DNA of 57,983 nucleotides, counting the filler, from Sluysia triapertura (taxonomy: Eukaryota), in the NCBI GenBank assembly GCA_046118255.1. It is 4 parts of 4 records of this genome, joined end to end, with 100 filler letters (N's around TTAATTAATTAA, not from the genome) between each part and the next. Parts side by side here need not be neighbours in the genome. Positions count along the whole stretch, not along the records: positions 1 to 14,888 come from JBJNIA010245431.1; 3 more parts are not named here. One strand, 5' to 3'. Positions 1-57,983 of this stretch are shown here, piece by piece. How positions within the stretch are numbered: the stretch's first letter is position 1; each line of letters starts with the position of its first letter. The notes below the pieces were generated by a model that worked only from the letters and a program-made list of their open reading frames with translations, had not been told where the DNA came from and did no database searches. The position numbers and the translations under genes were made by a program.

Positions 1-29
1 TTTTAATATATTAAATAGTTGCCCATTTT

Positions 30-102
30 CAATAGTGACTTAATTGATTGCAACAGTGACTTAATTGATTGCAACAGTGACTTAATAGATCGAGAAACCC
101 TA
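30..102 (-). repeat. Three 21-bp tandem subterminal repeats ending in a TAGGG-type DNA transposon terminus
   Basis: CAAYAGTGACTTAATWGATYG at 30-50, 51-71 and 72-92, followed by AGAAACCCTA (reverse complement TAGGGTTTCT), which resembles a hAT-like TIR end. Confidence 0.6.
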
Positions 103-1117
103 CATTTTATGTATTAGAACCCTTAGAAATTAGTAAAAATTAAAATGAGGCGTCTCTTTAGATTATATGTTCAGCGACTAAGTAATTTACTTTACATATA
201 GTTATTTCATTTATTAAGGTTGTTATTCTAGAAACACAAATTTAACGTTATTTATTTTTCGAATTAGTTTTGGTGGAGGTTAGTAGAGAATTATAATAAA
301 TCCTAACAAGACTATAGCCAACAATTTATTTAAATAGTTTTTTATCTACTTTTAATTTCACTAAATAAATAAACGCATAAAACCTTATTACATGGCCAAC
401 TTTTGCATATATTAATTTCATTCTACATTATTATTCACTCACGTCCACTTCGTTAATTTGCATTATTTGTGTATGCTAGTACTTATTCACTGCCATTTTA
501 CCAATATTGAATTTTTATATTCGTATGGTATTTGTGTCAATCTTTAACAACCATTTTCGGTGAATTACGTTTAGTAAGCATCATTTTTATTCTTTTATTT
601 TCAAGGTTTGAATGTATTTCAAAGTATTTCTTTCAATTTTCAGATTTTCAAGCTTTTATGTAGAACATTGTCGTGCGTAGTGTAATTATTTATTTTATTA
701 AAGTTATTTAAAATTATTTTTTTCGTCAGTATATTAGCATCTTAATTACTTAATGATAAATTTTCTGTTTTAAAAAGTATGATCGAAATTGTCATTTTAA
801 TTAAGTGTTAACCAATTAAAACTAATCTTCTATCCTTTCCACGGACACATTAACTTTTAATTTATATTATATCAACAAGAATGATTTAAGTTAAATCATT
901 TTTAAAATATTTTCTGGCACAAAACCTAAACATAAATGCTTAAAATCAAGATTATGTAACAAGACTCACACTTATTACACTTCCAAAAGCAAGTGCATTT
1001 ATTTAATCAATTATAAAAATTAGTCTATCAGTAACGCAATGTGCACCAAATTAGAACACTTTAGAATGCACTTTAACTCTATATAAAAGACTTACGCATT
1101 AAAAACTTATGTAAAAT

Positions 1118-1855
1118 CTAAAATTCACCTAATTCATCTAATTTAAATTCATCTAATGACTCCAAAATAACGACTCCTTTTTTTCCATACTTATTAAAAG
1201 TTGCTTCATCAATTATTTGAATATTTCTCTGAGGTACCCATACAACTTTCATATTAGCTTTTAAGGCAGCTTCAACTCCATTTTGTGAGTCCTCAAAAAC
1301 AACTATGGATTTTGTTTCATTTTCAGTTTCCCACTTTTTCGCTGCAGCAATGAATATGTCCGGTTCAGGCTTTAAATTTTTAATTCCATCATCATCTCCA
1401 CAAATAACAAAATCAAAATAACGAAGCATTTCTCCATGACGTAATGTCTTAGTAATAAAATGCTTTCTTGAAGAAGATGTAGCAATACATAACTAAAATA
1501 CATTAAGCACATAAAATCTAACCTTTATTTTATTATCTGTAAATAATTTTAAAATTCTCAGAACACCCGGCATCATATTACAATTTGCAAAATCAGAGTT
1601 TAATGATTCATATAATTCTTTGGAAAAAATTTCAGGCTTCATTTCAATATTCGTCAGTTCTATTAGTTTTTTTGCTGATTCTATCTCACTACATCCCATT
1701 AACTGTTTTTTCATATCTATTGTGAATTCCTTATTAAACCTTTGCAATATTTTTGCAGTATGTATAGTATAGAGACTTTCAGTATCAAGCAATAGACCAT
1801 CCAAATCAAAGATTGCATATTGTATATTTGATACAAAATTTTTATCAAGAGGCAT
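1118..1855 (-). CDS. PUDP: HAD-superfamily pseudouridine-5'-phosphatase (HDHD1/PUDP-like), 2 exons (1855-1523, 1492-1118), 235 aa
   Basis: Motif I FDLDGLLLDTE. Removing the GT-AG intron 1522-1493 joins ...DNKIK to LCIATSSSRK (motif II ATSS), then KPEPDIF (motif III) and VFEDSQNGVEAA (motif IV). Confidence 0.9.
1493..1522 (-). other. 30-nt spliceosomal intron (phase 0)
   Basis: GTTAGATTTTATGTGCTTAATGTATTTTAG; excision restores a full-length HAD phosphatase frame. Confidence 0.9.
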
Positions 1856-2161
1856 TATTTTAAAATTTAATGGAAAATATAAAAGGAGGAAGCTTAGTAA
1901 AACAAAAGCATCAATATATTACATTTATTAGTTTATTGTATTTATTTTTTGTCCACACCTCTTAAAATTCATTGTTGTTTTGTCGTTACTTTTGACTTCG
2001 GTTTGAAATGATATATATAAGTGTATATGATAAGTATATAGATAAGTATATATGATAAAATATCTATAATGTTTTGTGTCGATGAGGATGTACGTCAACT
2101 TTATACGTGTGAATTTCGAAATATTAAGGTAATGTATTAATGTGAATCTCTTGAAATTTAA

Positions 2162-2640
2162 CTAATAATTCTTGGTGTTGTTTGCTTTACATGTTTTGCT
2201 ATCTCCACAAAAATAAAAGATTATAATATCATTATTAACAGTATAAAAATCAATTACTTCAAGTTCATTAATACTCAACTTGTTATTGTTCCCGTTCAGA
2301 TCTAATACTTCGAGACTTCTTAGGATGTTTCCGATTCTGGAGAAAGGATCGATGTATTGTACAAATTCGGTATCGAGAATTGTTAGTTGATCCACTATAG
2401 GCAACCGCTCCCATATTTGACACAAATTCCATCTTGGTTACTATCTAATAAGCATATTGACTTTTTGGTAACTTCATAAGAATTTGGTGAGTTAATAGCA
2501 TTTGTGGATTTATCTAATCGTATGTCGTATTCGAATTCATAATGGTATAAATTGTCAGGATAATTTTTGGTATTTTCTTCGTTTTTATTCACATGTTTTT
2601 GTTGTGATAATTCTGCGGTATAATATTTAATATCTGCCAT
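2162..2640 (-). pseudogene. Frameshifted ORF of unknown function, divergent from the Gypsy-like element
   Basis: Two overlapping minus-strand ORFs (MADIKYYTAEL... from ATG 2640; ...IVDQLTILDTEFVQYIDPFSRIG...) with protein-like composition; no family recognised. Confidence 0.35.
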
Positions 2641-3819
2641 CACATTGTTAGCCTTTTCTGTGAAAAAACTAACAATTATGATTTGTAAATAAACGTGTTC
2701 GTCTGTATATTGCACTTTACGTCTGGCCGAAGACGCAACTACAGATAAAATGTGAAAATAATTTAACGCTCCTTACAAGCAGAATTCTTTCAATGTAGTA
2801 ATTAATTTTTTTACTTTATTCCTTTCTGTAAGCTCTCACCTAATATATTTTAAAAAATATACTATTAAGTCGATATTCTTAACGCAAAATTAACGTAATG
2901 TCTTTAATTTCTTAATTAACTTAATATATTTATTTAAAAAATTTATACTCCAAGTTTTAATACTATTCTTATTAATTTTAAAACTCTTTACTCTATCTTT
3001 TTGTGAAATGAAAAATTACAAAACACCAAATTTTTATTATAAAATTGAATAATATAATAAGTAATATATAAAAAATGACATATAATATAATGCAATAATA
3101 CTTTAAAAATAAAGGGTTTAAGGTTTATTTAATTTTTAGATTTTAAAAGTTTAATTGATCCAGGTGTGATAATTGGCAATAGGTTTATAAGATTTTGAGT
3201 ATGATTTTGACACAATAAATTATTTATGTGGAAACTTAATAATTATCAACTTACGTTTACTAAAAATTCGATACGTCCAGATTTTAATTTCCCGGTAGAT
3301 GAATGAATCATTCGATTAATAGCTCCAAAAATTGATAATTTCCAGATTATAAAATGCAAATTCTTTTAGATCAATCACTTTAAATCATTTTCCAGCGATT
3401 CCAACAAGAACTTTCTTGCAAATTAACTTTTATCAACGTTGCTTTATTAAATTTCCACAAAAATGATCTCTTTATATATGATAATTATTTTGACGAGAGA
3501 AAAATTTTATAATCATTTTATTATTTTTAATATCATTAAATATGCATAAAAAATCATATAAAATTCTTTTATGGGTCCATAAAATATGAAATTAAAATAT
3601 AATTCTTTTGTGTTTATAAGATTAAAATATGATATTAAAATATGAAAATTCTTATTAAAAATATTTATAGAATTAAATTAAAAAGATTTTATTTTATTAG
3701 ATATTGAAAATAAATTATTTACAAGTTTACAAATAAAAATTAAAAATTATTTACAGAATAAAAATTTACAAACACAGTTTTATTCACTTTTACTCTTTAC
3801 ACAAAATTAAATCTAACAT

Positions 3820-3837
3820 TGGTGCCCGAAGAGAGGA
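3820..3837 (+). promoter_or_regulatory. Primer-binding site (tRNA-Lys(UUU)-like) directly after an LTR-type end
   Basis: ...ATCTAACA(3818) T TGGTGCCCGAAGAGAGGA; the first 11 nt match the tRNA-Lys3 PBS TGGCGCCCGAA at 10/11 positions. Confidence 0.7.
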
Positions 3838-4165
3838 TACTCGATGCACATCCATAAATTATAAAATATAAAGTTATAGTAAGACTATCAAAAGTGTTCA
3901 CGAGAGATTTTAATTTTGAATTTGTATTTTTATCTTTCATATTTAGATAGTGAATCTTAGAAATCGTATTAATTCAGATTTAGATCTTAGAAGTCGTACT
4001 AATTATAATTCAGATTCAGATAAAGAAAAAAATTTATATTTGAGAGCGAAAGAAAGAAGAAAGTAAAACCTAAAGATAATAAATAATAAACAAATAATAA
4101 TAAATAAAGATAAACAAATAATAAGTAAAGAAAATAAATTCATAGAAACCATATTTAAGAAGAAA

Positions 4166-5340
4166 ATGACTGATAAGATTATTACAAAAGAACAAATGGC
4201 GCAGCTTATAACCGCAATGAATAGACATCTATTAAATCAAAATCTGAAGATTGAAAAATTTTCAGGAAACGAAAACAAATTGTTAGACTTTTTAACCGAG
4301 TATAATGAAGAGGCAGACAACTTAGGCTGGAGCAATAGAAAAAAATGTTTGAAATTTGCATCATGCATAACTGGCCACGCAGCTAATGTCTTTAAATTCT
4401 TATCAGATGCAGCAAAACAGGAATGGAAAAAATTGAAAGTTGCTTTTATAAAAGATATAGTGGGGGATGACATAAACGACTCTTCAGAGAAAGAGTACAA
4501 CAACGTGATGAAACAGTGGCAGAATATTCATACCAATTAAGGATCCTAGCAGAAGAAGCATATCCATCTAAAACAAATGATGAGGAAAAACGACGAAAGA
4601 TTGATAAAAAGCTCACACAAAAATTTATTAAAGGAATAAAAAAGAATATTGGAATAATGTTAACAACATCTAATACCGAAGGATATCAAGAAACATTAGA
4701 AAAGCAAGAGAACTGGAGAAACAAATCAACGAAAAAGAACACATATAAACGCGATAACTGAAGTAAGTAAGACTATAAAGGAGAGATCCAGATCTCCAAT
4801 TTTAAAAAAAGTGAGTTAGCATGAAACACCAAAATCAATAATAAAAGAACAAATACATAGATAAAAATCAGCACAAAGTAATAATGAATTTAATAAATTT
4901 AATAAACCATTCGAAAATAAAATTAATCATAAATTTTATGAAAGTAATAGGCAATTGCAACACCAAGAAATAGTTATCCAACTCAATTTCCTAGAAGAGA
5001 ATCAATTACCTAGATACGTACCACCTAATAATTAGCCACGATCGCCAAGAAACTATAATCCAGGATACAGACATTTGAATTATACACCGTGAAATTAACA
5101 ACCAAATTATTATTCAAGGAATGAACCATCAAATTATCAATCAAAGTACTACCCAAGAAATATACAATTAAGTTCAAGATATAGACGAGCAAGTAAATCT
5201 CCAAACAGAACTCAATTTTACAATGATAATAATGATAAAACATCGATAGAAAGAAGCAAAGTAGATATATACGAGGAGAATCACTGTAATCACTGTAAAA
5301 CGTACGGACACTATGAAAAGGCGTGCCCAGAATACTCATC
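4166..5340 (+). pseudogene. gag: Retrotransposon gag (capsid plus CCHC nucleocapsid), frameshifted
   Basis: IEKFSGNENKLLDFLTEYNEEADNLGWS...ITGHAANVF...WKKLKVAF; VAEYSYQLRILAEEAYP...KFIKGI; zinc knuckle CNHCKTYGHYEKAC at 5285-5326. Confidence 0.88.
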
Positions 5341-6639
5341 AAATTTTCCTTTAGATGGAAAAAACCATGTTTATATGTTGAAGGATAATAAAAGCGAACT
5401 GACACCAGATTACGCTAGGATGGATGACGAAGCTTGTTGTGCATTGTATCAAAGAGAAAAGGTAGATAAAAAGGATGAGGAAGAAAAAGAAAAAAGAAAT
5501 CAAATGGATAACGGATTCAGAGGAGCATCAACACATGATGGCGAAGAAAACGATGATACTGATGATGATCTACTAGATACACCCAAGGCAAAGGCTGCTC
5601 AGGAAGGAACAAGAGAAATATTAATAAAATAAAACTTGGAACTTTGAGTAAAAAATATAGAGAAGGATTATTTAATGCCTTAAGAGAATTTATAATCGAA
5701 AAGGTTGAAATTGATTTAACAGAAGAAATGAGAGAAACGTTATTAAAAATAATTAGATGACAAAAATTTAATGAACACGAAAAGAAATATGCGAAAACTA
5801 TATTAAGAAATTATGGAAAACATATGAGACATAAAAATCCCAATCGAAAAATAAAAGCAGTATTACAGTTACCATAGGAAACTCGAGTATTGAAAAGACA
5901 TATTCATACAACAGGAAGATTTATTAGAAATAAAGTTATAGGAGAAATAAATTGCTACGGCATACAGATAAAAATTATGTTTAATGAAGAAGAATTAGAT
6001 GGTGACGATAAAATTGTAGATTGTGGATATCCAATTAGAGAAAATCATACAGAAAGAATAAAAATAATAATAGAGGAAAAGGATAATTTTTTAGAATAAA
6101 TATTAGGGGAAGATTGAATGAAGAATTATGATACAATAAATAATAAAAATATGGAGATACTATCAATAAACGATAACTAAATAGTCGACAACCAAATAAA
6201 TGCTAATCGAATGGACAGTAATCAAATAAATAACTATGAACAATAACCAGATAAATGATATTAAAGTAAAGGATAACCAAACGAATGATAATCAAACAAA
6301 TAATAATCAAAAAGAAAACATGCCAAATAACGTAACTAAGGCTTGAAAAGAAGTTGAAAATACATTGTTTCCAGAAGAGGTGATAGATCTAGATGATTAT
6401 GTTACATTTTATGAGCTGTTAAATAGAATAGAGAATGATAATACAGTTAAAGATGATAATTTAAAGAAAAAAGAAAATAAAACTGGAAACTGAAAGAAAA
6501 TGATAATGATGAAATACGAGAATTAATAAATAAAATTGAAAATGTAGTAAAACTAAGTATTGAAGGAAATAAGCTGTTAAATTCGAACTTATTAGGAAAA
6601 CAAATAGATCAAACAGTAATCACTCAAAACTTTCAAAGA

Positions 6640-8404
6640 TTGCTAATGAAAATTTTAATTTTATGTGGAATCAAACCAACAGTCATCCAGAGATCGGAAA
6701 TAGTTTCTCATTAGTAAACACAGATAATTGCCCAGACACTAACAAATTTATTTAATTTAGGGAACGAAATATTTCATGTATACGAAGAAAGTGGATTAAT
6801 ACGCACAGAGGTTAAGGAATGTGTAGTTAAGCGAGCTGTGAAGTTACAGTAAAGTTCCATGCGGTCAACATGGAACGGTTTATCCATTAAAAAAGAGAAC
6901 TCCTTTCATAGCGTTAATAATGTCCACAGAGACTTGCCTAGAAACTTTTCAAACTGAAAGAATAGGGATAAAAAGTGATTTAATAATTGAAGTAAAAAAG
7001 GGCATTATAAAGTACTATCGTTATTTTGCTGTAGGAAGTCACACGAAAGCAGATACGGATTTTTTACGGACGGAGATTATAATTTAGATGGAGTAACCTA
7101 TAAAACATGATCGCGACCGAATATTATATGACTGAACTAAAAACTTGGAGTGCGACTTTTGACTCGAGTACTAATAATATGATACAGGCACCAAACTGTA
7201 AAATAACGAATATAATTTGTGATACCGGAGAGTCTGTACTATTTTATAAAGTAAACAGATTTGAATGCTCATTAACTCATTTAAAAACATCAATGTTTAA
7301 CCAAACTAAAGGATTTATAAATGGAAAATTAGACGCAACACAAATTCTAAATGTTGAAAAAAGTAATAGAAACATACCCGACTACAAATCCCAGAAATAG
7401 AAGCACCAACTATTATAATGTCTACGAAATCAACAGATGGGATGGTGTTCGTCCTGAAAGAGAAAGTGACTAAGTGTGCAGAAGAGGTAATCAGCACAAA
7501 TTATCCTTGGATATTTGTTAGAAATCGACTACCAATCTCAAACGCAAAAACCGAATTAGTAGCTAGTGATGTGCAATTATATAACTATTTCAACAATAAG
7601 ATTAAATTTTATTACCATCTTGGATTGACTCAGTTAGAAAAAATTTACCAAATTCTAATGTACCGAGGCTGTCAATTAAATAAAGAATTAATAAGAACGA
7701 TTACTAACCCCGATATGGTAGCACCATTATTACTGTTGAAAGATGGAGTATTTGGGAAATCTATGAGAGAAGAGTCACGGTAAAACTATATGATAACATT
7801 GAATGTACGAAGAAGTTACCTGTAGAATACAATAACGAAAAAGATATATAGAACCAGTGACTAGAATTATAGTCCCTAAAGAAAATAAAGTCAAAAAACT
7901 AGATTGTTCAATATTAGTGTCCCCACTATATAAAATGCATGAAAATTATTTGATTTATCTATCATCGAGAATAAGAGTAGAATCTCCTCCAGCTCTAAGT
8001 TTAATAGATTTTAGTTTTCAAACGGAGAATGATATTTCGGAATGTATCAAATATCTGATATAAAGAAAGCTTGGAATGAAATATTATTAGCAATAAAAAG
8101 AGCACGAATATTAATCGAAATACTAGATGCTGCATTACCAAAAGGCGCTAAAGCACCTAATTACGAACTACCATCAACACAGAAGCACTTTGAACAAGCA
8201 GCGAAACAAACACTGCGTAAGATTTGGGGAAAATTTGCAGTCATTGGACAATTATGTTCGGGTCGCATCGAGATTTATATTGTTATTAAAGCCATTATTA
8301 TAGTGTGTACTCGAGTGCTATCAACTTACAATATATATCGGCTGAATATGGAGAATCATCACGGTATTGATCCCCTCCAAAGGTCATCATGTAGTGAGCC
8401 ATAA
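6640..8404 (+). pseudogene. env: Envelope glycoprotein, class III fusion type (chuvirus-G / herpes gB-like), fragmented
   Basis: Hydrophobic signal-like LLMKILILCG at ~6640; CKITNIICDTGESVLFY..C; NYFNNKIKF...LEKIYQILMYRGCQLNKELI..NPDMVAPLLL; ECTKKLPVEY..YIEPVTRIIV..DCSILVSPLYK; C-terminal WGKFAVIGQLCSG..IYIVIKAIIIV TM segment. The motif order matches chuvirus-type glycoproteins as I recall them. Confidence 0.75.
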
Positions 8405-8599
8405 ACATGCTGAAATAATACAAGAACTATCAAGTCCAAAAGCTCCAAAGAACTTTATTAATTATGAGAAAACTGGCGAGGTGATGGAAAATGAGGAATC
8501 TCTATATCCATTCAAAACTGTTGAAGAGATTCAAAACGAAAATAATAAAATAAATCCTATCAATAGAAAAAAATGTTATTATTTAAAGAAACACTATAA

Positions 8600-8890
8600 T
8601 GGCTATAATATCTACCAAAAAATATTAGTAAATAAATACTCTATTAAAAGACACAGAATCACAAGTTTTTGCAATTCGTTATAAATCTCTACCAACAAAA
8701 GATTAGGAAAAAATAATAATCAACAATGACTACCTAGAAGGAATAAATGGAGAGCTGATAAGCGTTAGAAGTTTCTTGGCTTATGTAGAGATAGTAAATC
8801 AAAAATGGAGAACAAGAATTTACATTTTAGATGAATGTTCAGAAAAAATGGTAATCTGTATGGACATACTACAGCAATTAAAAGACGTAA
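8600..8890 (+). pseudogene. Retropepsin-like aspartic protease domain 1 (degenerate)
   Basis: DTESQV at 8650 (D-T-G equivalent), LEGING flap, and C-terminal MVICMDIL (IxGxDxL-type motif). Confidence 0.65.
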
Positions 8891-9129
8891 TTATACATCC
8901 AACTCAAGGATTGTTAACACTAAGCGAAATAAAAGAAATTGCAACTGATCTAAACGTAATCACTATTAATGCAAATTCTATTGAAAATTTAGACATGATT
9001 TAGACAAAATATTCTAATGGAAAATGAAGACAGTTCTGAGATGGAAAATTTATCTAATACCGCGATTGATACAACGTCATCTGACAACATGTCAAATATA
9101 ACAACAACAGATAATTTAACAAGTAAAAT

Positions 9130-9450
9130 TACATTAGAAGACATAGCAGAATTACAGGAAGAGGTAATGATTTTGGAACAGAGAAACGATGAAGAGATAA
9201 TGAATATTATCAATAACATAACAAAAATATTTTCTCTAACTATCAAATTCAGAATATTTTAAAATACAAAATGGAAGATAAATTCTTAATTGTAGTATCC
9301 CAATCAAGAAACACCATCATGGCCACCATCATGGCGGGCTACCTTTCAGCGAAAAGAACCACTGAAAGGATAAAAATAAAGTATTATTGGATCAATATGG
9401 ACTGCGATATCACAAATTGGTGTAAAACAGTAAAATGTGTAATTTCTGGA
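9130..9450 (+). pseudogene. RNaseH-integrase linker plus integrase zinc-binding (H2C2) domain
   Basis: EQRNDEEIMNII...LIVV...AGYLSAKRTTERIKIKYYWINMDCDITNWCKT.KC matches GH.G..KT..RI...YYW..M..DI..W...C..C. Confidence 0.8.
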
Positions 9451-9529
9451 AGGAAGTGATAAAGGAGCAAATTAAACATGAAAGTATGCAAGATGATGAT
9501 CGCGATAATGCTAAGAAATGGAGTTAACT

Positions 9530-9800
9530 CCTTATAAATTGTAGCAGTGTGTAATAATTAATGGAAAGATAGATAGATACGGGTTCAGACGTAAGTATTA
9601 GACGATATGAAGACATACCAGAACAAGAAAAGATAACTTTAATAGAAGTACTTGAAAAGTTCGACAGAGTCGACATGGTATTTAATCGATGGAGAGTAGA
9701 AATTAAAATTGAACAATATAACTTCCACATAGAGATAGCAATAGTAGGCAATTGTCCAGAAGAAGTAATAATTGGAATTAGAAACGTTTCCGGAAATACT
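9530..9800 (+). pseudogene. Retropepsin-like aspartic protease domain 2
   Basis: IDTGSDVSI at 9573-9599, then ...VEIKIEQYNFHIEIAIVGNCPEEVIIG. Confidence 0.75.
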
Positions 9801-10574
9801 TATAAAAAGGAATAAAATTAAAAATAGATTAAAGAATCCAAACACTATAGAAATTCTACCAAATAAAAATCAGCTTATCTTTCAAGAAAGAAGACGATAT
9901 AAATATATGTTTAATGGATGAGATCAATATATAGAATCGGAAGATTTATTACAGAGATTAGAAAACACTTGCAAAAAACCCAAAAAAATATGAATAAACT
10001 GGAAACTACGGTCAATATCACGAAATCCTTTATAATTATATGCGATCTGAAACACAGACTAAACATAATAATACAAAATTGACCATTTCATCAGAAAAAG
10101 AAAATATAGAATTCTTCAGTAACATGGTAAACATGGAAATGAATTGGTTTTGAAGAACTAATATGAAAGTTGTAATGAGAATAGATGGAACACAAAAAAA
10201 TAGAAAAGGAATTTCATATCCAGTATCATATTTACTGGATTTCGTAAAAACATACTTGAATACAACACAAATAATAAATTTTCATTATAGAGGAAGAGTA
10301 TTGAACCGAGACAATGGACTATATTTAATTGATTTAGGATTTCCAATAAACTATTTGAGCGGCGATGATGAAATTACAATTACAATTGGTAGCGATGAAA
10401 ATAGCGATCCTAAATCTTCTAATGAAACACAAATACATTTAGAAACCGTAAATCGGGAATTCTATTGTGAGGTGTTTAGAGAATTATCAATAAAAAAATC
10501 AACAACGAGAAAGACTGTTACACACCGACTCACTTATTAGTCAAAACATGATGAGACGGAGAATAAATTATAAG

Positions 10575-10830
10575 AATAAATTTTGCATAACAGTAGAATT
10601 TAAAGGGAAAAGTTATAAAGTAATACTAGATATGGGAGCAACACATTCAATAATTAGATATCAAATTCTAAATGACAATATAAGAAACAAAATCATATTG
10701 TCGATTAACTATAGCTTCCATTACTGGTAGTCAAATTATTTTTATAGGAAAATTGGAAAGAGAAATTTCAATATCACAAAAAATCATTAAATGTAAAGCC
10801 AGAGTACTGTCTATACGATATTATAGAACA
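10575..10830 (+). pseudogene. Retropepsin-like aspartic protease domain 3
   Basis: FCITVEFKGKSYKVILDMGATHSII (LD[T]GATHS motif, Asp at 10629), then TGSQIIFIG flap after a frameshift. Confidence 0.75.
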
Positions 10831-11569
10831 AATTCTAGAGATATTAATGCAAAAGGAAGCTGAACTATGGAGCAGAAAAGAAGCACTTCTAAACGAAGGA
10901 AGACTACTAATGTTCCACAAAACAGAACCAAGTCCACATTAACATAATCATCTATATGAAGAATTAGAAAATGCATTAAGAACACCTGGAAATGTAGAAA
11001 GGCTAAAAAGTAGTAATTGATATCGTTTTAGAATCAGAAGAATTATTACATGAATATCCACCTCTTAAACATCAATTAAATGGCATCCCGCTTTTACTTT
11101 TGATGTCTGTACTTTTTATTTGATTCTGCCCCAACTCCTTTACCTTCATTCTATATGTACCGAGTCACAATCACAGAATGTGATATTTATTATAGGAAAA
11201 TCTTTAGTAGCTCATACGAATTTACTATAAAATACCGAATAAGAGTGTTGATATTTATCAACCTCCTACTTTTTCTGGCATTGATGTCCTGCACAATGGA
11301 TTTCAGGTGCCAAAATCTGATTATCCACCACGACTGACTAAGTCGCAAAGGCATGATTACAGACGACACCAGCTTAAAAAATTTTATAGAAAAAATGCAC
11401 GATTATGTGAGAATCTTTTCATAAAACAACACTAATTGCTTCCTAAGTATTATTAACTATAATTGTATTAATACATAAAAACCTATATAAAAATTACTTT
11501 TAAAAAATCACTCTTTGTGTATTTTTCCTTTTGTATGTATATTTCAAGTTTTGTTCTTTTTTAGTACAA

Positions 11570-12706
11570 AATCATCACAAATACTACAACAATCTCAACA
11601 TCTTCGTCGACCTCACGCCAAAGTACTTAATCAGATTAGGGCTTTCTATGCGGCGATAGACCGCTTTTGTTTAGAGAACACGACCGCGCATTTTCCCCCA
11701 CTTATTTCGCCACTGACTGTAAGCTGATGTCTGAGCTTACAGACAACTTGGCGACTCATATTTTTTCTTTATCTAGCGCACAAGCATCTATTTCTCTGCG
11801 CGGCCTCTCTAATGCTCCCGAAGTTTTTGATACCTTATATGTGGTTTATGCGCGTGGAATGGTTAGGGTATCTCTGGTGGTTGAAGGGGTTCCACTGTTG
11901 CTGGGCCTGGAGGGTTTGTCAATTTTCTACCAGGTAATGCAATGTTATGGTGGAAGCACTCCAGCTTCCAACATACATTGCCCTTTTATTCGTGCTGCCA
12001 AGAGATCCGTCTTTTCTCCCTCTTTTTTTCCGCAGCGGAAAATACAGATAATATGAACTGTTGGAGAAATGGATCATCTTATACGCATGTTCCATCCCTT
12101 TCTGCGTATGATGAGGACCGTCTCATGTTTGTGGTGTTCCATTGCGCCACAGATTTCTTGAATAATCTTCAGATTATTTGCGTGACTTGCACACCATACA
12201 ATGGCCAATTTGATACTGAGGCTCGCATTAAACCTCGATACAGAACTTCCGCAGGAACAGATGTCGACCTTCGGTTGGCTAAGAATATCGACAAAATCCG
12301 CCCATAAATAACTGGAATTTTGCGCAACAAGATTATGGTGGAGTTAAACCCACAATTTATTATTGACGCTTTGTATATTCCCTTTGGGCTGTTAAAGGAA
12401 ATTATCAATCGGTCGAACAATATTTTGGTCCCTTTTACCACATACGTTGTTTTTTGTAGGACGCGTCAAACATTACGGCTGATTTTCCCTATTTGCTCGG
12501 TGTTGACTTGTCGACAGATGGCCACAGAGTTTGTGGCTCTGTTCCACTATATTAGGGAACGCGATTTACAATTTATTACTAGGTGTAATAATCTCCCTCT
12601 CCTTCTCTTCACAAACCCCTTCTCGACTTATTTCTCCTCCTCTCAAAAAATTAAAACTTACTTCTCATTCTTCTTTTTCTACTTGTTCCTCACCCCTTTC
12701 TCGTAA
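11570..12706 (+). pseudogene. GC-richer accessory ORF of unknown function in the 3' part of the retroelement
   Basis: Chain of plus-strand ORFs (11667-12056, 11942-12307, 12320-12706) joinable by a frameshift and a single stop; base composition differs clearly from the A-rich gag/pol region. Confidence 0.5.
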
Positions 12707-12886
12707 ATTCCATGCATATACGAAGACTCATTTTTATACAGAATTTACCATCTCCTAGACGACTTAGATCCTGTAGACTTAGACTGAGTACCTTTATAAC
12801 TATCAATGATTATTATGTGATTGATTATAATAATAATTAATATTAACTTTGATTTGCGGACAAATCTTCCCGAAAGAGAAAGTATT

Positions 12887-14084
12887 TGTCAGGTTGTAAA
12901 TTTTGTAAATTAAAAAATTTGTATATTTTATGTATTTAAGTTTTATATTCTTAATTTTTATTTTATGCATTTTATTAAATTTTATTAAATAATTATTTAT
13001 CTTATATTAAAATAATAATGAAAAAAATTAAAATAATTATAAACTTAAGAAACTTAAAAAATTAAAATAAAATTGTTGGATAAAAATAAAATAAAATTTT
13101 AATATAAAATAAATTATTTAATTTTAAATAAAATAAAATTAATGTTTTGTTCAAAAGTAATTTTTGTTTTATCTTATCAATTTAATAATTTAGGTAAAAG
13201 GTTAAGATGGCGCTAGCGAATTTAATATAAATAGTTGAGATTTTAGGAGAAGAAACAGAATAAATTTTTAGCGACACAAGGAAATCACAATAAATGTTCA
13301 AGCAAAAAATTCAAGTGAAATTTAGCAAAGTTTGAATAAAAGATTAGATAATTTTATGAAAAAAGGATTTTCAATAAATAATTAATTTTAAATTTCAAAT
13401 TTAGTTTAAAAAATTTTTATTTTAATTTTAAAAAAATTATTTTGTTTTTTTAAATATAAACAAATATTTCATTTATTCAAATATAAAGAAAATTTTGCTA
13501 GGTAGATTTTTCTTTATTTTAAATTTTAAGATTTGTTTTATTACATCAAAAGTAAGATAAGAAATACGAGATGGAGAATTTTAGTACAAATATTTAAGGA
13601 ATTTTAGCAAAAGACAATTTTTTAGCTAAGAAATTACCAAATCAAATTTTTTAGTTTTTCTATGGTGAAGTAATTTTTTAATTAATAAGATTTTAGTTTT
13701 ACCTTAATAAGGAAAGCATAATATTCACTAAAAATATATACTTTTTATCTAGACCGTAACAGGCTAGAGAAACTAAACATAAAATTTGTATAATGAACCA
13801 AGGAAAATAATCCAGTGAGTGTAATTTAAAATTATTATAATTATTATTATAAGTGTTTACTGTGAGTGTTGTTTAACATTGTTTAACAGAAGTCTTCATA
13901 GAACTTTATTTTTACTTTTATAAAATAATTGTGAAAACTAGACCGTACAAGGATAGTGTAAAGTAATAAAAGTCATTTACAAGGCTAGTGTAAAATAGGA
14001 ATTTGTCATATACTAGATCGTAACACGGCTAATGTAATACAAAATAAAATAAAAATATATTTTGTTTACGACGAATATCGTACA
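12887..14084 (+). repeat. 3' LTR (LTR family A); 3' end approximate
   Basis: Follows the PPT, starts TGTCAG, has ATGGCG...TATAAATA promoter block at ~13207-13233 and repeated CTAGACCGTA..GGCTAG hairpins; similar to 19600-20400 and 38151-39062. Confidence 0.7.
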
Positions 14085-14888
14085 GTTTCTTAAGGTTTTA
14101 CATAAACGTAGCTTAGGCAGCCTATTTACTCTTTTGCGGTTCGTTTTTTAAAATCCTAATAGCACGTCTTCCACATTGATATAAACCGTGAACTCGACTC
14201 TTAGATATTATTGTGTAATTGTAAGTTTTTAGCTTTACTAATAAAAAACCCTAGCAATATTTTTAACACTCTTTAAACTTAAAAGTAATTTTAATTATCA
14301 TTTAACATTTTTACTGTCCTTAAGCCGTTTAAATACAAATATAATAAATTAGAACTTCTGCTGCAATATTTAGACGTGTTCTAGTATGCTTTTTGGTATT
14401 GATAAAAATGCGCTTTCAGTTATAACAAAAATATACGTGGTATTCAATATTTATTAGAACGTTTTTATTTTTTAACGAAATTTACAATGTAAATTCTTAT
14501 AATACTAAAACAGTGCGAATAATCGCTTTTTTGTGCAGAAAAAATTATTTTTCCATTCAATACTTATTTTGATCATTAAAAGTGGATTACCATAATGTGT
14601 ATATAATGGAATGCCATACTAAATACAGCTGTATGAATTCATAATGAGCGTAACCAATCACAATATGGTACATGATAGACTTGAGGGCGTTTGATTAGAA
14701 AATGTAGGAAAGTAGTAATAACTTGAGTATTTTAAAAGCTTACATTCACTCCTATTGATCATAGGTAACAAAGTTTTGTAAACTAAGATACAATATCACT
14801 GGATTCCTTCGTTATACTTTAAGGACATTTTTAACTTATAAGATTTAAAATTAGGATTCATTTTGTTATGAGCTGTACTATTATAAAA

Positions 14889-14988
14889 NNNNNNNNNNNN
14901 NNNNNNNNNNNNNNNNNNNNNNNNNNNNNNNNTTAATTAATTAANNNNNNNNNNNNNNNNNNNNNNNNNNNNNNNNNNNNNNNNNNNN
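14889..14988. other. Artificial contig spacer
   Basis: 44 N + TTAATTAATTAA (stops in all six frames) + 44 N. Confidence 0.98.
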
Positions 14989-17900
14989 ACTAGCTGTAAT
15001 GTTATCTATCAAATGTTTATTATTCTGAGTCTAAAATCATACAACAATTATAGATGTCAAACTTATGCTATTTGGCTATACCATTCAAGGATTTATTTTT
15101 CGCTTATTCAAAGCGAGTTTAGAAATTGTTATTTTAAATAAGATCACAAATTAAAGATGATTTTGAAAAAAACATAAAATTACTATCGAATAGTCTACTC
15201 GGTTTCCTTTTGAACAAAGCAAGACAGATTTTAAATTATTTTAAAACTAAATAATTTAGTTCCGAAGATAAATTTCGAAAAAAATAGCAATAAGTCTTTG
15301 ACAAAACTACATCGATTAGGCTACATAGATATTAATCAACAAAATAATTGCAAAACAATGTTACAAATTCTAATTTGTAACAATTATCAACAAATGGTTT
15401 GTTAATCTATCATCTATTTTAAAATGATTTTATGTTAAGTTTAAGATTGACAAACCATATAATTTCACAAACCAAGGTTTATTTTATGGAAAATATCTTT
15501 TTGTTATCCGAAGTTTTCAGATATAGCCTTTAAATGTACTACATTTATCGAACTATAACTGATTTAATTACTGATTACTTTCCAAATATTAATTTATTAA
15601 ACGAACTGTTAAATCTATTATACGAATAATTATTGAATAGTCTTCAAAAAATCAATTTAATTCTATTATGTGAATGATCAAGTATGCGTCATACTTTTGA
15701 GAACGTAGTTGTATATATAGACTATTTTTAATAGTTTGACCTGAAAGGTCTTTCAAATGTGTTTCGAAGTAAAATATTGAATTAAAATATTATTAATATT
15801 AAAATATGATATAGTGGATTTTTTATTTATTTTATTTATTTATTTTTAAGTTTTAAATTTAATTCCAAAATATTTTGCTTTGGCACCGATATTTTTGGCA
15901 CTTTAAAAATCACGTAATCAGACGAAGTAATCAGATATCATAATAATTAATAACAATATGACTATTAATTATTACATCATTCAATTCACATTGTTAATAT
16001 CAATATTACTTTTTTATATTATTGTAAACATTCTAAGTTCTTTAAATCTCTTTTCTATTATAGATAATCTTACATAATTTTACACAAATAAAATAAGAAT
16101 GTGAGTTGAGAATGTTTGGCCTGTCAATGATCTGCAGAATGAAATTATTTGCTTAAAGAATATTTATGTCTTAAACTATTTTTCTTTGTATCATATTTTA
16201 AGCCGCAACATCTTACACGAATTAAATATAATAATTTAATTTAAAATAAATAGGGAGTGTTATATGGTGAATTTTTGGGAATGTGAGTTTGTAGATATTC
16301 TAAAACTTAATAATGGTAATTCTCTTGCATCATTTTGCATTGCATTGGGAATTTAAGTATACTCTGTGTCTAATCTTTAATTTGATCTTCAGCATAAATT
16401 AACACATTATTTAAAATGTGTGTAACGAATATTAATGTCGGTGTAGAAATGTTTAAGGGACAATGCTATAAATTGTGTGAGTATTAAAGTGTATGATAAA
16501 CGATGTATAAGGACTTTGTGATTTCTAAACGTGGATTTACAGAATAATGTTATAATATTATTTAATAGTGTAAAAATATAAATAACATATCATTCCTCAT
16601 TCAAAAGTTATTCACACAAACGTAATTTTCTTTAATTAAGTTAATTAAGATTTTAATTAATTATTTATTTATTTTACCTTATTTTATTCTGTGTTTAAAG
16701 GTTTTATCATGGTTATAAAGTTGTTAGATACTTTATAAGGTACTCAGGAGGCTCTAGATTTTTTCACATTCATCATTCTGATTCCTTTTTCTGCTTTTTT
16801 ATTTCAGTTATTAATGTATTAAAATTATCTTTAATATTATTAACCATGATTTTAATTCTTGAACATTTCAAAGGTTCCAAACATTTTACAAGGTTACTCG
16901 AAGGTCTCAAAAGTTTATTAAGGTCTTGAACGTCTTCAAAGATTCCAAAATATCAACAAGGTCTCAAATGATCCTGATTTTCAGAAGTTTAAAGGTATCT
17001 TCATACTTCAAGATACCTTTCCAAACCTTACATAAGACTTCATAATGGTCTCAATACCCTAGAAAGGTCTTTGGAACTCCAAGATGTTCTTTGGTTTCAA
17101 AATGATTATAAACATTTTACTGTTCATTATTCTTGTTCTAGTAATATTTAATTATGTTTATATTATCATATTTCAGATATTTTATATCACTTTTCCTTAC
17201 ACATATTTTAAATTCTTTTACTTTTTAATCTACTTCTTACACTAACTGGATAATCCCAACAAATTCACATTTAATTACTAATGCTAATTCAATCAATTTA
17301 TCTCAATCTCTTATAATATTCGACTTATAATATTTACCTTCTTTTTATTATACTTTAAACTTATGCATTTTAATTCATTTAATACTAAACAAATGATTGC
17401 TAACTTAATAATAAAATTCTATAAATCCTTATCATGCGAATGTCAATACCAACTTTTTATTAAATCAAACTAATATTTTACAATTATTAATTTATTCTCA
17501 CCAAAACGTTAATATATTAACTTTTAAAACCAAAATTTTAAATTCAAAAACAACAATATGAATATGTATTATGTTAATGTTTATAACATACAAAATATTT
17601 ATAAATGTTTAAAAGTACAATATGACTAAAATAAAATATAAACACGATAATAATATAAAGATGATCAAATAATTTATGCTTAGAAATGGGTATTTCTAAT
17701 TTAACTTGTTAAATCTAATGGAGACTTTATCTCTAGCCAAAACTAGAGTTTTTAATGGTTTATTGTATTACATAGAATGTGTCTCCTTTAACATAGACAA
17801 AATTAACTTACAAAAATTTTAAAGGAAGGTTCGAAAATAAGTAACACCGCATAATATTAATCCAAAAGATACTATTGTCTACAATTACTGTATTCTCCTT

Positions 17901-18229
17901 GATAAGATGAATAACAATAATGCTTTTTCTGCTTCTCCGAATTCAAAGCTCGTAAATCGTTGTTACAAAGATTTTCAAAAATTGTACGTGAAAAGATTTT
18001 AAACAGAATTGTTTTGCGAGTTACTAATAATTCAGTATTTATATGTCTGAATAATATGGGCGTATCACAAGTAATTATTAAGTGATTATTATTATCAGAA
18101 GTTAATTTTCATTTATTATTATTATAATTATATTATTATTATTATTATTTTCCATCATAATTTCAGGTATTAACTGTGCACTCTAATACATTCTTATAAT
18201 GATATGAATATGTATTTTCATTTATTAGT

Positions 18230-18371
18230 GAATGATTATTCTTCAGGAACGGTTAATTAAATAAAATGTATCTAATTAGTCTGACTAACCTTCAGAAAAC
18301 TTATTTTGCTAGTTAAGTTTCTTCTACGTAGAATCACAGCAGAATGATTATTCTTCAGGAATGGTTAATTA
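18230..18371 (+). repeat. 30-bp direct repeat pair (period 112)
   Basis: GAATGATTATTCTTCAGGAAYGGTTAATTA at 18230-18259 and 18342-18371. Confidence 0.85.
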
Positions 18372-18407
18372 TCAAAATGAGTTAGATTTATCAATAATGA
18401 ATAAAAG

Positions 18408-18510
18408 TGTTAGACTTCATTGAATGGACTGACAGGGATTTATGGCTGTGACCATTAAGTATAAGTCCAATCTCACAATTTTATTTTATTATAGTTAATT
18501 ATAGTAGCAT
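18408..18510 (-). mobile_element. Degenerate, internally deleted copy of the tRNA-cassette element
   Basis: TGTTAGACTTCATTGAATGGACTGACAGGGATT... closely matches the starts of the copies at 34902 and 48730. Confidence 0.75.
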
Positions 18511-19599
18511 TATTCTCACCCAATTCATGGACATAGCTGCAAGATTCATTTTGTTTTATTATTGTTATTGAGTTTAAAAATTTTCAAGCATTCTATTTTA
18601 ACAATCAGGCATTCTCTCACACAAATAATCTGAATGTTCTTTGAGAATGAGACAGACAATAAAAACTTTGACAATTATATGGTACGGTCTTCCAAATCTT
18701 ACTCGGTGCTATAAAGAACTTGATGGCGTAATGAAACTTTACTTAACTCTGACTTGAGTATAAATTCATATTTTTTCCTTATCCCTCAGATTATGTAATT
18801 TGTCTAACTGTCCTACTATTATTTTATTCCTTTTATTTCTGATTTTGTCTAACTCACAGCTGTAAACTTTTAGTAATTTTATCATCTCGTCGATAATTTA
18901 TAATTTTTATTAAACCTTTATTTTTACTTAATTTAAATGCCGGCTTAAAGTTGTACAAACGATTTAGCATTAATTCAATATTCAATTTAACAAACAATAA
19001 ATACATAGTGAACAATGATAACATATTAAATAAACAAAGATCAAATGAAATGTTACTTCGTACATTCTGTCTCAAGCGATGTCAAAATTCTTTGATGAAC
19101 CGAGAGCAGATAATGTTGCGTCTTTAATGTTATTAATAACAATGGATTAATATCATTTCCATTTACTTAAATAGAATCTCAATAATTTCAATACTTACTA
19201 GATCAAATATAAATTATCACAAATTTTCTTATTTTAATAATGATATTTATTCAACCCCAAAATTGCGTTCTTCAATTCATATTAATAACAGTAACTCAAT
19301 AATTTAATAATTACAAAATCAAATACAGATTTCTATTAAAAGTCTCCGCTTTAACAATAATATGAATTAACTAAAAATGACTAAATCTGAGAATTAACAA
19401 TAGTTTTTATAACAATATTAAGCAAACTATAATCTATCCAAAGAAACCAGAGGTGACGCAACAAATATCAAATTGCAAGATATTTCCTCTTATGCAAAAT
19501 AGTTCTGGAGTCTGTCCGACTAACTAGGCACGATTTATATCAAAAGATGACATCCTAATTAGATTTTAAAAAGATAATTAAACAGAATTTAAAGGACTT

Positions 19600-20400
19600 A
19601 AATTAATTAGTTCCTTAAAAAATATAGTTCAGTAAATGAATAAATCTTTCTCGTCAAACTCTTAAAGTACTTGGTTAAACCAGCCTTCGTACGGTCTGGT
19701 CAATAATAATATATGTTAGGCTTTGAACCAGCCTTTTTACGGCCTGGTCAATATATGAAGATTTTAAATAAATATTAAATATGCAAATGAAAAAATTTAT
19801 TATTAAATCAAAGACAATTTAAATTAATAACACTATTTATATAATGTATAATAAAAATACGCAGTCTAGATCTTAAGTTCGACACTTAGATCAAGTTATT
19901 TTAAAAGATTTTAAGTCAGCCTTTTTACGGTCTGACATATATTAAAAAAGGTTGAGTGATATTTTATGTTCTATTGTTTTACAATTAGAACTAGAAAATC
20001 TTATACAGAAATTAATTACTTTTTCATGGAATAATGATTGAAATCTTCAACAAAATTGTAAGAGCAGCGCTGAATTTTCTAGATTGTCTTCTGTGTGTGT
20101 TTTTTCTAGATTGTGTAATGTTATTTATACATAATTTAACTTACTCGCCTCCATATTTTAAAATAGTACATTAAAACAAAAGTTTTAACTTTAATTCTGA
20201 TTTTAATTAATTAAATTTTAACTTAAATTCTGATTTTAATTTATAATACTAATGATAATATTTTATGATTTTAATTTATAATAATAATGATAATATTTAA
20301 ATAAATAAAATGAATATTAATAATGAAATAATAATGTCAAATAATAAAATGAATAGTCAACCATAATAAAATAATAATCAAATAAATAATCAAATGTAAT
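19600..20400 (-). repeat. Solo LTR-like copy of family A (boundaries approximate)
   Basis: Three hairpin motifs (19679, 19727, 19915), AGGTTGAGTG and TTCATGGAA..GAAATCTT blocks shared with 38520-38615, and a minus-strand GGCG..TATAAATA block at ~20120-20150. Confidence 0.6.
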
Positions 20401-20550
20401 AAGATAATAAATATCAAATAATAAAAGGAATAATCACCGAATCCATTAAAATATCATTGTGTGCTAATTGTGTGCCAATTGTATCAGATTGTGCCAAATC
20501 CAATAAACTGTAATGGTAAAATAAGCATAAGAAATACTTGAATTAAAGAA

Positions 20551-21075
20551 CATCACACAATATAACACTTTCATGAATGTGCAATGATCGTGGAATCGAA
20601 CACAGTGCAATTTTTCAATCAACTAAATCTTTCATATTACGTTTAAACATTTCTGGTAATAAACCAACATAAAGGGAAATTTTATTATTTACATAAATGA
20701 CAATTTAATATATCTTCTCTAGAATTCATCATAAAATCTATAAATTCTTGCAATCTATGATGTTTCAGAGTTATCACGTAAAAAATTCAATGTAATAACT
20801 ATGTAGGAAGATGATACACCTTCATGAATTTGTTTCCCTCGATCGGTATAATCTCCTTGGAATAAGTATTCAATATCATCTGGTAAACCAATATATGAAA
20901 TATATCGCCCATGTGTATCTCCATAGATTTCAGCTTTTTATTAGGTTGAAACGAAATTACTTTTTGGACTATATGGTTCACGTTCAAAATATCTTTAAAA
21001 TATAATTTAACCGGTTTTCCTGTTTATTTTGGACATACAATAGTTCTATTATTTCCGTTAAATTTAAAGTTACAT
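20551..21075 (-). pseudogene. PP1: Ser/Thr protein phosphatase 1 catalytic subunit pseudogene (PPP family)
   Basis: Minus-strand translation: IYGDTHGRY (GDxHG, 20922-20908), YLFQGDYTDRGKQ (GDxVDRG, 20856-20836), LRDNSE..IARIYRFYDEF*RRY (cf. LRGNHE..INRIYGFYDECKRRY), ..ILCD. Stops and deletions throughout. Confidence 0.88.
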
Positions 21076-21202
21076 TTTCGCATTTGATGAGAAACAGGAT
21101 CACTGATTTTATTTAAATTGTTTTGCTTAAATTGTTTATTTAAATTTCACCATAAAAATTTTTTACTAATTTAATTATATAATAATGATAATATAATAAT
21201 AA

Positions 21203-21244
<42 letters not shown>

Positions 21245-21263
21245 ATTATTATTATTATTATTA
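21203..21263. repeat. (ATT)n microsatellite
   Basis: Long ATT run; similar runs at ~18115-18150, 32468-32503 and 46790-46838. Confidence 0.9.
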
Positions 21264-23119
21264 CAGCAATAATTGAAAAATAATAATAATGTCGGTTTTT
21301 AACTAAGAGAATAGTAACGTTTAATCCTTTAGCTAGATCACGATTATTTCTTCCTTTGTCTAACGTATCATTAATAAAGTGAACAACGTTAATGTTATTT
21401 CTTCCAAAGTGAGAAATATTTGAGACATGAGCTATGTCAAATAAATCATAAAATGTGTGATGAATTTTAGTTTCATTTGGGATTTTTTAAATGCTACATA
21501 ATTTTTGCAAGATCTACATATAACAAAAACAGCTTTATCAATGGTCTTTTCATAAACATAAACATATGAATTTGAATAATATTATTTTTCATGAAACATT
21601 AATTAAATGACCTTTAATGAATTTAAATAATGATAAAGCCACTTTAAATTACTTCTGTTGGGATTAGTGAAAGATAAATATCGATATAAGGGTCAGGACT
21701 GAGGATAATAGAATAAGGTGAATGTTATTGAAGAATTAAGATAAAGTATTATGATGAACTGTAATAGTAAAATAAGCATAAGAAATACTTGAATTAAAAC
21801 AAATTAATGAGAAATATGAAGAAATAACCCTTTAAAAGGTTTTATTTGTTAAAATATTAAAGTTCATTTGTTAATTAACTTAATTAAAATTTGTTTAATT
21901 TGATAATTCAATAAAAATGTTTGCTCATGATATAATAATATTGAGTTTTATTAGTATTTTTAATGATGAAGTTTGCGAAGCTTGTCAACGTTGATAACGT
22001 AATTTATAATTTAATTTTTATAATTTATAATTTATAATTTTTATAATTTAAAATTAAAGTTAAATATAAGAATTAATAATATATATATCAAATTAATGCT
22101 TATAGAGAGACCAATTCAAACATGTTATTGAACTTGACGTGCAACTACAATTGACGCATAACGTATTAATGCGGAATATTCCTTTGAGAAATAAATTTAA
22201 TGTTTCATTAATTTTATCTTTAAATTAAGTTGACAAATTATTAATATAATAACAATATAATAATGATTTTTAATGTTAATTAGATGGTTTCCAAAGGATA
22301 AAGAGATTGTCTACCACAAATCCCATTATCTTAGCATAATTAGAATGATAATGACGTTGAACATAGACGGAAATTGCTGTCAAAATCTATAAAATTGGTG
22401 GACTTATTGGCGTATAAAATAAAAACGACAGCTTTAATTTCCGTCTTGTTCAATTTCTGATTTGTATTTTCTCTAATTATCTTAAAATTGCTATATAAGA
22501 GTTACATTTCTGCAAGAAAAACAGAAGTGAAGCCGACGTTAAGACGGATTAAAGAAAAATCAAATTAATTTTTCAACTGCAGGGAGGCTGCTCTAGTTCA
22601 TTAGTGGATAACGGTGACATTAAAGTTATTTCTTTAGTAATTGTCTAAAATAAACCATTTTCTTTTTAGAACAAGGATTAGTCATACATTTCTTATTGTT
22701 TATATTTTGCATTAATCCGGGTGCTAAAGTTTAAATAAGTTGTATCATCAATGGTTGTGATTTAGCTTTAAAGAATAATTTTCATTTTTATAAAGAGTAA
22801 TTTGTATTGTCATAGTTATAAAGAGTAGTTTATATATTTTCGCTGTAATCTTGTGATAATATAAAAAATATATCGAGATTTTGAATTTATTTAGTTATTG
22901 AGTTTTAATTTAATAAGTTTAGGAAAATAAAATTATTAAAAGACACAACGGTTCCGTAAACCTTTCTAGCCTCTGGATATTTCTGATAAAAGTCAGGATG
23001 ACTGCTAAATATTAACCCTTTGCGCGATTAATAAAAAAGAAAATAATTATTTTCAAGATTATATATACTTATTTGGTTTATAGTAAATTGTGTTATCAAA
23101 TTGTAAGTAAATATAATTT

Positions 23120-23731
23120 CTAGATGTTTTGAATCTCAGTATTTTTATCTAATCGACCATTTCTAAGTAAAGCAGGATCTAATATATCTACTCTGTTAGT
23201 ATCTGCCATTACTTTTATATCATGATTTGGTTGGAATCCATCTAAGTGATTTAGTAATTCCAACATAGTACGTTGAACCTCACGATCATTAACTTCCATT
23301 GCTTTAACGCGTGAATCAATTTCAGCAGGTAATTTTTCTAAAATTAAATACGAATCTTTATTGACACCAACTAAATCGCCTGGTTTTAAATCAGATGCTT
23401 CAACTAAACCTATTATTGGTAGAAAATAAGTATGTCTAGTACTGGTTTTGACTACAGCACATTTACCTTTTCTCTGGGCATCTAAATCAAGGTTACTACC
23501 TTCTTCTTCATCAGGGTCAGGTTCAACATCCAATAATTCTATCACATTTGATACTAAATAAGACAGAGCTTTATTTGATTTAATTTTCCTTTTATTTTCT
23601 TTAATTATATCTTGCTAAGTTTTCGTTTCATGATTAACATGTGTTAATTCAGATTTCATAATTCTAATTTCAGTTTCTAATAGCCTTATTGGATTTGAAA
23701 GATCATCGTTTGATATTATTAATTCTGCCAT
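23120..23731 (-). pseudogene. PSMC3: 26S proteasome regulatory ATPase 6A (Rpt5) pseudogene with internal deletion
   Basis: RLLETEIRIMKSE...[11 protein letters not shown]...[24 protein letters not shown]...SRVKAMEV joined directly to [17 protein letters not shown]...[12 protein letters not shown]. In-frame TAG at 23617-23615; Walker A and B are absent; C-terminus truncated. Confidence 0.92.
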
Positions 23732-25301
23732 GGTAAAAAATATAGTATAGCATTGGGGAAAAACATTGAAGAAAAACAAAAAAATAGAAAGACGGATTAA
23801 AAATAAGGATAAAAGAAATAATAATGATAACAATAACATGGTTATTATATTTATTAATACTGAAGTGTTTATGTTAAAATTTATTATAAAAGTTATTACT
23901 TGATAATCATGTTATATAACAATAATGACAATAACTATTATATATATTTTAATACGATCTGAATTGTAATAACAATAACGGTAGATCATGATAATTAGAT
24001 GCGATGATCATGCTTTGTTTTTTGAATGAGTTTAGTAGTTTGTTTAATAGTTTGTGTACATGTGAAGTGTTTTTATGTGATGAAGTGTGATGAATTCCCT
24101 AGAGATGATATTTACAATTATAAATAACAAGAAACGGTTATTAAGACTACTTACATATCCAAATATAATATATGTATACTTATCTATTTTTAACCATGAA
24201 AAATGATTCTATAAAAAGTAAAAAGTCAGTTACAACTCCAGGTATATGTAAAAGGAAACACCAGGTAATAAATTTTAAAATATAAGTTAATAAAACGCGA
24301 ATCGAACAATCTCTAAACTAACTTGAATATCTTGAATATTTCTTCGAATTCGATCACGAGAATTATCCGGGGATTCCGTTACTTCGACATGTAGAGCCTG
24401 AAGTTCGTTTACCTGAAACAAAACAATGACTGAAGTGCATCTTTTGAAGACTGATTAATATTAATTTCGTCTGATTTTAAAATGAATATTTATTATTTTA
24501 GAGAATCATAATAATTAAAAGTGAACAATGTTTAATTAAAAATAACCTGATACAGGAAACTGGGAATAAGTTACTATGGAAACAGTATCTAACTAAACCA
24601 TTATAACCAAGAATAAGCATGTATGAAATATTGACATATTAGTACAGTTGATGAATGACTGTTTCTCCATGAAAAAGAAATTGATTGAAATTACAGTAAC
24701 CGAATAGTTAGAGAAAACTTATAATAAAAGGAGAATGCAATACAACGAAACCTATTGGCTACAATGGATAGCAAAATAGCCAATGGTATAAAAAAGAAAA
24801 TTTTTAGTCTATATACGTAGATCAATTACAATAAGACAAAAGATGTCTCACGATATTTACAGAGGAATTTAATGACAAAGATCGATTTATTCAACATTTT
24901 GAAAAAAGAAATTAATCATACGAAGATGTTACTGTATCGAATTTTATTTTATTATTTTTTTAAAAAGAAAACCATAACAATAAGTGGTAGCTAAAACATA
25001 TTTTTGTATAAAAAATTTATTTGTGTTGTGTATTTATTCACAATAATTCAATAATGAAATTAGTTTAAAATATCTTAACATTTGTATCACTAAACAGGTA
25101 CAAATTATTGCTTATTCTTTGATAATAATATACTCTTAATATTCTCAGTTATAAATAAATTAAATATAACACAATCAAATAACAAAATACAATTCTAAAA
25201 ATCCAGCGGTAACACTACACGTAAAATGTATTTAAAACAAATGTATAAAAACGTGGATTAATTAACAACAATAATAAAAATAACATCACTCTAATATTTA
25301 A

Positions 25302-25982
25302 TCAGTTACTGAAGATCAGTCTCAAAAGTGTTGAAGCAGGTTGTAGTCTTTCATTTAAAAACTTTATTATGAAATTATTTTTAAAATATGTTATTTTATT
25401 ACTTTTATTAAAACCAAAAAGGAAGGACTTAAGGTCCTTTAAAAAACATGTCATTGAATTGAATAACAAATAAGAATAATTAATTCCATTTATTGAAAAA
25501 TTAGTACAAACAAAAACACCAAAAATTTTGTTATAAAAATCAAAACTAGATAAAATTTTCCACTTTATAAAATTATTAAAACCTGGAACAAAGTAGTATT
25601 TCCAACTAAAACCTTGATCGCAAGAAGTGATTTCATTTCCGTAAGCAAAGTAAAATTCTCGTAAATCCACGGCATTTGGACTTAAACATGAAGCACAAAG
25701 ATGAGCAATACATGCTCGAATAAAACTGTAGTGAGATTCTTGATTTTTTTGAACTAGTTTAGCCGCGTTCCGTTCTTTCAGCTTCGCTTCTAGTGTAGCA
25801 TAACTTAAAGACAATTTATTTAGAAAATCATCATCGCACAAAGTCCCGTCTTTTTGAATAATTAAAATAAAAGTAACTTCACTTACATTATCTAAATTAT
25901 TTTTAGTATTTACTTGTTCAAAGTCTACAACGCGTGCATTGACGTTTTTGTGTGACTTATTCTTGGCTCTACTTTGTAACAT
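25302..25982 (-). CDS. Hypothetical protein, 226 aa, no recognised family
   Basis: Uninterrupted 681-nt ATG-initiated ORF, unlikely by chance at this AT content; no motif recognised. Confidence 0.5.
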   Translation of the reverse strand: MLQSRAKNKSHKNVNARVVDFEQVNTKNNLDNVSEVTFILIIQKDGTLCDDDFLNKLSLSYATLEAKLKERNAAKLVQKNQESHYSFIRACIAHLCASCLSPNAVDLREFYFAYGNEITSCDQGFSWKYYFVPGFNNFIKWKILSSFDFYNKIFGVFVCTNFSINGINYSYLLFNSMTCFLKDLKSFLFGFNKSNKITYFKNNFIIKFLNERLQPASTLLRLIFSN

Positions 25983-28109
25983 TTATATTTTTCTTAAAAG
26001 TTGATGTGAACTTTTGGTAAACATAAAAATATTTCTTCTGTGGACTTTTTTAGTTTTAAAGAATACGTATTTAGTTTTATGAATTACCTTTAAATTTTAA
26101 TATTAAAACAAAAATTAAAAAGATAAAATATTTATGAAATTTCTTTTAAACTTTCTTTGTATTTAAATCTTGTTTTGGTTATTTTATTTAAATATTCTTT
26201 TAGTTTTTTTGTCGTGTCTAAATATTGAAAACGTTTGTTTTTATAAGTTCCGTGGAACTTTCAGAAATACAATGTTTCGTGCTGCATGACAAATGTATAG
26301 TACAACAAAAACAATAAAAATGATAATCACCGTAGGACAGCAAAAGTGTGACTCCTAGTGGTGTTATTGGAGATGGGAACGATACCGTAAAAAAATATTA
26401 GATCACATTAAATAAAAAAGAAAACGTATTTGGTTATTATGATTTTAGGGTGATTACATTAATTTTGCTGTAAAATTTTATGTTTCGAAGTTTTAAGCTT
26501 TGTAGTTATGTTAAAAGTGGTAAATTAATAATAATAAATTTGGCATATGGCGATGCGTCAGTAATAGAAATTGTTGTTGGAGTTTGCGTATAATTTACGG
26601 TGAGGTTTCAAATATATGTTGACCGTATATGAATGTTTTAAAATGTGTGAAAAGTATCAAAATGTTTTGTTTGTGAATCAATCGTGTATAGGTTTGTGTG
26701 TAACAAGATCGTTATGCGTCTGTGGCACCACAGTTGACACATTCCACCCATTCTCAGCTCCTTGCTTTCATTCTGCTGGGCATGAAACAGAACTGAAGCT
26801 GCAATTAATGTATTCCATCTTCTGCTTCCGCTGTATGCATTTGATTCATTTGTCGCCTGTCTTGTTCGTTCTGAGGTGCCCGTTCTTCTTCAATTTAATG
26901 TGCAGTTACTCGTCATACTGCTTTCGTTTTGTGAGTAAGAAGACCTAAATTTAATCTTCTGCGATACATTATTTGGATGAATTATTATTTGCAATGAAAA
27001 AGGATCAAATTTATAAGGGAAAAACTGTAAAACCTTATAAAGGACATAATGTAGTAACGAAATATATCCTTAAAAGGCAAAATTGTTACACTGTTTGATT
27101 CAGGTCGTTAGAGCGAACTACCAATCACGAAGAAACTGTTTACATGAAAAATAATTTAATGATGCACAATCTGTATTATGTATTGGAATAGGCAAAACTT
27201 ATAATGATTTACCGAAATTATTTTCGCATATCATTTCAGAAACTCGTTTTGATTTTTCCATAATCAATCTAATTTCATAATCGATCTAATTGTCCACAGA
27301 AGCAACATAATTAATGTTTTGATCATCAGAAAACACTTTGTAATATATTTTATTCCCATGGTCTCGGAAATACTGATATTTTCATCTTTACAGCCAATAT
27401 GATGTTATCAAAACTTAGGATTTTTACTGCAAACCCACTTTTCATAATGTTACTGTTTAATTGAAAAATTTTCTTACTAGTTGATGTTAAACTAATATTT
27501 TATAAATTTCAATTCTACCATTTTTTGAGAATCGATTAAATCATGATGTTTTACTTTAAACTTAACTACTGTTAGTTGTGACAACCCAATCGGTAACTAA
27601 TGACCAAATGCTTTATCAAAAGCAGATTTATCTTTAAGTGGAATCGTATCAAATGACTTAGGCTTAGATGTTTAGGTTTTACAAAGATCTATATATTGTT
27701 ATTGTTAAACATTTAATACAAATCTTGGGCGGTATTCATTAATTTTTTATGAAATGGCTTCAAATTTTTATCGGCAAACACGCAAATATTTAAGACTAAG
27801 GTTAATAATTTCGTATACTTAGATCTCATTTTCAGATCATTTAATTATATGACCTAACAATACCACTACATAGTTCGGTATTCCTAGCAAGGAAAACTTG
27901 AAAAATGGAATATTGGATCAGTCGTTTCTAATTAATGGACCTGAAAATAAAACGGTAAGATCTGAACGCAATGAATGAATCCCACATATTTAAGGATATC
28001 ACGACTGCAATATAAAATTATAAATACTAGAAGTTCAAACAAATATATTAAAAATTTAATGAAAGTGTAATAGGTAATCTGAATTTATTAGCTATATTAC
28101 ATCATAACA

Positions 28110-28676
28110 TCATTTTGTTTTTCTTTGAATAAAATTTTTTACCTGTTCTAATAACCAGTCAAAACCTTGCTGCAATCCTTCTCCAGTTAAGGCATTACTA
28201 GATACAATATTCCATGTATGATCTTTAACTTCATCAAGACATAGAATTTGTGTACACTTAACACTTGTTACTGCATCTTTGGCATCCATTTTATTAGCAA
28301 AAAACAAAATTGGTACTTTTCTTAAACCTTTATCACTTAATATAGTGTCTAATTCATCCTTTGCGACCACCATTCTTAAATGATCAGAACTATCTATAAC
28401 AAATATTATTGCATCACTATCTTTAATATAAGTATTCCACAAGTTACGATAACGACCTTGTCCACTCATATCAAAACAGGTTAAGTTTAAACCTTTGGTA
28501 CAAATTTTTTCTACGTTAAAACCAATAGTTGGTACTATATCATGACTCTGGATATTTGGTGGTTTTATTTTATTTAGAATAGTAGTTTTGCCACTATTAT
28601 CTAAACCAACTACTAAAACTTTAGCTTCTTTTTTACGTGCACCAAAAAAGCTAATAAGAGATTCCAAAAATCCCAT
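28110..28676 (-). CDS. ARL6: ADP-ribosylation factor-like protein 6 (BBS3), intronless
   Basis: MG N-terminus, [14 protein letters not shown], the ARL6-diagnostic [40 protein letters not shown] and GEGLQ.G.DWL. Confidence 0.95.
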
Positions 28677-30555
28677 ACGAATTATATCATAATTATAGAC
28701 ATCAATGTTACAAAATTAAAAACTTTAATAACAATACTTAAGTATTTGTAAAAATAAAAATCATTATGGTAAATATATAAATTGTAAAAATGTATTAATC
28801 TATATTTCACAAACTATTATAAATACGTCTCGTTGCTAATACTAATAGTTAAAGTATTTTAACTACTAAAACAAAGAAGTCTTATTCATGAAATGTTCTC
28901 TACATATGATATTCTGGCGAACTTGATGACCATTTTAAAGTCAGACTAATTAAATTTTAACGAATTTTTATAAAATATAATTTTTATGTTTAATGAAAAT
29001 AAAAATAAGAAAACAGTGCAATTTACAAGAATATAATAAATTCTAGATAAATGCCCCTGACTTGTAAATGATGAAACAAAGAATTCGAGTGTATGTGATC
29101 TGATTCATGAATTTTGCTATTATGAGTATTAGGTTGTCAAAGATGAAATTTGACTAAAAGGCAAAGTTAATTGATAATTTACAAATATAAGGAATATTTT
29201 TATTCATCAAAGTATGCACCAATATTGTTGCTCAGGTTGGTGGTATAAATGAATTCCTGGAAGACCTGTTTTACATCATTGTCAGATTTAAATTGTTATC
29301 CTATTAAAACGTCCAGATGTGGCAGTTAGTGGAAGCTAGGTGTGGTTAGTATGGATGATAATGAAGAAGTTCCACTTCCAATTAAAGTATTTTCTGTATT
29401 CGCTTATAAAACTCATAAATTTCATATAATGCATGTGCTAATGTGGTGCGTAAAATGTAATATCAACAATGAATTATTATCAAAAATCAATACATAGTAG
29501 ACAAAAGAAGTGCTTTTGAAAAATTTCCTTACGTTATAGTTATAAACATCTCTGTTTACGGAGGTTTTATTCAACACGGTTCTTACTTTAGTTATAAATA
29601 ATGCCTAATTTCTAGTGGAGAAAATAATTTTTAATTTAGAGTCTATTATCCAAATACGAATGAAGTCATTGTACTAAAAATGGAAGAATAGAGTAAAATC
29701 AGAATAAAATCAGAATTTTTATGTTATTGCAGTAACTTTAAACTAAAATTAGTCCATCTAGGATATGAATAAAATTAAAATAATCGTAACATCACGTAAG
29801 TTAAATTATGTGATAAAATTATTGCAGAGAATAAAAATTAGTAAAAATTTTAAAAACTTAGTTTTCAGCAGTGTTTAATTAAAATGAAGCATTTTGTTTT
29901 CAATCACAACTCGAAACACTGCAATAGCCGTAAATCATAAAATAATTTTATCAGATGCCATTCAAAATTTATTAATGATAAAAATCGAAATCAAACCTTG
30001 GAGATTTACGTCTTTTACAACAATAAATGCTACTGAAATGATTGCATAATTGTTTAATTTTTAGTAATTTTGATGATCAAGTTACTTTACTTAACTTTAT
30101 TAAAAAATCACCGATGTCAGACTGTCAGTCAAACACTCATTTTTGTGAAAAGTTAATGGGTATATTGTTTCAATCAAAAAACACAGAATTCGAAACATGA
30201 CTTGGTAGTATTTCTATAAATGAATGTCCAATTATGCGTTCTTGTTTACTATTCTAATGTGAGAATGTTGCTCAAAAATATGGTAGTTAATGCGTATAAA
30301 TTAGTAACCGATCTACATAAGCACGAACCATAAGAAGGTTTTAAAAGAAATATTATAGATATATTTAGAGAATTTTTAGTTGTAATTGAAGTGAAATACT
30401 AATTCAACGACATTCAATACCCTATGAATCTGACACCGTAAATACTTCGTTTCTCATTATATTTGGCCTATAAATCATGATATTGTAATAGTTAAACCTT
30501 TTGTTAGTTTTTCATATTTTGTATTGTTAATTTGTGTACTTAGAAAAATCATTTG

Positions 30556-30710
30556 TGTTAGACATCATAAAATAGGCTGACCGGGGATCGAACCCGGGAC
30601 TTCTCGTGCGAAATTTTAATGCTCCATCACTGAGTTATCAGCCCGTCTAACAATTTTTAGATTACTATATTCAATTATACCAAATGTCATCTTAGGCCTA
30701 TATCCCAACA
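30556..30710 (-). mobile_element. tRNA-cassette element (complete copy, 155 bp) with 4-bp TSD
   Basis: TTTG|TGTTAGAC...GTCTAACA(30652)...CCCAACA|TTTG. The minus strand has acceptor GGGCTGA/TCAGCCT, A-box TAACTCAGTGA, T-arm CCGGG-TTCGATC-CCCGG and TTTT. Confidence 0.88.
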
Positions 30711-30760
30711 TTTGTTTAAATATTAAAGTAGTAAAATTATTAATAATAATATATTAATTT

Positions 30761-30822
30761 ATATTGCGCGCATATTTACTACAAAGTAAGTACTCAAAAG
30801 CACTTAAAGTAAATCATTCACC
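30761..30822 (-). repeat. Fragment of dispersed repeat family B
   Basis: Reverse complement TGAATGATTTACTTTAAGTGCTTTTGAGTACTTACTTTGT matches 43731-43770 and ~39341-39380. Confidence 0.8.
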
Positions 30823-30915
30823 TGTTGGGGTAAAAGGTCTAAAAAGTGCCAAGTAGTATAATTGAATATATTAAAAATGAAATTGTTAGACGGGGCTGAT
30901 AGCTCAGTGGTAGAG
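30823..30915 (+). mobile_element. tRNA-cassette element, truncated by contig end
   Basis: TGTTGGGG...GTATAATT...TGTTAGAC GGGGCTGATAGCTCAGTGGTAGAG (canonical A-box/D-arm), abutting repeat family B. Confidence 0.85.
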
Positions 30916-31015
30916 NNNNNNNNNNNNNNNNNNNNNNNNNNNNNNNNNNNNNNNNNNNNTTAATTAATTAANNNNNNNNNNNNNNNNNNNNNNNNNNNNN
31001 NNNNNNNNNNNNNNN
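30916..31015. other. Artificial contig spacer
   Basis: 44 N + TTAATTAATTAA + 44 N. Confidence 0.98.
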
Positions 31016-32462
31016 TGATGTTATGTGAATTACGAGATTATCACTTATTTAAATTATACTATGTTAATATGAGGTGTAAGAGATGTTTATGCAGCGTATG
31101 TAAAGAGTTTTGGTAGGCAGAACACTACACCTTGCATAGATAAATCGTGCTTATTAGGTGAACTTGACCTCTAGTTTATTTTGTAAGTTTAAACTTTCTA
31201 ATAAACCTTGCATTAGAATAACATTTACTAATTTTGTTTTTATATTATTCATGTAAACCTTTAATATGATCTTGTAAATTCGAAATAATTGATTCATGAC
31301 TTTTATAATGGCACATATCTGAAAATCATTTTCCAATTCTCTTCGAAATTGATCCTCTTTTTTGTCAGTTCAACTATATGATTAAATTTAAGATTTTCTA
31401 TTTCATTCATTAATTCGTTTAGCTTTTGCTGTGCACAATATAGGTTTTTTACTTCATTTGAACGACTTTATTATTTTGTCCAATTAATTCAACCAATTTT
31501 AATTTTAATACTATCTAATTCAATACTTAGCTCCTTTGTTTTTTATTCAAATTGATTCTTCAATAAATCATGTTGATCTGATAATTTAATATATTCCTGC
31601 TTCATTTTTTCGTATGTATTCATTAACTATCCGTAATTATTTTGATATTAGGTCATTTTAGAATAATTTGGGTTGCTTTTATAGAAAATTCATTATCATA
31701 TTACTTTGTAATTAAAGTGCTCTTTTAAGGTTTAAAAGGGTTTGTGTGGTGCAGTCTTTTAATGTTTAACTGGTTGTGTGTAATTTACAGTTTATGTTAT
31801 TTTGGTTAATATTAAAATTATAAATGATAGGTCTAACTGTCATCAAAATTTACAAGATTAATTAAAAATCCATCACAAAATATAAATAATACAATGTTAG
31901 ACCATGATAATATTTTAATGAGTAAAATTAAACATGATGTAAAAAAATACGTTTTATTTTGCAAAACTTGCGCTTATCTATAAAAAAATAGCACTTAATA
32001 TATTTTAATAGTATTTGTTAGCGAACAAGTACAACTTTATACAAAACAAAGACAAATTAAAAAACAAATATCATTTATTAAATACAATTACAAATAACTT
32101 TCATTTTTTTCCATATTTCTGTGCTAAATATTTAGCTGAAAATATAAGCAATAAATATACTTTTCAAATGACAATATTTATTGTTTAAAATATATTGTTT
32201 ATTATTCAAGTATTAAAATTCAATTAATAATTTGAATAGAAAATTGAATTATTGCGCAAACAAATGAAACATTTAAAATATTGTTTAATTATAAATATCC
32301 AATCACGAATATTATGTTTAATCATAAAATTAATAATAACCTAGAGTATAATTAGCCAACGATCTAGCAGCATTATAGCGCGACAAAAATCCACCATCTA
32401 ATCTAACCTGACGGCGTCTAACAAAAATGTATGATTATCATTACAATATTATTACAATTTTA

Positions 32463-32505
<43 letters not shown>

Positions 32506-34901
32506 AATAATTTATCACAATTTCAATAAAATACACATTACCAAAATAATTTAAAATAATATATTCATAATCATTCGAATATTAATATTACATCACTATA
32601 TATTAAATATCAAATATTATATCATAAGGTAATGTTAAAAAGCTATTAAATTTCTATTTAACAAATACTTCCTTTAATTCAATTACGATAACTATTTTGA
32701 ATTGAGTAAATGGTAATACCAATAAAGAAACTTATTTACTGAGATATTTGCATTGCGTCAATAATACCTGCATGTAAGTTAAATATATTTAAAGCGAAAA
32801 GTCAATAATTAGAATATAAAAATAAAATCTGAAAATGTTTAAAAGTTTGAATAAATAATCAAAATTTAGTAGACCTTAACACAAGAAAACATTCATTGGT
32901 TAAATTTAGTTAATAGTTTAAATAAGGATTTTACTTCACGGAATAAAACATTTGTTTTGTTCGATAAAATCATATTGCATTATTTCATTAAGTACTTTGA
33001 AAATTAAACAATCAAAATTTTTAAAAATGAATTTGAATGATTTAACAATTATTCAAATTTGGTTTGCTTCTTTGATACTTAATACTTAAACTATTAAAAA
33101 TAATTATAATTGATTACAAAATATATCCAAAACTGCAAATTTAAAAAATTATTTTATATGAACCCAGTTCGAAACATTTATCAATTTTATTAATAAATTA
33201 AGATATTATATTAGATGTAAACAAAATAAAATACGCCGTTTATTTTCTGTCATGATTGTTTCATTCTATTTATTCTTTTGTGCTGAAAGATATTTAATAA
33301 ATAACATTTAAGACTAATGAAATTAATTTGTATAAAATGCCAAAATGCACCTTTCTGAACATAAAATATTACACTTGCTACAAACTTCAAACATATTAGT
33401 GAATAATATTGACGATATAAATACCTCAAAATTTTGGCATTAATTACAAAAAACTAAAGTTTTCAAAAAGCAAATCATTAAGTTGTTAACTACTCTTATT
33501 ATACTTTAGATATTAAAGTTTTTTTATAAATTTTATTATTAATTATATTGGAACTTATCTAATTTACAACAAACTAGTACTTTCTTAAATATGGAATTAA
33601 CGAATCAACTAATTCATCTTGGAAAGCTGCTAAATCTGCTGACTCGCTTCAAATATAAAATGAAATATACTAATTAAAATTTTACCGTTTTGATGGAAAA
33701 GCTTCGGCTTGTAAACAAAAAGTTAGCATTCCTACAATAACTACGTAAATAAAGCTGGACATTATCAATAATATAAGAAATAATCTTTTTGATTTCTATC
33801 TCATAATTTTAAATAACAAAGTATATATGTAATTCTAATCCAATTAAAAATTAACTAAATATTAATAAAAATAATTCAGTGTGTTATTTTTAGTTGTTCG
33901 TTTATTAGTGAACTGTCGATTTTGATCAATGAAAATAAGTTAATTATTCTAATATAATTTGTCTAGATATACCATATATAGAGTTGTTTGTCACTATCCA
34001 AAATAGTCAAAACACTGCCATCGGTATTAAAAGTGAATTTGAATAAAAGCGAATGACTTGTATTTAAATATTCAAAACTGTTGAGGTTATGTTAAACCTC
34101 TCAAGTCAATATGACAATTATTGTGCTGGCAGTATTGAATTTCTACTTGAACAACATTCATATTTTGTTTTGATTGTTTCAATTAATTATACTTGGTAAG
34201 ATTTTGTTTATATTTTTGGATAATCGATAATTAAATTTAAATAATTATTTTTAATGTTTTCATATTAAACCTAAATATTACTTATAGTTAGATGAAAATT
34301 TCATACATTCATTGTTTCAAATAAAAAAAGTGTATAAATCATTGCTTTAGCCATGTTTATTGGTTATAAATCACAACTTACGATTAGTTTATGATATTAA
34401 AAAGATACCCGATTTTATTTTCATTACTATATTATCATTACTCTATTGAATTTTAAACTCTTATTTATTACTTTTACTTATTTTAAATATGATTTCGTTT
34501 CACTTTATAATGACTTGGCTAGATTGTGTGAAGAAAATTTTAAATAAAATACTTTAAATAAATATTTAAATAATTAATATAAGTAGTCATATTAAATACT
34601 TTAAATAAATAATTTTTAAATAAAAAAAATCTGAAAATAGGAAATAGATTTTTCATAAAATCAAAAAGGAGGTAAAGGAAAACTAAAAAGAAAATAAGAA
34701 AGAACGGCTTCCTAAAGAGCTCTGCCTAAAGAACTTGTCACTCAACATAAATATGTATCTTAATGATAGACTTCATTAAATGGACTGACTGGGATTCGAA
34801 CCCGGACCCTCTTACCTCATAGCTGTGCAGTTCAATGCTCTGACCGCTAAGCTAACAAACCAACTAACAATTTAATTTTATCATAATCAATTATACTAAA
34901 T

Positions 34902-37450
34902 TGTTAGACTTCATAAAATGGACTGACCGGGGATCGAACAAGAGAGCTCTCACTGAACAGTTCGATGATAATTAAAAACAGGTATTAATGTAATAGTTTT
35001 AATCTCTTCTTTCTCTTTTTTAGAGAAGGAAAGTAATCTTTCTTCTATTCAGGGACCTTATAGGACAGCTAGTCGTACTAGGGTCTTGATTTCAAAGTGC
35101 ATTGAGAATCTTGTCATTCTCGGGATCCCATAACCCCAAGGCTCCAACGACGAAAATATTCAGAGACACCTTGCACTTCAGTTGTTCCTGTAGTGTGCCA
35201 TGGAGATCAGCATACTTCTTAATATTGGTGGTTCAGGCTATTTAGAAGTTTTTCTCAGGTCCATGGGGGTCTTGACATCAATCAAGAACAGTTGCAATGA
35301 GGAAGTACCGCGGACGTCTAGTGTCACTGATAATTTGTGTAGGCGAATCCTGGAGGACCGATAATCCCTTCTTGGTCATTTTGTCCACTAGGTAGTTAAG
35401 GATTTTGTTGTGTCGGACTGTTCAGGCTGTACTTGTGTGAGGACACAGACGGAGCACATGTTGAATGGGTTCAGATTCGAAGCCACACCATCGACATGAT
35501 ACTGGCAGATGGAGACGTATGTTCTGTGGATTGAAATTAAGATTAAAGGTGTTGTTCCGGGCCATGCATTCAAGTGACAGGAATTTGTTGGAGAGTGGGC
35601 ATTGCATGAAAGATACCGTGACACTTGAGACACTTCCAATGTTGGTATTGCAAGTGCTGATCAGCTCGTGTAGGTATTTGCCGACTTTGTTCTTGTGGTG
35701 TGGCTAATGATGATTGGGTTTTCCACAAGTATGTCCGACTTCAGAGATAGTAGAACATTGTAGTTGTCAGAGTAGATGAATAAAACAGTGATCCGGTACT
35801 TTCATTCCAAATTTTTGATGGAAGTTCGGATTTTCGAACACCAAGTTTGCAACCTAGTGCGCTTATCCGTAAGACTTCCATTGAGACATACGAGAGCTTG
35901 GATCAGATCCACTCAATTTGCATTCATTCGGCTGTTGGCTATCCTTATAACTTCCCGATGTGCTAGTGTGCATATTATCGATGTGTTAGTCTGAAAGCAC
36001 ATATCACGTTCTGACACATGTAGTCATATGCTGAGATCAGGCTGTGTTCCTGTGTTCCTGTGTTCCTGTGTTCCAAAATGAAACTCCTGTTCAGTGGGTA
36101 CTTTTTGAGACCGAGGCATATTTTCAGCAGTTCTTATATCTTTCACTTCACTGATTTGGATGTGCTCTTAGGATGGGGATTGCTGAGGGATTGCACATTG
36201 ATGTTCAGGTTCCTTAGGTGGAACGGAAGTCTGGACTGCACATAGTTATTGTACATGAAGAACTTATTTCGAGCACTCAGTTTTGACTCAGTTCGGTGTA
36301 TTTGATTTTCTCATTTAGTAAATCATTAATACTTTGCCTTTTATAGTCACCAAATGGAACACCAAGATATAGAGTTTGGTTTTCGTTGGTGACACAGGGA
36401 ATCGGAGTATTTTCGATTAGAAGGGAATATCTCGAATCGTGGATGTTGTTGTAGTAGAAGCATTTCGTAGGCCGGAATATGAGGTTGGCTGAATTTGCAT
36501 TTTGGACAACTCCATTGACAATTTGTTGTAGTGTGTCGAAGGCAGTGCCGATGAGGGCTATGTCGTCAGCATATGCCAGGTATGGAGGAAATTTCTGGTC
36601 ATCAGTTATTTTGATATAGTCATCATCCGTGAACCGGCGGAACAGAGAGTCTATTGCCAGACAGAATAGTGTTATGGACAATGTACATCCTTGTTTCACT
36701 CTATATATGATCGGTACGGGTTTGATTATAATGCCATTGTACTGATGTTCAGGATGTTCAGGATGTCCTATATTTTAGAGTGCATGCCATATGCACTGAA
36801 CCAAATGCACTCGCCAAGTCGAGGAAGACAATGCGTAATTAGATTTTGCGACTCCACTATTTCTCTAAGTGAGTGGAGTATGAAGTTGTCTTCGGTGCAT
36901 CAATCTGATTGGAGAAGAGCAGCTTTGTATATACTCGTGAGATTGCCACTTTTGAGCCATTCAAGATCTTGGCAAAGACTCTTTAGCTGCAGTCCACTAT
37001 AGCTATAGGTCTCCAAGAAACGACGTCTTGCGCCAAGTCATATTTATTTTTTTTGATTATCGGTAGAGAGTTGTAGTTCTTCCAAGCAGTCGGGACTTTT
37101 TCATTGACCAGGATTCTGTTAAAAATATGGCTAGCAGATGACTAGTGGTATCGGCATCCTTTAAATTCTCGAATGTTATTTGGTTGTGACCTGGTGCTGA
37201 ACGCATGCTGTATTTGAGAGTGGTGAGTATCTCAATCTCCAGAACGGGATCAGTAGTCACATAGTCCACGAATCTTGGCAGGTGAGTGACTTTAATTGGG
37301 TCAAACGGTGGTACTATTCCACTACTGTAGTACTGGCAGATTTCCTCTGGTGTGATTATATGGAATGCTTTGGCTATCAGCCTCGTCTAACAATTTTTAG
37401 ATTACTATAGTCCATTATACTGCATGGCACTTTAGGCCTAGATCCCAACA
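34902..37450 (-). mobile_element. tRNA-cassette element (34902-34967 and 37373-37450) with AAAT TSD, split by a LINE
   Basis: AAAT|TGTTAGAC...GGGGATCGAAC...TTCGATG // GCTATCAGCCTCGTCTAACA...CCCAACA|AAAT. Confidence 0.88.
34968..37372 (-). mobile_element. 5'-truncated, decayed non-LTR retrotransposon with C-terminal restriction-like endonuclease (R2/NeSL/Utopia-type)
   Basis: SAPGHNQI (RT0), YRPIA-like segment, DLASAFGSV, KQGCTLS..LF, LAYADDIAL (36573-36562), YLGVP, CRWCGFESEPIQHVLRLC (CCHC), LFLIDVKTP...KKYADL...VVGALGLWDPENDKIL (RLE domain). Confidence 0.92.
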
Positions 37451-38150
37451 AAATGACACTTTGGGCCTGTACATCAATAAATGGTTTTTGAGATATGTCT
37501 GATGCTTTTGATACAGTAGATTATGATGTTACTTGATGATCTCAAGAGAATGTTCAATAAACAGTTTGAATCATAAATAGAAAATGTTATTCAAACAACA
37601 GAAAAACTAACAAAGTAATTCGGAAGTAAATATTTAAAAATTCAGTGAAAACAAGTCAGAATTTATAAAAATAACCGTAAGTTAATTGTAAATAGTAAAA
37701 TTGTAAAATGTAAACTAAAAGTACGGAATATGAAATGTTATATTAATTCAAAAATGAAAATATTAATTGTATTGTTAAGAAGTTTAAATATTAGAGACTT
37801 TATTAATAAAGATATGGCTAAACTAGATGTTTATTCATTGATAAGTAATAATAAAGATTTTAACAATAGTAAATTTTATTCAATTCCATGCAGAAAATTG
37901 CGGTAATTTCATTAACTATTGAATTAATCTACATGACTAATTTTCCATATATAAAATGATAATATAGATCAATCTTAAAGAATTACATTTGTGCAAGTAA
38001 GTAAAAAAATTTACTCTTACAAAAAGAAAAAACGAAAATCGAGTCCATGTAATGTACACGGTTTATATCCACGTAGAAGACGTGTTATTATGATTTTAAA
38101 GGAAAGTGCAAGAATGTAAGAATATGAACAAGTTGCCTGCAATATGTCTT

Positions 38151-39062
38151 TGTAAGAATGTAGAATTAACGAATAGCAGGTATCATTTTAAGTTACCAAA
38201 TTTATTCTTCTATTGAACCAGTCTTAATACCATCTAGTGTTCGAAAAGTTTTAAGTTGAACTAGCCTTTGTACGGTCTAGTTTCTTCTAATAAATGATTT
38301 TAGTATTTTGAACTAATCAGATACGGTATAGTTTTCGGAATAAAATTGTTTTCTTAAAGCAGAAAAATTTTTTTAAAGAATACGTTTGTTAATATGAAAC
38401 ACTTATAAAAGATAACACACTCATAAAAATAACTATAATAAAAAATAATAATTTTAATGTCTCTTGGTGATGCTGAAGTTCATACTAAAATTGATTTAGC
38501 TGTTACGATCTAGGCAAATCAAAGATAGGTTAAGTGTATTTTATACCTTTCTTTTTTACGATAAGGTAATAAACTTAATAATTAAAAATTTCTTGTTCAT
38601 GGAACGAAATCTTGAAGTTAATTTTGCTAAAAATTTGTCTTAATTTCTTCTACATGTTCTTTATTTTAATACCTCTTCTAGAATTTGTCTAAGTATTTAT
38701 AATAAATTTATAATCGCCATTTTACTTTCTCTTAATTAATTTAATTAAACAAAATCTAAAAATTAAAATTTTTTAAACCAAAATTTAGAATTTTAAAATT
38801 TAATAAAGAATTTAAAATAAAATTAAATTTTAAAAATTTAAAATAAACTTTAAATTAATTATTATCAATTAGTTATTTATCTTTTTATTAATTAATTATT
38901 TTATTTTCGCTTAATTTGATTAATTTTAATTAAAATTCTTTTTCCCTTTATTTAATAATAAAAATAATGATTTTAGTAAAATATTCATAAAATATAGAAA
39001 TCAAAATAAGATGATCATAAAAATTATTTACGCATGTTCATAAAAATTATTTAAACTTTACA
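38151..39062 (-). repeat. Solo LTR-like copy of family A
   Basis: TGTAA...TTACA termini; minus-strand ATGGCG..AATTTATTATAAATA block at ~38693-38720; hairpins at 38259, 38311 and 38496. Confidence 0.65.
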
Positions 39063-39214
39063 TTTGTTGCCAATAAAAGCAAGAGTAAATTCAAATTATT
39101 ATAATCATCTATAAGGCTTACATTCATGAATATCTCGTGGAAGGAATAAAATTTAGAAACAAAAATGAATATATTTAAGACAATAATTTATATGAAATCC
39201 AAAGTGATAATAGA

Positions 39215-39400
39215 CAGGTAATAGGTTATATAACGTTTATGTTTCAAAATTGCACAACCAATTACTAGAGAATATTAACTTACTGGAAGATTAAGAAATA
39301 TTTAAGAAAACGAAGTTCTTTCAATTCCAGAAATAGTATAATGAAGGATTATTTTACACCCTTTTGAGTACTTACCTTGTAGTAGATATTCGTACAATAT
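39215..39400 (+). repeat. Dispersed repeat family B
   Basis: AGGTAATAGGTT..TTTATGTTTCAAAA..GGAAGATTAAGAAATATTTAAGA..CTTTTGAGTACTTA shared with 43600-43775. Confidence 0.85.
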
Positions 39401-40470
39401 TATTACTATTAGTAATAATAATAATATTACTATTATTCAATTTATTGTATATATAAAAATTAAAAATTGAATAATAATTAAATACATAAATTTTAATATT
39501 ATTTATTAAGACTTAATTTAATGGAAATAATCAATGTTAGGTTTGGTGAGTTTAATAACTAAATTAACTAAACTGACATTGATTCTTATAACTAACAATT
39601 CATTAAATCAAGACTAAACGAAGTTTTTGTGGATTATAAAGATTCGTAAGGTCTGTGACTTTATAAATAAATGTGAGACAAGTTGGATTATAAATCAGTA
39701 TAATAAAATGATGCAATAAAATGATAAATAAAAAATCAACGATGTCGAAATAACATATAATAATACTAATAAATTATAAAAATTTGTTTCGGGAAATTGG
39801 ATGACTGTATTATTGAATATGAATACTGAAGTTACATCACTTTATGCGCCTCGCGAACAAAAATACGTTTTGCGAATAACGCTTGAATGCGGAATGATAT
39901 GTTAAATTTCAAACTCAGTTCATGCAAGGCAAACCTTAATCTTGAAAAAAGTCAAATTTTAATTAGTTTTTAATGTTGAACTTTTAATACTTAGAATAAT
40001 GAACTGAATATGAGATGATTGCTATGAAAGAGGACAATCTAAAAGTGAGTTTGAAATGTTTGTTTGAGAATAAAAACATTTGCCCATATGTAGTGTTCCT
40101 TCCTGTGGTATAAATTTTATACCCCACATTCTCATAAAATACAAATACAAACAATTTAAAAATTTCGCAAGTAACTTTATCATCAAATAAATAAATTATT
40201 CTGATTATGTCAACAGTTTTTTGTTCTAACTTAAGCCACCTTTACAAAAAAATATTAAGATTTTATGTTCTCACTTTTTCATTTTTTTCTTTACTTATAC
40301 GTAAAAATTTCTTTATTTTCATAACTTTTGGCATGTAATAATCATAATAATAGTAATAGCGGTTTTTATTGTTTTTATTATTCTGGTAATTATTTTCTAT
40401 TATACTTATTCGTTCCTTATTATATTTTTATATTATTATATTTCAGTTCATTTTTAATTAGTATCTAGAT

Positions 40471-40608
40471 GACCACATTACCAAACCAGAAACTGGCAAA
40501 ATAATGGCAGAAAGAATTGGTGCTTATACTTATATTGAATGCAGAACTAATACTAAAGCAGTTCGATAAGTATTTGAAACAGCTATAAGAGCTGCTTTAC
40601 AAAACGAA
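40471..40608 (+). pseudogene. RHOA: RhoA-family GTPase C-terminal fragment
   Basis: [39 protein letters not shown] resembles RhoA [41 protein letters not shown]; internal stop, no CAAX. Confidence 0.8.
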
Positions 40609-41199
40609 ATAAAATTAATGGAAAGACTATTTTAATCACGTTAACAATTTTTTAATTAGTGCATCTACTTTAACAGTTAATTCAAATTTTTAGAGCTATT
40701 TTATACAAGCATGTCTTAAATATCTAAATTTATTATTGTAACACATTCATGGACACAAAAAAATGTTGGGTTCGCGATATGGCACATTGATTTTTTGATT
40801 GATTAATATCAGTTTTACTTTATTAAAGATAATTATAATATTTTTAGTATTTGAATGTAATTATCTAAACTAATTAGCATGCGGCTGTCATAATACATGT
40901 GAACCAATAATATGACAATGACGCCTGTAGCTGTCGCTGTCCGTTAACGTGTTAAATAAAGCTAAACTATTTCCCATTTAAACTTGATTCATCCCGTTTA
41001 TTAACTCCCATTTTATTAAAACTGAAAATCAATTTTATACTTACATTTTTCTATAATACATTTTGTAACTAATCTTGTTTTTTTCTTTTTTTGAAGTTAT
41101 TTTCACAATATTAAATTTTGCAGTTTAGTACAATTTATGTGATTATTTATCATTTTATCTGATTAATTTAAAAGTATATATTTGCGTTGTTTTTAAAGA

Positions 41200-41620
41200 T
41201 CGAATTTTATTTTGTGTAAGAATTTGTCAAATGTACATCACGAAACTTATAATTTTGCGGCGTGAAACATAAATTATGGTGATTTATCAACTATTTCTTA
41301 AGATTGCCATCCTACCTGGGCAAGAATGTGATTTAACGGCAACCCTAAAGTTATTCTACAAAGTTTTTAAAACAATTAAATTTGATAATTTATTAGAATC
41401 AAATGAAATTAGTTTTGAGCATAACATCGATGATCCAGATATGATAAAGTTATGTAAATGCGATTGGTGAAAGATTAAATATCTTAAAGATTTCTTAGTA
41501 ATATTTAATAACATATCTAACGAAATATATCGGTGGATAAAACTTGACACTGAAAGTAATTTTGCGACAGTCTAGAGAGATTTTGTTGACTTGTTAGACT
41601 AAAACTGTGTTTTCAAGTGC
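41200..41620 (+). mobile_element. Probable hAT transposase remnant
   Basis: L...DW*KIKYLKDFLVIFNNISNEI fits the hAT L...EW..I..L...L..F...T..IS segment, with a DC..TW-like motif upstream. Confidence 0.45.
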
Positions 41621-43491
41621 ATCACTCAGGTCATTGTTTGACCTTGTTAGTTTTTTATCTCCTTTTGAAAAATTCATGTTTTATTTGCGTTCTAAATTTT
41701 ATAATTTCAATTTCGTCAATAAATTAGTTGTCATTTATTTTATCTTTATAAATTCTTTGTTAATTGATGCCAAGGGCCCTTAAGGCTACTTAGTGTAACC
41801 AAATAATATCTAATAAAGTTTCTAAAACGAAAATGAATTATTTTCTTCTCATAAATAATAAAGAAATGTATAATCAAACTAAGACTTTTTATATTTTAAT
41901 TAATTCGTTCAATTTTAATACGAATTATAATTGTAATTTTAACAGGTTAAATCTTGTGCCAAGAATTCGTTCTAATCACCCATTCTGTTTACTTTATTCT
42001 CAAACGTTCTTGTACCATTTTCTTTACTAAAGATATAAAGTGAACGTATCCTTTGCATTTATTAACCTTATTAAATGTAACTTTTTACAACCACTCCTTG
42101 TAATACATTTATTTTGTTCAACCTGGACATCAATTCTCCACCACTTCAATTTCGCTATGCGGGAATAAGCAGAGATAAGATAGAATAAAGTAGGATTTTA
42201 ACGTGAATCCACCAACGTACTAGGCTTACCAGTTAGGGCTAGCCGTTGGATTTATAGATATAAGATTTTTAAGTAAAGGTTTCTAAAGTGTGTGTAGTTT
42301 TTCTAGGATATTCTTGGCTTAATAACTTTGCTGTTAATTTAGTAAGTCAGGCTAAGTTATGGAGGTATTTTTAATAAATGAAAATCAATACAAACTGTCT
42401 CTAGTATTAGTAATTAAGATAAATATCTAACTGCAAAAATATTAATAGAAATAATTTACAAAGTAATTTACGAAGATCCTATGAAAGTATCTATAAAAAG
42501 TGATTTTACGTTATTAGAATTAAATTCTAATAGATGAAAGCTTTATTACACTGGGAATTTTATAATTAAAACTATAAAATTTAATAATGAAAAAATGAAT
42601 TAGAAATTTTTATTAGACACTGAATAAATTAAACAAGATTATAAATATAATAAAATAAATAAGTTACGCAGAATTAATCAAATTTAATTCTCCAATTGAT
42701 GAGTTTATTAATTAGTTTACGAAAAATCTATTATAAGATTTTTGGAAATAATTGCAAAAGTGATTTTGAGTCTATTTTGCGAGGATATATATTGTATATA
42801 CGTAACTTAATATAATAAACTAACGTATTTATTAAAAGCCAGAATTTAGTAAAAATTTTCTTAGCAGGAATCCTTTAAAATTAATTTCTCTTGTCACTTC
42901 GCTGAGGAAAGCTTGATAAAAATTTAACTAACAATACTTCGTTAAAAAATTATGTTTTCAATATTGTGTATTTAATGAATTTTGAAACTATTTATAATTG
43001 ATTTAGCTGGCCTTGGCCAGATTAAAAGTAAATATTTTATTAAAACAAAATTAAATTAATTTTAAAAAAATTAAAATTTACACTTAATAAATTTTATATT
43101 AAAATGTACATTAATTAATAAGTATAATAATTCAAATCCAACTAATTTTAGATTATTCCACGTAAAATAAAAATTAATAATAATCAGTAAATTGTTACAT
43201 AAATATTATTAATAATATCAATAATCATAATAAAATAATTAATATACCACAACATTATTTAATCATAATCCAGGACATAAAGTTCAAATACTATTTAGTC
43301 ATAATCAAATCAAAGATAGGATATCTATTTCATTTATTTATTGTTAAATTTATTTCTTTAAACTTTTGACGCATTTGTCAGACCATAACAGTGTAAAGTT
43401 AATTTTTATGTTTCTAAGTTAATTGATTTTTATGTTTTTAAATTAATTTTTATGTTGTTTTACGTATTTTCAAAATTAATATAGCTATTAT

Positions 43492-43591
43492 NNNNNNNNN
43501 NNNNNNNNNNNNNNNNNNNNNNNNNNNNNNNNNNNTTAATTAATTAANNNNNNNNNNNNNNNNNNNNNNNNNNNNNNNNNNNNNNNNNNNN
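43492..43591. other. Artificial contig spacer
   Basis: 44 N + TTAATTAATTAA + 44 N. Confidence 0.98.
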
Positions 43592-43596
43592 TAAGA

Positions 43597-43775
43597 GCTA
43601 GGTGATAGGTTGTATACTGTTTATGTTTCAAAAATATACAACCAGTACTACCAGAGAATGTCAAATTATTGGAAGATTAAGAAATATTTAAGACAAAGGC
43701 AAAGTTATTTCTGTTTCAGAAATATTATAGTGAATGATTTATTTTAAGTGCTTTTGAGTACTTAGTTTGTTTGTA
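43597..43775 (+). repeat. Dispersed repeat family B
   Basis: Colinear similarity with 39215-39390. Confidence 0.85.
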
Positions 43776-44077
43776 TTTCCGGTTGAGCGGTAAAGAATAA
43801 TAAAATGGAAGAAGATCAATTTTTATTTTTTTAAATTGATCGTAGTTTTACTATTTTTAGTCAAATAAATGTTAAATTATTGATTTTAATGATATTTTCA
43901 AGATTATGTATGTATAATAATTTTAATATTCGTTTTGTACCTTTGCGAAAAAACATTTCCCCGATCTATTTCAATTTCCCTATTATAGGGCAAATAAATT
44001 TTAGCAGGGTCCGGTTACAGTAAACGATTTATTAGGTGAAATGTGAGTATCTGTAACCATATATACAGTGTAATATA

Positions 44078-44250
44078 CAGTGCTGGCCAAATTATTAGAC
44101 TAAAACAGGAAAAATATGTTTTTCTTTGGTTTTCTTAATATTTACTATACTCTCCAGCATGAATCACAGAAAATATGTGGGAGATTGTCAAAAGGAGAGT
44201 TTCTACCCATAAACCACCAGGACAGTTGACACAGTTATTTATGGTTCTCA
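44078..44250 (+). mobile_element. Tc1-family remnant (5' TIR fused to transposase C-terminal fragment)
   Basis: TA|CAGTGCTGGCCAAA (Tc1-type terminus) followed by YSP..N.TENMWEIVKRRV (SPDLNPIENLW motif). Confidence 0.8.
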
Positions 44251-45336
44251 CACTTTTAATTGGTAGATTTATTTCATATTGCATTTCGACTTTAAAGTAC
44301 TTCCCTATAATGCTAAGGTTTTTATTGCAACATCGCTGCTTTGGTAAACAGAAACACCACGAGTTTCTTTCGCTCCGAATAATCTTAGTTAATTTATTTC
44401 AAATTAATCATATATGGCGCTGTATCTTAAATAGAAGTGCAACAGAAAAAACTGAAGATAAAACCCTTCGCTAAGACTTTTCTAGCATAAACTCTGAATA
44501 TTTACATTCCATATTTAAAATGTCATGCAAATCTATTGTTTTATATAGACTAAATGATTCACAAATCATATTGAAAAACAATTTCACACTTTTATCCATT
44601 CACCTTTTTAAAATAGTTAAATTTTTCGGATTGGATATATTCCACGATTTAAATTTTGGCTGCAATTTTCAATGAATGATTCGTGAAACTCGAGTGAATG
44701 TTTACAATTAAGAAATAATGACTTTGTTTAGAACCTTCAGCATTTCAAAATTATCATTGGGGTCTTATGAATATCTTTATGATTAATTGTAATGAATAAT
44801 TGATTTTACTATGAATAACTTTTAAATTTATACAAGAATTATTTCTATTAATTAAAATCTTTTCATGATTTAATTTTAATGATAAATATACGTTTAGATA
44901 TTATAAACATTTTTTTACATTCGCTTAAAAGATCAACAAAATTGACATAATTTATTCATAATATTAAAAGTTTATTGTTTAAATTTCTGTCTTGGTAATG
45001 AGTTCCATGAACATATTTCGATAAGAGATTTTCAATACTTCTAAAAAATTTAAAAATATATAAATCAGTCGTAATAAAGATCGTTATATAAAAGTAATTA
45101 AAATCACTATTACATGGAAGTCATATTCGTTGATGTTTTTGAACTAAAACTAGTATAGGATAACGTTTGAGAAGACTTGTATCCACGATTTCAAGTAATT
45201 GTTCTGCCCATTTAAAAAAATGTTTGATTAATTGTTCTGGGCTTGACAAGGACATTATGACATTAAATAGCTGCTGTATTTGATTTGGCTGTTTCGAATT
45301 ATTTTCTCAACTTCATTGTTTTCGGAAATTATACCG

Positions 45337-46417
45337 TCATTGCATAAAGAAATCTATCGAGGCGTAAACAACTTGAAAGTTTTCTTTTTCACGGATATCA
45401 CCGTTACGACATCTAATGAATTCTTTATTCAACTTCTCTGGACATGATGCTAAGTAAATATTGAGAATATCAAGGGGATCTGTTGTCGTTTCTATAAATA
45501 TTCTGAATAGTCTTTTAAACTGTCTACTTTTGATCAGCGCACTTACGTAAGGACAATTAATTTCAGAAGTTGCTGTCATGTCTTGTAATGGAAAGATACT
45601 AACTAGACAACGTATTTGATTATTCTATCTCGATAAAGACAACTATAATTACCATTACTGTGCAAATTAAAACTTAGTATGAGCATTGTTGGTGAATTAA
45701 AACATAATTGTATACATTTATTCGAAATAGATACTGTGGCCGGTGGATGATATATAATTGATAATGGTTGATGGTACCATCGCAAAGCTTCATCGTTCGA
45801 TACATTGACATTTTTATCTATAAACTCAACGAGTTGATCGATCTTAAGGCCAAGAAATTCTGACATTTGTAAAACTAAAATTGGATTATTTGATGATGAA
45901 AATCAAACAAAATGTATTCGATTTGTAGTTCGATAAAGACGTAATCATGAAAGAATTTAATACATATAGGTGCACCAAGAATTAGAAATTTAACATGAAA
46001 TTTATTGTTTAATTTGTGAATTAGCATTACTTGTTTTTGGTTAGTTTTACAATCGTTTATCATTGAATGTGGTAGTACACTACTACCTGGTTGTTGACAA
46101 CTTGTTATAGAATGAGGTCTCTCTTCATGTATATTACAAGATATTTTTAAGATATCATAACGAGATTTAGAAATATTCTTTATACCACCGATGATGAATA
46201 TAACTCCATAATCATCTCTTCTATATATAAATGTTTTGTTGTAACTAAGAACGAGAAACAAATTGAATTCATCTATGAATGTAATTGGAATAATAGGTTT
46301 CTTATAACAATTTTTTAACATTAAATTAAATTCTGAAATATGATATACTGATTTTAATATTGGGAGTTGCTGAATTCTCCATACATGTAACATGCAATTT
46401 TTTCCGTCGTTAATCAT
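45337..46417 (-). pseudogene. Vps39/Vam6/TGFBRAP1-like (CNH domain) gene, frameshifted
   Basis: FIDEFNLFLVLS; PICIKF..YVFI....YILFD; EFLGLKIDQLVEFI....LRWYHQPLSIIYHPP..ISNKCIQL (CNH pattern); then YVSALIKSRQF..LFRIFIETTTDPLDIL (Vps39 helical region). No clean GT-AG introns explain the frame changes. Confidence 0.55.
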
Positions 46418-46734
46418 TTTAATTTTTTAACTTTAGGTCAGTAAACAAGACGTTAATACTACTAATTAAGATAATGCTAAAAAAATTTTTAATTTGTTTT
46501 TTAATCGTATTCAACTTTTTATTTACAAATTGATGATTAAATGTGCGTTCGTCATTGGTTGCTCAACCAGAGAGGAGACAAAAATAGCAATGCTAGCTCT
46601 GATTGGACATCCAATGGAAGTACTGCAAAGTAATTATAAGACATCTAGCCTGACACGCAAAATCAATTAACAAAACTGTCAGTGGTCGTAGTAAGTAGTG
46701 TTGATACTACTCTGTTTAATTAACTAAAGACCGC

Positions 46735-47474
46735 TGGCAGTTACTAAATAAAATAATTGAATGAGAAAATAACAAAATTAAAAATGGTGATAATAATAAT
46801 AATGTTATTATTATTATTATTATCATTATTATTATTAAATACATAAATCTTGCAACATGTTTTAATAAACACGATCTTCCTTTATTTCTTTCTTGTTCTG
46901 AACATATTTAAATTGTTTAAGATGTTAATTATAGTTCTAATGTTATGAGACTATAGTTAAAATGTTCCAAATGAAATTTAAATATGTATAAGTGATTTTG
47001 AATGTTACTTGATGTAATTATGGTTTTGGGTGAAATGTTTTCGATGAATTCTTGATTGTCGGTTGTTCATTTGGTAGTGCATGTGTTTTTAATATTACTA
47101 AGTGTTTTCGATTATTTTGAAGGTTTAATTGTAATTCTAATATTATAAGATAATGCGTAAGTGTTTTACAAATGAATTTTTAAATTCTATTTACTAGTTT
47201 TAACTGAAGATAAGTTTAGGTGTTGAAAGCTTATGACTTAAGTGTTGTGAAATAAAATATTGTGATTTACAAAAATTGAAAAGAGTAGTTTCATGGATGT
47301 GAAGATGATAAATTATATCCTATGTTTTGGTATATTCTAAAAGGTAATTATGTGATGTTGAAAGGTGTGATTTTGGTTATGTTGCTATTGAACTATGTAT
47401 GAAAATGTTTATGATGAATTTTTGAATGTGAATTGTAGATTTTGAGGGTGAATGTGATTTTGCTGGCTACCACA
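46735..47474 (-). repeat. Dispersed repeat family C (~750 bp)
   Basis: Reverse complement starts TGTGGTAGCCA and contains AACATCACATAATTACCTTTTAGAATRTACCAAAA, shared with 54269-55020. Confidence 0.8.
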
Positions 47475-48729
47475 GAAAGATAAAGCATAATCGTGTTAAA
47501 ATAATAATAAAATTATTAATAAAAAAAATTAAAATTGAAGATAACTTGAACTTGTAATTTTACGACATTGAAATAATAACTGTCGTACATATATATACAT
47601 TAGATATTAGATAAAACGATAATGTACAATTCTAATGTTACATAAATGTAATTTTAGATCAATAATTCTCGTACCAATTTAAGTCTTGTATCAATAATTT
47701 AAGTTTAGGTTATTCTAAAGAATAGAAACTGTCAATCCAACGTCTAGTAATATAAGGTGCATCAAATTTAAATATACTTTTTATACAATAATTAGTGTTA
47801 ATTACCGATAAAATGTGTATAAATTGCTATAAATTATTGTTAATCATAAATTTAATCTTACTGCCTCAGAAATTTTAAAAATCACATTCATGTATGTAAA
47901 AATATTAATTTAACACGTTAACGCAAACCTTTTTTCCTAATCATTCATTAAAAACAAAAAGTGGCGGCTGTAGCTTCACATTGCGGCAACGTGGTAATAA
48001 ATCATATTTGGAAACAGGTTGACTAAGTACAAATAATCATACATTTTGATATTTATACATTAAACAATTTATTTATTGCACGTATGAAATTAAATAATGC
48101 TTCATTAATTCTTTTTTAATTCTAACACACAGGTTTACTAAATGTGCTAGATTATTATTATTCCAATTACCTTATGTCGAGATGTCCTGACAATTTTATG
48201 GAGATTATGAAAGTGCGTTAGATAATTTAGTAAGTATTATTCTAAATGAATTAATTTTTATGGTGTCTCATTTTATAGAGGGTACTTTGTATTTTAAAAA
48301 ATGTGGTTAATATAATGATGGTTAATAATTTTCAATAAAGTCATAATATTTTTTTCAATATAAAATTATTTTAATAATTATCGTTTAAATTCAAATACAA
48401 TTATGGTCGTTATATTTGATTTATCATTATATTTGATTTATTAATGTTATTTTGCATTTTTTCAACTTTTGACTCAAAATTATTTAGAATAACATTTGAG
48501 TTACTTTTATGTTTCATTTTTTCATTAAGTACTCAATTTACAAAAGTCCTTAATATTTGATTTATTAGATTCAAATATTTCAAATAGTAAATATTTTCTT
48601 TGATACGTTTTGTTTCGAGCTTATGTGTTTTAGTTTCACCAGTTCTTATTTCTCATTTCTATTCTTTCTATGGTTTTATTTTTCATAACTGAAGAATTTC
48701 CGTATTAAATTATAATACCTTCTTAATAC

Positions 48730-48893
48730 TGTTAGACTTCATTAAATGGACTGACCGGAATTCGAACCTGGGCCCTCTTACCTCACAACTCTGCTGTTCG
48801 ATGCTCTGACCACTGAGCTATCAATTTTATAGTCAATTATAGTCAATCATACTAACAATTTTCTAAGTGGAACTTTAGGTCTCTACCTCAACA
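48730..48893 (-). mobile_element. tRNA-cassette element (diverged copy)
   Basis: ATAC|TGTTAGACTTCATTAAATGGACTGACCGGAATTCGAACCTGG...CTCTGACCACTGAGCTATCA...CTCAACA|TTAC (3/4 TSD match). Confidence 0.85.
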
Positions 48894-50479
48894 TTACGAT
48901 ATTGTTCAACATTTTCACATTTTAAAAGTATGTGTTAATCTAAACGCGAAGACAATATATTAAATACATCTATATCACCTTAAAAATTAACTATTTATTC
49001 GCATTTTGACATGTCTTTAGTAAGTTATTCAATAATAATACTTGATAAATTTCTGTATTCATTCTTTTTATAATAAACACAATTTTAATCAATTCTATTT
49101 TAAAAATAAACATAATATTCAGAAATATCTAATGGTTCATTCACTTATAAGACAATATTACTATAAATTATCGTTAGTAATAAATATAATATTATTCCTC
49201 ATTTGTGAGTTTTAAATTTTTTGTGTTTCATATATTTAATGAATCTATATTATCTTTAAAATTTACCATTTCTCCACATTTTGCTATCAACTTCTATGTT
49301 TTAAATTACAAAAGAAAATATTTTCTGTAATAGAAATAGGAAATTCTAGAATTATGATATGCCAATAATCAGTATATATACTGGCTTCAGTTAAGTTAAC
49401 GATCACAATTTAGTAACACATCTTTTAGATTTATCAGTTCGGTTATTTTATTAGTTATCCGAAATTTTGAACAATTACACTTCATTTTATTGTAATAAAA
49501 TCAGTAAGTTCAAGATAGATTTTACTCGAAACAATAAAATCTCTGTAAAATTTTTCCACGCCATGATTTAACCGTTGGAGAAATTTATTACTAAATACTT
49601 ACAGACGTTTTAATTGAAAAAATCTTCACTATTTTATTATCTTATTGCTTCTACTATCCTTTAAGTACTTAGACAAATTTTTATTTTATTTAGTCAATAT
49701 ACCTTCAATAGTTAATTGTTTTTGTTTCGAGATCAATTGAGTGAATTAATTTGTGGGAGATTAATTTTATAAAATCAAAGAATTTTTTACATACAAACTC
49801 TCAGTAATAGACAATATTTTGGAGAAGGTATCAGTAAAATTACAATAGCCGAAGGATTTGAGATTTAAAGTTAATGGTTACATTAAGAATTATGACATCC
49901 ACTATATACCGTAACCGACCATGCTCAAAATTATTTTGCCATAGGTTAAGGATAAAGGAAACCACAGCAAATGTTGATTTAAGATGTTGACTGATTCAAT
50001 CTTTTCTAACAATCATAATAAACATAGAATACTCATAAATACCTTATAGTTCATTTTTTTATCAATATCAATATTATCACTAGTTTTGGTTATTAATAAA
50101 TCTAATACATTTAAATTTAAATTTAAATTTAATGCGTTTCATTAAATTGAATATGTTTAATAATTCTACGAATTATTTTTTCTCATTCTTCATTATTTCT
50201 TATTAAAATCTCGTGTCATTGAAACCACTTGTTTTTCACTTATTATTATTATTACTAAAAAGTAGGTCATTAATAAGTGCAAAGTATCAGAATACATAAG
50301 ATGATGATATTTGCAATTGTTTGCTTACCTTTTACTTCATATTAAATTCAAAATATTATTACACTTAAAAGTTTAAACACAATTATTAAAAATTTAATTT
50401 TAAAATTAGAATTCAAAATAATATTTAATAAAACATTCTTCTAAAAAATTATTTACATACTGTAATTCGAAATAAATTT

Positions 50480-50940
50480 ATCTTTCATGTGATGTACCGA
50501 CTTCAGCAAAAGAGAACTTTGTAATTTTACTACTTACAATTCATGCGTATAGCACCGAGGACTTGATACACGTAAACCTCTAGATACTAATTTAACTAAC
50601 TTTATGGAATGTGGCAAAAACCTTATTTAAAACAAACAAAAAAATAAACCTAAATATTTCAATAACTCCATTCATAAAAAACTTTAATAATTTGTGCGAT
50701 GAGGTGCTTGGAATTCATGTTTCAAATTCAAAATTATGTAATGCATTAAAAGATGAAGATGGTGAGATGATACAAGAAAAATTTTATCATGAAGAATTAC
50801 AGGCTTTACATGAAAAACCAATAATTTATCACATTAAATGAATTTTAGAAACTAAAGGTAAAGGAAAAACTAAAAAGTTACTTGTTAAATGGGTTAGATA
50901 TAAGAAACTCGAATGGATACTTGAATCTTAGTTAATGGTA
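50480..50940 (+). mobile_element. Polinton/Maverick-type integrase C-terminus plus chromodomain remnant
   Basis: LKDEDGEMIQEKFYHEELQ...YHIK*ILETKGKGKTKKLLVKWVRY..EWI matches LKD..GE.I.G.FY..ELQ...Y.IEKIL..KG.G....LVKW.GY. Confidence 0.8.
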
Positions 50941-51339
50941 TAAATGTCAAGATAATTTATTAATTATCATCAAATGAGTATTGAATGTTTTCATTTAATA
51001 TTATCAAGAAAAAGTTGTTAATTCACCACTCAATCAGACAATAATTTAGCATGTTCATCAAAATTACTTATAATTTTTATAAAATTTCAATTAGGCAAGG
51101 AACAGAATACTATTTATTATTTACCTTTATTTATCTTTACCTCTAACATTAATTTGTTCTTTTATGAGAAAAATAAAAACGTACATAAAATAGAATACTT
51201 CAGACAACCTATTATTAATGCATTTATGGAAAATAGTAAAATAATACTAAAAATCGTGGATTACGATCTAAATAAAAATAAAGTAAAAATATAAATGAAA
51301 TGATTATCCATGGAGAAATTTAATATAGAAGCACGATGT

Positions 51340-52541
51340 ATTAAAAAGGCTATTTCTGGACGCAATGCCTCAAGCCAAAGGTATTCTAGTTGGAACTCAA
51401 AACAATAAAATTGACGATTTGGCCAAACTTGCGGACAACATCATATCAATCTAGAATAACAATCATCAACAATGTTTATGTGCAGTACATAATTCCATAT
51501 ACAACAAATTGAAGCCCACATTAACAAACTTAAAAACCCACAAAACAAGTGGCTGAATTAACAAGAATCATAACCTCCAGATCCAGACAAAGAGTCAGCT
51601 TTCCTACATTCTCAACAAATTCATCGTCGTGCAGGCAATCAAATCTTAACAAAAACCACTCAACGGAGTCTGCTACTACCACAAGTTCCAGAAACAAGCA
51701 AAATACTGCGTTATTGGGTGCAGATTTCCGGACACACCAACAACTTTAAACATCAAGGACCTGTGCATATACTATACACATTTCCAAAAAATCTCTAAAT
51801 GGCTTTATCAATTAAAAGATCTTTAATTAATCGACCAAAAACTACATACGCCAACGGTCACATCGACAGGACCGATCCGGAGACAATATTTCACTAATTT
51901 AAACAAAACAAGCATTCACAACGATTCTCCTCATATCCACATTCCTAAGGATATTTTAGGCAGCAAATTCGTATGGATCAAAACAGAAAATCCAAAACCA
52001 CTTCAACGAAGATACACCGGTCCATTCAGAATCATCCAATTCAATGCAAGCAACAATATAGTCTCGATCGATATTCGTGGATAAACTAAAATTGTAAACT
52101 TAAACCAGCTACAATCTTAGTCGTAACAGAAACTGAATCACCACCAGAAAATAAACATGCCACTTTCAACAATCTTATAACTCTTTTAAAACAACATGTA
52201 TTATACAAAATTAAAATCTAAAATTCGCATTTATTTTAACATCCATGTTCCCATGCGCTCCACGTCTACAAAGGGGGCTAATGTAATGGTTCGAACTTTT
52301 CACTAAAATCTCATAAATATTTAAAATAAACAAAATACGAAACAAATATACAATCACAATAAGAACTAGCAAATCAACATCAAAACATTTAAAAACATAA
52401 AATCAAATTCACAATAAAATTCTATAAAACACTTCCAACTTTTATCAACCTTATGTCATCTATTCTAGCTTACATTTCGCCATTTTTTCTTTTTCACTCT
52501 CTTCAACATAGTCATTATTAACGCTTGTAATAAACCATACA
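51340..52541 (+). mobile_element. Internally deleted CsRn1-like Gypsy element: gag end, integrase GPY/F end, PPT, 3' LTR
   Basis: LFLDAMP...ILV...IDDLAKLADNII; CYYHKFQKQAKYCVIGC (CHCC motif, 51671-51721); KPLQRRYTGPFRII (GPF at 52019); PPT AAAGGGGG at 52270; LTR 52282-52541 with TGTAATGGTT...AACCATACA termini. Confidence 0.85.
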
Positions 52542-54268
52542 CCTTTCAAGTGCACATGCCGGCTCCCAACAGTCTTCCAGTTTGGCAACAGTCAAATCTG
52601 ATTCTCTACAACCACTGTCAGTAAATGCACCAGAATCTGGAAATGTAGGTTCAGTTATCAGTAAAGTGCTTATTTCACCTACATAAGAAGTCACCGATGA
52701 TTATTTATGTCAATTGAAGGAACATCTTTATTCAATTCCGGAACACTTACAACTTGAACACAACAGAATGAATAAATTCAAAAGACAATGTTTAACAATA
52801 AGTATAAAAAACAATTAAATCTAGAATCGATTCGTTAATTTTTAATTCTAAATTGTAACCCGAAGACTTAAATATTAATAATTGGAGTATATCAAATGAG
52901 ATTATCCTAAAAGATGATTAAAATAATAAAATTATGCACTTAAATTCCAAACTGAGTTAAAATAAAAAGCAGAAAAAGAACTTAATTGAAGTTCTACATT
53001 GTAATCCTAGAGAAACTAACTAGTCTAGATGCATTTCAATCAGCAAATGTTGCATGTGCAAATATGAATATGCTTACATAGCTTGAAGCAATCATATTCG
53101 ACGTAAAGCAAGTTTAGACATGAAATCTAGAAGATCAGATGTATGAAAACAAGTTTGTATAATAAAAAATGAAACTAAGAACAGTTTAATGTTTAGATCA
53201 AATTCTCACACAATTCAAGAACTACTGAACAGTCTCTCTATTGTTGTTCGGGAAACAATAATAATAATAATTTAATAAAATCGTTAATTTACCTCAACGT
53301 AAAATGTGGGAAACATGACTAATATAAATATGCTACCGTCACAATAAAATTAGTGTTATACAATCAATTTTGGCATTTAACAATAAAACTTCGTAAATAC
53401 CAGATTTAGTGTAATACTTTTAAGTGTGTAAAGCGTATGCTACCGATAAAAAGATCATGACAGATAAAGCTAAAAATTATGATACAGTCATGTTGGTGAT
53501 AAAATTTTATGTTACAAATAAAAAGATTTTGATGAAAATGAGTGTAATTATTTCTAATTCGATTTCAATGCTAAAAAAGAACTTTGTAAATAAATGTATT
53601 AATTCGTTTTAATCTTTTCATTTGAGTTCTAAATCGTAGAAAATTATATTAATTCAATAAGAGTTTTATATAAAATTTCTACGTCACATGAAAATCAAAC
53701 CGTAATTGACTCAATCCTTTTGGACAATAATTTTATAATACATATAATATTATTTCCTGCAGTCATAGACTTTTACACGAATATTTTATCGAGTCTCTAA
53801 AAATTAAAAATGTAAACAATTTAAGTCTGTTGTCAAAAAAGTTTATAATCAAAAGTGTCTTATTGTTCAATTCTAGAATATTTAGTAATGGTTCAACGAT
53901 CTACAAACAAATTCATAAAATATAACTATAAATATGCATTTATAATAAATTTACGATATTCTCATTCTATCATATAAAAACCAAAAATTCAAGTGCACTA
54001 GTAAATAGTTATCAAGTGGGAAACAAACTAGTCTTATTATTCAGAGTTAAACTTCTAACAATCTAGAGTAAACACATCACCACATATTTAACTATGTTTG
54101 AGATTGTAAGTCAAGATTTTGCCATGACGATTTTATCTACAAGTTATAAACTGGCAAAGTGGTATACCTCAGTCACATTGCATTTCCTCGATCAATTTTC
54201 ATCTCAGTTACGTTTCAAGTCCTTACACTACTATAGATTTCGTCAGTGATAACAGAAAAATAAGGAAA

Positions 54269-55020
54269 TGTGGTGGCCAACCTATTAATTTCAGCAAATT
54301 TTATCAAAAATTTTCTTTTACAAAATTATAAAATCAAACACACCTCCAAAATATACAATACACATTTTCAGAAGATTTCATTAAAACCTTTTTTTACATA
54401 ATCCTATGTCAATATAACCAAAATCATTTTCTTTTTAACATCACATAATTACCTTTTAGAATGTACCAAAAGATAGACTACATGTATCTTGTTTTTATCC
54501 ACTAAACCATACTCTTTTCACTGCATTTTAAGTCACGAAATTTTAACACCTAAACATCAATGTATATTTTAAATTCACGTAAAACTAGTAAACAACATTC
54601 AAAACTTACATTTAAAACTTACGTACATCAAATTCATATAAAAGAATTTCATTTTAAGTATTTTAAGTTTTTAAGATTTTTATATGTAAGAAATAAAGAA
54701 AGAAATAAAGCAAAATCATGTAAACTTTAAGATTTTTGAAGAATTTATGCGTATATAATAATAATAATAACATTGCGTATTTATTATTAATGTCATTTTT
54801 ATTAATATTATTATTGTAATCTTCATTATTTTAATTTGCAAATATGTCAAGAAGTCTAAAAGGATCTAAAGAAAGATCATGTAATTTAAATTTGAAAAAG
54901 AAATTTATGTGATCATAATAATAATAACATTGTGTCATTATTATCATTATTATTATTGTCATCTTTATATTTTTATTTTTAAAACTTTAATTTTTGTCAA
55001 GTTGCTAATTTTATTGCCAC
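54269..55020 (+). repeat. Dispersed repeat family C, inverted relative to 46735-47474
   Basis: Starts TGTGGTGGCCA, ends TTGCCAC; shares internal blocks with the other copy. Confidence 0.8.
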
Positions 55021-55556
55021 TATGAGTTGCTATATATGTTGTGTTGTCATCATTGATAGTGGTCACTTTATCAAAGTAATTTGTTTTCTACGAATTGGTG
55101 CACAGTTAGTTAAATTATTGTTTTTCATTAAACTTTGCTGTGCTAATATTACAGCCAATCCAGACAGACTAAAAATTACTTTTATTATTAGAATCAGAAT
55201 TTATTTAAAAATAAAAAATTCCTGTAATAACAGTACTCTCAAATTTTTATGCAACTAAAAAAATGAATGTTAAAAATAAACCATTATTTCATTTTGTACA
55301 TATTAGTACTGTAATGAATCATTTAATATTTTCAAAATGTATATACAGATAAGTTCATTGCGATTCTTTACATCCTTCAATTCTCACAGAATCACTCAAA
55401 AAGTCTTTTAGTAGATGTGAAATTTATAACGAAGTTGATTTTTTTTCAAATATTTCACTATTTTTTGAATCATCCTGCAAGTGATGTAAATGATTTTGTA
55501 AATAGTTTAGGTGGTAGCGAACCTTTCGATACAAATAAACATATTTCATTTATTAA

Positions 55557-56123
55557 ATGCTACTTGAAGGCTATTATTTAGAAAGGATTCAATATGTTTT
55601 AAATTCTTCAGTTACAAGTCAGTCCAAATCATATCAAGTAGAATTCAATGTTTCTAATGAATCCAAGAATGAAAAATCTATCGTAATAGATGATGATGAA
55701 TATAGTTTATCACAAAGTGCACTAAGTCCAACTCTAATCCCTTTGAGCGCTGTCCCACTACTTGACAAAGATAATTTTGAATTCAAATCTACAGTCAATA
55801 CAAGACATTACCAATCAGTGTCACAAGATTATGTTGTAACGAAGAGTGAAAAGTATTGCAAAGAGCTTCCTTACAATTTTTACCATAAATCACGCAAATG
55901 TATTACGCAATCAGAGAACATTTATACTATTCAAATGAATCTATATTATAATACTATCAAAAGAATGCAAAATTCAAATCTATGTACTGGTTTATTCATA
56001 TGTCCTTATGGAAGCGATTTAAACAGTACACGCCTGAGATATACAAACAGTTTTATGCATGCCCAAACTATCGATCAATTGGAGAATTTACATTTTCAAG
56101 ATAACTTGAACCATCGTTTCTGA
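55557..56123 (+). CDS. Hypothetical protein or decayed gene (188-aa ORF) with a downstream probable intron at 56190-56250
   Basis: Long ORF; the frame stays open for 22 codons past the TGA up to a canonical GTAAGT...TTTTAG 61-nt intron. No family recognised. Confidence 0.4.
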   Translation: MLLEGYYLERIQYVLNSSVTSQSKSYQVEFNVSNESKNEKSIVIDDDEYSLSQSALSPTLIPLSAVPLLDKDNFEFKSTVNTRHYQSVSQDYVVTKSEKYCKELPYNFYHKSRKCITQSENIYTIQMNLYYNTIKRMQNSNLCTGLFICPYGSDLNSTRLRYTNSFMHAQTIDQLENLHFQDNLNHRF

Positions 56124-57983
56124 CTAACAAGTTTATTACAATCTGTCAACTCACGTGATCATTCTAATATTGCTAGCCTTGGTGACTTTGTAAGTGTAAA
56201 TTTTATTTATTTTTATATTATTTACAACATATCTATTAGTTTTATTTTAGAAAGGGAAATAGGGACGAAGGACTCTAAAGAAGACACTAGAAATTCAAGG
56301 AACAATTTAAAAATAAAAATTTTTATACCAAATAAAATTTTGTGTGTTAAGTTTCAATATGTTCAATATAAAATTCTCTAATACTAATTTCAAATTTTTA
56401 CGTAAAAATAAAATTTTTTAAAAATACTAATAAAAACATCATCGAGAATGTTGTGGTAAATACGATATTAAATTTAAATAATATTAATAACACAAAAATA
56501 CAACAAGAGATATAATTACATTTTAGATTTTAATGAATCTTCCTCTTACATTTTTTATCATTTATCCTCTCAGTGTTTAAACAAAGGGTTTTATCATTAT
56601 TTTGATTTTTTTAGTTTAACATTTGATAAAATAAATAAATTGTTTATACATAATAAATTTTATAATTTAATAAGTACAATTTTCGTTAATTCTTTGAATT
56701 ACCACTCATTCAATGCCAACCTTTCATAACATCTCTCAATGTAACATTAGAATCAATATTAAAAAATAAATTTTACATAAAGCATAAACCATTAACACAA
56801 ACATTTGATTTTAGTAATGAAAATTGGCTCCCATTAAATCGGACTTAAAAAATTTAAAATTTAAAAATTACTTTTTTATTATCTATTCATGTAAGTGAGT
56901 AGATAACATTTATATAAAATTTTAATATAATTTTATTATAATTATTAATAAATTTCTCCGAAAGGGGCAGTGACGCCACATCTACCTAGCATTACTATTA
57001 AAATCACTTCGTTTCGTCGAATATTGCTTGATAAGTTCGCCTGCTAGAACAAAGCTCAGAACAATTGAACTGAGGTTTTAGTGTTGCTTCACCATCTGAA
57101 TATACTAATAAAATAAATGATTTCGTCATGAACGCATGTGGTTTAATGCGAAAAATGAAATATTTGATTGGACACAACTCAACAATTACAATACAATATA
57201 TGAAGAAGGCTATTTAAAAAGAATGAAATATAGATATTGAAGAGAAACCTTTTAAAATTATTGTCTAAAAAGTTTTAGTATTTTGAAATTAGAAAATGAT
57301 ACATATAAGTCTCTAGATTATATGTTCGAAGTAGGGTAAAATATTTAAGAAATATTTTAAAATTATTTTATTGACACGTCTTACGTTTTTTTAAAATTTA
57401 TGCCCTTTTACAAACGTTTTGTAGTTTAAAAACAAGCTAATGTAAGAACACTTAAAATTTTCACATAAAATTTCCATACATATTTGCGAAAAATTATTGT
57501 ACATAATAATTATTTTTTACCTCGTCTGAGAATGTGGAAAGAAGAAAAAAAAGTTATTATGAACATTGTTAGACATTAAAAGTAAATGTAGACTAATTAA
57601 ATTAATTAATTAAAATGTTAAAAGTACTTTAATTAATTAGAATAAAAAATGTAATCTACGAACTGATAAAATTACTCATTAAATTATTTCGTTTTTCGTA
57701 TTAACTGATAAAAAAAATTATTCATGTAATTTCTATTATTAATTGATAAAAAAATTAATTATTCGTTTAATTTCGTAATTGTTTGATAAAAGCAAACTGA
57801 AATATGATAATAATTTAATTTTAATTAAAATGTCTACATTTAAATTATCTAAAATTATATCAATTTCAAAATTAATATAAAAACCATAAGTTTTCACAAA
57901 AACATGACATAAAGAAAAATCTTTGCTTACAAATCTTTGAAGGAGATACATTGCCTAAAAAATTATACGATTTGAAAATTTTG

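Follow-up and report, generated by a model that had tools for sequence, protein, structure and literature searches.

The window, the whole stretch of Sluysia triapertura DNA that was analysed (57,983 nucleotides, filler included), carries a retroelement remnant on its + strand. Element signal spans about positions 3800–11400, a remnant of ~7.6 kb, and a strong A-over-T skew from ~4000 to 11000 marks one + strand coding unit. The window is AT-rich (19–43% GC per kb). The features are as follows, with related proteins and loci given P and L numbers.

3820–3836 (+): primer-binding-site-like motif starting TGG, one base past a CA (read directly)
4067–4758 (+): gag capsid region in two frame pieces (tblastn with P0007 residues 12–184; Retrotrans_gag, E 0.041)
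5285–5326 (+): single CCHC zinc knuckle (nucleocapsid; read directly, weak phmmer matches)
5671–6072 (+): helical segment and ubiquitin-like domain between gag and env (profile of relatives)
6640–6743 (+): decayed internal signal sequence, with the ectodomain start following in a second frame (profile of the signal regions of 14 relatives)
6744–8229 (+): ectodomain of a class III (chuvirus/gB-type) fusion glycoprotein (PF24664, tblastn, P0003 fold)
7370–7780 (+): PF24664 piece 1, profile positions 246–348 (E 1.3e-8)
7842–8060 (+): PF24664 piece 2, profile positions 410–459 (E 2.4e-4)
8033–8401 (+): PF24664 piece 3, profile positions 477–581 (E 2.4e-8)
8230–8344 (+): C-terminal transmembrane (TM; stop-transfer) segment (hydropathy; tblastn alignment to the TM of relatives)
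8346–8681 (+): stop-free linker of 112 codons, headed by the env cytoplasmic tail and overlapping the protease start
8644–8898 (+): aspartic protease 1, with one stop and a degenerate catalytic triplet (protease profile of relatives, iE 4e-8)
9071–9510 (+): RNase H–integrase linker and integrase H2C2 zinc domain (Integrase_H2C2, E 4.6e-7)
9567–9779 (+): aspartic protease-like domain 2 (iE 6e-7)
10154–10537 (+): 128-codon ORF, possibly a second ubiquitin-like domain (a lead only; Atlas rows)
10581–10809 (+): aspartic protease-like domain 3, in two frames (iE 1.3e-5 and 0.004; Asp_protease_2, E 0.022)

The 6640–8344 region encodes a chuvirus/gB-type (class III) fusion glycoprotein, placed between gag (4187–4710) and the first protease (8644–8898) as the initial annotation had proposed. 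PF24664 (Monjiviricetes_fusion) matches in three of the 21 segments scanned with Pfam, and the pieces are ordered as in the profile. The intact relative P0001 aligns with the window by tblastn in six collinear pieces across 6766–8341 (three frames, 31–46% identity, E 4e-70). The ectodomain is split into at least six frame pieces in the window copy, and ~10 frame changes can be counted by eye in env. DNA polymerase B clusters, returned as low-recognition rows by an Atlas search with an env piece, were set aside as chance.

Both the signal-like start and the C-terminal TM of the initial annotation can be recognized. A hydrophobic stretch at 6640–6681 is weak alone against the signal-region profile of the 14 relatives (iE 3.8) and is followed, in a different frame, by the ectodomain start at 6681–6743 (iE 2.6e-5); the cleavage-site motif of the relatives is unrecognisable in the window copy. 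At the other end, hydropathy reaches 2.3 at position 8267, the sole peak of at least 1.9 in the three + frames of 4100–10300, and charged residues are present within this TM segment. The fold is modelled on P0003, a natural relative that is 30–41% identical to the env pieces of the window (tblastn). Herpesvirus gB occupies all 37 of the PDB rows listed for its AlphaFold model (pLDDT 78), with a top E of 9.6e-14 against HSV gB and a TM-score of only 0.33–0.40. The best match among viral models is chuvirus G (E 3e-41), so that a structural match to class III fusogens is obtained for the model of a relative.

Upstream of env, the gag segment at 4187–4710 matches P0007 (tblastn, E 2e-15), and the knuckle matches those of P0008, P0025 and P0006 weakly (phmmer, domain E 0.02–0.03). 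The spacer that follows contains the helical and ubiquitin-like module. A profile built from five relatives only matches 5671–6030 at iE 6.4e-9, with the next match at 0.37, and the same module stands before env in each of these five. Ubiquitin-like chains make up 29 of the 30 PDB matches of a six-row profile of the module (best E 0.0076), and the L002 copy matches Pfam ubiquitin (E 0.0047). For the possible second domain at 10154–10537, ubiquitin/SUMO-like Atlas rows score 0.83–0.84, under the 0.9 bar, with a model pLDDT of 37; Pfam and PDB searches give it no support. A Bcl-2-like stretch with a GGW motif at its end lies just before env in P0002, P0003, P0013, P0025, L001 and L002 (Pfam Bcl-2 in P0003, E 0.00096). 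A profile of six relatives finds no Bcl-2-like remnant in the window element, the best iE being only 0.36.

Downstream of env, the env-tail profile has its best match within the element at 8349–8423, weak alone (iE 0.074) and collinear with 8324–8344. Protease 1 alone finds no match in a PDB sequence search. A 784-position RT-RH-IN profile matches the element just at profile positions 465–573 (iE 2e-12) and, weakly, at 413–480; by this profile the copy lacks RT and RNase H before 9071–9510 and, beyond it, the integrase core. The H2C2 domain of the window is a gypsy-type trait, as is the PR-RT-RH-IN order of the relatives. Hydrophobic stretches are present at 11076 and 11245, and the post-integrase membrane module of the relatives goes undetected in the window (profile, best iE 0.16). 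A non-LTR-type reverse transcriptase fragment lies far downstream (36277–36774, − strand; RVT_1, E 3e-10) in a GC-richer island at 35000–37000; it is unrelated to the element (element profile iE 0.16).

The CA next to the primer-binding-site-like motif is probably the end of a 5′ LTR remnant, and summed contig depth climbs from 621 to 2785 in the bin containing the motif. Repeat search and self-BLAST detect no LTR pair in the window, and none is found in L001–L003. The window copy is dead. With a broken env and no RT, RNase H or integrase core it cannot be infectious, and the potential infectivity suggested by the initial annotation does not extend to this copy. The absence of RT also means that the copy cannot be placed in an RT tree.

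Continuity of the coding unit was measured as the share of a region covered by stop-free stretches of at least 40 codons, relative to 200 shuffles. Openness is 70% in the gag–env spacer (17% shuffled; 0 of 200 shuffles reach 70%), 94% in env (34% shuffled; 0 of 200 reach it) and 95% in the env–protease linker (20% shuffled; 2 of 200 reach it). Gag also lies far above its shuffles in + strand stop-free stretches, and two flanks do not depart from chance, their values being reached in 81 and 153 of 200 shuffles. Coding-like sequence does run into and out of env, as first described. Minus-strand openness is 0.92 in gag, 0.90 in the spacer, 0.45 in env and 0 in the linker; given the high minus-strand values in gag and spacer, openness alone is no proof there. 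The stop-free stretches tile the + coding unit and overlap where the frame changes. The window copy itself is not one open frame, and since no intact copy of its own family has been seen, a single ORF for that family is something we infer.

Relatives were collected with phmmer from 1.84 billion proteins, giving 54 matches, of which 11 are at least 1100 aa long. With the env frame as query, two word-index searches of protein sequences returned no match, unlike the full HMMER scan. No match to phage records was obtained with tblastn. Of the candidate stretches, 102 viral and 74 from prokaryote genomes, none was confirmed as a locus, whereas three of at least 593 metagenome candidates were. A protease follows env within the same protein in 11 of the 18 matches scanned with Pfam; P0003 and P0013 stop at env. 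Among 16 long ORFs, eight have a CCHC knuckle before env, seven (two near-identical) also have a protease motif after it, and three (P0008, P0031 and L003) hold knuckle, env, protease and RT together. At the DNA level L003 forms a single ORF of 2693 aa, and L001 likewise a single one of at least 3426 aa; in L002, one of the three loci, one in-frame stop separates the Bcl-2-like stretch from the env signal.

A hydrophobic stretch lies directly before the [AGT][YF]DC ectodomain start in all 12 of 12 relatives and reaches the TM threshold in nine. The env C-terminus has one TM peak in eight of the 12, two in one, and either none above threshold or an earlier end in three. A second, weaker hydrophobic stretch after the TM reaches threshold in just one of 12. 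The closest relatives encode gag, env, protease and RT as one polyprotein with an internal signal before the ectodomain. The gag-env-pro order proposed for the window is thus kept in relatives, and the single polyprotein holds for the intact L003, P0008 and P0031, not for the window copy, which is itself broken. The database entry for P0008 (HBK71150.1), a full gag-env-pol retroelement polyprotein, describes it as a hypothetical protein and assigns it to a Flavobacteriaceae MAG; we reject the label ‘Flavobacteriaceae bacterium’, as this is likely a mis-binned eukaryotic (animal) contig.

Some relatives carry further modules. In P0058 (4844 aa) Pfam marks six protease stretches and the protease motif matches eight times, and the corresponding counts in P0006 are three and four; P0002 is also among the relatives that stack many aspartic-protease-like domains in one polyprotein, and in P0001 and P0058 protease domains follow the integrase too. 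Protease repetition is a trait of the lineage, with three domains in the window and six or more in P0058. P0058 also has ankyrin and C2H2 zinc-finger matches. Paired hydrophobic peaks ~240–350 residues apart occur after the integrase, in the C-termini of P0001, P0008, P0056 and P0058 and in L001 ORF 2–10282. The pairing suggests a second signal–ectodomain–TM module, one that has no Pfam name. L001 has an apparent further module of this type between its proteases (by eye), and a separate downstream 496-aa ORF (10617–12107, + strand) with an RNase T-family exonuclease domain (E 1.4e-5).

The 6640–8344 region is very probably the broken env of a Burro-like Ty3/gypsy element that is dead and has lost internal parts; the intact relatives of this element are read in one frame and likely thread the ER membrane. 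Hydropathy and the conserved motif at the ectodomain start point to this topology, and infectivity of the intact forms is likewise predicted. Synthesis would begin with Gag in the cytosol, after which the internal hydrophobic signal would direct the ribosome to the ER and be cleaved by signal peptidase immediately ahead of the conserved ectodomain start. Translocation of the ectodomain into the lumen would continue until the C-terminal helix stopped transfer, with the tail, proteases, RT and integrase back in the cytosol and the element's own protease freeing the Gag and Pol products. A functional Pol would require the weaker hydrophobic stretch after the TM to remain on the cytosolic side. 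By comparison with the structural polyproteins of alphaviruses and flaviviruses, Gag, Env and Pol would be made at ~1:1:1, and Gag would be membrane-tethered beside Env until cut loose. Retroviruses avoid the production of capsid, fusogen and polymerase from a single chain by splicing env. Nematode endogenous retroviruses (NERV) are said to carry a continuous gag-env-pro-pol ORF. Intact short relatives such as L003 would make production of capsid, fusogen and polymerase from one chain testable.

Sister copies were surveyed by contig depth in one public run, possibly from the source sample. A total of 4676 contigs align to 1900–14800, most of them less than 95% alike and 284 of the 4676 at least 99% alike. 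Summed depth, which is not a copy number, is 1666–22185 over 3624–11381 versus 321–917 and 645–1715 in the flanks; values in env (7566–12440) and gag (5985–6888) are both ~10× those of the flanks. The 10520–10950 bin is an exception at 106, versus 12959–22185 in the adjoining bins, and few sister copies may carry protease-like domain 3.

An addition to the reading of a dead Burro-like element, which we hold as possible but somewhat doubtful, is that the form without RT and integrase core is an abundant non-autonomous family spread by a helper Pol. The number and divergence of the contigs and the excess of element depth over the flanks fit such a family, and divergent contigs that are collinear over 8567–8985 (50 differences in 426) and ~8950–9140, flanking the RT gap, hint at it. 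However, copy number cannot be read from summed depth, the run possibly represents the source sample, and among the divergent contigs listed none clearly bridges the join with long arms. A broader proposal is rather unlikely as a whole: a widespread lineage of enveloped, single-polyprotein Burro-like elements with multiple membrane crossings, up to eight protease-like domains and a post-integrase signal-plus-TM module, in which the window would represent an abundant RT-less satellite (capsid, env and three proteases, with a helper polymerase) in a non-planarian animal.

We consider it improbable that the gag-env-pro order is real while env was once a separate ORF, or one reached by read-through or frameshift, its continuity being only apparent from decay. 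The in-frame stop of L002 just before the env signal is in keeping with a separate ORF, as is the ~250 nt of spacer (6096–6347) without a 40-codon open frame. One passage of Chary and Hayashi (PMC13524379) speaks of ‘ORFs arranged as GAG-ENV-POL’ with gaps of up to 2 kb allowed, and the word polyprotein is absent from their preprint text. Set against these points, the window is stop-free both from spacer into signal (6481–6711) and from tail to protease start (8346–8681), and env and protease are fused in the 11 of 18 scanned relatives.

The env tree was built on the longest unbroken env piece and contains 47 of 62 candidate rows plus the query, matches of fewer than 80 query residues being excluded. 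The window groups with the polyprotein envs (32 of the 47 rows) with support of 94/96, and the other 15 rows, mostly stand-alone G proteins of 570–690 aa, are set apart; P0050 (~700 aa) sits inside the polyprotein-env group. The window lies on a long branch (nearest row 43% over 136 columns), which is unstarred, and long branches meet nearby. That the glycoprotein is a separate insertion (a chuvirus-derived EVE or the env of another element) nested in an env-less gypsy copy is very improbable and largely refuted: invertebrate genomes commonly contain chuvirus G insertions (PMC7642597) and depth dips at 6210–6640, just before env, but polyprotein envs are the closest proteins (E 1e-45 to 1e-22, with stand-alone G only at E 1e-7 or weaker), these relatives also share, in unchanged order, the ubiquitin-like module and env tail that flank the window glycoprotein, no direct repeat of at least 25 nt among those listed frames env, and env depth is like that of gag and protease. 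Because the ubiquitin-like module between gag and env is common to five relatives, env is not taken as a nested insertion, the alternative that the initial annotation had itself raised.

In Burro/GYPSM1, a giant Ty3/gypsy element of planarians (Dugesiidae), env lies between gag and pol in the same frame as both and is preceded by Ubi/SUMO-like and BCL2 motifs; its env has matches to mononegavirus fusion glycoproteins, its product is a multi-domain polyprotein, and it measures 25–30 kb, with an internal region of up to 25 kb and long LTRs (Arkhipova and Yushenova 2019, PMC6431247). The window shares the mononegavirus-type env between gag and protease and the ubiquitin/SUMO-like domain between gag and env, and its relatives share Bcl-2-like (P0003) and ankyrin (P0058) domains, both named for Burro. 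The single in-frame polyprotein is present in L003, P0008 and P0031, whereas the window copy is broken, with stop-free sequence across both junctions. The window also differs in being a ~7.6 kb remnant with one knuckle and no LTR pair, in showing no Bcl-2-like, MATH or BIR match, and in the absence of RT, RNase H and integrase core; its three protease domains have no counterpart mentioned in the Burro section of PMC6431247. The element resembles Burro in its way of working and carries the diagnostic spacer domain of Burro, but size and BCL2 features fail, so we file it as Burro-like, not Burro.

Errantiviruses with a GAG-ENV-POL order and an HSV/gB-type ENV are described from Platyhelminthes, Bryozoa and Nematoda (Chary and Hayashi 2026, PMC13524379), with the same gene order and a class III ectodomain between signal/TM and TM. 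By eye, the window env looks like six Schmidtea ‘Platyhelminthes_C1a’ rows and unlike the nematode rows alongside, in part 7 of 114 of supplementary file 2 of that paper, other rows of which may be closer. A hand count over one window stretch gives 17 of 38 residues identical to the Schmidtea errantivirus 1 row of this file. The elements of PMC13524379 are intact, whereas the window copy is decayed, has no LTR pair and has 284 of 4676 contigs at least 99% alike. Polyprotein topology, ubiquitin-like domains and repeated proteases are undiscussed in the passages of PMC13524379 covered. NERV (Sacco et al. 2022), as cited there, have env and pol flipped, and the nematode env rows of the supplement are visibly farther from the window env than the flatworm rows. 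Anakin-type Bel/Pao elements of mosquitoes also carry a chuvirus-type glycoprotein (chuvirus G) on an LTR retroelement (Dezordi et al. 2020, PMC7642597), but belong to another superfamily: the relatives here have gypsy-type RT_RNaseH, H2C2 and rve, and no Bel/Pao families are listed in their Pfam scans. The Anakin env lies 3′ of pol, whereas the window env lies 5′ of the protease.

The gag-env-pol layout is already known, and the polyprotein inference of the initial annotation was right without being new. That its distinct lineage is an undescribed one is not supported, given the in-frame env of planarian Burro (PMC6431247) and the GAG-ENV-POL order in three phyla as described in PMC13524379. 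Because the layout is known, the window copy is a modest addition, and residual novelty may lie in the protease stacking, the extra membrane module of the relatives and the possible RT-less family. A literature search on repeated proteases, ubiquitin-like domains or a post-integrase module in such elements, mostly outside subscription journals, returned nothing relevant. Compact Burro-like elements with a ubiquitin-like–env–protease module are hereby placed in another AT-rich animal genome and in several metagenome contigs.

The rest of the window contains an intronless ARL6/BBS3 gene (28110–28715, − strand), at 55–63% identity to named proteins, whether from molluscs, vertebrates, annelids or cnidarians; its two closest matches are at 74% and 66%. 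This divergence (at most 63% identity to any named protein listed) marks the source as an apparently fast-evolving, poorly sampled animal. A HAD hydrolase gene is also present, and a proteasome ATPase-like piece (23120–23911, − strand) with an apparent internal deletion and an AAT repeat interruption is probably a pseudogene. The N gaps at 14849–14988, 30916–31015 and 43492–43591 have a central 12-nt palindromic spacer, a scaffolding artefact. ARAGORN finds no tRNA genes in the window. A 52-nt repeat with a tRNA-like box occurs in five copies (18408, 30556, 34764, 34902 and 48730) and probably represents a SINE family.

Follow-up and report, generated by a model that had tools for sequence, protein, structure and literature searches.

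A decayed, highly repeated retrovirus-like element of Sluysia triapertura with a fusion glycoprotein and three retropepsin-like domains, and no reverse transcriptase in the copy analysed

Burro, a giant planarian element that is gypsy-like, carries an envelope protein in frame between gag and the protease, with matches to mononegaviral fusion proteins, together with a Ubi2/SUMO-like domain (PMC6431247). As described there, Burro has one protease (PR), followed by dUTPase, reverse transcriptase (RT), RNase H (RH) and integrase (IN); its polyprotein measures about 5000 amino acids and the element more than 30 kb (PMC6431247). Elements of the GAG-ENV-POL type with a gB-type envelope have been catalogued in Platyhelminthes, Nematoda and Bryozoa (PMC13524379). 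This survey demanded a full-length RT and integrase, so that RT-less derivatives were left out by design, and in its main text the word 'protease' occurs once, with multiple proteases going unmentioned (PMC13524379). RT-less families are known from the plant ATHILA lineage, in which those with only gag and protease outnumber the autonomous ones (934 versus 440, of 2322; 10.64898/2026.03.20.713144). Retropepsins (clan AA) share the active-site consensus D-T/S-G-A (PMC7072860). The general statement of the original prediction that LTR elements normally have one protease agrees with the literature examined. No LTR element with multiple proteases and no env-bearing element devoid of RT was found in the literature searched, a body that lies outside the Repbase reports and most subscription papers; descriptions of planarian elements in Repbase, Grohme 2018 or Sacco 2022 may already mention extra proteases.

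The window analysed here is the whole stretch of 57,983 nt from Sluysia triapertura (GCA_046118255.1), with a GC content of about 25%. Within positions 1 to 14,888 (JBJNIA010245431.1) lies one decayed copy of an element of about 7 kb (a region of about 6.9 kb) that is Ty3/gypsy-like, retrovirus-like and highly repeated. On the plus strand, a primer-binding-site (PBS)-like sequence is followed by gag, env, a first protease (PR1), an integrase H2C2 domain, a second protease (PR2), a predicted ubiquitin/SUMO-like domain (UBL) and a third protease (PR3):

3820..3837, plus strand: PBS-like sequence starting TGGTGCCCGAA (from the sequence)
4163..5330, plus strand: gag, with a capsid-like part, a low-complexity linker and a CCHC knuckle (Pfam, translation)
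5662..6100, plus strand: strongly repeated coding block between gag and env (translation, summed depth)
6490..8347, plus strand: gB/Monjiviricetes-type fusion glycoprotein (env), frameshifted (Pfam PF24664)
8610..8886, plus strand: PR1, likely retropepsin interrupted by stops and a frameshift; the triad at 8650 is non-canonical (alignment to PR2)
8887..9330, plus strand: linker rich in Ser, Thr and Asn, and a helical segment leading into H2C2 (spacing, inferred sister contig)
9331..9460, plus strand: degenerate integrase H2C2 zinc-binding remnant (Pfam PF17921)
9550..9790, plus strand: PR2, retropepsin with a canonical DTGS at 9576 (Atlas, Pfam)
10157..10390, plus strand: predicted ubiquitin/SUMO-like (beta-grasp) domain (Atlas, single-sequence model, fold matches)
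10581..10845, plus strand: PR3, retropepsin with a non-canonical triad at 10629, spread across three frames (Pfam for the N-terminal half, PDB matches, sister contig)
10846..11020, plus strand: short tail ending at a stop (skew profile, summed depth)

An excess of A over T marks the plus strand, with the AT skew being positive from about 4000 to about 11000 or 11020, where it stops. Such a single strand bias over about 4000 to 11020 is as expected of one coding unit. Stops and frameshifts are found throughout the translated element, and the intact open frame of a gB-type GAG-ENV-POL errantivirus is not present. Disabled at many places by stops and frameshifts and lacking an LTR pair, the present copy is dead, and no function is to be expected of it. 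A second copy inside the window was detected neither by tblastn with 10 pieces of the element nor by blastn, and no LTR pair scored above shuffles (53 versus 44 +/- 6, with a shuffle maximum of 64). The PBS-like site starts one base past a CA (in the region 3818-3830) that would be the end of the 5' LTR, and a 3' LTR matching this putative end was not found. The sequence at 3820 may resemble a tRNA-Lys primer site. Another stretch that by eye looks like the primer site of an LTR element, TGGCGCTAGCG, lies in AT-rich surroundings at 13208-13222. Troyka (PMC12440569) was also considered; a comparison with its CG termini calls for an LTR pair, and none was found here.

Several features elsewhere in the window are recorded in their own right. 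An intact, intronless Arl6/BBS3-like GTPase gene lies at 28110-28715 on the minus strand (E 2.7e-72 to Arl6) and points to a ciliated host. On the same strand, 23120-23700 holds a proteasome AAA-ATPase gene that is devoid of introns, carries stops, seems to have gaps inside it and is probably a decayed retrocopy, and 1118-1918 holds a HAD-family hydrolase in two open frames with a short intron-like gap between them. A short SINE-like repeat with a tRNA B-box-like motif occurs in five copies (18408, 30556, 34764, 34902 and 48730); no tRNA was found in the window with ARAGORN. Decayed fragments at 51000-52600 include a gypsy-integrase-like C-terminal motif (TGPFR) on the plus strand and possibly protease-like text on the minus strand, with no Pfam match at E 0.01. 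A GC-richer block (38-45%) of low copy at 11640-12706 has a long plus-strand frame with one stop (11885-12703) and no Pfam match. The runs of N around TTAATTAATTAA at 14889-14988, 30916-31015 and 43492-43591 are artefacts and not biology.

The gag region is interrupted by stops and frameshifts, and its two hallmarks, a capsid part and a CCHC knuckle, are weakly supported as gypsy-type gag by Pfam (Retrotrans_gag, E 0.041; zf-CCHC, E 0.34). The knuckle itself is visible in the translation at 5285-5326. The block that follows is strongly repeated (summed depth 10273 in bin 5788-6198), and a model of its 5710-6093 part was poor (pLDDT 41) and returned generic helical fold matches only. In env, PF24664 matches the frame with an E value of 1.1e-14 and two segments, 7400-7702 and 8039-8347, with 1.3e-8 and 2.4e-8, and a hydrophobic segment is present at the C-terminus. 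A gB-type env lies between gag and PR1, as in GAG-ENV-POL errantiviruses. The same gag-env-protease order and type of env characterize the elements exemplified by Smed_errantivirus_1-6 (PMC13524379). Spaced motifs common to the env of the window and the six Schmidtea errantivirus env rows given in supplementary file 2 of that survey can be seen by eye (PMC13524379). By this likeness the host, an AT-rich and probably ciliated animal, may be a flatworm.

The original prediction placed three protease motifs on this locus, and DTESQV from 8650, IDTGSDVS from 9573 and LDMGATHS from 10626 are indeed found at these positions, all on the plus strand. A pattern accepting all three occurs at only 3 places in the six frames of the 58 kb window and in 0 of 1000 shuffles of 8600-10830; having been written afterwards and fitted to the motifs, it demonstrates that chance seldom yields such motifs and nothing more. 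In the present copy the canonical D-T/S-G triad is kept by PR2 only, PR1 and PR3 departing from it. PR2 has strong support from its sequence as a retropepsin. The ESM Atlas assigns it to the RVP cluster with 0.95 (184 of 256 features, recognition 2516), and the ten best family-assigned matches all belong to the RVP family or clan; Pfam RVP matches it at no better than E 0.08-0.13. Support for PR3 is moderate. Its N-terminal half matches Asp_protease_2 (E 0.0063), RVP (0.022) and gag-asp_proteas (0.025), all below the curated Pfam cut-offs, and lentiviral proteases (E 0.22-1.8) account for 9 of its 11 matches to PDB sequences at E<=10, while the C-terminal half, which lies in two other frames, has no Pfam match of its own. 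PR1 found no family match in Pfam, PDB, PHROGs or NCBIfam. About 70 of its residues, reaching from the catalytic Asp through the closing hydrophobic strand, align to PR2 with a score of 51 versus 25.7 +/- 4.9 for shuffles, a value reached by 0 of 1000. PR1 is likely a retropepsin by this comparison, its one line of evidence, and is the weakest of the three. PHROGs and NCBIfam gave nothing relevant for PR2 or PR3 either, and PDB sequence searches with PR1, PR2, the UBL, H2C2 and the tail nothing informative. The claim of three retropepsins holds well for PR2, less firmly for PR3 and for PR1 only by way of PR2. Family tools back two proteases and likeness to PR2 the third, rather than the single HMM-supported protease that had been named as fatal to the claim.

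The mutual divergence of the three domains, also part of that claim, is borne out at the DNA level, where no similarity among them exceeds shuffles (p 0.46-0.54). They are therefore not recent duplicates, and a recent tandem duplication of the protease was ruled out on this ground. In protein comparisons, PR1-PR3 and PR2-PR3 are marginal (p 0.04 and 0.06, for the N-terminal half of PR3 only).

Between PR2 and PR3 lies an open frame of 128 codons (10154-10540) with a domain that did not figure in the original prediction. The Atlas leads to PF11976/PF00240 at 0.84, which is sub-threshold, and no Pfam match was obtained. A single-sequence model of low confidence shows a beta-alpha-beta-beta-beta order (pLDDT 43), and by their titles about 42 of its top 50 fold matches are beta-grasp proteins (Z 3.1-4.3). 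Each of these lines is weak; combined, they make it likely that 10157-10390 adopts a ubiquitin-like fold.

The order of protease and H2C2 is that of gypsy elements. As had been predicted, the H2C2 domain sits between the first two proteases: Integrase_H2C2 passes the Pfam cut-off at 9331-9429 (E 7.6e-7; 29.6 bits versus 25.5), a match that spans positions 17-49 of the 59 in the profile. The domain is degenerate, not all zinc ligands being readable within one frame; it is preceded by a 12-nt tandem duplication and no catalytic core follows. The predicted lack of RT, RNase H and integrase core likewise stands up to a six-frame HMM scan of 2-14.8 kb and a motif scan. No Pfam match to RVT_1, RNase H or rve was obtained in the plus frames of 3800-11200 and 10700-14800 or the minus frames of 2000-14800, and no YxDD, LPFG, DxG or GPY/F motif was found in 3800-11100 on either strand. 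A decayed RT is within reach of this method, as the same Pfam scan detected one at 36-37 kb. This belongs to a decayed non-LTR retrotransposon at 35000-37500 on the minus strand, with an RVT_1 match at E 3e-10 and a C-terminal Cys/His-rich region. A stronger argument than the scans is spacing. The segment 8887-9330 is where a canonical pol would hold RT and RNase H. The gaps leave no room for RT, RNase H or an integrase core: PR1 ends 245 nt short of the helical segment that precedes H2C2, PR2 begins 90 nt after H2C2, and the last stop comes 175 nt after PR3. Lacking these, and with them the PR-RT-RH-IN series with a gypsy-type RT, the element is filed as a Ty3/gypsy derivative and not as an autonomous member.

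Repetition of the element was followed in a public sequencing run (X1), the sole run with this stretch and possibly the source of the assembly, so that it is not independent. No RNA run is listed as containing the stretch, which is no measure of its expression. Mapping its contigs to 2500-14800 at 80% likeness placed 4544, of which 276 are at least 99% alike and 3531 less than 95%. The region 3733-10719 comprises 17 bins. Summed depth, an indication of family size and not a copy number, ranges from 3629 to 21789 in 16 of them and is 1182 in the other, compared with 439-855 in three upstream bins and 21-29 for the listed contigs identical to the locus. The family is large and every coding block is repeated. 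In 10720-11130, which takes in the tail, summed depth is at background (518). A second high-copy block directly follows the element at 11131-11541 (summed depth 13388, with a different strand bias); it has no Pfam match and does not match the sequence in front of the primer site.

The mapping comprises 5548 pieces, 212 joints and 2213 loose ends, and sister copies were assessed on the best 8, 15 and 6 of these, respectively. A diverged sister contig covers PR1 (8567-8985, 50 other letters in 426), and a second one of similar depth starts near 8955, about 31 letters before the end of the first, and reaches at least to about 9139, as judged from contig ends. On the evidence of these ends, one sister appears to run from PR1 into the segment before H2C2 without an RT. 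A further sister contig (10323-10752, 47 other letters in 422) joins the UBL frame to PR3. Across 9460-9560, between H2C2 and PR2, the best 8 of the 5548 pieces include no sister that bridges the segment, the only contig being that of the locus itself (9187-9617). Summed depth, 5244-8468 before bin 9487, is 14941-21789 from there on, which could be the mark of a join. No full-length sister is among the pieces listed, and sisters bearing RT could be hidden beyond these best 8 of 5548. Searches further afield yielded no relative. HMMER with one PR2-PR3 frame, a query largely off-frame, gave 0 matches at E<=0.001; homologue searches gave 0 matches for the PR1-H2C2 frame and the UBL open frame against longer proteins and for the env region against proteins of 1595-5075 aa, and returned no Burro sequence. 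Exact look-up matched 0 of 6, and neither viral contigs searched with env, PR2 and gag nor metagenomes searched with env and the UBL open frame yielded a confirmed relative.

Compared with described systems, the locus shares with Burro and GYPSM1 a CCHC gag, a fusion-protein env before the protease, a SUMO-like domain (here predicted), a long AT-rich coding region and many copies (PMC6431247). It differs from Burro as described in having three proteases, a predicted UBL after PR2, no RT, RH or IN core and a length of only about 6.9 kb (PMC6431247). The likeness of the Ubi2/SUMO-like domain of Burro to the one found here extends to beta-grasp leads only (Atlas 0.84, Z<=4.3), and its position is another (PMC6431247). 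None of the Burro accessory families MATH, BIR, BCL2, ankyrin and dUTPase is matched by Pfam in the plus frames of 3800-11200. Non-autonomous ATHILA elements are similar in keeping gag and protease, in having lost RT, RNase H and integrase by internal deletion and in being abundant, but they form a plant lineage for which no viral fusogen, extra protease or UBL is described in the source (10.64898/2026.03.20.713144). Flatworm elements with env placed before the protease have been described earlier; the unusual part is the three proteases without an RT, as seen in a dead copy.

The absence of a polymerase may have more than one history. If the family were autonomous and built like Burro, PR1, H2C2, PR2 and the UBL would be accessory, PR3 would be the true pol protease, and intact sisters would continue after it with RT, RNase H and integrase, the present copy being truncated at its 3' end. 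The fall of summed depth to background just inside PR3 agrees with such a truncation, as do the lack of a 3' LTR, the start of a different repeat near 11130 and the tail after PR3, which we take, by eye, to be loosely like the linker preceding a gypsy RT. Burro polyproteins of about 5000 aa, too, stack accessory domains before PR-RT-RH-IN (PMC6431247). Yet no RT motif occurs in the 175 nt over which the sense bias continues beyond PR3, up to a stop, and the tail has no RT match in Pfam or PDB, nor any family or PDB match of note. An H2C2 directly behind PR1 is explained most simply as a leftover of the pol that the element itself once had, and the SUMO-like domain of Burro precedes env rather than following it (PMC6431247). 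We regard this history as doubtful. A chimera is unlikely as well. Here, an internally deleted gag-env-PR1-H2C2 element would have been joined near 9460-9560 to PR2-UBL-PR3 of another family, and the set of three proteases would be local to this site. The second outcome that had been named as fatal to the claim, PR2 and PR3 coming from unrelated fragments, would then apply. The approximate doubling of summed depth from bin 9487, the missing sister contig across the junction among the best 8 of 5548 pieces, the proteases having no DNA similarity to each other and the richness of the genome in decayed repeats are all in keeping with a join. On the other hand, depth varies 1.7-fold within env alone, which makes a twofold step weak evidence, and strand and compositional bias are equal on both sides. 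The 90 nt between the end of H2C2 and PR2 show no inserted LTR or target-site repeat, the junction is absent from the best 15 of 212 joints, and the second block alone would still hold two proteases flanking a UBL.

In the proteins DDI1 and DDI2, too, a retropepsin is preceded by a ubiquitin-like domain, the order in DDI1 being UBL, linker and retropepsin. Capture of a host gene of this kind would make UBL-PR3 something other than a retroelement protease; the domain order and the presence of intron-poor or decayed host genes in the window speak for it. Against it, at E<=10 Pfam matches the N-terminal half of PR3 to Asp_protease_2, RVP and gag-asp_proteas, with the DDI1-type family absent, and its 11 PDB matches include lentiviral proteases and no Ddi1/2. 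Unlike DDI1/DDI2, with neither a DDI1-type family nor a Ddi structure match, PR3 lies inside a repeat; no UBA-like tail was detected, and the base composition is that of the element. Capture is highly improbable.

Beyond the domain order, the three enzymes missing from the present copy and the repetition, all of which are seen directly, we favour, at a probability of roughly one half, a family with gag, env, PR1, H2C2, PR2, a predicted UBL and PR3 that likely spread non-autonomously on the enzymes of an intact GAG-ENV-POL relative. Its ancestor would have been an element of the flatworm type with env in frame upstream of pol. RT and RNase H would have been lost between PR1 and H2C2 prior to amplification of the family, leaving these two domains as the remaining ends of the original pol, and the integrase core would have been replaced by the PR2-UBL-PR3 block. 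A diverged sister appears collinear across the PR1-H2C2 junction, which favours a loss there at the level of the family. The original prediction had offered either a non-autonomous partner that supplies particles, envelope and proteases while borrowing RT and integrase, or a multi-protease element that later lost pol by deletion; of this, the contig ends of the sister favour the loss of RT and RNase H from the family at PR1-H2C2.

In the favoured reading of a non-autonomous family, its own proteases would cut one polyprotein into capsid and envelope, and mixed particles would receive RT and integrase from a helper. No element serving as helper was identified. Host ubiquitin/SUMO pathways may be the target of the UBL-PR3 end, which would then serve as an accessory module comparable to the accessory domains of Burro. 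More speculatively, and unlikely on present evidence, the family may, as a retroelement, have built a DDI1-like UBL-retropepsin independently, having lost RT and integrase and kept capsid and fusogen, with a protease-UBL-protease cassette aimed at ubiquitin/SUMO or the proteasome and selected in many copies.

Were the arrangement only that of a truncated or chimeric relic, the locus would be ordinary. If it is a trait of the family, env-carrying invertebrate elements would have abundant RT-less satellites that are invisible to surveys requiring an intact pol, and extra retropepsins together with a ubiquitin-like domain could persist as accessory modules. The 'tinkering' with host ubiquitin pathways proposed for Burro would then become testable in a small element.

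Follow-up and report, generated by a model that had tools for sequence, protein, structure and literature searches.

Three diverged LTR-like repeats of Sluysia triapertura (A1, A2 and A3; together family A) each hold an array of small hairpins in which a bulge, a short upper stem and a loop start are kept while the stem sequence changes, and it is very probable that this hairpin is selected as a structure. The consensus hairpin is 21-25 nt long. Its lower stem has 5-6 bp and is separated by a purine bulged on the 5' side from an upper stem of 2 bp, which closes an A-rich loop of 6-8 nt that starts with GUA. The analysis draws on three copies and 12 countable hairpin slots in one window, by which we mean the whole stretch of DNA analyzed (57,983 nucleotides; all positions count along it, Table 1).

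Table 1. Positions of family A, its hairpin slots (HP0-HP4) and the features upstream of A1.
Feature	Positions	Strand	Remarks
Gag-env-protease element	3820-11100	+	Ty3/gypsy type, decayed; precedes A1; TGG resembling a PBS at 3820
ORF-x	11211-11435	+	short frame, basic Arg/Lys/His-rich stretch; within high-depth contigs
ORF-y	11640-12706	+	broken orphan gene, ~350 codons; directly 5' of A1
Purine-rich tract	12870-12882	+	just 5' of A1; putative polypurine tract, judged from its sequence
LTR-like copy A1	12888-~14256	+	starts TG, purine tract directly before; alternative 3' ends 14268 or 14308
TATA1 block, A1	13205-13233	+	AAGATGGCG then TATAAATA; decayed second copy 13569-13592
HP0 remnant, A1	13691-13715	+	arms partly kept, loop missing; covariance model E 0.8
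HP1, A1, intact	13748-13768	+	5 bp, bulged A, CC/GG, loop GTAACA; -8.0 kcal/mol, z -3.5
HP2, A1, decayed	13937-13957	+	one mismatch
HP3 remnant, A1	13975-13990	+	3' arm only
HP4, A1, decayed	14012-14033	+	U.G and C.A
TATA2 block, A1	14147-14190	+	TTTAAAATC..CACGTCTTC..GATATAAACCGTG; best-conserved part of the repeat, 0/1000 shuffles in all three pairwise tests
LTR-like copy A2	~20300-19474	-	5' end approximate
HP0, A2, intact	19968-19991	-	6 bp, bulged A, TT/AA, loop GTAAAAC
HP1, A2, intact	19915-19936	-	
HP2, A2, intact	19727-19748	-	bulged G
HP3, A2, intact	19679-19700	-	
LTR-like copy A3	39062-37992	-	1071 nt, TG...CA
HP0, A3, intact	38544-38568	-	6 bp, bulged A, TC/GA, loop GTAAAAAA
HP1, A3, decayed	38495-38514	-	
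HP2, A3, decayed	38312-38332	-	
HP3, A3, intact	38259-38282	-	
HP4, A3, decayed	38218-38238	-	
HP1 acceptor-like context	13720-13756; 19928-19964; 38506-38542	+; -; -	

The seven hairpin sites quoted in an earlier, sequence-only reading of this DNA were all recovered where it had placed them, and the core R-CC-GTA-N3/4-GG, when flanked by four Watson-Crick pairs or more, was counted five times in the window (bulge positions 13753+, 19931-, 19743-, 19695- and 38276-) and not once in any of 200 dinucleotide shuffles. Within 13748..14033, the hairpin at 13748 is intact as described, and those at 13937 and 14012 deviate by one mismatch and by a U.G and a C.A, respectively. The earlier figure of three to four copies per LTR has to be raised to four to five slots per copy, including the overlooked HP0, which sits 53-54 nt upstream of HP1. 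Seven slots are intact and 5 of the 12 are decayed, as expected of old insertions; two further slots are remnants, both in A1. Slot spacing is conserved among A1/A2/A3 (HP0-HP1, 53/54/53 nt; HP1-HP2, 189/188/182 nt; last hairpin to TATA2, 161/154/164 nt), HP2 and HP3 lie 48/51 nt apart, and typical slot spacings are about 53, 185, 50 and 43 nt. Among sequencing-run contigs aligned to 2800-14880, two skip 41 nt between 13966 and 14008, approximately one hairpin unit, which fits a unit-wise gain or loss of hairpins. Beyond this skip, the 40 of 1109 variants and 15 of 212 joints listed include no change at hairpin stems and no LTR-to-PBS joint.

The hairpins can be found by shape. We used a descriptor that leaves the stem sequence free (at least five Watson-Crick pairs, a bulged purine, two pairs and a loop of GTA plus 3-5 nt) and that was derived from these same sequences. 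Seven of its eight matches in the window fall inside A1, A2 and A3, all in LTR sense, and these copies make up 3599 of the 115966 strand-bases; the eighth match is a stray, AT-only one. Local shuffles (n = 200) gave a mean of 0.83 matches and a maximum of 5. When all 64 loop-start trimers were compared, GTA alone was enriched in the copies, with seven matches versus at most one for any other trimer. Furthermore, a covariance model trained on the ten HP1-HP4 copies picked up the untrained HP0 of A3 (E 0.034), with the next non-element match at E 0.13.

The stems covary. HP0 of A2 and HP0 of A3 share no stem sequence with each other or with HP1-HP4, at identical geometry, and 5 of 8 pairs differ between the two intact HP0 copies, all of them compensated. 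Same-slot comparisons yielded compensated versus other changes of 5/0 for HP0, 3/0 for HP1 and 1/0 for HP3. A neutral simulation produced at least five changed pairs in 0 of 1099 both-intact HP0 outcomes and at least three in 9 of 2342 HP1 outcomes. The seven intact copies comprise six different lower stems, two or more types of Watson-Crick pair occur at each of the seven pair positions, and the loop-closing pair is C-G in six copies and T-A in one. In the ten-copy alignment, for which the relatedness of the copies is uncontrolled, there are seven cells with two-sided change (0/500 shuffles), covariation is 0.365 (3/500; slid controls at most 0.143) and the percentage of paired positions is likewise matched by 3/500 shuffles; pairs-with-change (27/500) and pair-type (47/500) are not significant in this uncontrolled alignment. 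Across the 12 slots, the 96 pair cells divide into 77 Watson-Crick, 7 G.U, 5 A.C and 7 other.

A bulged purine and a GTA loop start had been named as kept in the earlier reading, and both are: the bulge is retained in all 12 slots (A in 11, G in one), and what stays constant is the bulge, an upper stem of 2 bp and a loop led by GUA. The CC/GG pair, also taken to be fixed, varies: the intact copies carry three upper stems, CC/GG, TC/GA and TT/AA. The case for structure is stronger because the upper stem varies, and structural selection is stronger than the first reading saw.

Arm-to-arm copying is an established way to obtain two-sided changes without selection. Hence, the hairpins might be a neutral by-product, with template switching at quasi-palindromes homogenizing the arms and tandem duplication multiplying them, and HP2 and HP3 inside one copy are indeed near-identical. 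Such copying would erase the bulge, however, which is kept in 12/12 slots, and it would fix neither the loop start nor the slot spacing. A variant of this explanation holds HP1 to be constrained mainly as a 3' splice site: a branch-point-like CACT(Y/A)AA, a pyrimidine tract and a YAG precede HP1 in 3/3 copies, the AG lying within the 5' arm of the hairpin, but HP0 has no AG. We consider the neutral explanation, in either form, to be highly improbable. The HP1 context itself could possibly be a cis- or trans-splice acceptor gated by the hairpin.

The earlier reading spoke of a selected RNA structure. The HP0 covariation and the sequence-free descriptor back a selected single-stranded structure; the preference for RNA over single-stranded DNA comes from folding. 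In a 300-nt context, each of the seven intact hairpins folds on the sense RNA, with pair probabilities of 0.56-0.99. On the antisense strand, two of the seven fall to 0.25 or less and four fold about as well as on the sense strand. DNA folding energies are under half of those of RNA, and the wobble counts (7 G.U versus 5 A.C in 96 cells) show no strand preference. RNA rather than DNA is thus favored by the predicted folding, with moderate confidence.

Covariation does not separate RNA from DNA, and LTR DNA is transiently single-stranded, so hairpins of single-stranded DNA might serve reverse transcription, in strong-stop DNA, in pausing or in strand transfer, or cruciforms might form. The outer stems still form as DNA (0.55-0.90 on the sense strand), but the energies do not go beyond -0.4 to -3.9 kcal/mol, the upper stem of 2 bp often fails to form (0.26-0.94), and recognition of RNA by a protein fits the conservation of the bulged A and of the A-rich loop. 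We therefore regard single-stranded DNA hairpins as very unlikely. Enhancer repeats in U3, that is, palindromic transcription factor sites in double-stranded DNA, have even less in their favor. Tandem factor sites are common in U3 and AG-R-CCGTA...GGCT is common to hairpins of the HP1-HP4 type; yet the HP0 stems are unrelated in sequence at exact geometry, and the bulge and GTA are the sole invariant letters. With three unrelated stems in A2 alone, a site in double-stranded DNA is unlikely, and the variability of CC/GG, with only the bulge, the 2-bp upper stem and GUA kept, argues in the same direction; enhancer repeats are largely refuted by HP0 and hardly credible. Two further candidates were dropped: a SMAD-type DNA site, as HP0 is without AGAC, and a hammerhead, as Rfam gave no match.

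An RNA hairpin has to lie in a transcript, and the nature of the repeats bears on this. With good confidence, we take A1, A2 and A3 to be LTRs; in the preferred reading, they have diverged from one another and belong to a retroelement of Ty3/gypsy type whose host is a long-branch invertebrate. The copies are homologous and approximately 70% alike over aligned columns. Whole-length scores of A1-A3 and A2-A3 are above shuffled controls, that of A1-A2 is not, and a stringent scan by local alignment does not single out A2 against either of the other copies; for the hairpin block and the last block of the repeat, 0/1000 shuffles reach the score in all three pairwise tests. Each copy has the same order: an AT-rich stretch, ATGG(C/A)G with TATAAATA (TATA1), TTCYATG, HP0-HP4, a block ending in GATATAAAYCGTG (TATA2), 67-79 nt and a terminal ..GCA. 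A1 additionally has an internal duplication of about 360 nt (13230-13590, +) of the AT-rich stretch and the ATGGCG/TATA block, the second copy being decayed. A3 begins with TG at 39062 and ends with CA at 37992, A1 also starts with TG, and the homology of the three copies stops at ..GCA. Past this point, homology between the copies is not significant (248, 749 and 660 of 1000 shuffles), and a longer LTR was therefore not adopted. CAAA flanks A3 on both sides (about 1% by chance, a rough hand estimate with the end chosen after the fact), and A3 is probably a solo LTR with a 4-bp target duplication; for A1 and A2, a target-site duplication was not found in the window sequence. A1 has its TG start right after the purine tract, as a 3' LTR would. 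A paired LTR or PBS was not found beside any family-A copy in the window. A separate 45-nt direct repeat (20503-20547 and 21754-21798, +; 96% identical) begins near TGTAAT, its first copy abuts the approximate 5' end of A2, and it possibly represents the ends of another element.

Two TATA-containing blocks frame the array. In TATA1, TATAAATA is located at 13226 (A1), 20129 (A2) and 38697 (A3), and the preceding AAGATGGCG is presumably YY1-like. The first TATA1 copy of A1 scores above all shuffles against A3 (0/1000) and is not significant against A2 (615/1000). TATA2 is found at 19541 (A2) and 38069 (A3), and the GATATAAAYCGTG pattern has three matches in the window, all in the three copies, versus 0.16 expected. 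A hairpin over TATA2 common to the copies was not reproduced in three single-sequence folds, and the TATA2 pattern has no match in viral and prokaryote collections. An AATAAA follows TATA2 at 14240, in A1 only. The array had been described as lying downstream of the TATA block, which is true for the TATAAATA block (the nearest slot, HP0, is 115-144 nt downstream of TATA1); it lies 154-164 nt upstream of the better-conserved GATATAAAYCGTG block. TATA2 may be either a promoter or a poly(A) signal. A TATA1 promoter with a TATA2 poly(A) signal would put the array in a long R, and a TATA2 promoter would put it in U3, where the HERV-K RcRE also sits according to the accessible text of PMC6916052; the odds are about even. 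In a 3' LTR, the array is part of the element RNA whether it belongs to U3 or to a long R; hairpins outside any transcript are therefore excluded by the LTR placement, if the repeats are LTRs.

For animal Metaviridae LTRs, the available sections of PMC3601003 report a poly(A) signal that is better conserved than the TATA box and a long R that retains stem-loops, which would fit a TAR-like nascent-RNA element. Here, TATA1 would be the promoter and TATA2 the poly(A) signal of an R of about 600 nt, and a protein bound to the array in the 5' leader would boost elongation or suppress premature polyadenylation in the 5' LTR. TATA1 agrees perfectly with the TATA consensus, TATAWAWR, in 3/3 copies at 115-144 nt upstream of HP0, and the homology ends only 67-79 nt after TATA2 (UAUAAA), with GT/T-rich sequence behind the latter. 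Against this stand the position of TATA2 within a conserved stretch of 45 nt that contains an E-box/CRE-like core and is closer in appearance to a core promoter, the AATAAA that A1 has of its own 60 nt past TATA2, and the duplication of TATA1 in A1, as U3 enhancers are often duplicated. Moreover, a TAR-type element is normally found at +1, whereas the hairpins lie 100-500 nt in. A TAR-like role is possible, although we lean against it.

A decayed element of the Ty3/gypsy type precedes A1. It comprises a weak Retrotrans_gag match, a CCHC knuckle, an integrase zinc finger, two or three protease-like pieces and a Monjiviricetes-fusion env in two pieces at 7370-8404 (E ~1e-8). RT was not found in 3820-11100, and neither a word search nor viral contigs yielded a relative of the env piece. 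Summed contig depth is very high over the element and drops about tenfold near 11666, a depth that is not a copy number. The element may represent a non-autonomous family that has been rearranged and has retained gag and env. Its upstream end shares neither sequence (score 43 versus 49 shuffled; 109/1000) nor a hairpin with A1, and the owner of family A is unproven for this reason. Between this element and A1 lie two orphan frames. The basic stretch of ORF-x, which we take to be reminiscent of arginine-rich RNA-binding peptides, has no Pfam or Atlas match and makes ORF-x a candidate RNA-binding peptide, as a lead only. ORF-y is interrupted by a frame change near 12010-12030 and an in-frame stop at 12305-12307; it is T-rich, with a GC content higher than that of the A-rich retroelement. 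Both its halves match one distant 365-aa protein, with no second relative and no Pfam or Atlas match; the predicted structure of this relative (pLDDT 33.6) is unusable. ORF-y is possibly a captured or accessory gene.

The rest of the window contains a decayed non-LTR retrotransposon (RVT_1, zf-RVT; 35400-37400, -) and a dispersed repeat family of 75-180-nt pieces, 77-87% alike and in both orientations (30622-30903, 37373-37450, 39208-39432 and 43592-43770). Sequences resembling tRNA occur at 34761-34858, 48727-48824 and 30573-30644, two of these places being scored by Rfam and not by ARAGORN and one having an 86% identical second copy; a tRNA-derived SINE is possible. Host genes are compact and comprise a HAD hydrolase (1118-1918, -) containing a 30-nt intron, an intronless ARL6 (28110-28715, -) and a proteasome ATPase copy that looks decayed (23120-23911, -). 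The ARL6 protein is 55-63% identical to molluscan, annelid and vertebrate proteins alike, none of the named proteins being a close relative, and the host is an AT-rich animal.

What the array binds and does can be proposed only weakly. We give an even chance to an iterated protein-binding site on the genomic RNA for an export or packaging RNP. The stem of free sequence would act as a scaffold on which a protein meets the bulged A and the GUA loop, and repetition at fixed spacing would provide avidity or let the protein oligomerize on the RNA. Being in the 3' LTR, the array would be carried in the full-length RNA of the element, and the recruited protein would be encoded by the element, either as Gag or Pol or as the adjacent orphan accessory protein, and would build the genomic RNP for export and packaging. 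Retroviral packaging signals are usually near the 5' end, which counts against such a docking site, as does the unproven owner of the LTRs. Naming the partner more closely, it is rather unlikely that the MS2-like array of bulged-A/GUA hairpins is bound, for export or transactivation, by a protein of the same element, either ORF-y or the basic peptide of ORF-x. If true, an invertebrate Ty3/gypsy-type element would have regulation in the style of complex retroviruses, and Metaviridae would have an analogue of Rev/RRE or Tat/TAR in the form of a compact RNA-protein pair that is new.

Alternatively, a host RNA-binding protein could read the hairpins for stability, translation or germline localization of the element RNA. 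Conservation of the motif among LTRs with only about 70% similarity would suit a host protein that evolves slowly, the 3'-UTR position fits as well, and retrotransposon RNAs use host localization signals such as the I-factor ILS (PMC13186709, in part). However, the Egl-BicD signal as given in the accessible text of the same source has two helices of at least 6 bp with bulges on the 3' strand, whereas the family-A hairpin has an upper helix of 2 bp and a bulge on the 5' strand, and the motif occurs in no host gene of the window, with one stray AT-only match among eight. A host binder thus appears unlikely.

For LTR retroelements of invertebrates and for errantiviruses that bear env, the selection, export and packaging of RNA are poorly described in comparison with yeast Ty elements and retroviruses, and the array, as a docking site, would bear on these steps. 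A shape-defined motif of 21-25 nt that is kept at fixed spacing despite about 30% LTR drift is an unusually tractable handle to probe, to mutate and to use as bait for a binder. Furthermore, the hairpin is a structural marker for finding and classifying highly diverged LTRs that sequence search misses, as exemplified by A2.

Among known systems, HIV TAR is a bulged stem-loop in an LTR as well. TAR has a pyrimidine bulge and is present once, at +1, whereas family A has 4-5 copies with a purine bulge. In the MS2 operator, two pairs separate bulge and loop as in the family-A hairpins. Its stem is likewise of variable sequence and carries a bulged adenosine (PMC4403262, accessible part). The operator requires an ANCA/ANYA tetraloop, in contrast to the 6-8-nt loops with GUA start, and is single in a phage, whereas family A forms an array in the LTR of a eukaryotic retroelement. 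Of the MS2/PP7-operator-like or TAR-like architecture that had been proposed, the hairpins show the MS2 geometry of a lower stem, an A bulged on the 5' side and an upper stem of 2 bp; the MS2 tetraloop and the features of TAR and PP7 are absent. The L-A encapsidation signal has a loop that differs from the family-A loop. In the L-A/M totiviruses, a protruding A and the pair next to the loop are essential and one or two copies lie in the 3' non-coding region, as far as the accessible text of PMC5666360 describes it. L-A is a dsRNA virus of yeast, whereas family A has 4-5 copies with C-G or U-A as the loop-closing pair; no totivirus gene was seen in the window.

Among retroelements, HERV-K RcRE is a structured RNA in the LTR U3, present only at the RNA 3' end (PMC6916052, in part), and a possible accessory ORF is near family A as well. 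Rev-type elements are large branched folds in the accessible text of PMC10746203, in contrast to an array of isolated 21-25-nt hairpins. The order of gag, Monjiviricetes-fusion env and protease in the neighboring element is shared with GAG-ENV-POL Ty3/gypsy errantiviruses with gB/chuvirus-type env, reported from Nematoda, Bryozoa and Platyhelminthes; the main text of PMC13524379, in its accessible part, does not describe LTR stem-loops, and the neighboring element is decayed, without RT found and with an unproven link to family A. Troyka was set aside for its CG...CG termini (PMC12440569, accessible part). Rfam gave only the two tRNA-like matches, outside the hairpins, over the whole window at gathering score, and no match in 19400-20200 at E <= 5. 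The double-hairpin pattern has no match in viral contigs; 58 metagenome loci with this pattern (37-76% GC) were judged to be chance or coding repeats, none having a TATA2 block beside the hairpin pair. A published description of the motif was not found in the literature searched, which left most subscription papers out of reach. Structured cis-acting RNA in retroelement LTRs is known, and the bulged-A/GUA hairpin array itself is undescribed in the literature searched; by analogy, it would work like the MS2 operator or the L-A signal as a member of neither.

What the first reader, a model, noticed from the sequence alone, without database searches (positions are those of the whole stretch)
30556..30710. 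A tRNA-like Pol III cassette packaged as an integrase-type mobile element (TG...CA ends, 4-bp TSD) rather than a SINE
Seen: six copies (18408, 30556, 30823, 34764, 34902, 48730). The unit is TGTTGGG, a ~58-bp leader with GTATAAT about 35 nt upstream of the tRNA start, TGTTAGAC, a tRNA-like body (7-bp acceptor stem, A-box, B-box, T-stem, variable anticodon arm), a short T run and GTCTAACA. TSDs are 4 bp (TTTG/TTTG, AAAT/AAAT, ATAC/TTAC) and there is no poly(A) or repeat tail. Sequence upstream of the Pol III start travels with the element, which retroposed SINEs cannot do. Known: TGT..ACA ends with 4-bp TSDs mark Gypsy integrases and Ginger transposases; Cassandra TRIMs carry 5S in their LTRs. 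Inference: a tRNA-bearing MITE or mini-LTR that spreads whole Pol III units (potential insulators, primer decoys or small-RNA sources). I do not recognise it as a described family.
Basis: partly seen in the sequence, partly recalled or inferred. Interest (0 to 1): 0.9.

Follow-up and report, generated by a model that had tools for sequence, protein, structure and literature searches.

The report
tRNA-like mini-LTR repeat, Helenus-type
A 155-base mobile repeat carrying a degenerate tRNA gene with its own upstream promoter is real and very abundant in this animal genome, and it looks like a lone long terminal repeat (LTR) of the tRNA-bearing miniature retrotransposons named Helenus in 2024, so it is a new family of a recently described kind, not a new class.

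Summary
Element A (30556-30710, minus strand) reads TGTTGGG, a 58-nt leader with GTATAAT at -36, TGTTAGAC, a 72-nt tRNA-like body (Rfam tRNA 34.8 bits; A and B boxes; no anticodon stem), TTTT, then a tail ending GTCTAACA. It is flanked by TTTG/TTTG.

Copy B (30823-30915) is cut by the piece edge. Copy C (18408-18514) is decayed. Contigs of one public run show that this is a very high-copy family. More than 100 contigs break into unrelated sequence exactly at 30556 and at 30710.

The promoter-bearing leader lies inside the mobile unit, there is no A-tail, the ends are TG...CA and the target-site duplication (TSD) is 4 bp. That fits integrase-type insertion, not a SINE.

The kind is already described. 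Kojima 2024 (PMC10886601) named Helenus/TRIMp3: miniature LTR retrotransposons (TRIMs) with a tRNA-like sequence in each LTR. The animal families have TGT...ACA ends, LTRs of 104-266 bp and 4-bp TSDs. A matches that LTR layout but none of the published sequences.

[quoted passage not shown] Membership therefore stays probable (about 0.55). The main rival is a self-contained miniature element.

The parts
30556..30710 (-). Element A, the complete 155-bp unit: probable solo LTR of a Helenus-type TRIM
   Evidence: Sequence. Family boundaries at exactly 30556 and 30710 from 155 and 116 contigs that run into unrelated sequence.
30704..30710 (-). 5' terminus TGTTGGG (start of the U3-like leader)
   Evidence: The same start, TGTTGGGG, opens copy B at 30823. 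Four contigs carry a unit starting at 30823 behind other sequence (table 5).
30674..30680 (-). GTATAAT, a TATA-like box 36 nt upstream of the tRNA-like +1
   Evidence: TATAAT is invariant in A, B and C. No variant is listed inside it among the laid contigs, while neighbouring leader positions vary (table 3).
30645..30652 (-). Internal TGTTAGAC, a perfect 8-bp inverted partner of the 3' terminus
   Evidence: I2, 100% complementary. It extends the acceptor stem in the RNA fold.
30573..30644 (-). tRNA-like body with an A box (TAACTCAGTG) and a B box (GGTTCGATCCC), acceptor and T stems, and no anticodon stem
   Evidence: Rfam RF00005, 34.8 bits, E 3.8e-4. ARAGORN finds nothing. Motifs.
30569..30572 (-). 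TTTT run directly after the tRNA-like body (candidate weak Pol III terminator, the R/U5 border in the LTR model)
   Evidence: for the sequence. The role is inferred.
30556..30568 (-). 13-nt tail ATGATGTCTAACA (U5-like) ending in CA
   Evidence: Boundary.
30552..30555 (.). Target-site duplication TTTG, one copy
30711..30714 (.). Target-site duplication TTTG, other copy
   Evidence: Chance of 4/4 is about 0.009.
30823..30915 (+). Copy B: TGTTGGGG, leader with GTATAAT (30856-30862), TGTTAGAC (30884-30891) and the first 23 nt of the tRNA-like body, cut by the edge of the piece. It is close to the most abundant subfamily.
   Evidence: Highest summed depth. It interrupts the repeat at 30741-30822.
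18408..18514 (-). Copy C: old, decayed copy with a deletion of most of the tRNA-like body. It keeps TATAAT, TGTGAGAT, the acceptor 3' strand and GTCTAACA. It belongs to a subfamily with a different leader.
   Evidence: About 24 of 30 bases match the alternative leader printed at 30874.

Best explanation
Element A is most likely a solo LTR of a non-autonomous LTR retrotransposon of the TRIMp3/Helenus kind. It belongs to a new and very abundant family in an unidentified AT-rich animal.

Proposed layout of the 155-bp LTR:
- U3: the 66-nt leader (TGTTGGG ... GTATAAT ... TGTTAGAC). It supplies a TATA-like element at about -36.
- R: the tRNA-like body. Its A and B boxes recruit TFIIIC/TFIIIB, so that Pol III starts at or near its first base.
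- R/U5 border: the TTTT run, a leaky terminator.
- U5: the last 13 nt, ending CA.

Proposed life cycle:
- In a full element, a transcript starting in the 5' LTR reads through to the 3' LTR.
- It is reverse-transcribed from a tRNA primer at a PBS, which regenerates both LTRs, promoter leader included.
- The integrase of a Gypsy-type partner inserts it by its TG...CA ends, making a 4-bp duplication.
- LTR-LTR recombination later leaves solo LTRs such as A.

Shown here: the anatomy, the exact boundaries, the family's abundance, one 4-bp TSD, and the absence of a tail or a functional anticodon arm.
Inferred: the U3/R/U5 assignment, Pol III use, the Gypsy partner, and the existence of full-length copies.
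For: - Anatomy and one TSD are shown.
- Both termini are fixed by more than 100 contigs each with unrelated flanks. The family is high-copy: summed word depth is 5e3 to 2e6 inside the unit against about 25 in the unique flank, which is a rough guide only.
- A is an insertion. Three contigs join its left and right flanks without it (tables 5 and 5c).
- B interrupts another repeat exactly at its TGTTGGGG start. Four contigs show units starting at that base behind other sequence.
- Published animal Helenus LTRs have the same plan: TGT...ACA ends with a few inverted bases, a leader, a tRNA-like sequence with A and B boxes, a T-run a few bases later and a short tail. Their LTRs are 104-266 bp, their TSD is 4 bp, solo LTRs are common, and most do not encode a usable tRNA (PMC10886601).
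- The T-arm half of A differs by one base from the matching 23 nt of Helenus-2_TeGr, compared by eye. This is weak evidence because T arms are conserved in general.
Against: - No second LTR, PBS or PPT lies next to A or C, and there is no direct pair in the 16-kb piece.
- None of the 15 joints listed is an LTR-internal-LTR arrangement, and 9 more are hidden. The flanks of the 155 and 116 boundary contigs show no common sequence (agreement 0.43-0.45). Identical junctions collapse into a few contigs, however, so this is weak.
- The apparent copy number (order 1e4-1e5) is far above any reported Helenus family (at most 5,575 LTRs).
- The TSD length rests on one copy.
- None of the six short motifs of this unit that I searched for in the published Helenus file gave a family match.
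Confidence: 0.55

Rival explanations
1. The 155-bp unit is itself the transposing entity. It would be a miniature non-autonomous element moved as DNA, or as a single unit, by a DDE transposase or integrase that recognises TGTT...AACA ends (Ginger-like or other). It captured a whole Pol III gene with its upstream TATA element and terminator. No paired-LTR form exists.
For: - Sharp ends, a 4-bp TSD and TGT...ACA termini.
- Very high apparent copy number, typical of MITEs and untypical of TRIMs.
- No paired copies or internal portion were seen.
- The tRNA-like body sits between a perfect 8-bp inverted repeat.
Against: - The outer termini share only TGTT plus 1 of the next 3 bases, much less than the inverted repeats usual for MITEs.
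- The perfect 8-bp inverted repeat is inner-to-outer, not outer-to-outer.
- The layout matches published LTRs point by point.
- No transposase partner is known, and none is encoded in the piece.
Confidence: 0.25
2. It is an unconventional tRNA-derived SINE, retroposed by a LINE from a transcript that starts upstream of the leader. The short tail would be the LINE recognition site.
For: - A tRNA-like head with intact A and B boxes in a very abundant family.
- LINE-type retroposition seems to operate in this genome: an intronless ARL6 ORF and a proteasome-ATPase fragment that looks like a processed pseudogene.
Against: - 66 nt upstream of the Pol III start and 13 nt beyond the T-run lie inside the sharply bounded unit.
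- There is no A-rich or microsatellite tail.
- The TSD is only 4 bp, and the ends are TG...CA.
- Rfam finds no other small-RNA promoter module in the leader.
Confidence: 0.07
3. These are ordinary tRNA genes or pseudogenes that share flanks through local or segmental duplication. They are not a mobile element.
For: A and B lie head to head 112 bp apart and share the upstream sequence.
Against: - 11,510 contigs lie on the stretch, with breaks at fixed ends into unrelated sequence.
- There is a TSD and no anticodon stem, and ARAGORN is negative.
- There are insertions into other repeats and empty paralogous sites.
Confidence: 0.02

Closest known systems
[quoted passage not shown]
   Same: - A unit of 155 bp, within the animal LTR range of 104-266 bp.
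- TGT...ACA ends with a few inverted bases, and a 4-bp TSD.
- The order leader, tRNA-like sequence with A and B boxes, T-run, short tail.
- The tRNA-like part is not a usable tRNA.
- Solo copies with TSDs occur.
   Different: - None of the six short motifs of this unit that I searched for gave a family match in the published file.
- No full-length copy (two LTRs, PBS, PPT) has been seen here.
- Apparent copy number is 10-100 times higher than the largest reported family.
- A conserved TATAAT lies at about -36, and an 8-bp inverted repeat brackets the tRNA-like body.
- The host is not close to any named species in the protein search.
Cassandra (plants) and Ajax (nemerteans): TRIMs with a 5S rRNA-derived Pol III promoter in the LTRs
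   Same: The principle is the same: a small-RNA gene promoter rides inside an LTR and is copied with it by LTR-type replication.
   Different: They carry 5S, not tRNA, their TSDs are 5 bp, and their hosts differ.
tRNA-derived SINEs (SINE2)
   Same: A tRNA-like module with A and B boxes, high copy number and short length.
   Different: A SINE starts at the tRNA-like +1 and ends in a LINE-related or A-rich tail with variable TSDs. Here the leader and the post-terminator tail belong to the unit, there is no such tail, and the TSD is 4 bp.
Ginger DNA transposons and their miniature derivatives (from my own knowledge of Bao, Kapitonov and Jurka 2010)
   Same: TGT...ACA termini and 4-bp TSDs.
   Different: Ginger elements have substantial terminal inverted repeats. 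Here the outer ends share only about 5 of 7 bases.

Membership tests
Helenus / TRIMp3 | A tRNA-derived sequence with conserved A and B boxes inside the repeat unit (LTR) | tested here: met
   Rfam tRNA 34.8 bits. A box TAACTCAGTG and B box GGTTCGATCCC. B carries TAGCTCAGTGG.
Helenus / TRIMp3 | LTR-type termini TG...CA (TGT...ACA in the animal families) at the true ends of the repeat | tested here: met
   TGTTGGG...GTCTAACA. Ends fixed by 155 and 116 contigs with unrelated flanks.
Helenus / TRIMp3 | 4-bp target-site duplication (animal families) | tested here: met
   TTTG/TTTG around A, chance about 0.009. This is one copy only. C is not recognisable and B is cut.
Helenus / TRIMp3 | Two LTRs in direct orientation around a short internal portion with a PBS and a PPT | tested here: inconclusive
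   No pair, PBS or PPT beside A or C, nor anywhere in the 16-kb piece. No such joint is listed. The genome itself could not be searched.
Helenus / TRIMp3 | Sequence relationship to a published Helenus family (not required for the kind, only for family assignment) | tested here: not met
   Of the six short motifs searched in the published file, three are absent. The other three occur only as the T-arm (three LTRs) or as single hits in unrelated LTRs. No family alignment was run. Read as a new family if it is a member of the kind.
SINE2 (tRNA-derived SINE) | The unit begins at the Pol III start of the tRNA-like head | tested here: not met
   66 nt of leader lie inside the family boundary.
SINE2 (tRNA-derived SINE) | A 3' tail that is A-rich, a simple repeat or LINE-derived, and variable TSDs | tested here: not met
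   The unit ends ...ATGATGTCTAACA directly against the TSD. The same end is seen in C.
MITE of a DNA transposon (such as Ginger) | Terminal inverted repeats of about 10 bp or more at the outer ends | tested here: not met
   Only TGTT/AACA plus 1 of the next 3 bases. The only perfect inverted repeat pairs the 3' end with an internal site.
Functional tRNA gene | A complete cloverleaf with an anticodon stem-loop | tested here: not met
   ARAGORN finds none. The anticodon-arm region of A cannot pair. That region varies most among the contigs (table 3, 30608-30618).

The most novel reading that the evidence does not exclude
The 155-bp unit is not a recombination remnant. It would be a self-sufficient mobile cassette: a complete Pol III gene (upstream TATA element, internal A and B boxes, terminator) bracketed by integrase-type TG...CA ends, inserted as a single unit with 4-bp TSDs, and amplified to the order of 1e4-1e5 copies. 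That would be a non-autonomous element type distinct from SINEs, MITEs and TRIMs. It would seed the genome with tens of thousands of TFIIIC/TFIIIB binding sites.
Probability: 0.2. Interest if true: 0.75.

Novelty: new member of a known kind. Interest (0 to 1): 0.4.

Why it matters
- Helenus/TRIMp3 elements were described only in 2024, from a Repbase-guided screen. Their largest reported family has a few thousand copies.
- A family that reaches perhaps tens of thousands of copies would show that LTR-type replication of a Pol III promoter can rival SINE amplification. The host is an animal not close to any named species in the protein search.
- It would be a good system for several open questions: which polymerase makes the template RNA, how a T-run terminator inside the 5' LTR is bypassed, and which Gypsy partner mobilises it.
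- In practice, such units inflate tRNA gene predictions and are misfiled as SINEs. They also add many A-box/B-box sites that could act as TFIIIC-bound boundaries. That last point is inference only.

Tried and rejected
- Getting more copies failed. The exact-product look-up of the neighbouring ARL6 gene found nothing.
- Pattern scans of metagenome contigs, viral contigs and genome contigs found no copy. The single hit, L002, is a chance match in 41% GC coding-like DNA.
TSDs of other copies could therefore not be tabulated.
- A literature search for the element's own words found nothing, and the MITE-plus-tRNA search found nothing.
- No reverse transcriptase or integrase is encoded in the piece, and the self-comparison shows no LTR pairs.
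- Two other TGTTGGGAT sites (17253-17261, 21656-21664) were checked for a tRNA-like body or a TSD-bounded CA end. Neither was found.
- The organism could not be named. The best ARL6 match is 74% to an unnamed transcript contig (L001), and named animals reach about 60%.

Full report
**What is there**

The piece (14989-30915) has 25% GC. It carries an intronless ARL6 ORF and a proteasome-ATPase fragment. ARL6 matches named animals at only about 60% and an unnamed contig at 74%. The host is therefore an animal with no close named relative in that search.

Read on the minus strand, element A (30556-30710) consists of:
- TGTTGGG at unit positions 1-7;
- a leader with GTATAAT at 31-37;
- TGTTAGAC at 59-66;
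- a 72-nt tRNA-like body at 67-138;
- TTTT at 139-142;
- the tail ATGATGTCTAACA at 143-155.

Rfam scores the body as tRNA at 34.8 bits against a gathering score of 29, E 3.8e-4. It has an acceptor stem, a T arm, an A box and a B box. ARAGORN finds no tRNA, and the anticodon-arm region cannot pair.

TGTTAGAC and the terminal GTCTAACA form a perfect 8-bp inverted repeat that prolongs the acceptor stem in the predicted fold. The outer termini share only TGTT plus 1 of the next 3 bases.

A is flanked by TTTG on both sides. The chance of this is about 0.009, and sliding the borders would allow up to 6 bp.

Copy B (30823-30915, plus strand) repeats the first 93 nt at 77% identity and is cut by the piece edge. 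Copy C (18408-18514, minus strand) is decayed and has lost most of the tRNA-like body. No other copy lies in the piece.

**Is it a family with those ends?**

One public run holds the stretch. When its contigs were laid on 30300-30915 at 80% likeness or more, 11,510 contigs matched.
- Unique flanks have a word depth of about 25. Bins inside the units sum to between 5e3 and 2e6. The tool warns that this is not a copy number, so I read it only as an order of 1e4-1e5 for the B-like subfamily and fewer for A-like copies.
- 155 contigs leave the reference exactly before 30556 and 116 exactly after 30710. Their continuations are unrelated (agreement 0.43-0.45, close to the base composition).
- Three contigs at single-copy depth join A's left flank to its right flank without A. 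This is consistent with empty paralogous or allelic sites.
- B starts exactly where another very abundant repeat (30741-30822) is interrupted: 71 contigs continue that repeat differently after 30822. Four contigs show a unit starting at 30823 behind other sequence.
- Contigs that lie partly on B and partly on A, on opposite strands, show that B-like copies have the same 3' half.
- An alternative leader upstream of 30874 (181 contigs) matches copy C in about 24 of 30 positions. There are therefore at least two leader subfamilies, and both keep TATAAT.

**What it cannot be**

A Pol III transcript of the tRNA-like gene would start near unit position 67 and stop at the T-run. It would lack both the 66-nt leader and the last 13 nt, yet both are inside the mobile unit. 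There is no A-rich or repeat tail.

A dispersed true tRNA gene family is excluded by the boundaries, the TSD and the missing anticodon arm. A classical MITE is unlikely because outer terminal inverted repeats are nearly absent.

**What it most likely is**

The literature search found Kojima 2024 (PMC10886601). [quoted passage not shown] Helenus is grouped with Cassandra and Ajax as TRIMp3.
- The animal families are reported from six phyla.
- Their LTRs are 104-266 bp and their internal portions 43-343 bp.
- They always make 4-bp TSDs.
- They appear to be mobilised by Gypsy elements.
- They often survive mainly as solo LTRs.

The published LTR sequences all read the same way: TGT..., a leader, a tRNA-like sequence, a T-run within a few bases, a short tail...ACA. 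Element A has exactly this plan and size.

My mapping is U3 for the leader with its TATA-like box, R for the tRNA-like body up to the T-run, and U5 for the last 13 nt. LTR-type replication would explain why the sequence upstream of the Pol III start travels with the element. This mapping, the use of Pol III, read-through of the TTTT run and a Gypsy partner are all inferences.

**What is missing**

The defining full-length form, two LTRs with a PBS and a PPT, was not seen. A and C have no PBS-like or PPT-like neighbours, the piece has no direct pair, and no LTR-internal-LTR joint is among the joints listed. That absence is weak evidence. Contigs from a k-mer assembly break at repeats, identical junctions collapse into few contigs, and published families are often 75-90% solo.

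The public collections I could scan do not contain this genome. Of the six short motifs of this unit that I searched for in the published Helenus file, three are absent. The others occur only as the T-arm or as single hits in unrelated LTRs. If it is a member, it is a new family.

The apparent copy number far exceeds the largest reported Helenus family of 5,575 LTRs. That keeps alive the alternative that the unit is itself the transposing entity.

**Verdict**

The claim that the kind is undescribed is not.

My confidence in each reading is:
- solo LTR of a new Helenus-type family: 0.55;
- self-contained miniature element: 0.25;
- unconventional SINE: 0.07;
- duplicated tRNA genes: 0.02.

I built no family consensus and looked up no letters beyond the piece edge.

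Noticed in passing
window 30741-30822: A second very abundant repeat (summed depth 0.3-0.9 million against about 25 in unique flank), with a family boundary at 30741. 71 contigs continue it differently after 30822, so copy B appears to be inserted into it. Its nature is unknown.
   Followed up: partly
window 17253-17261 (-) and 21656-21664 (+): The 5' terminal word of element A, TGTTGGGAT (TGTTGGGATTA at both extra sites), occurs three times in the window against 0.08 expected. At the two extra sites no tRNA-like body or TSD-bounded CA end follows. They may be termini of other LTR families served by the same integrase.
   Followed up: partly
window 28110-28676 (-): An intact, intronless 188-aa ARL6 (BBS3) ORF. 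The best database match is 74%, to an unnamed transcript contig, and named animals reach about 60%. It may be a retrogene, or the host may be poor in introns.
   Followed up: partly
window 23120-23545 (-): A 141-aa ORF with the OB C-terminal domain and only the end of the AAA domain of a proteasomal ATPase (Rpt1/PSMC2-like). The AAA core is missing, so it looks like a damaged processed pseudogene.
   Followed up: no
window 30468-30509 and the joints 30511/30533/30535 to 30709-30712: The left flank of A is itself a low-copy repeat (depth 85-115). Three contigs bridge the insertion site without A, in two cases with 12 and 27 other letters between (tables 2, 5, 5c).
   Followed up: no
window 30874 (table 7) and copy C 18408-18514: At least two leader subfamilies share the part from about 20 nt upstream of the tRNA-like body onward and keep a TATAAT word. 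Copy C belongs to the alternative one.
   Followed up: partly
window 20503-20547 and 21754-21798; 19674-19934: A 45-nt direct repeat at 96% identity 1.25 kb apart, and a 25-nt motif present three times within 260 nt. These may be fragments of other repeats.
   Followed up: no
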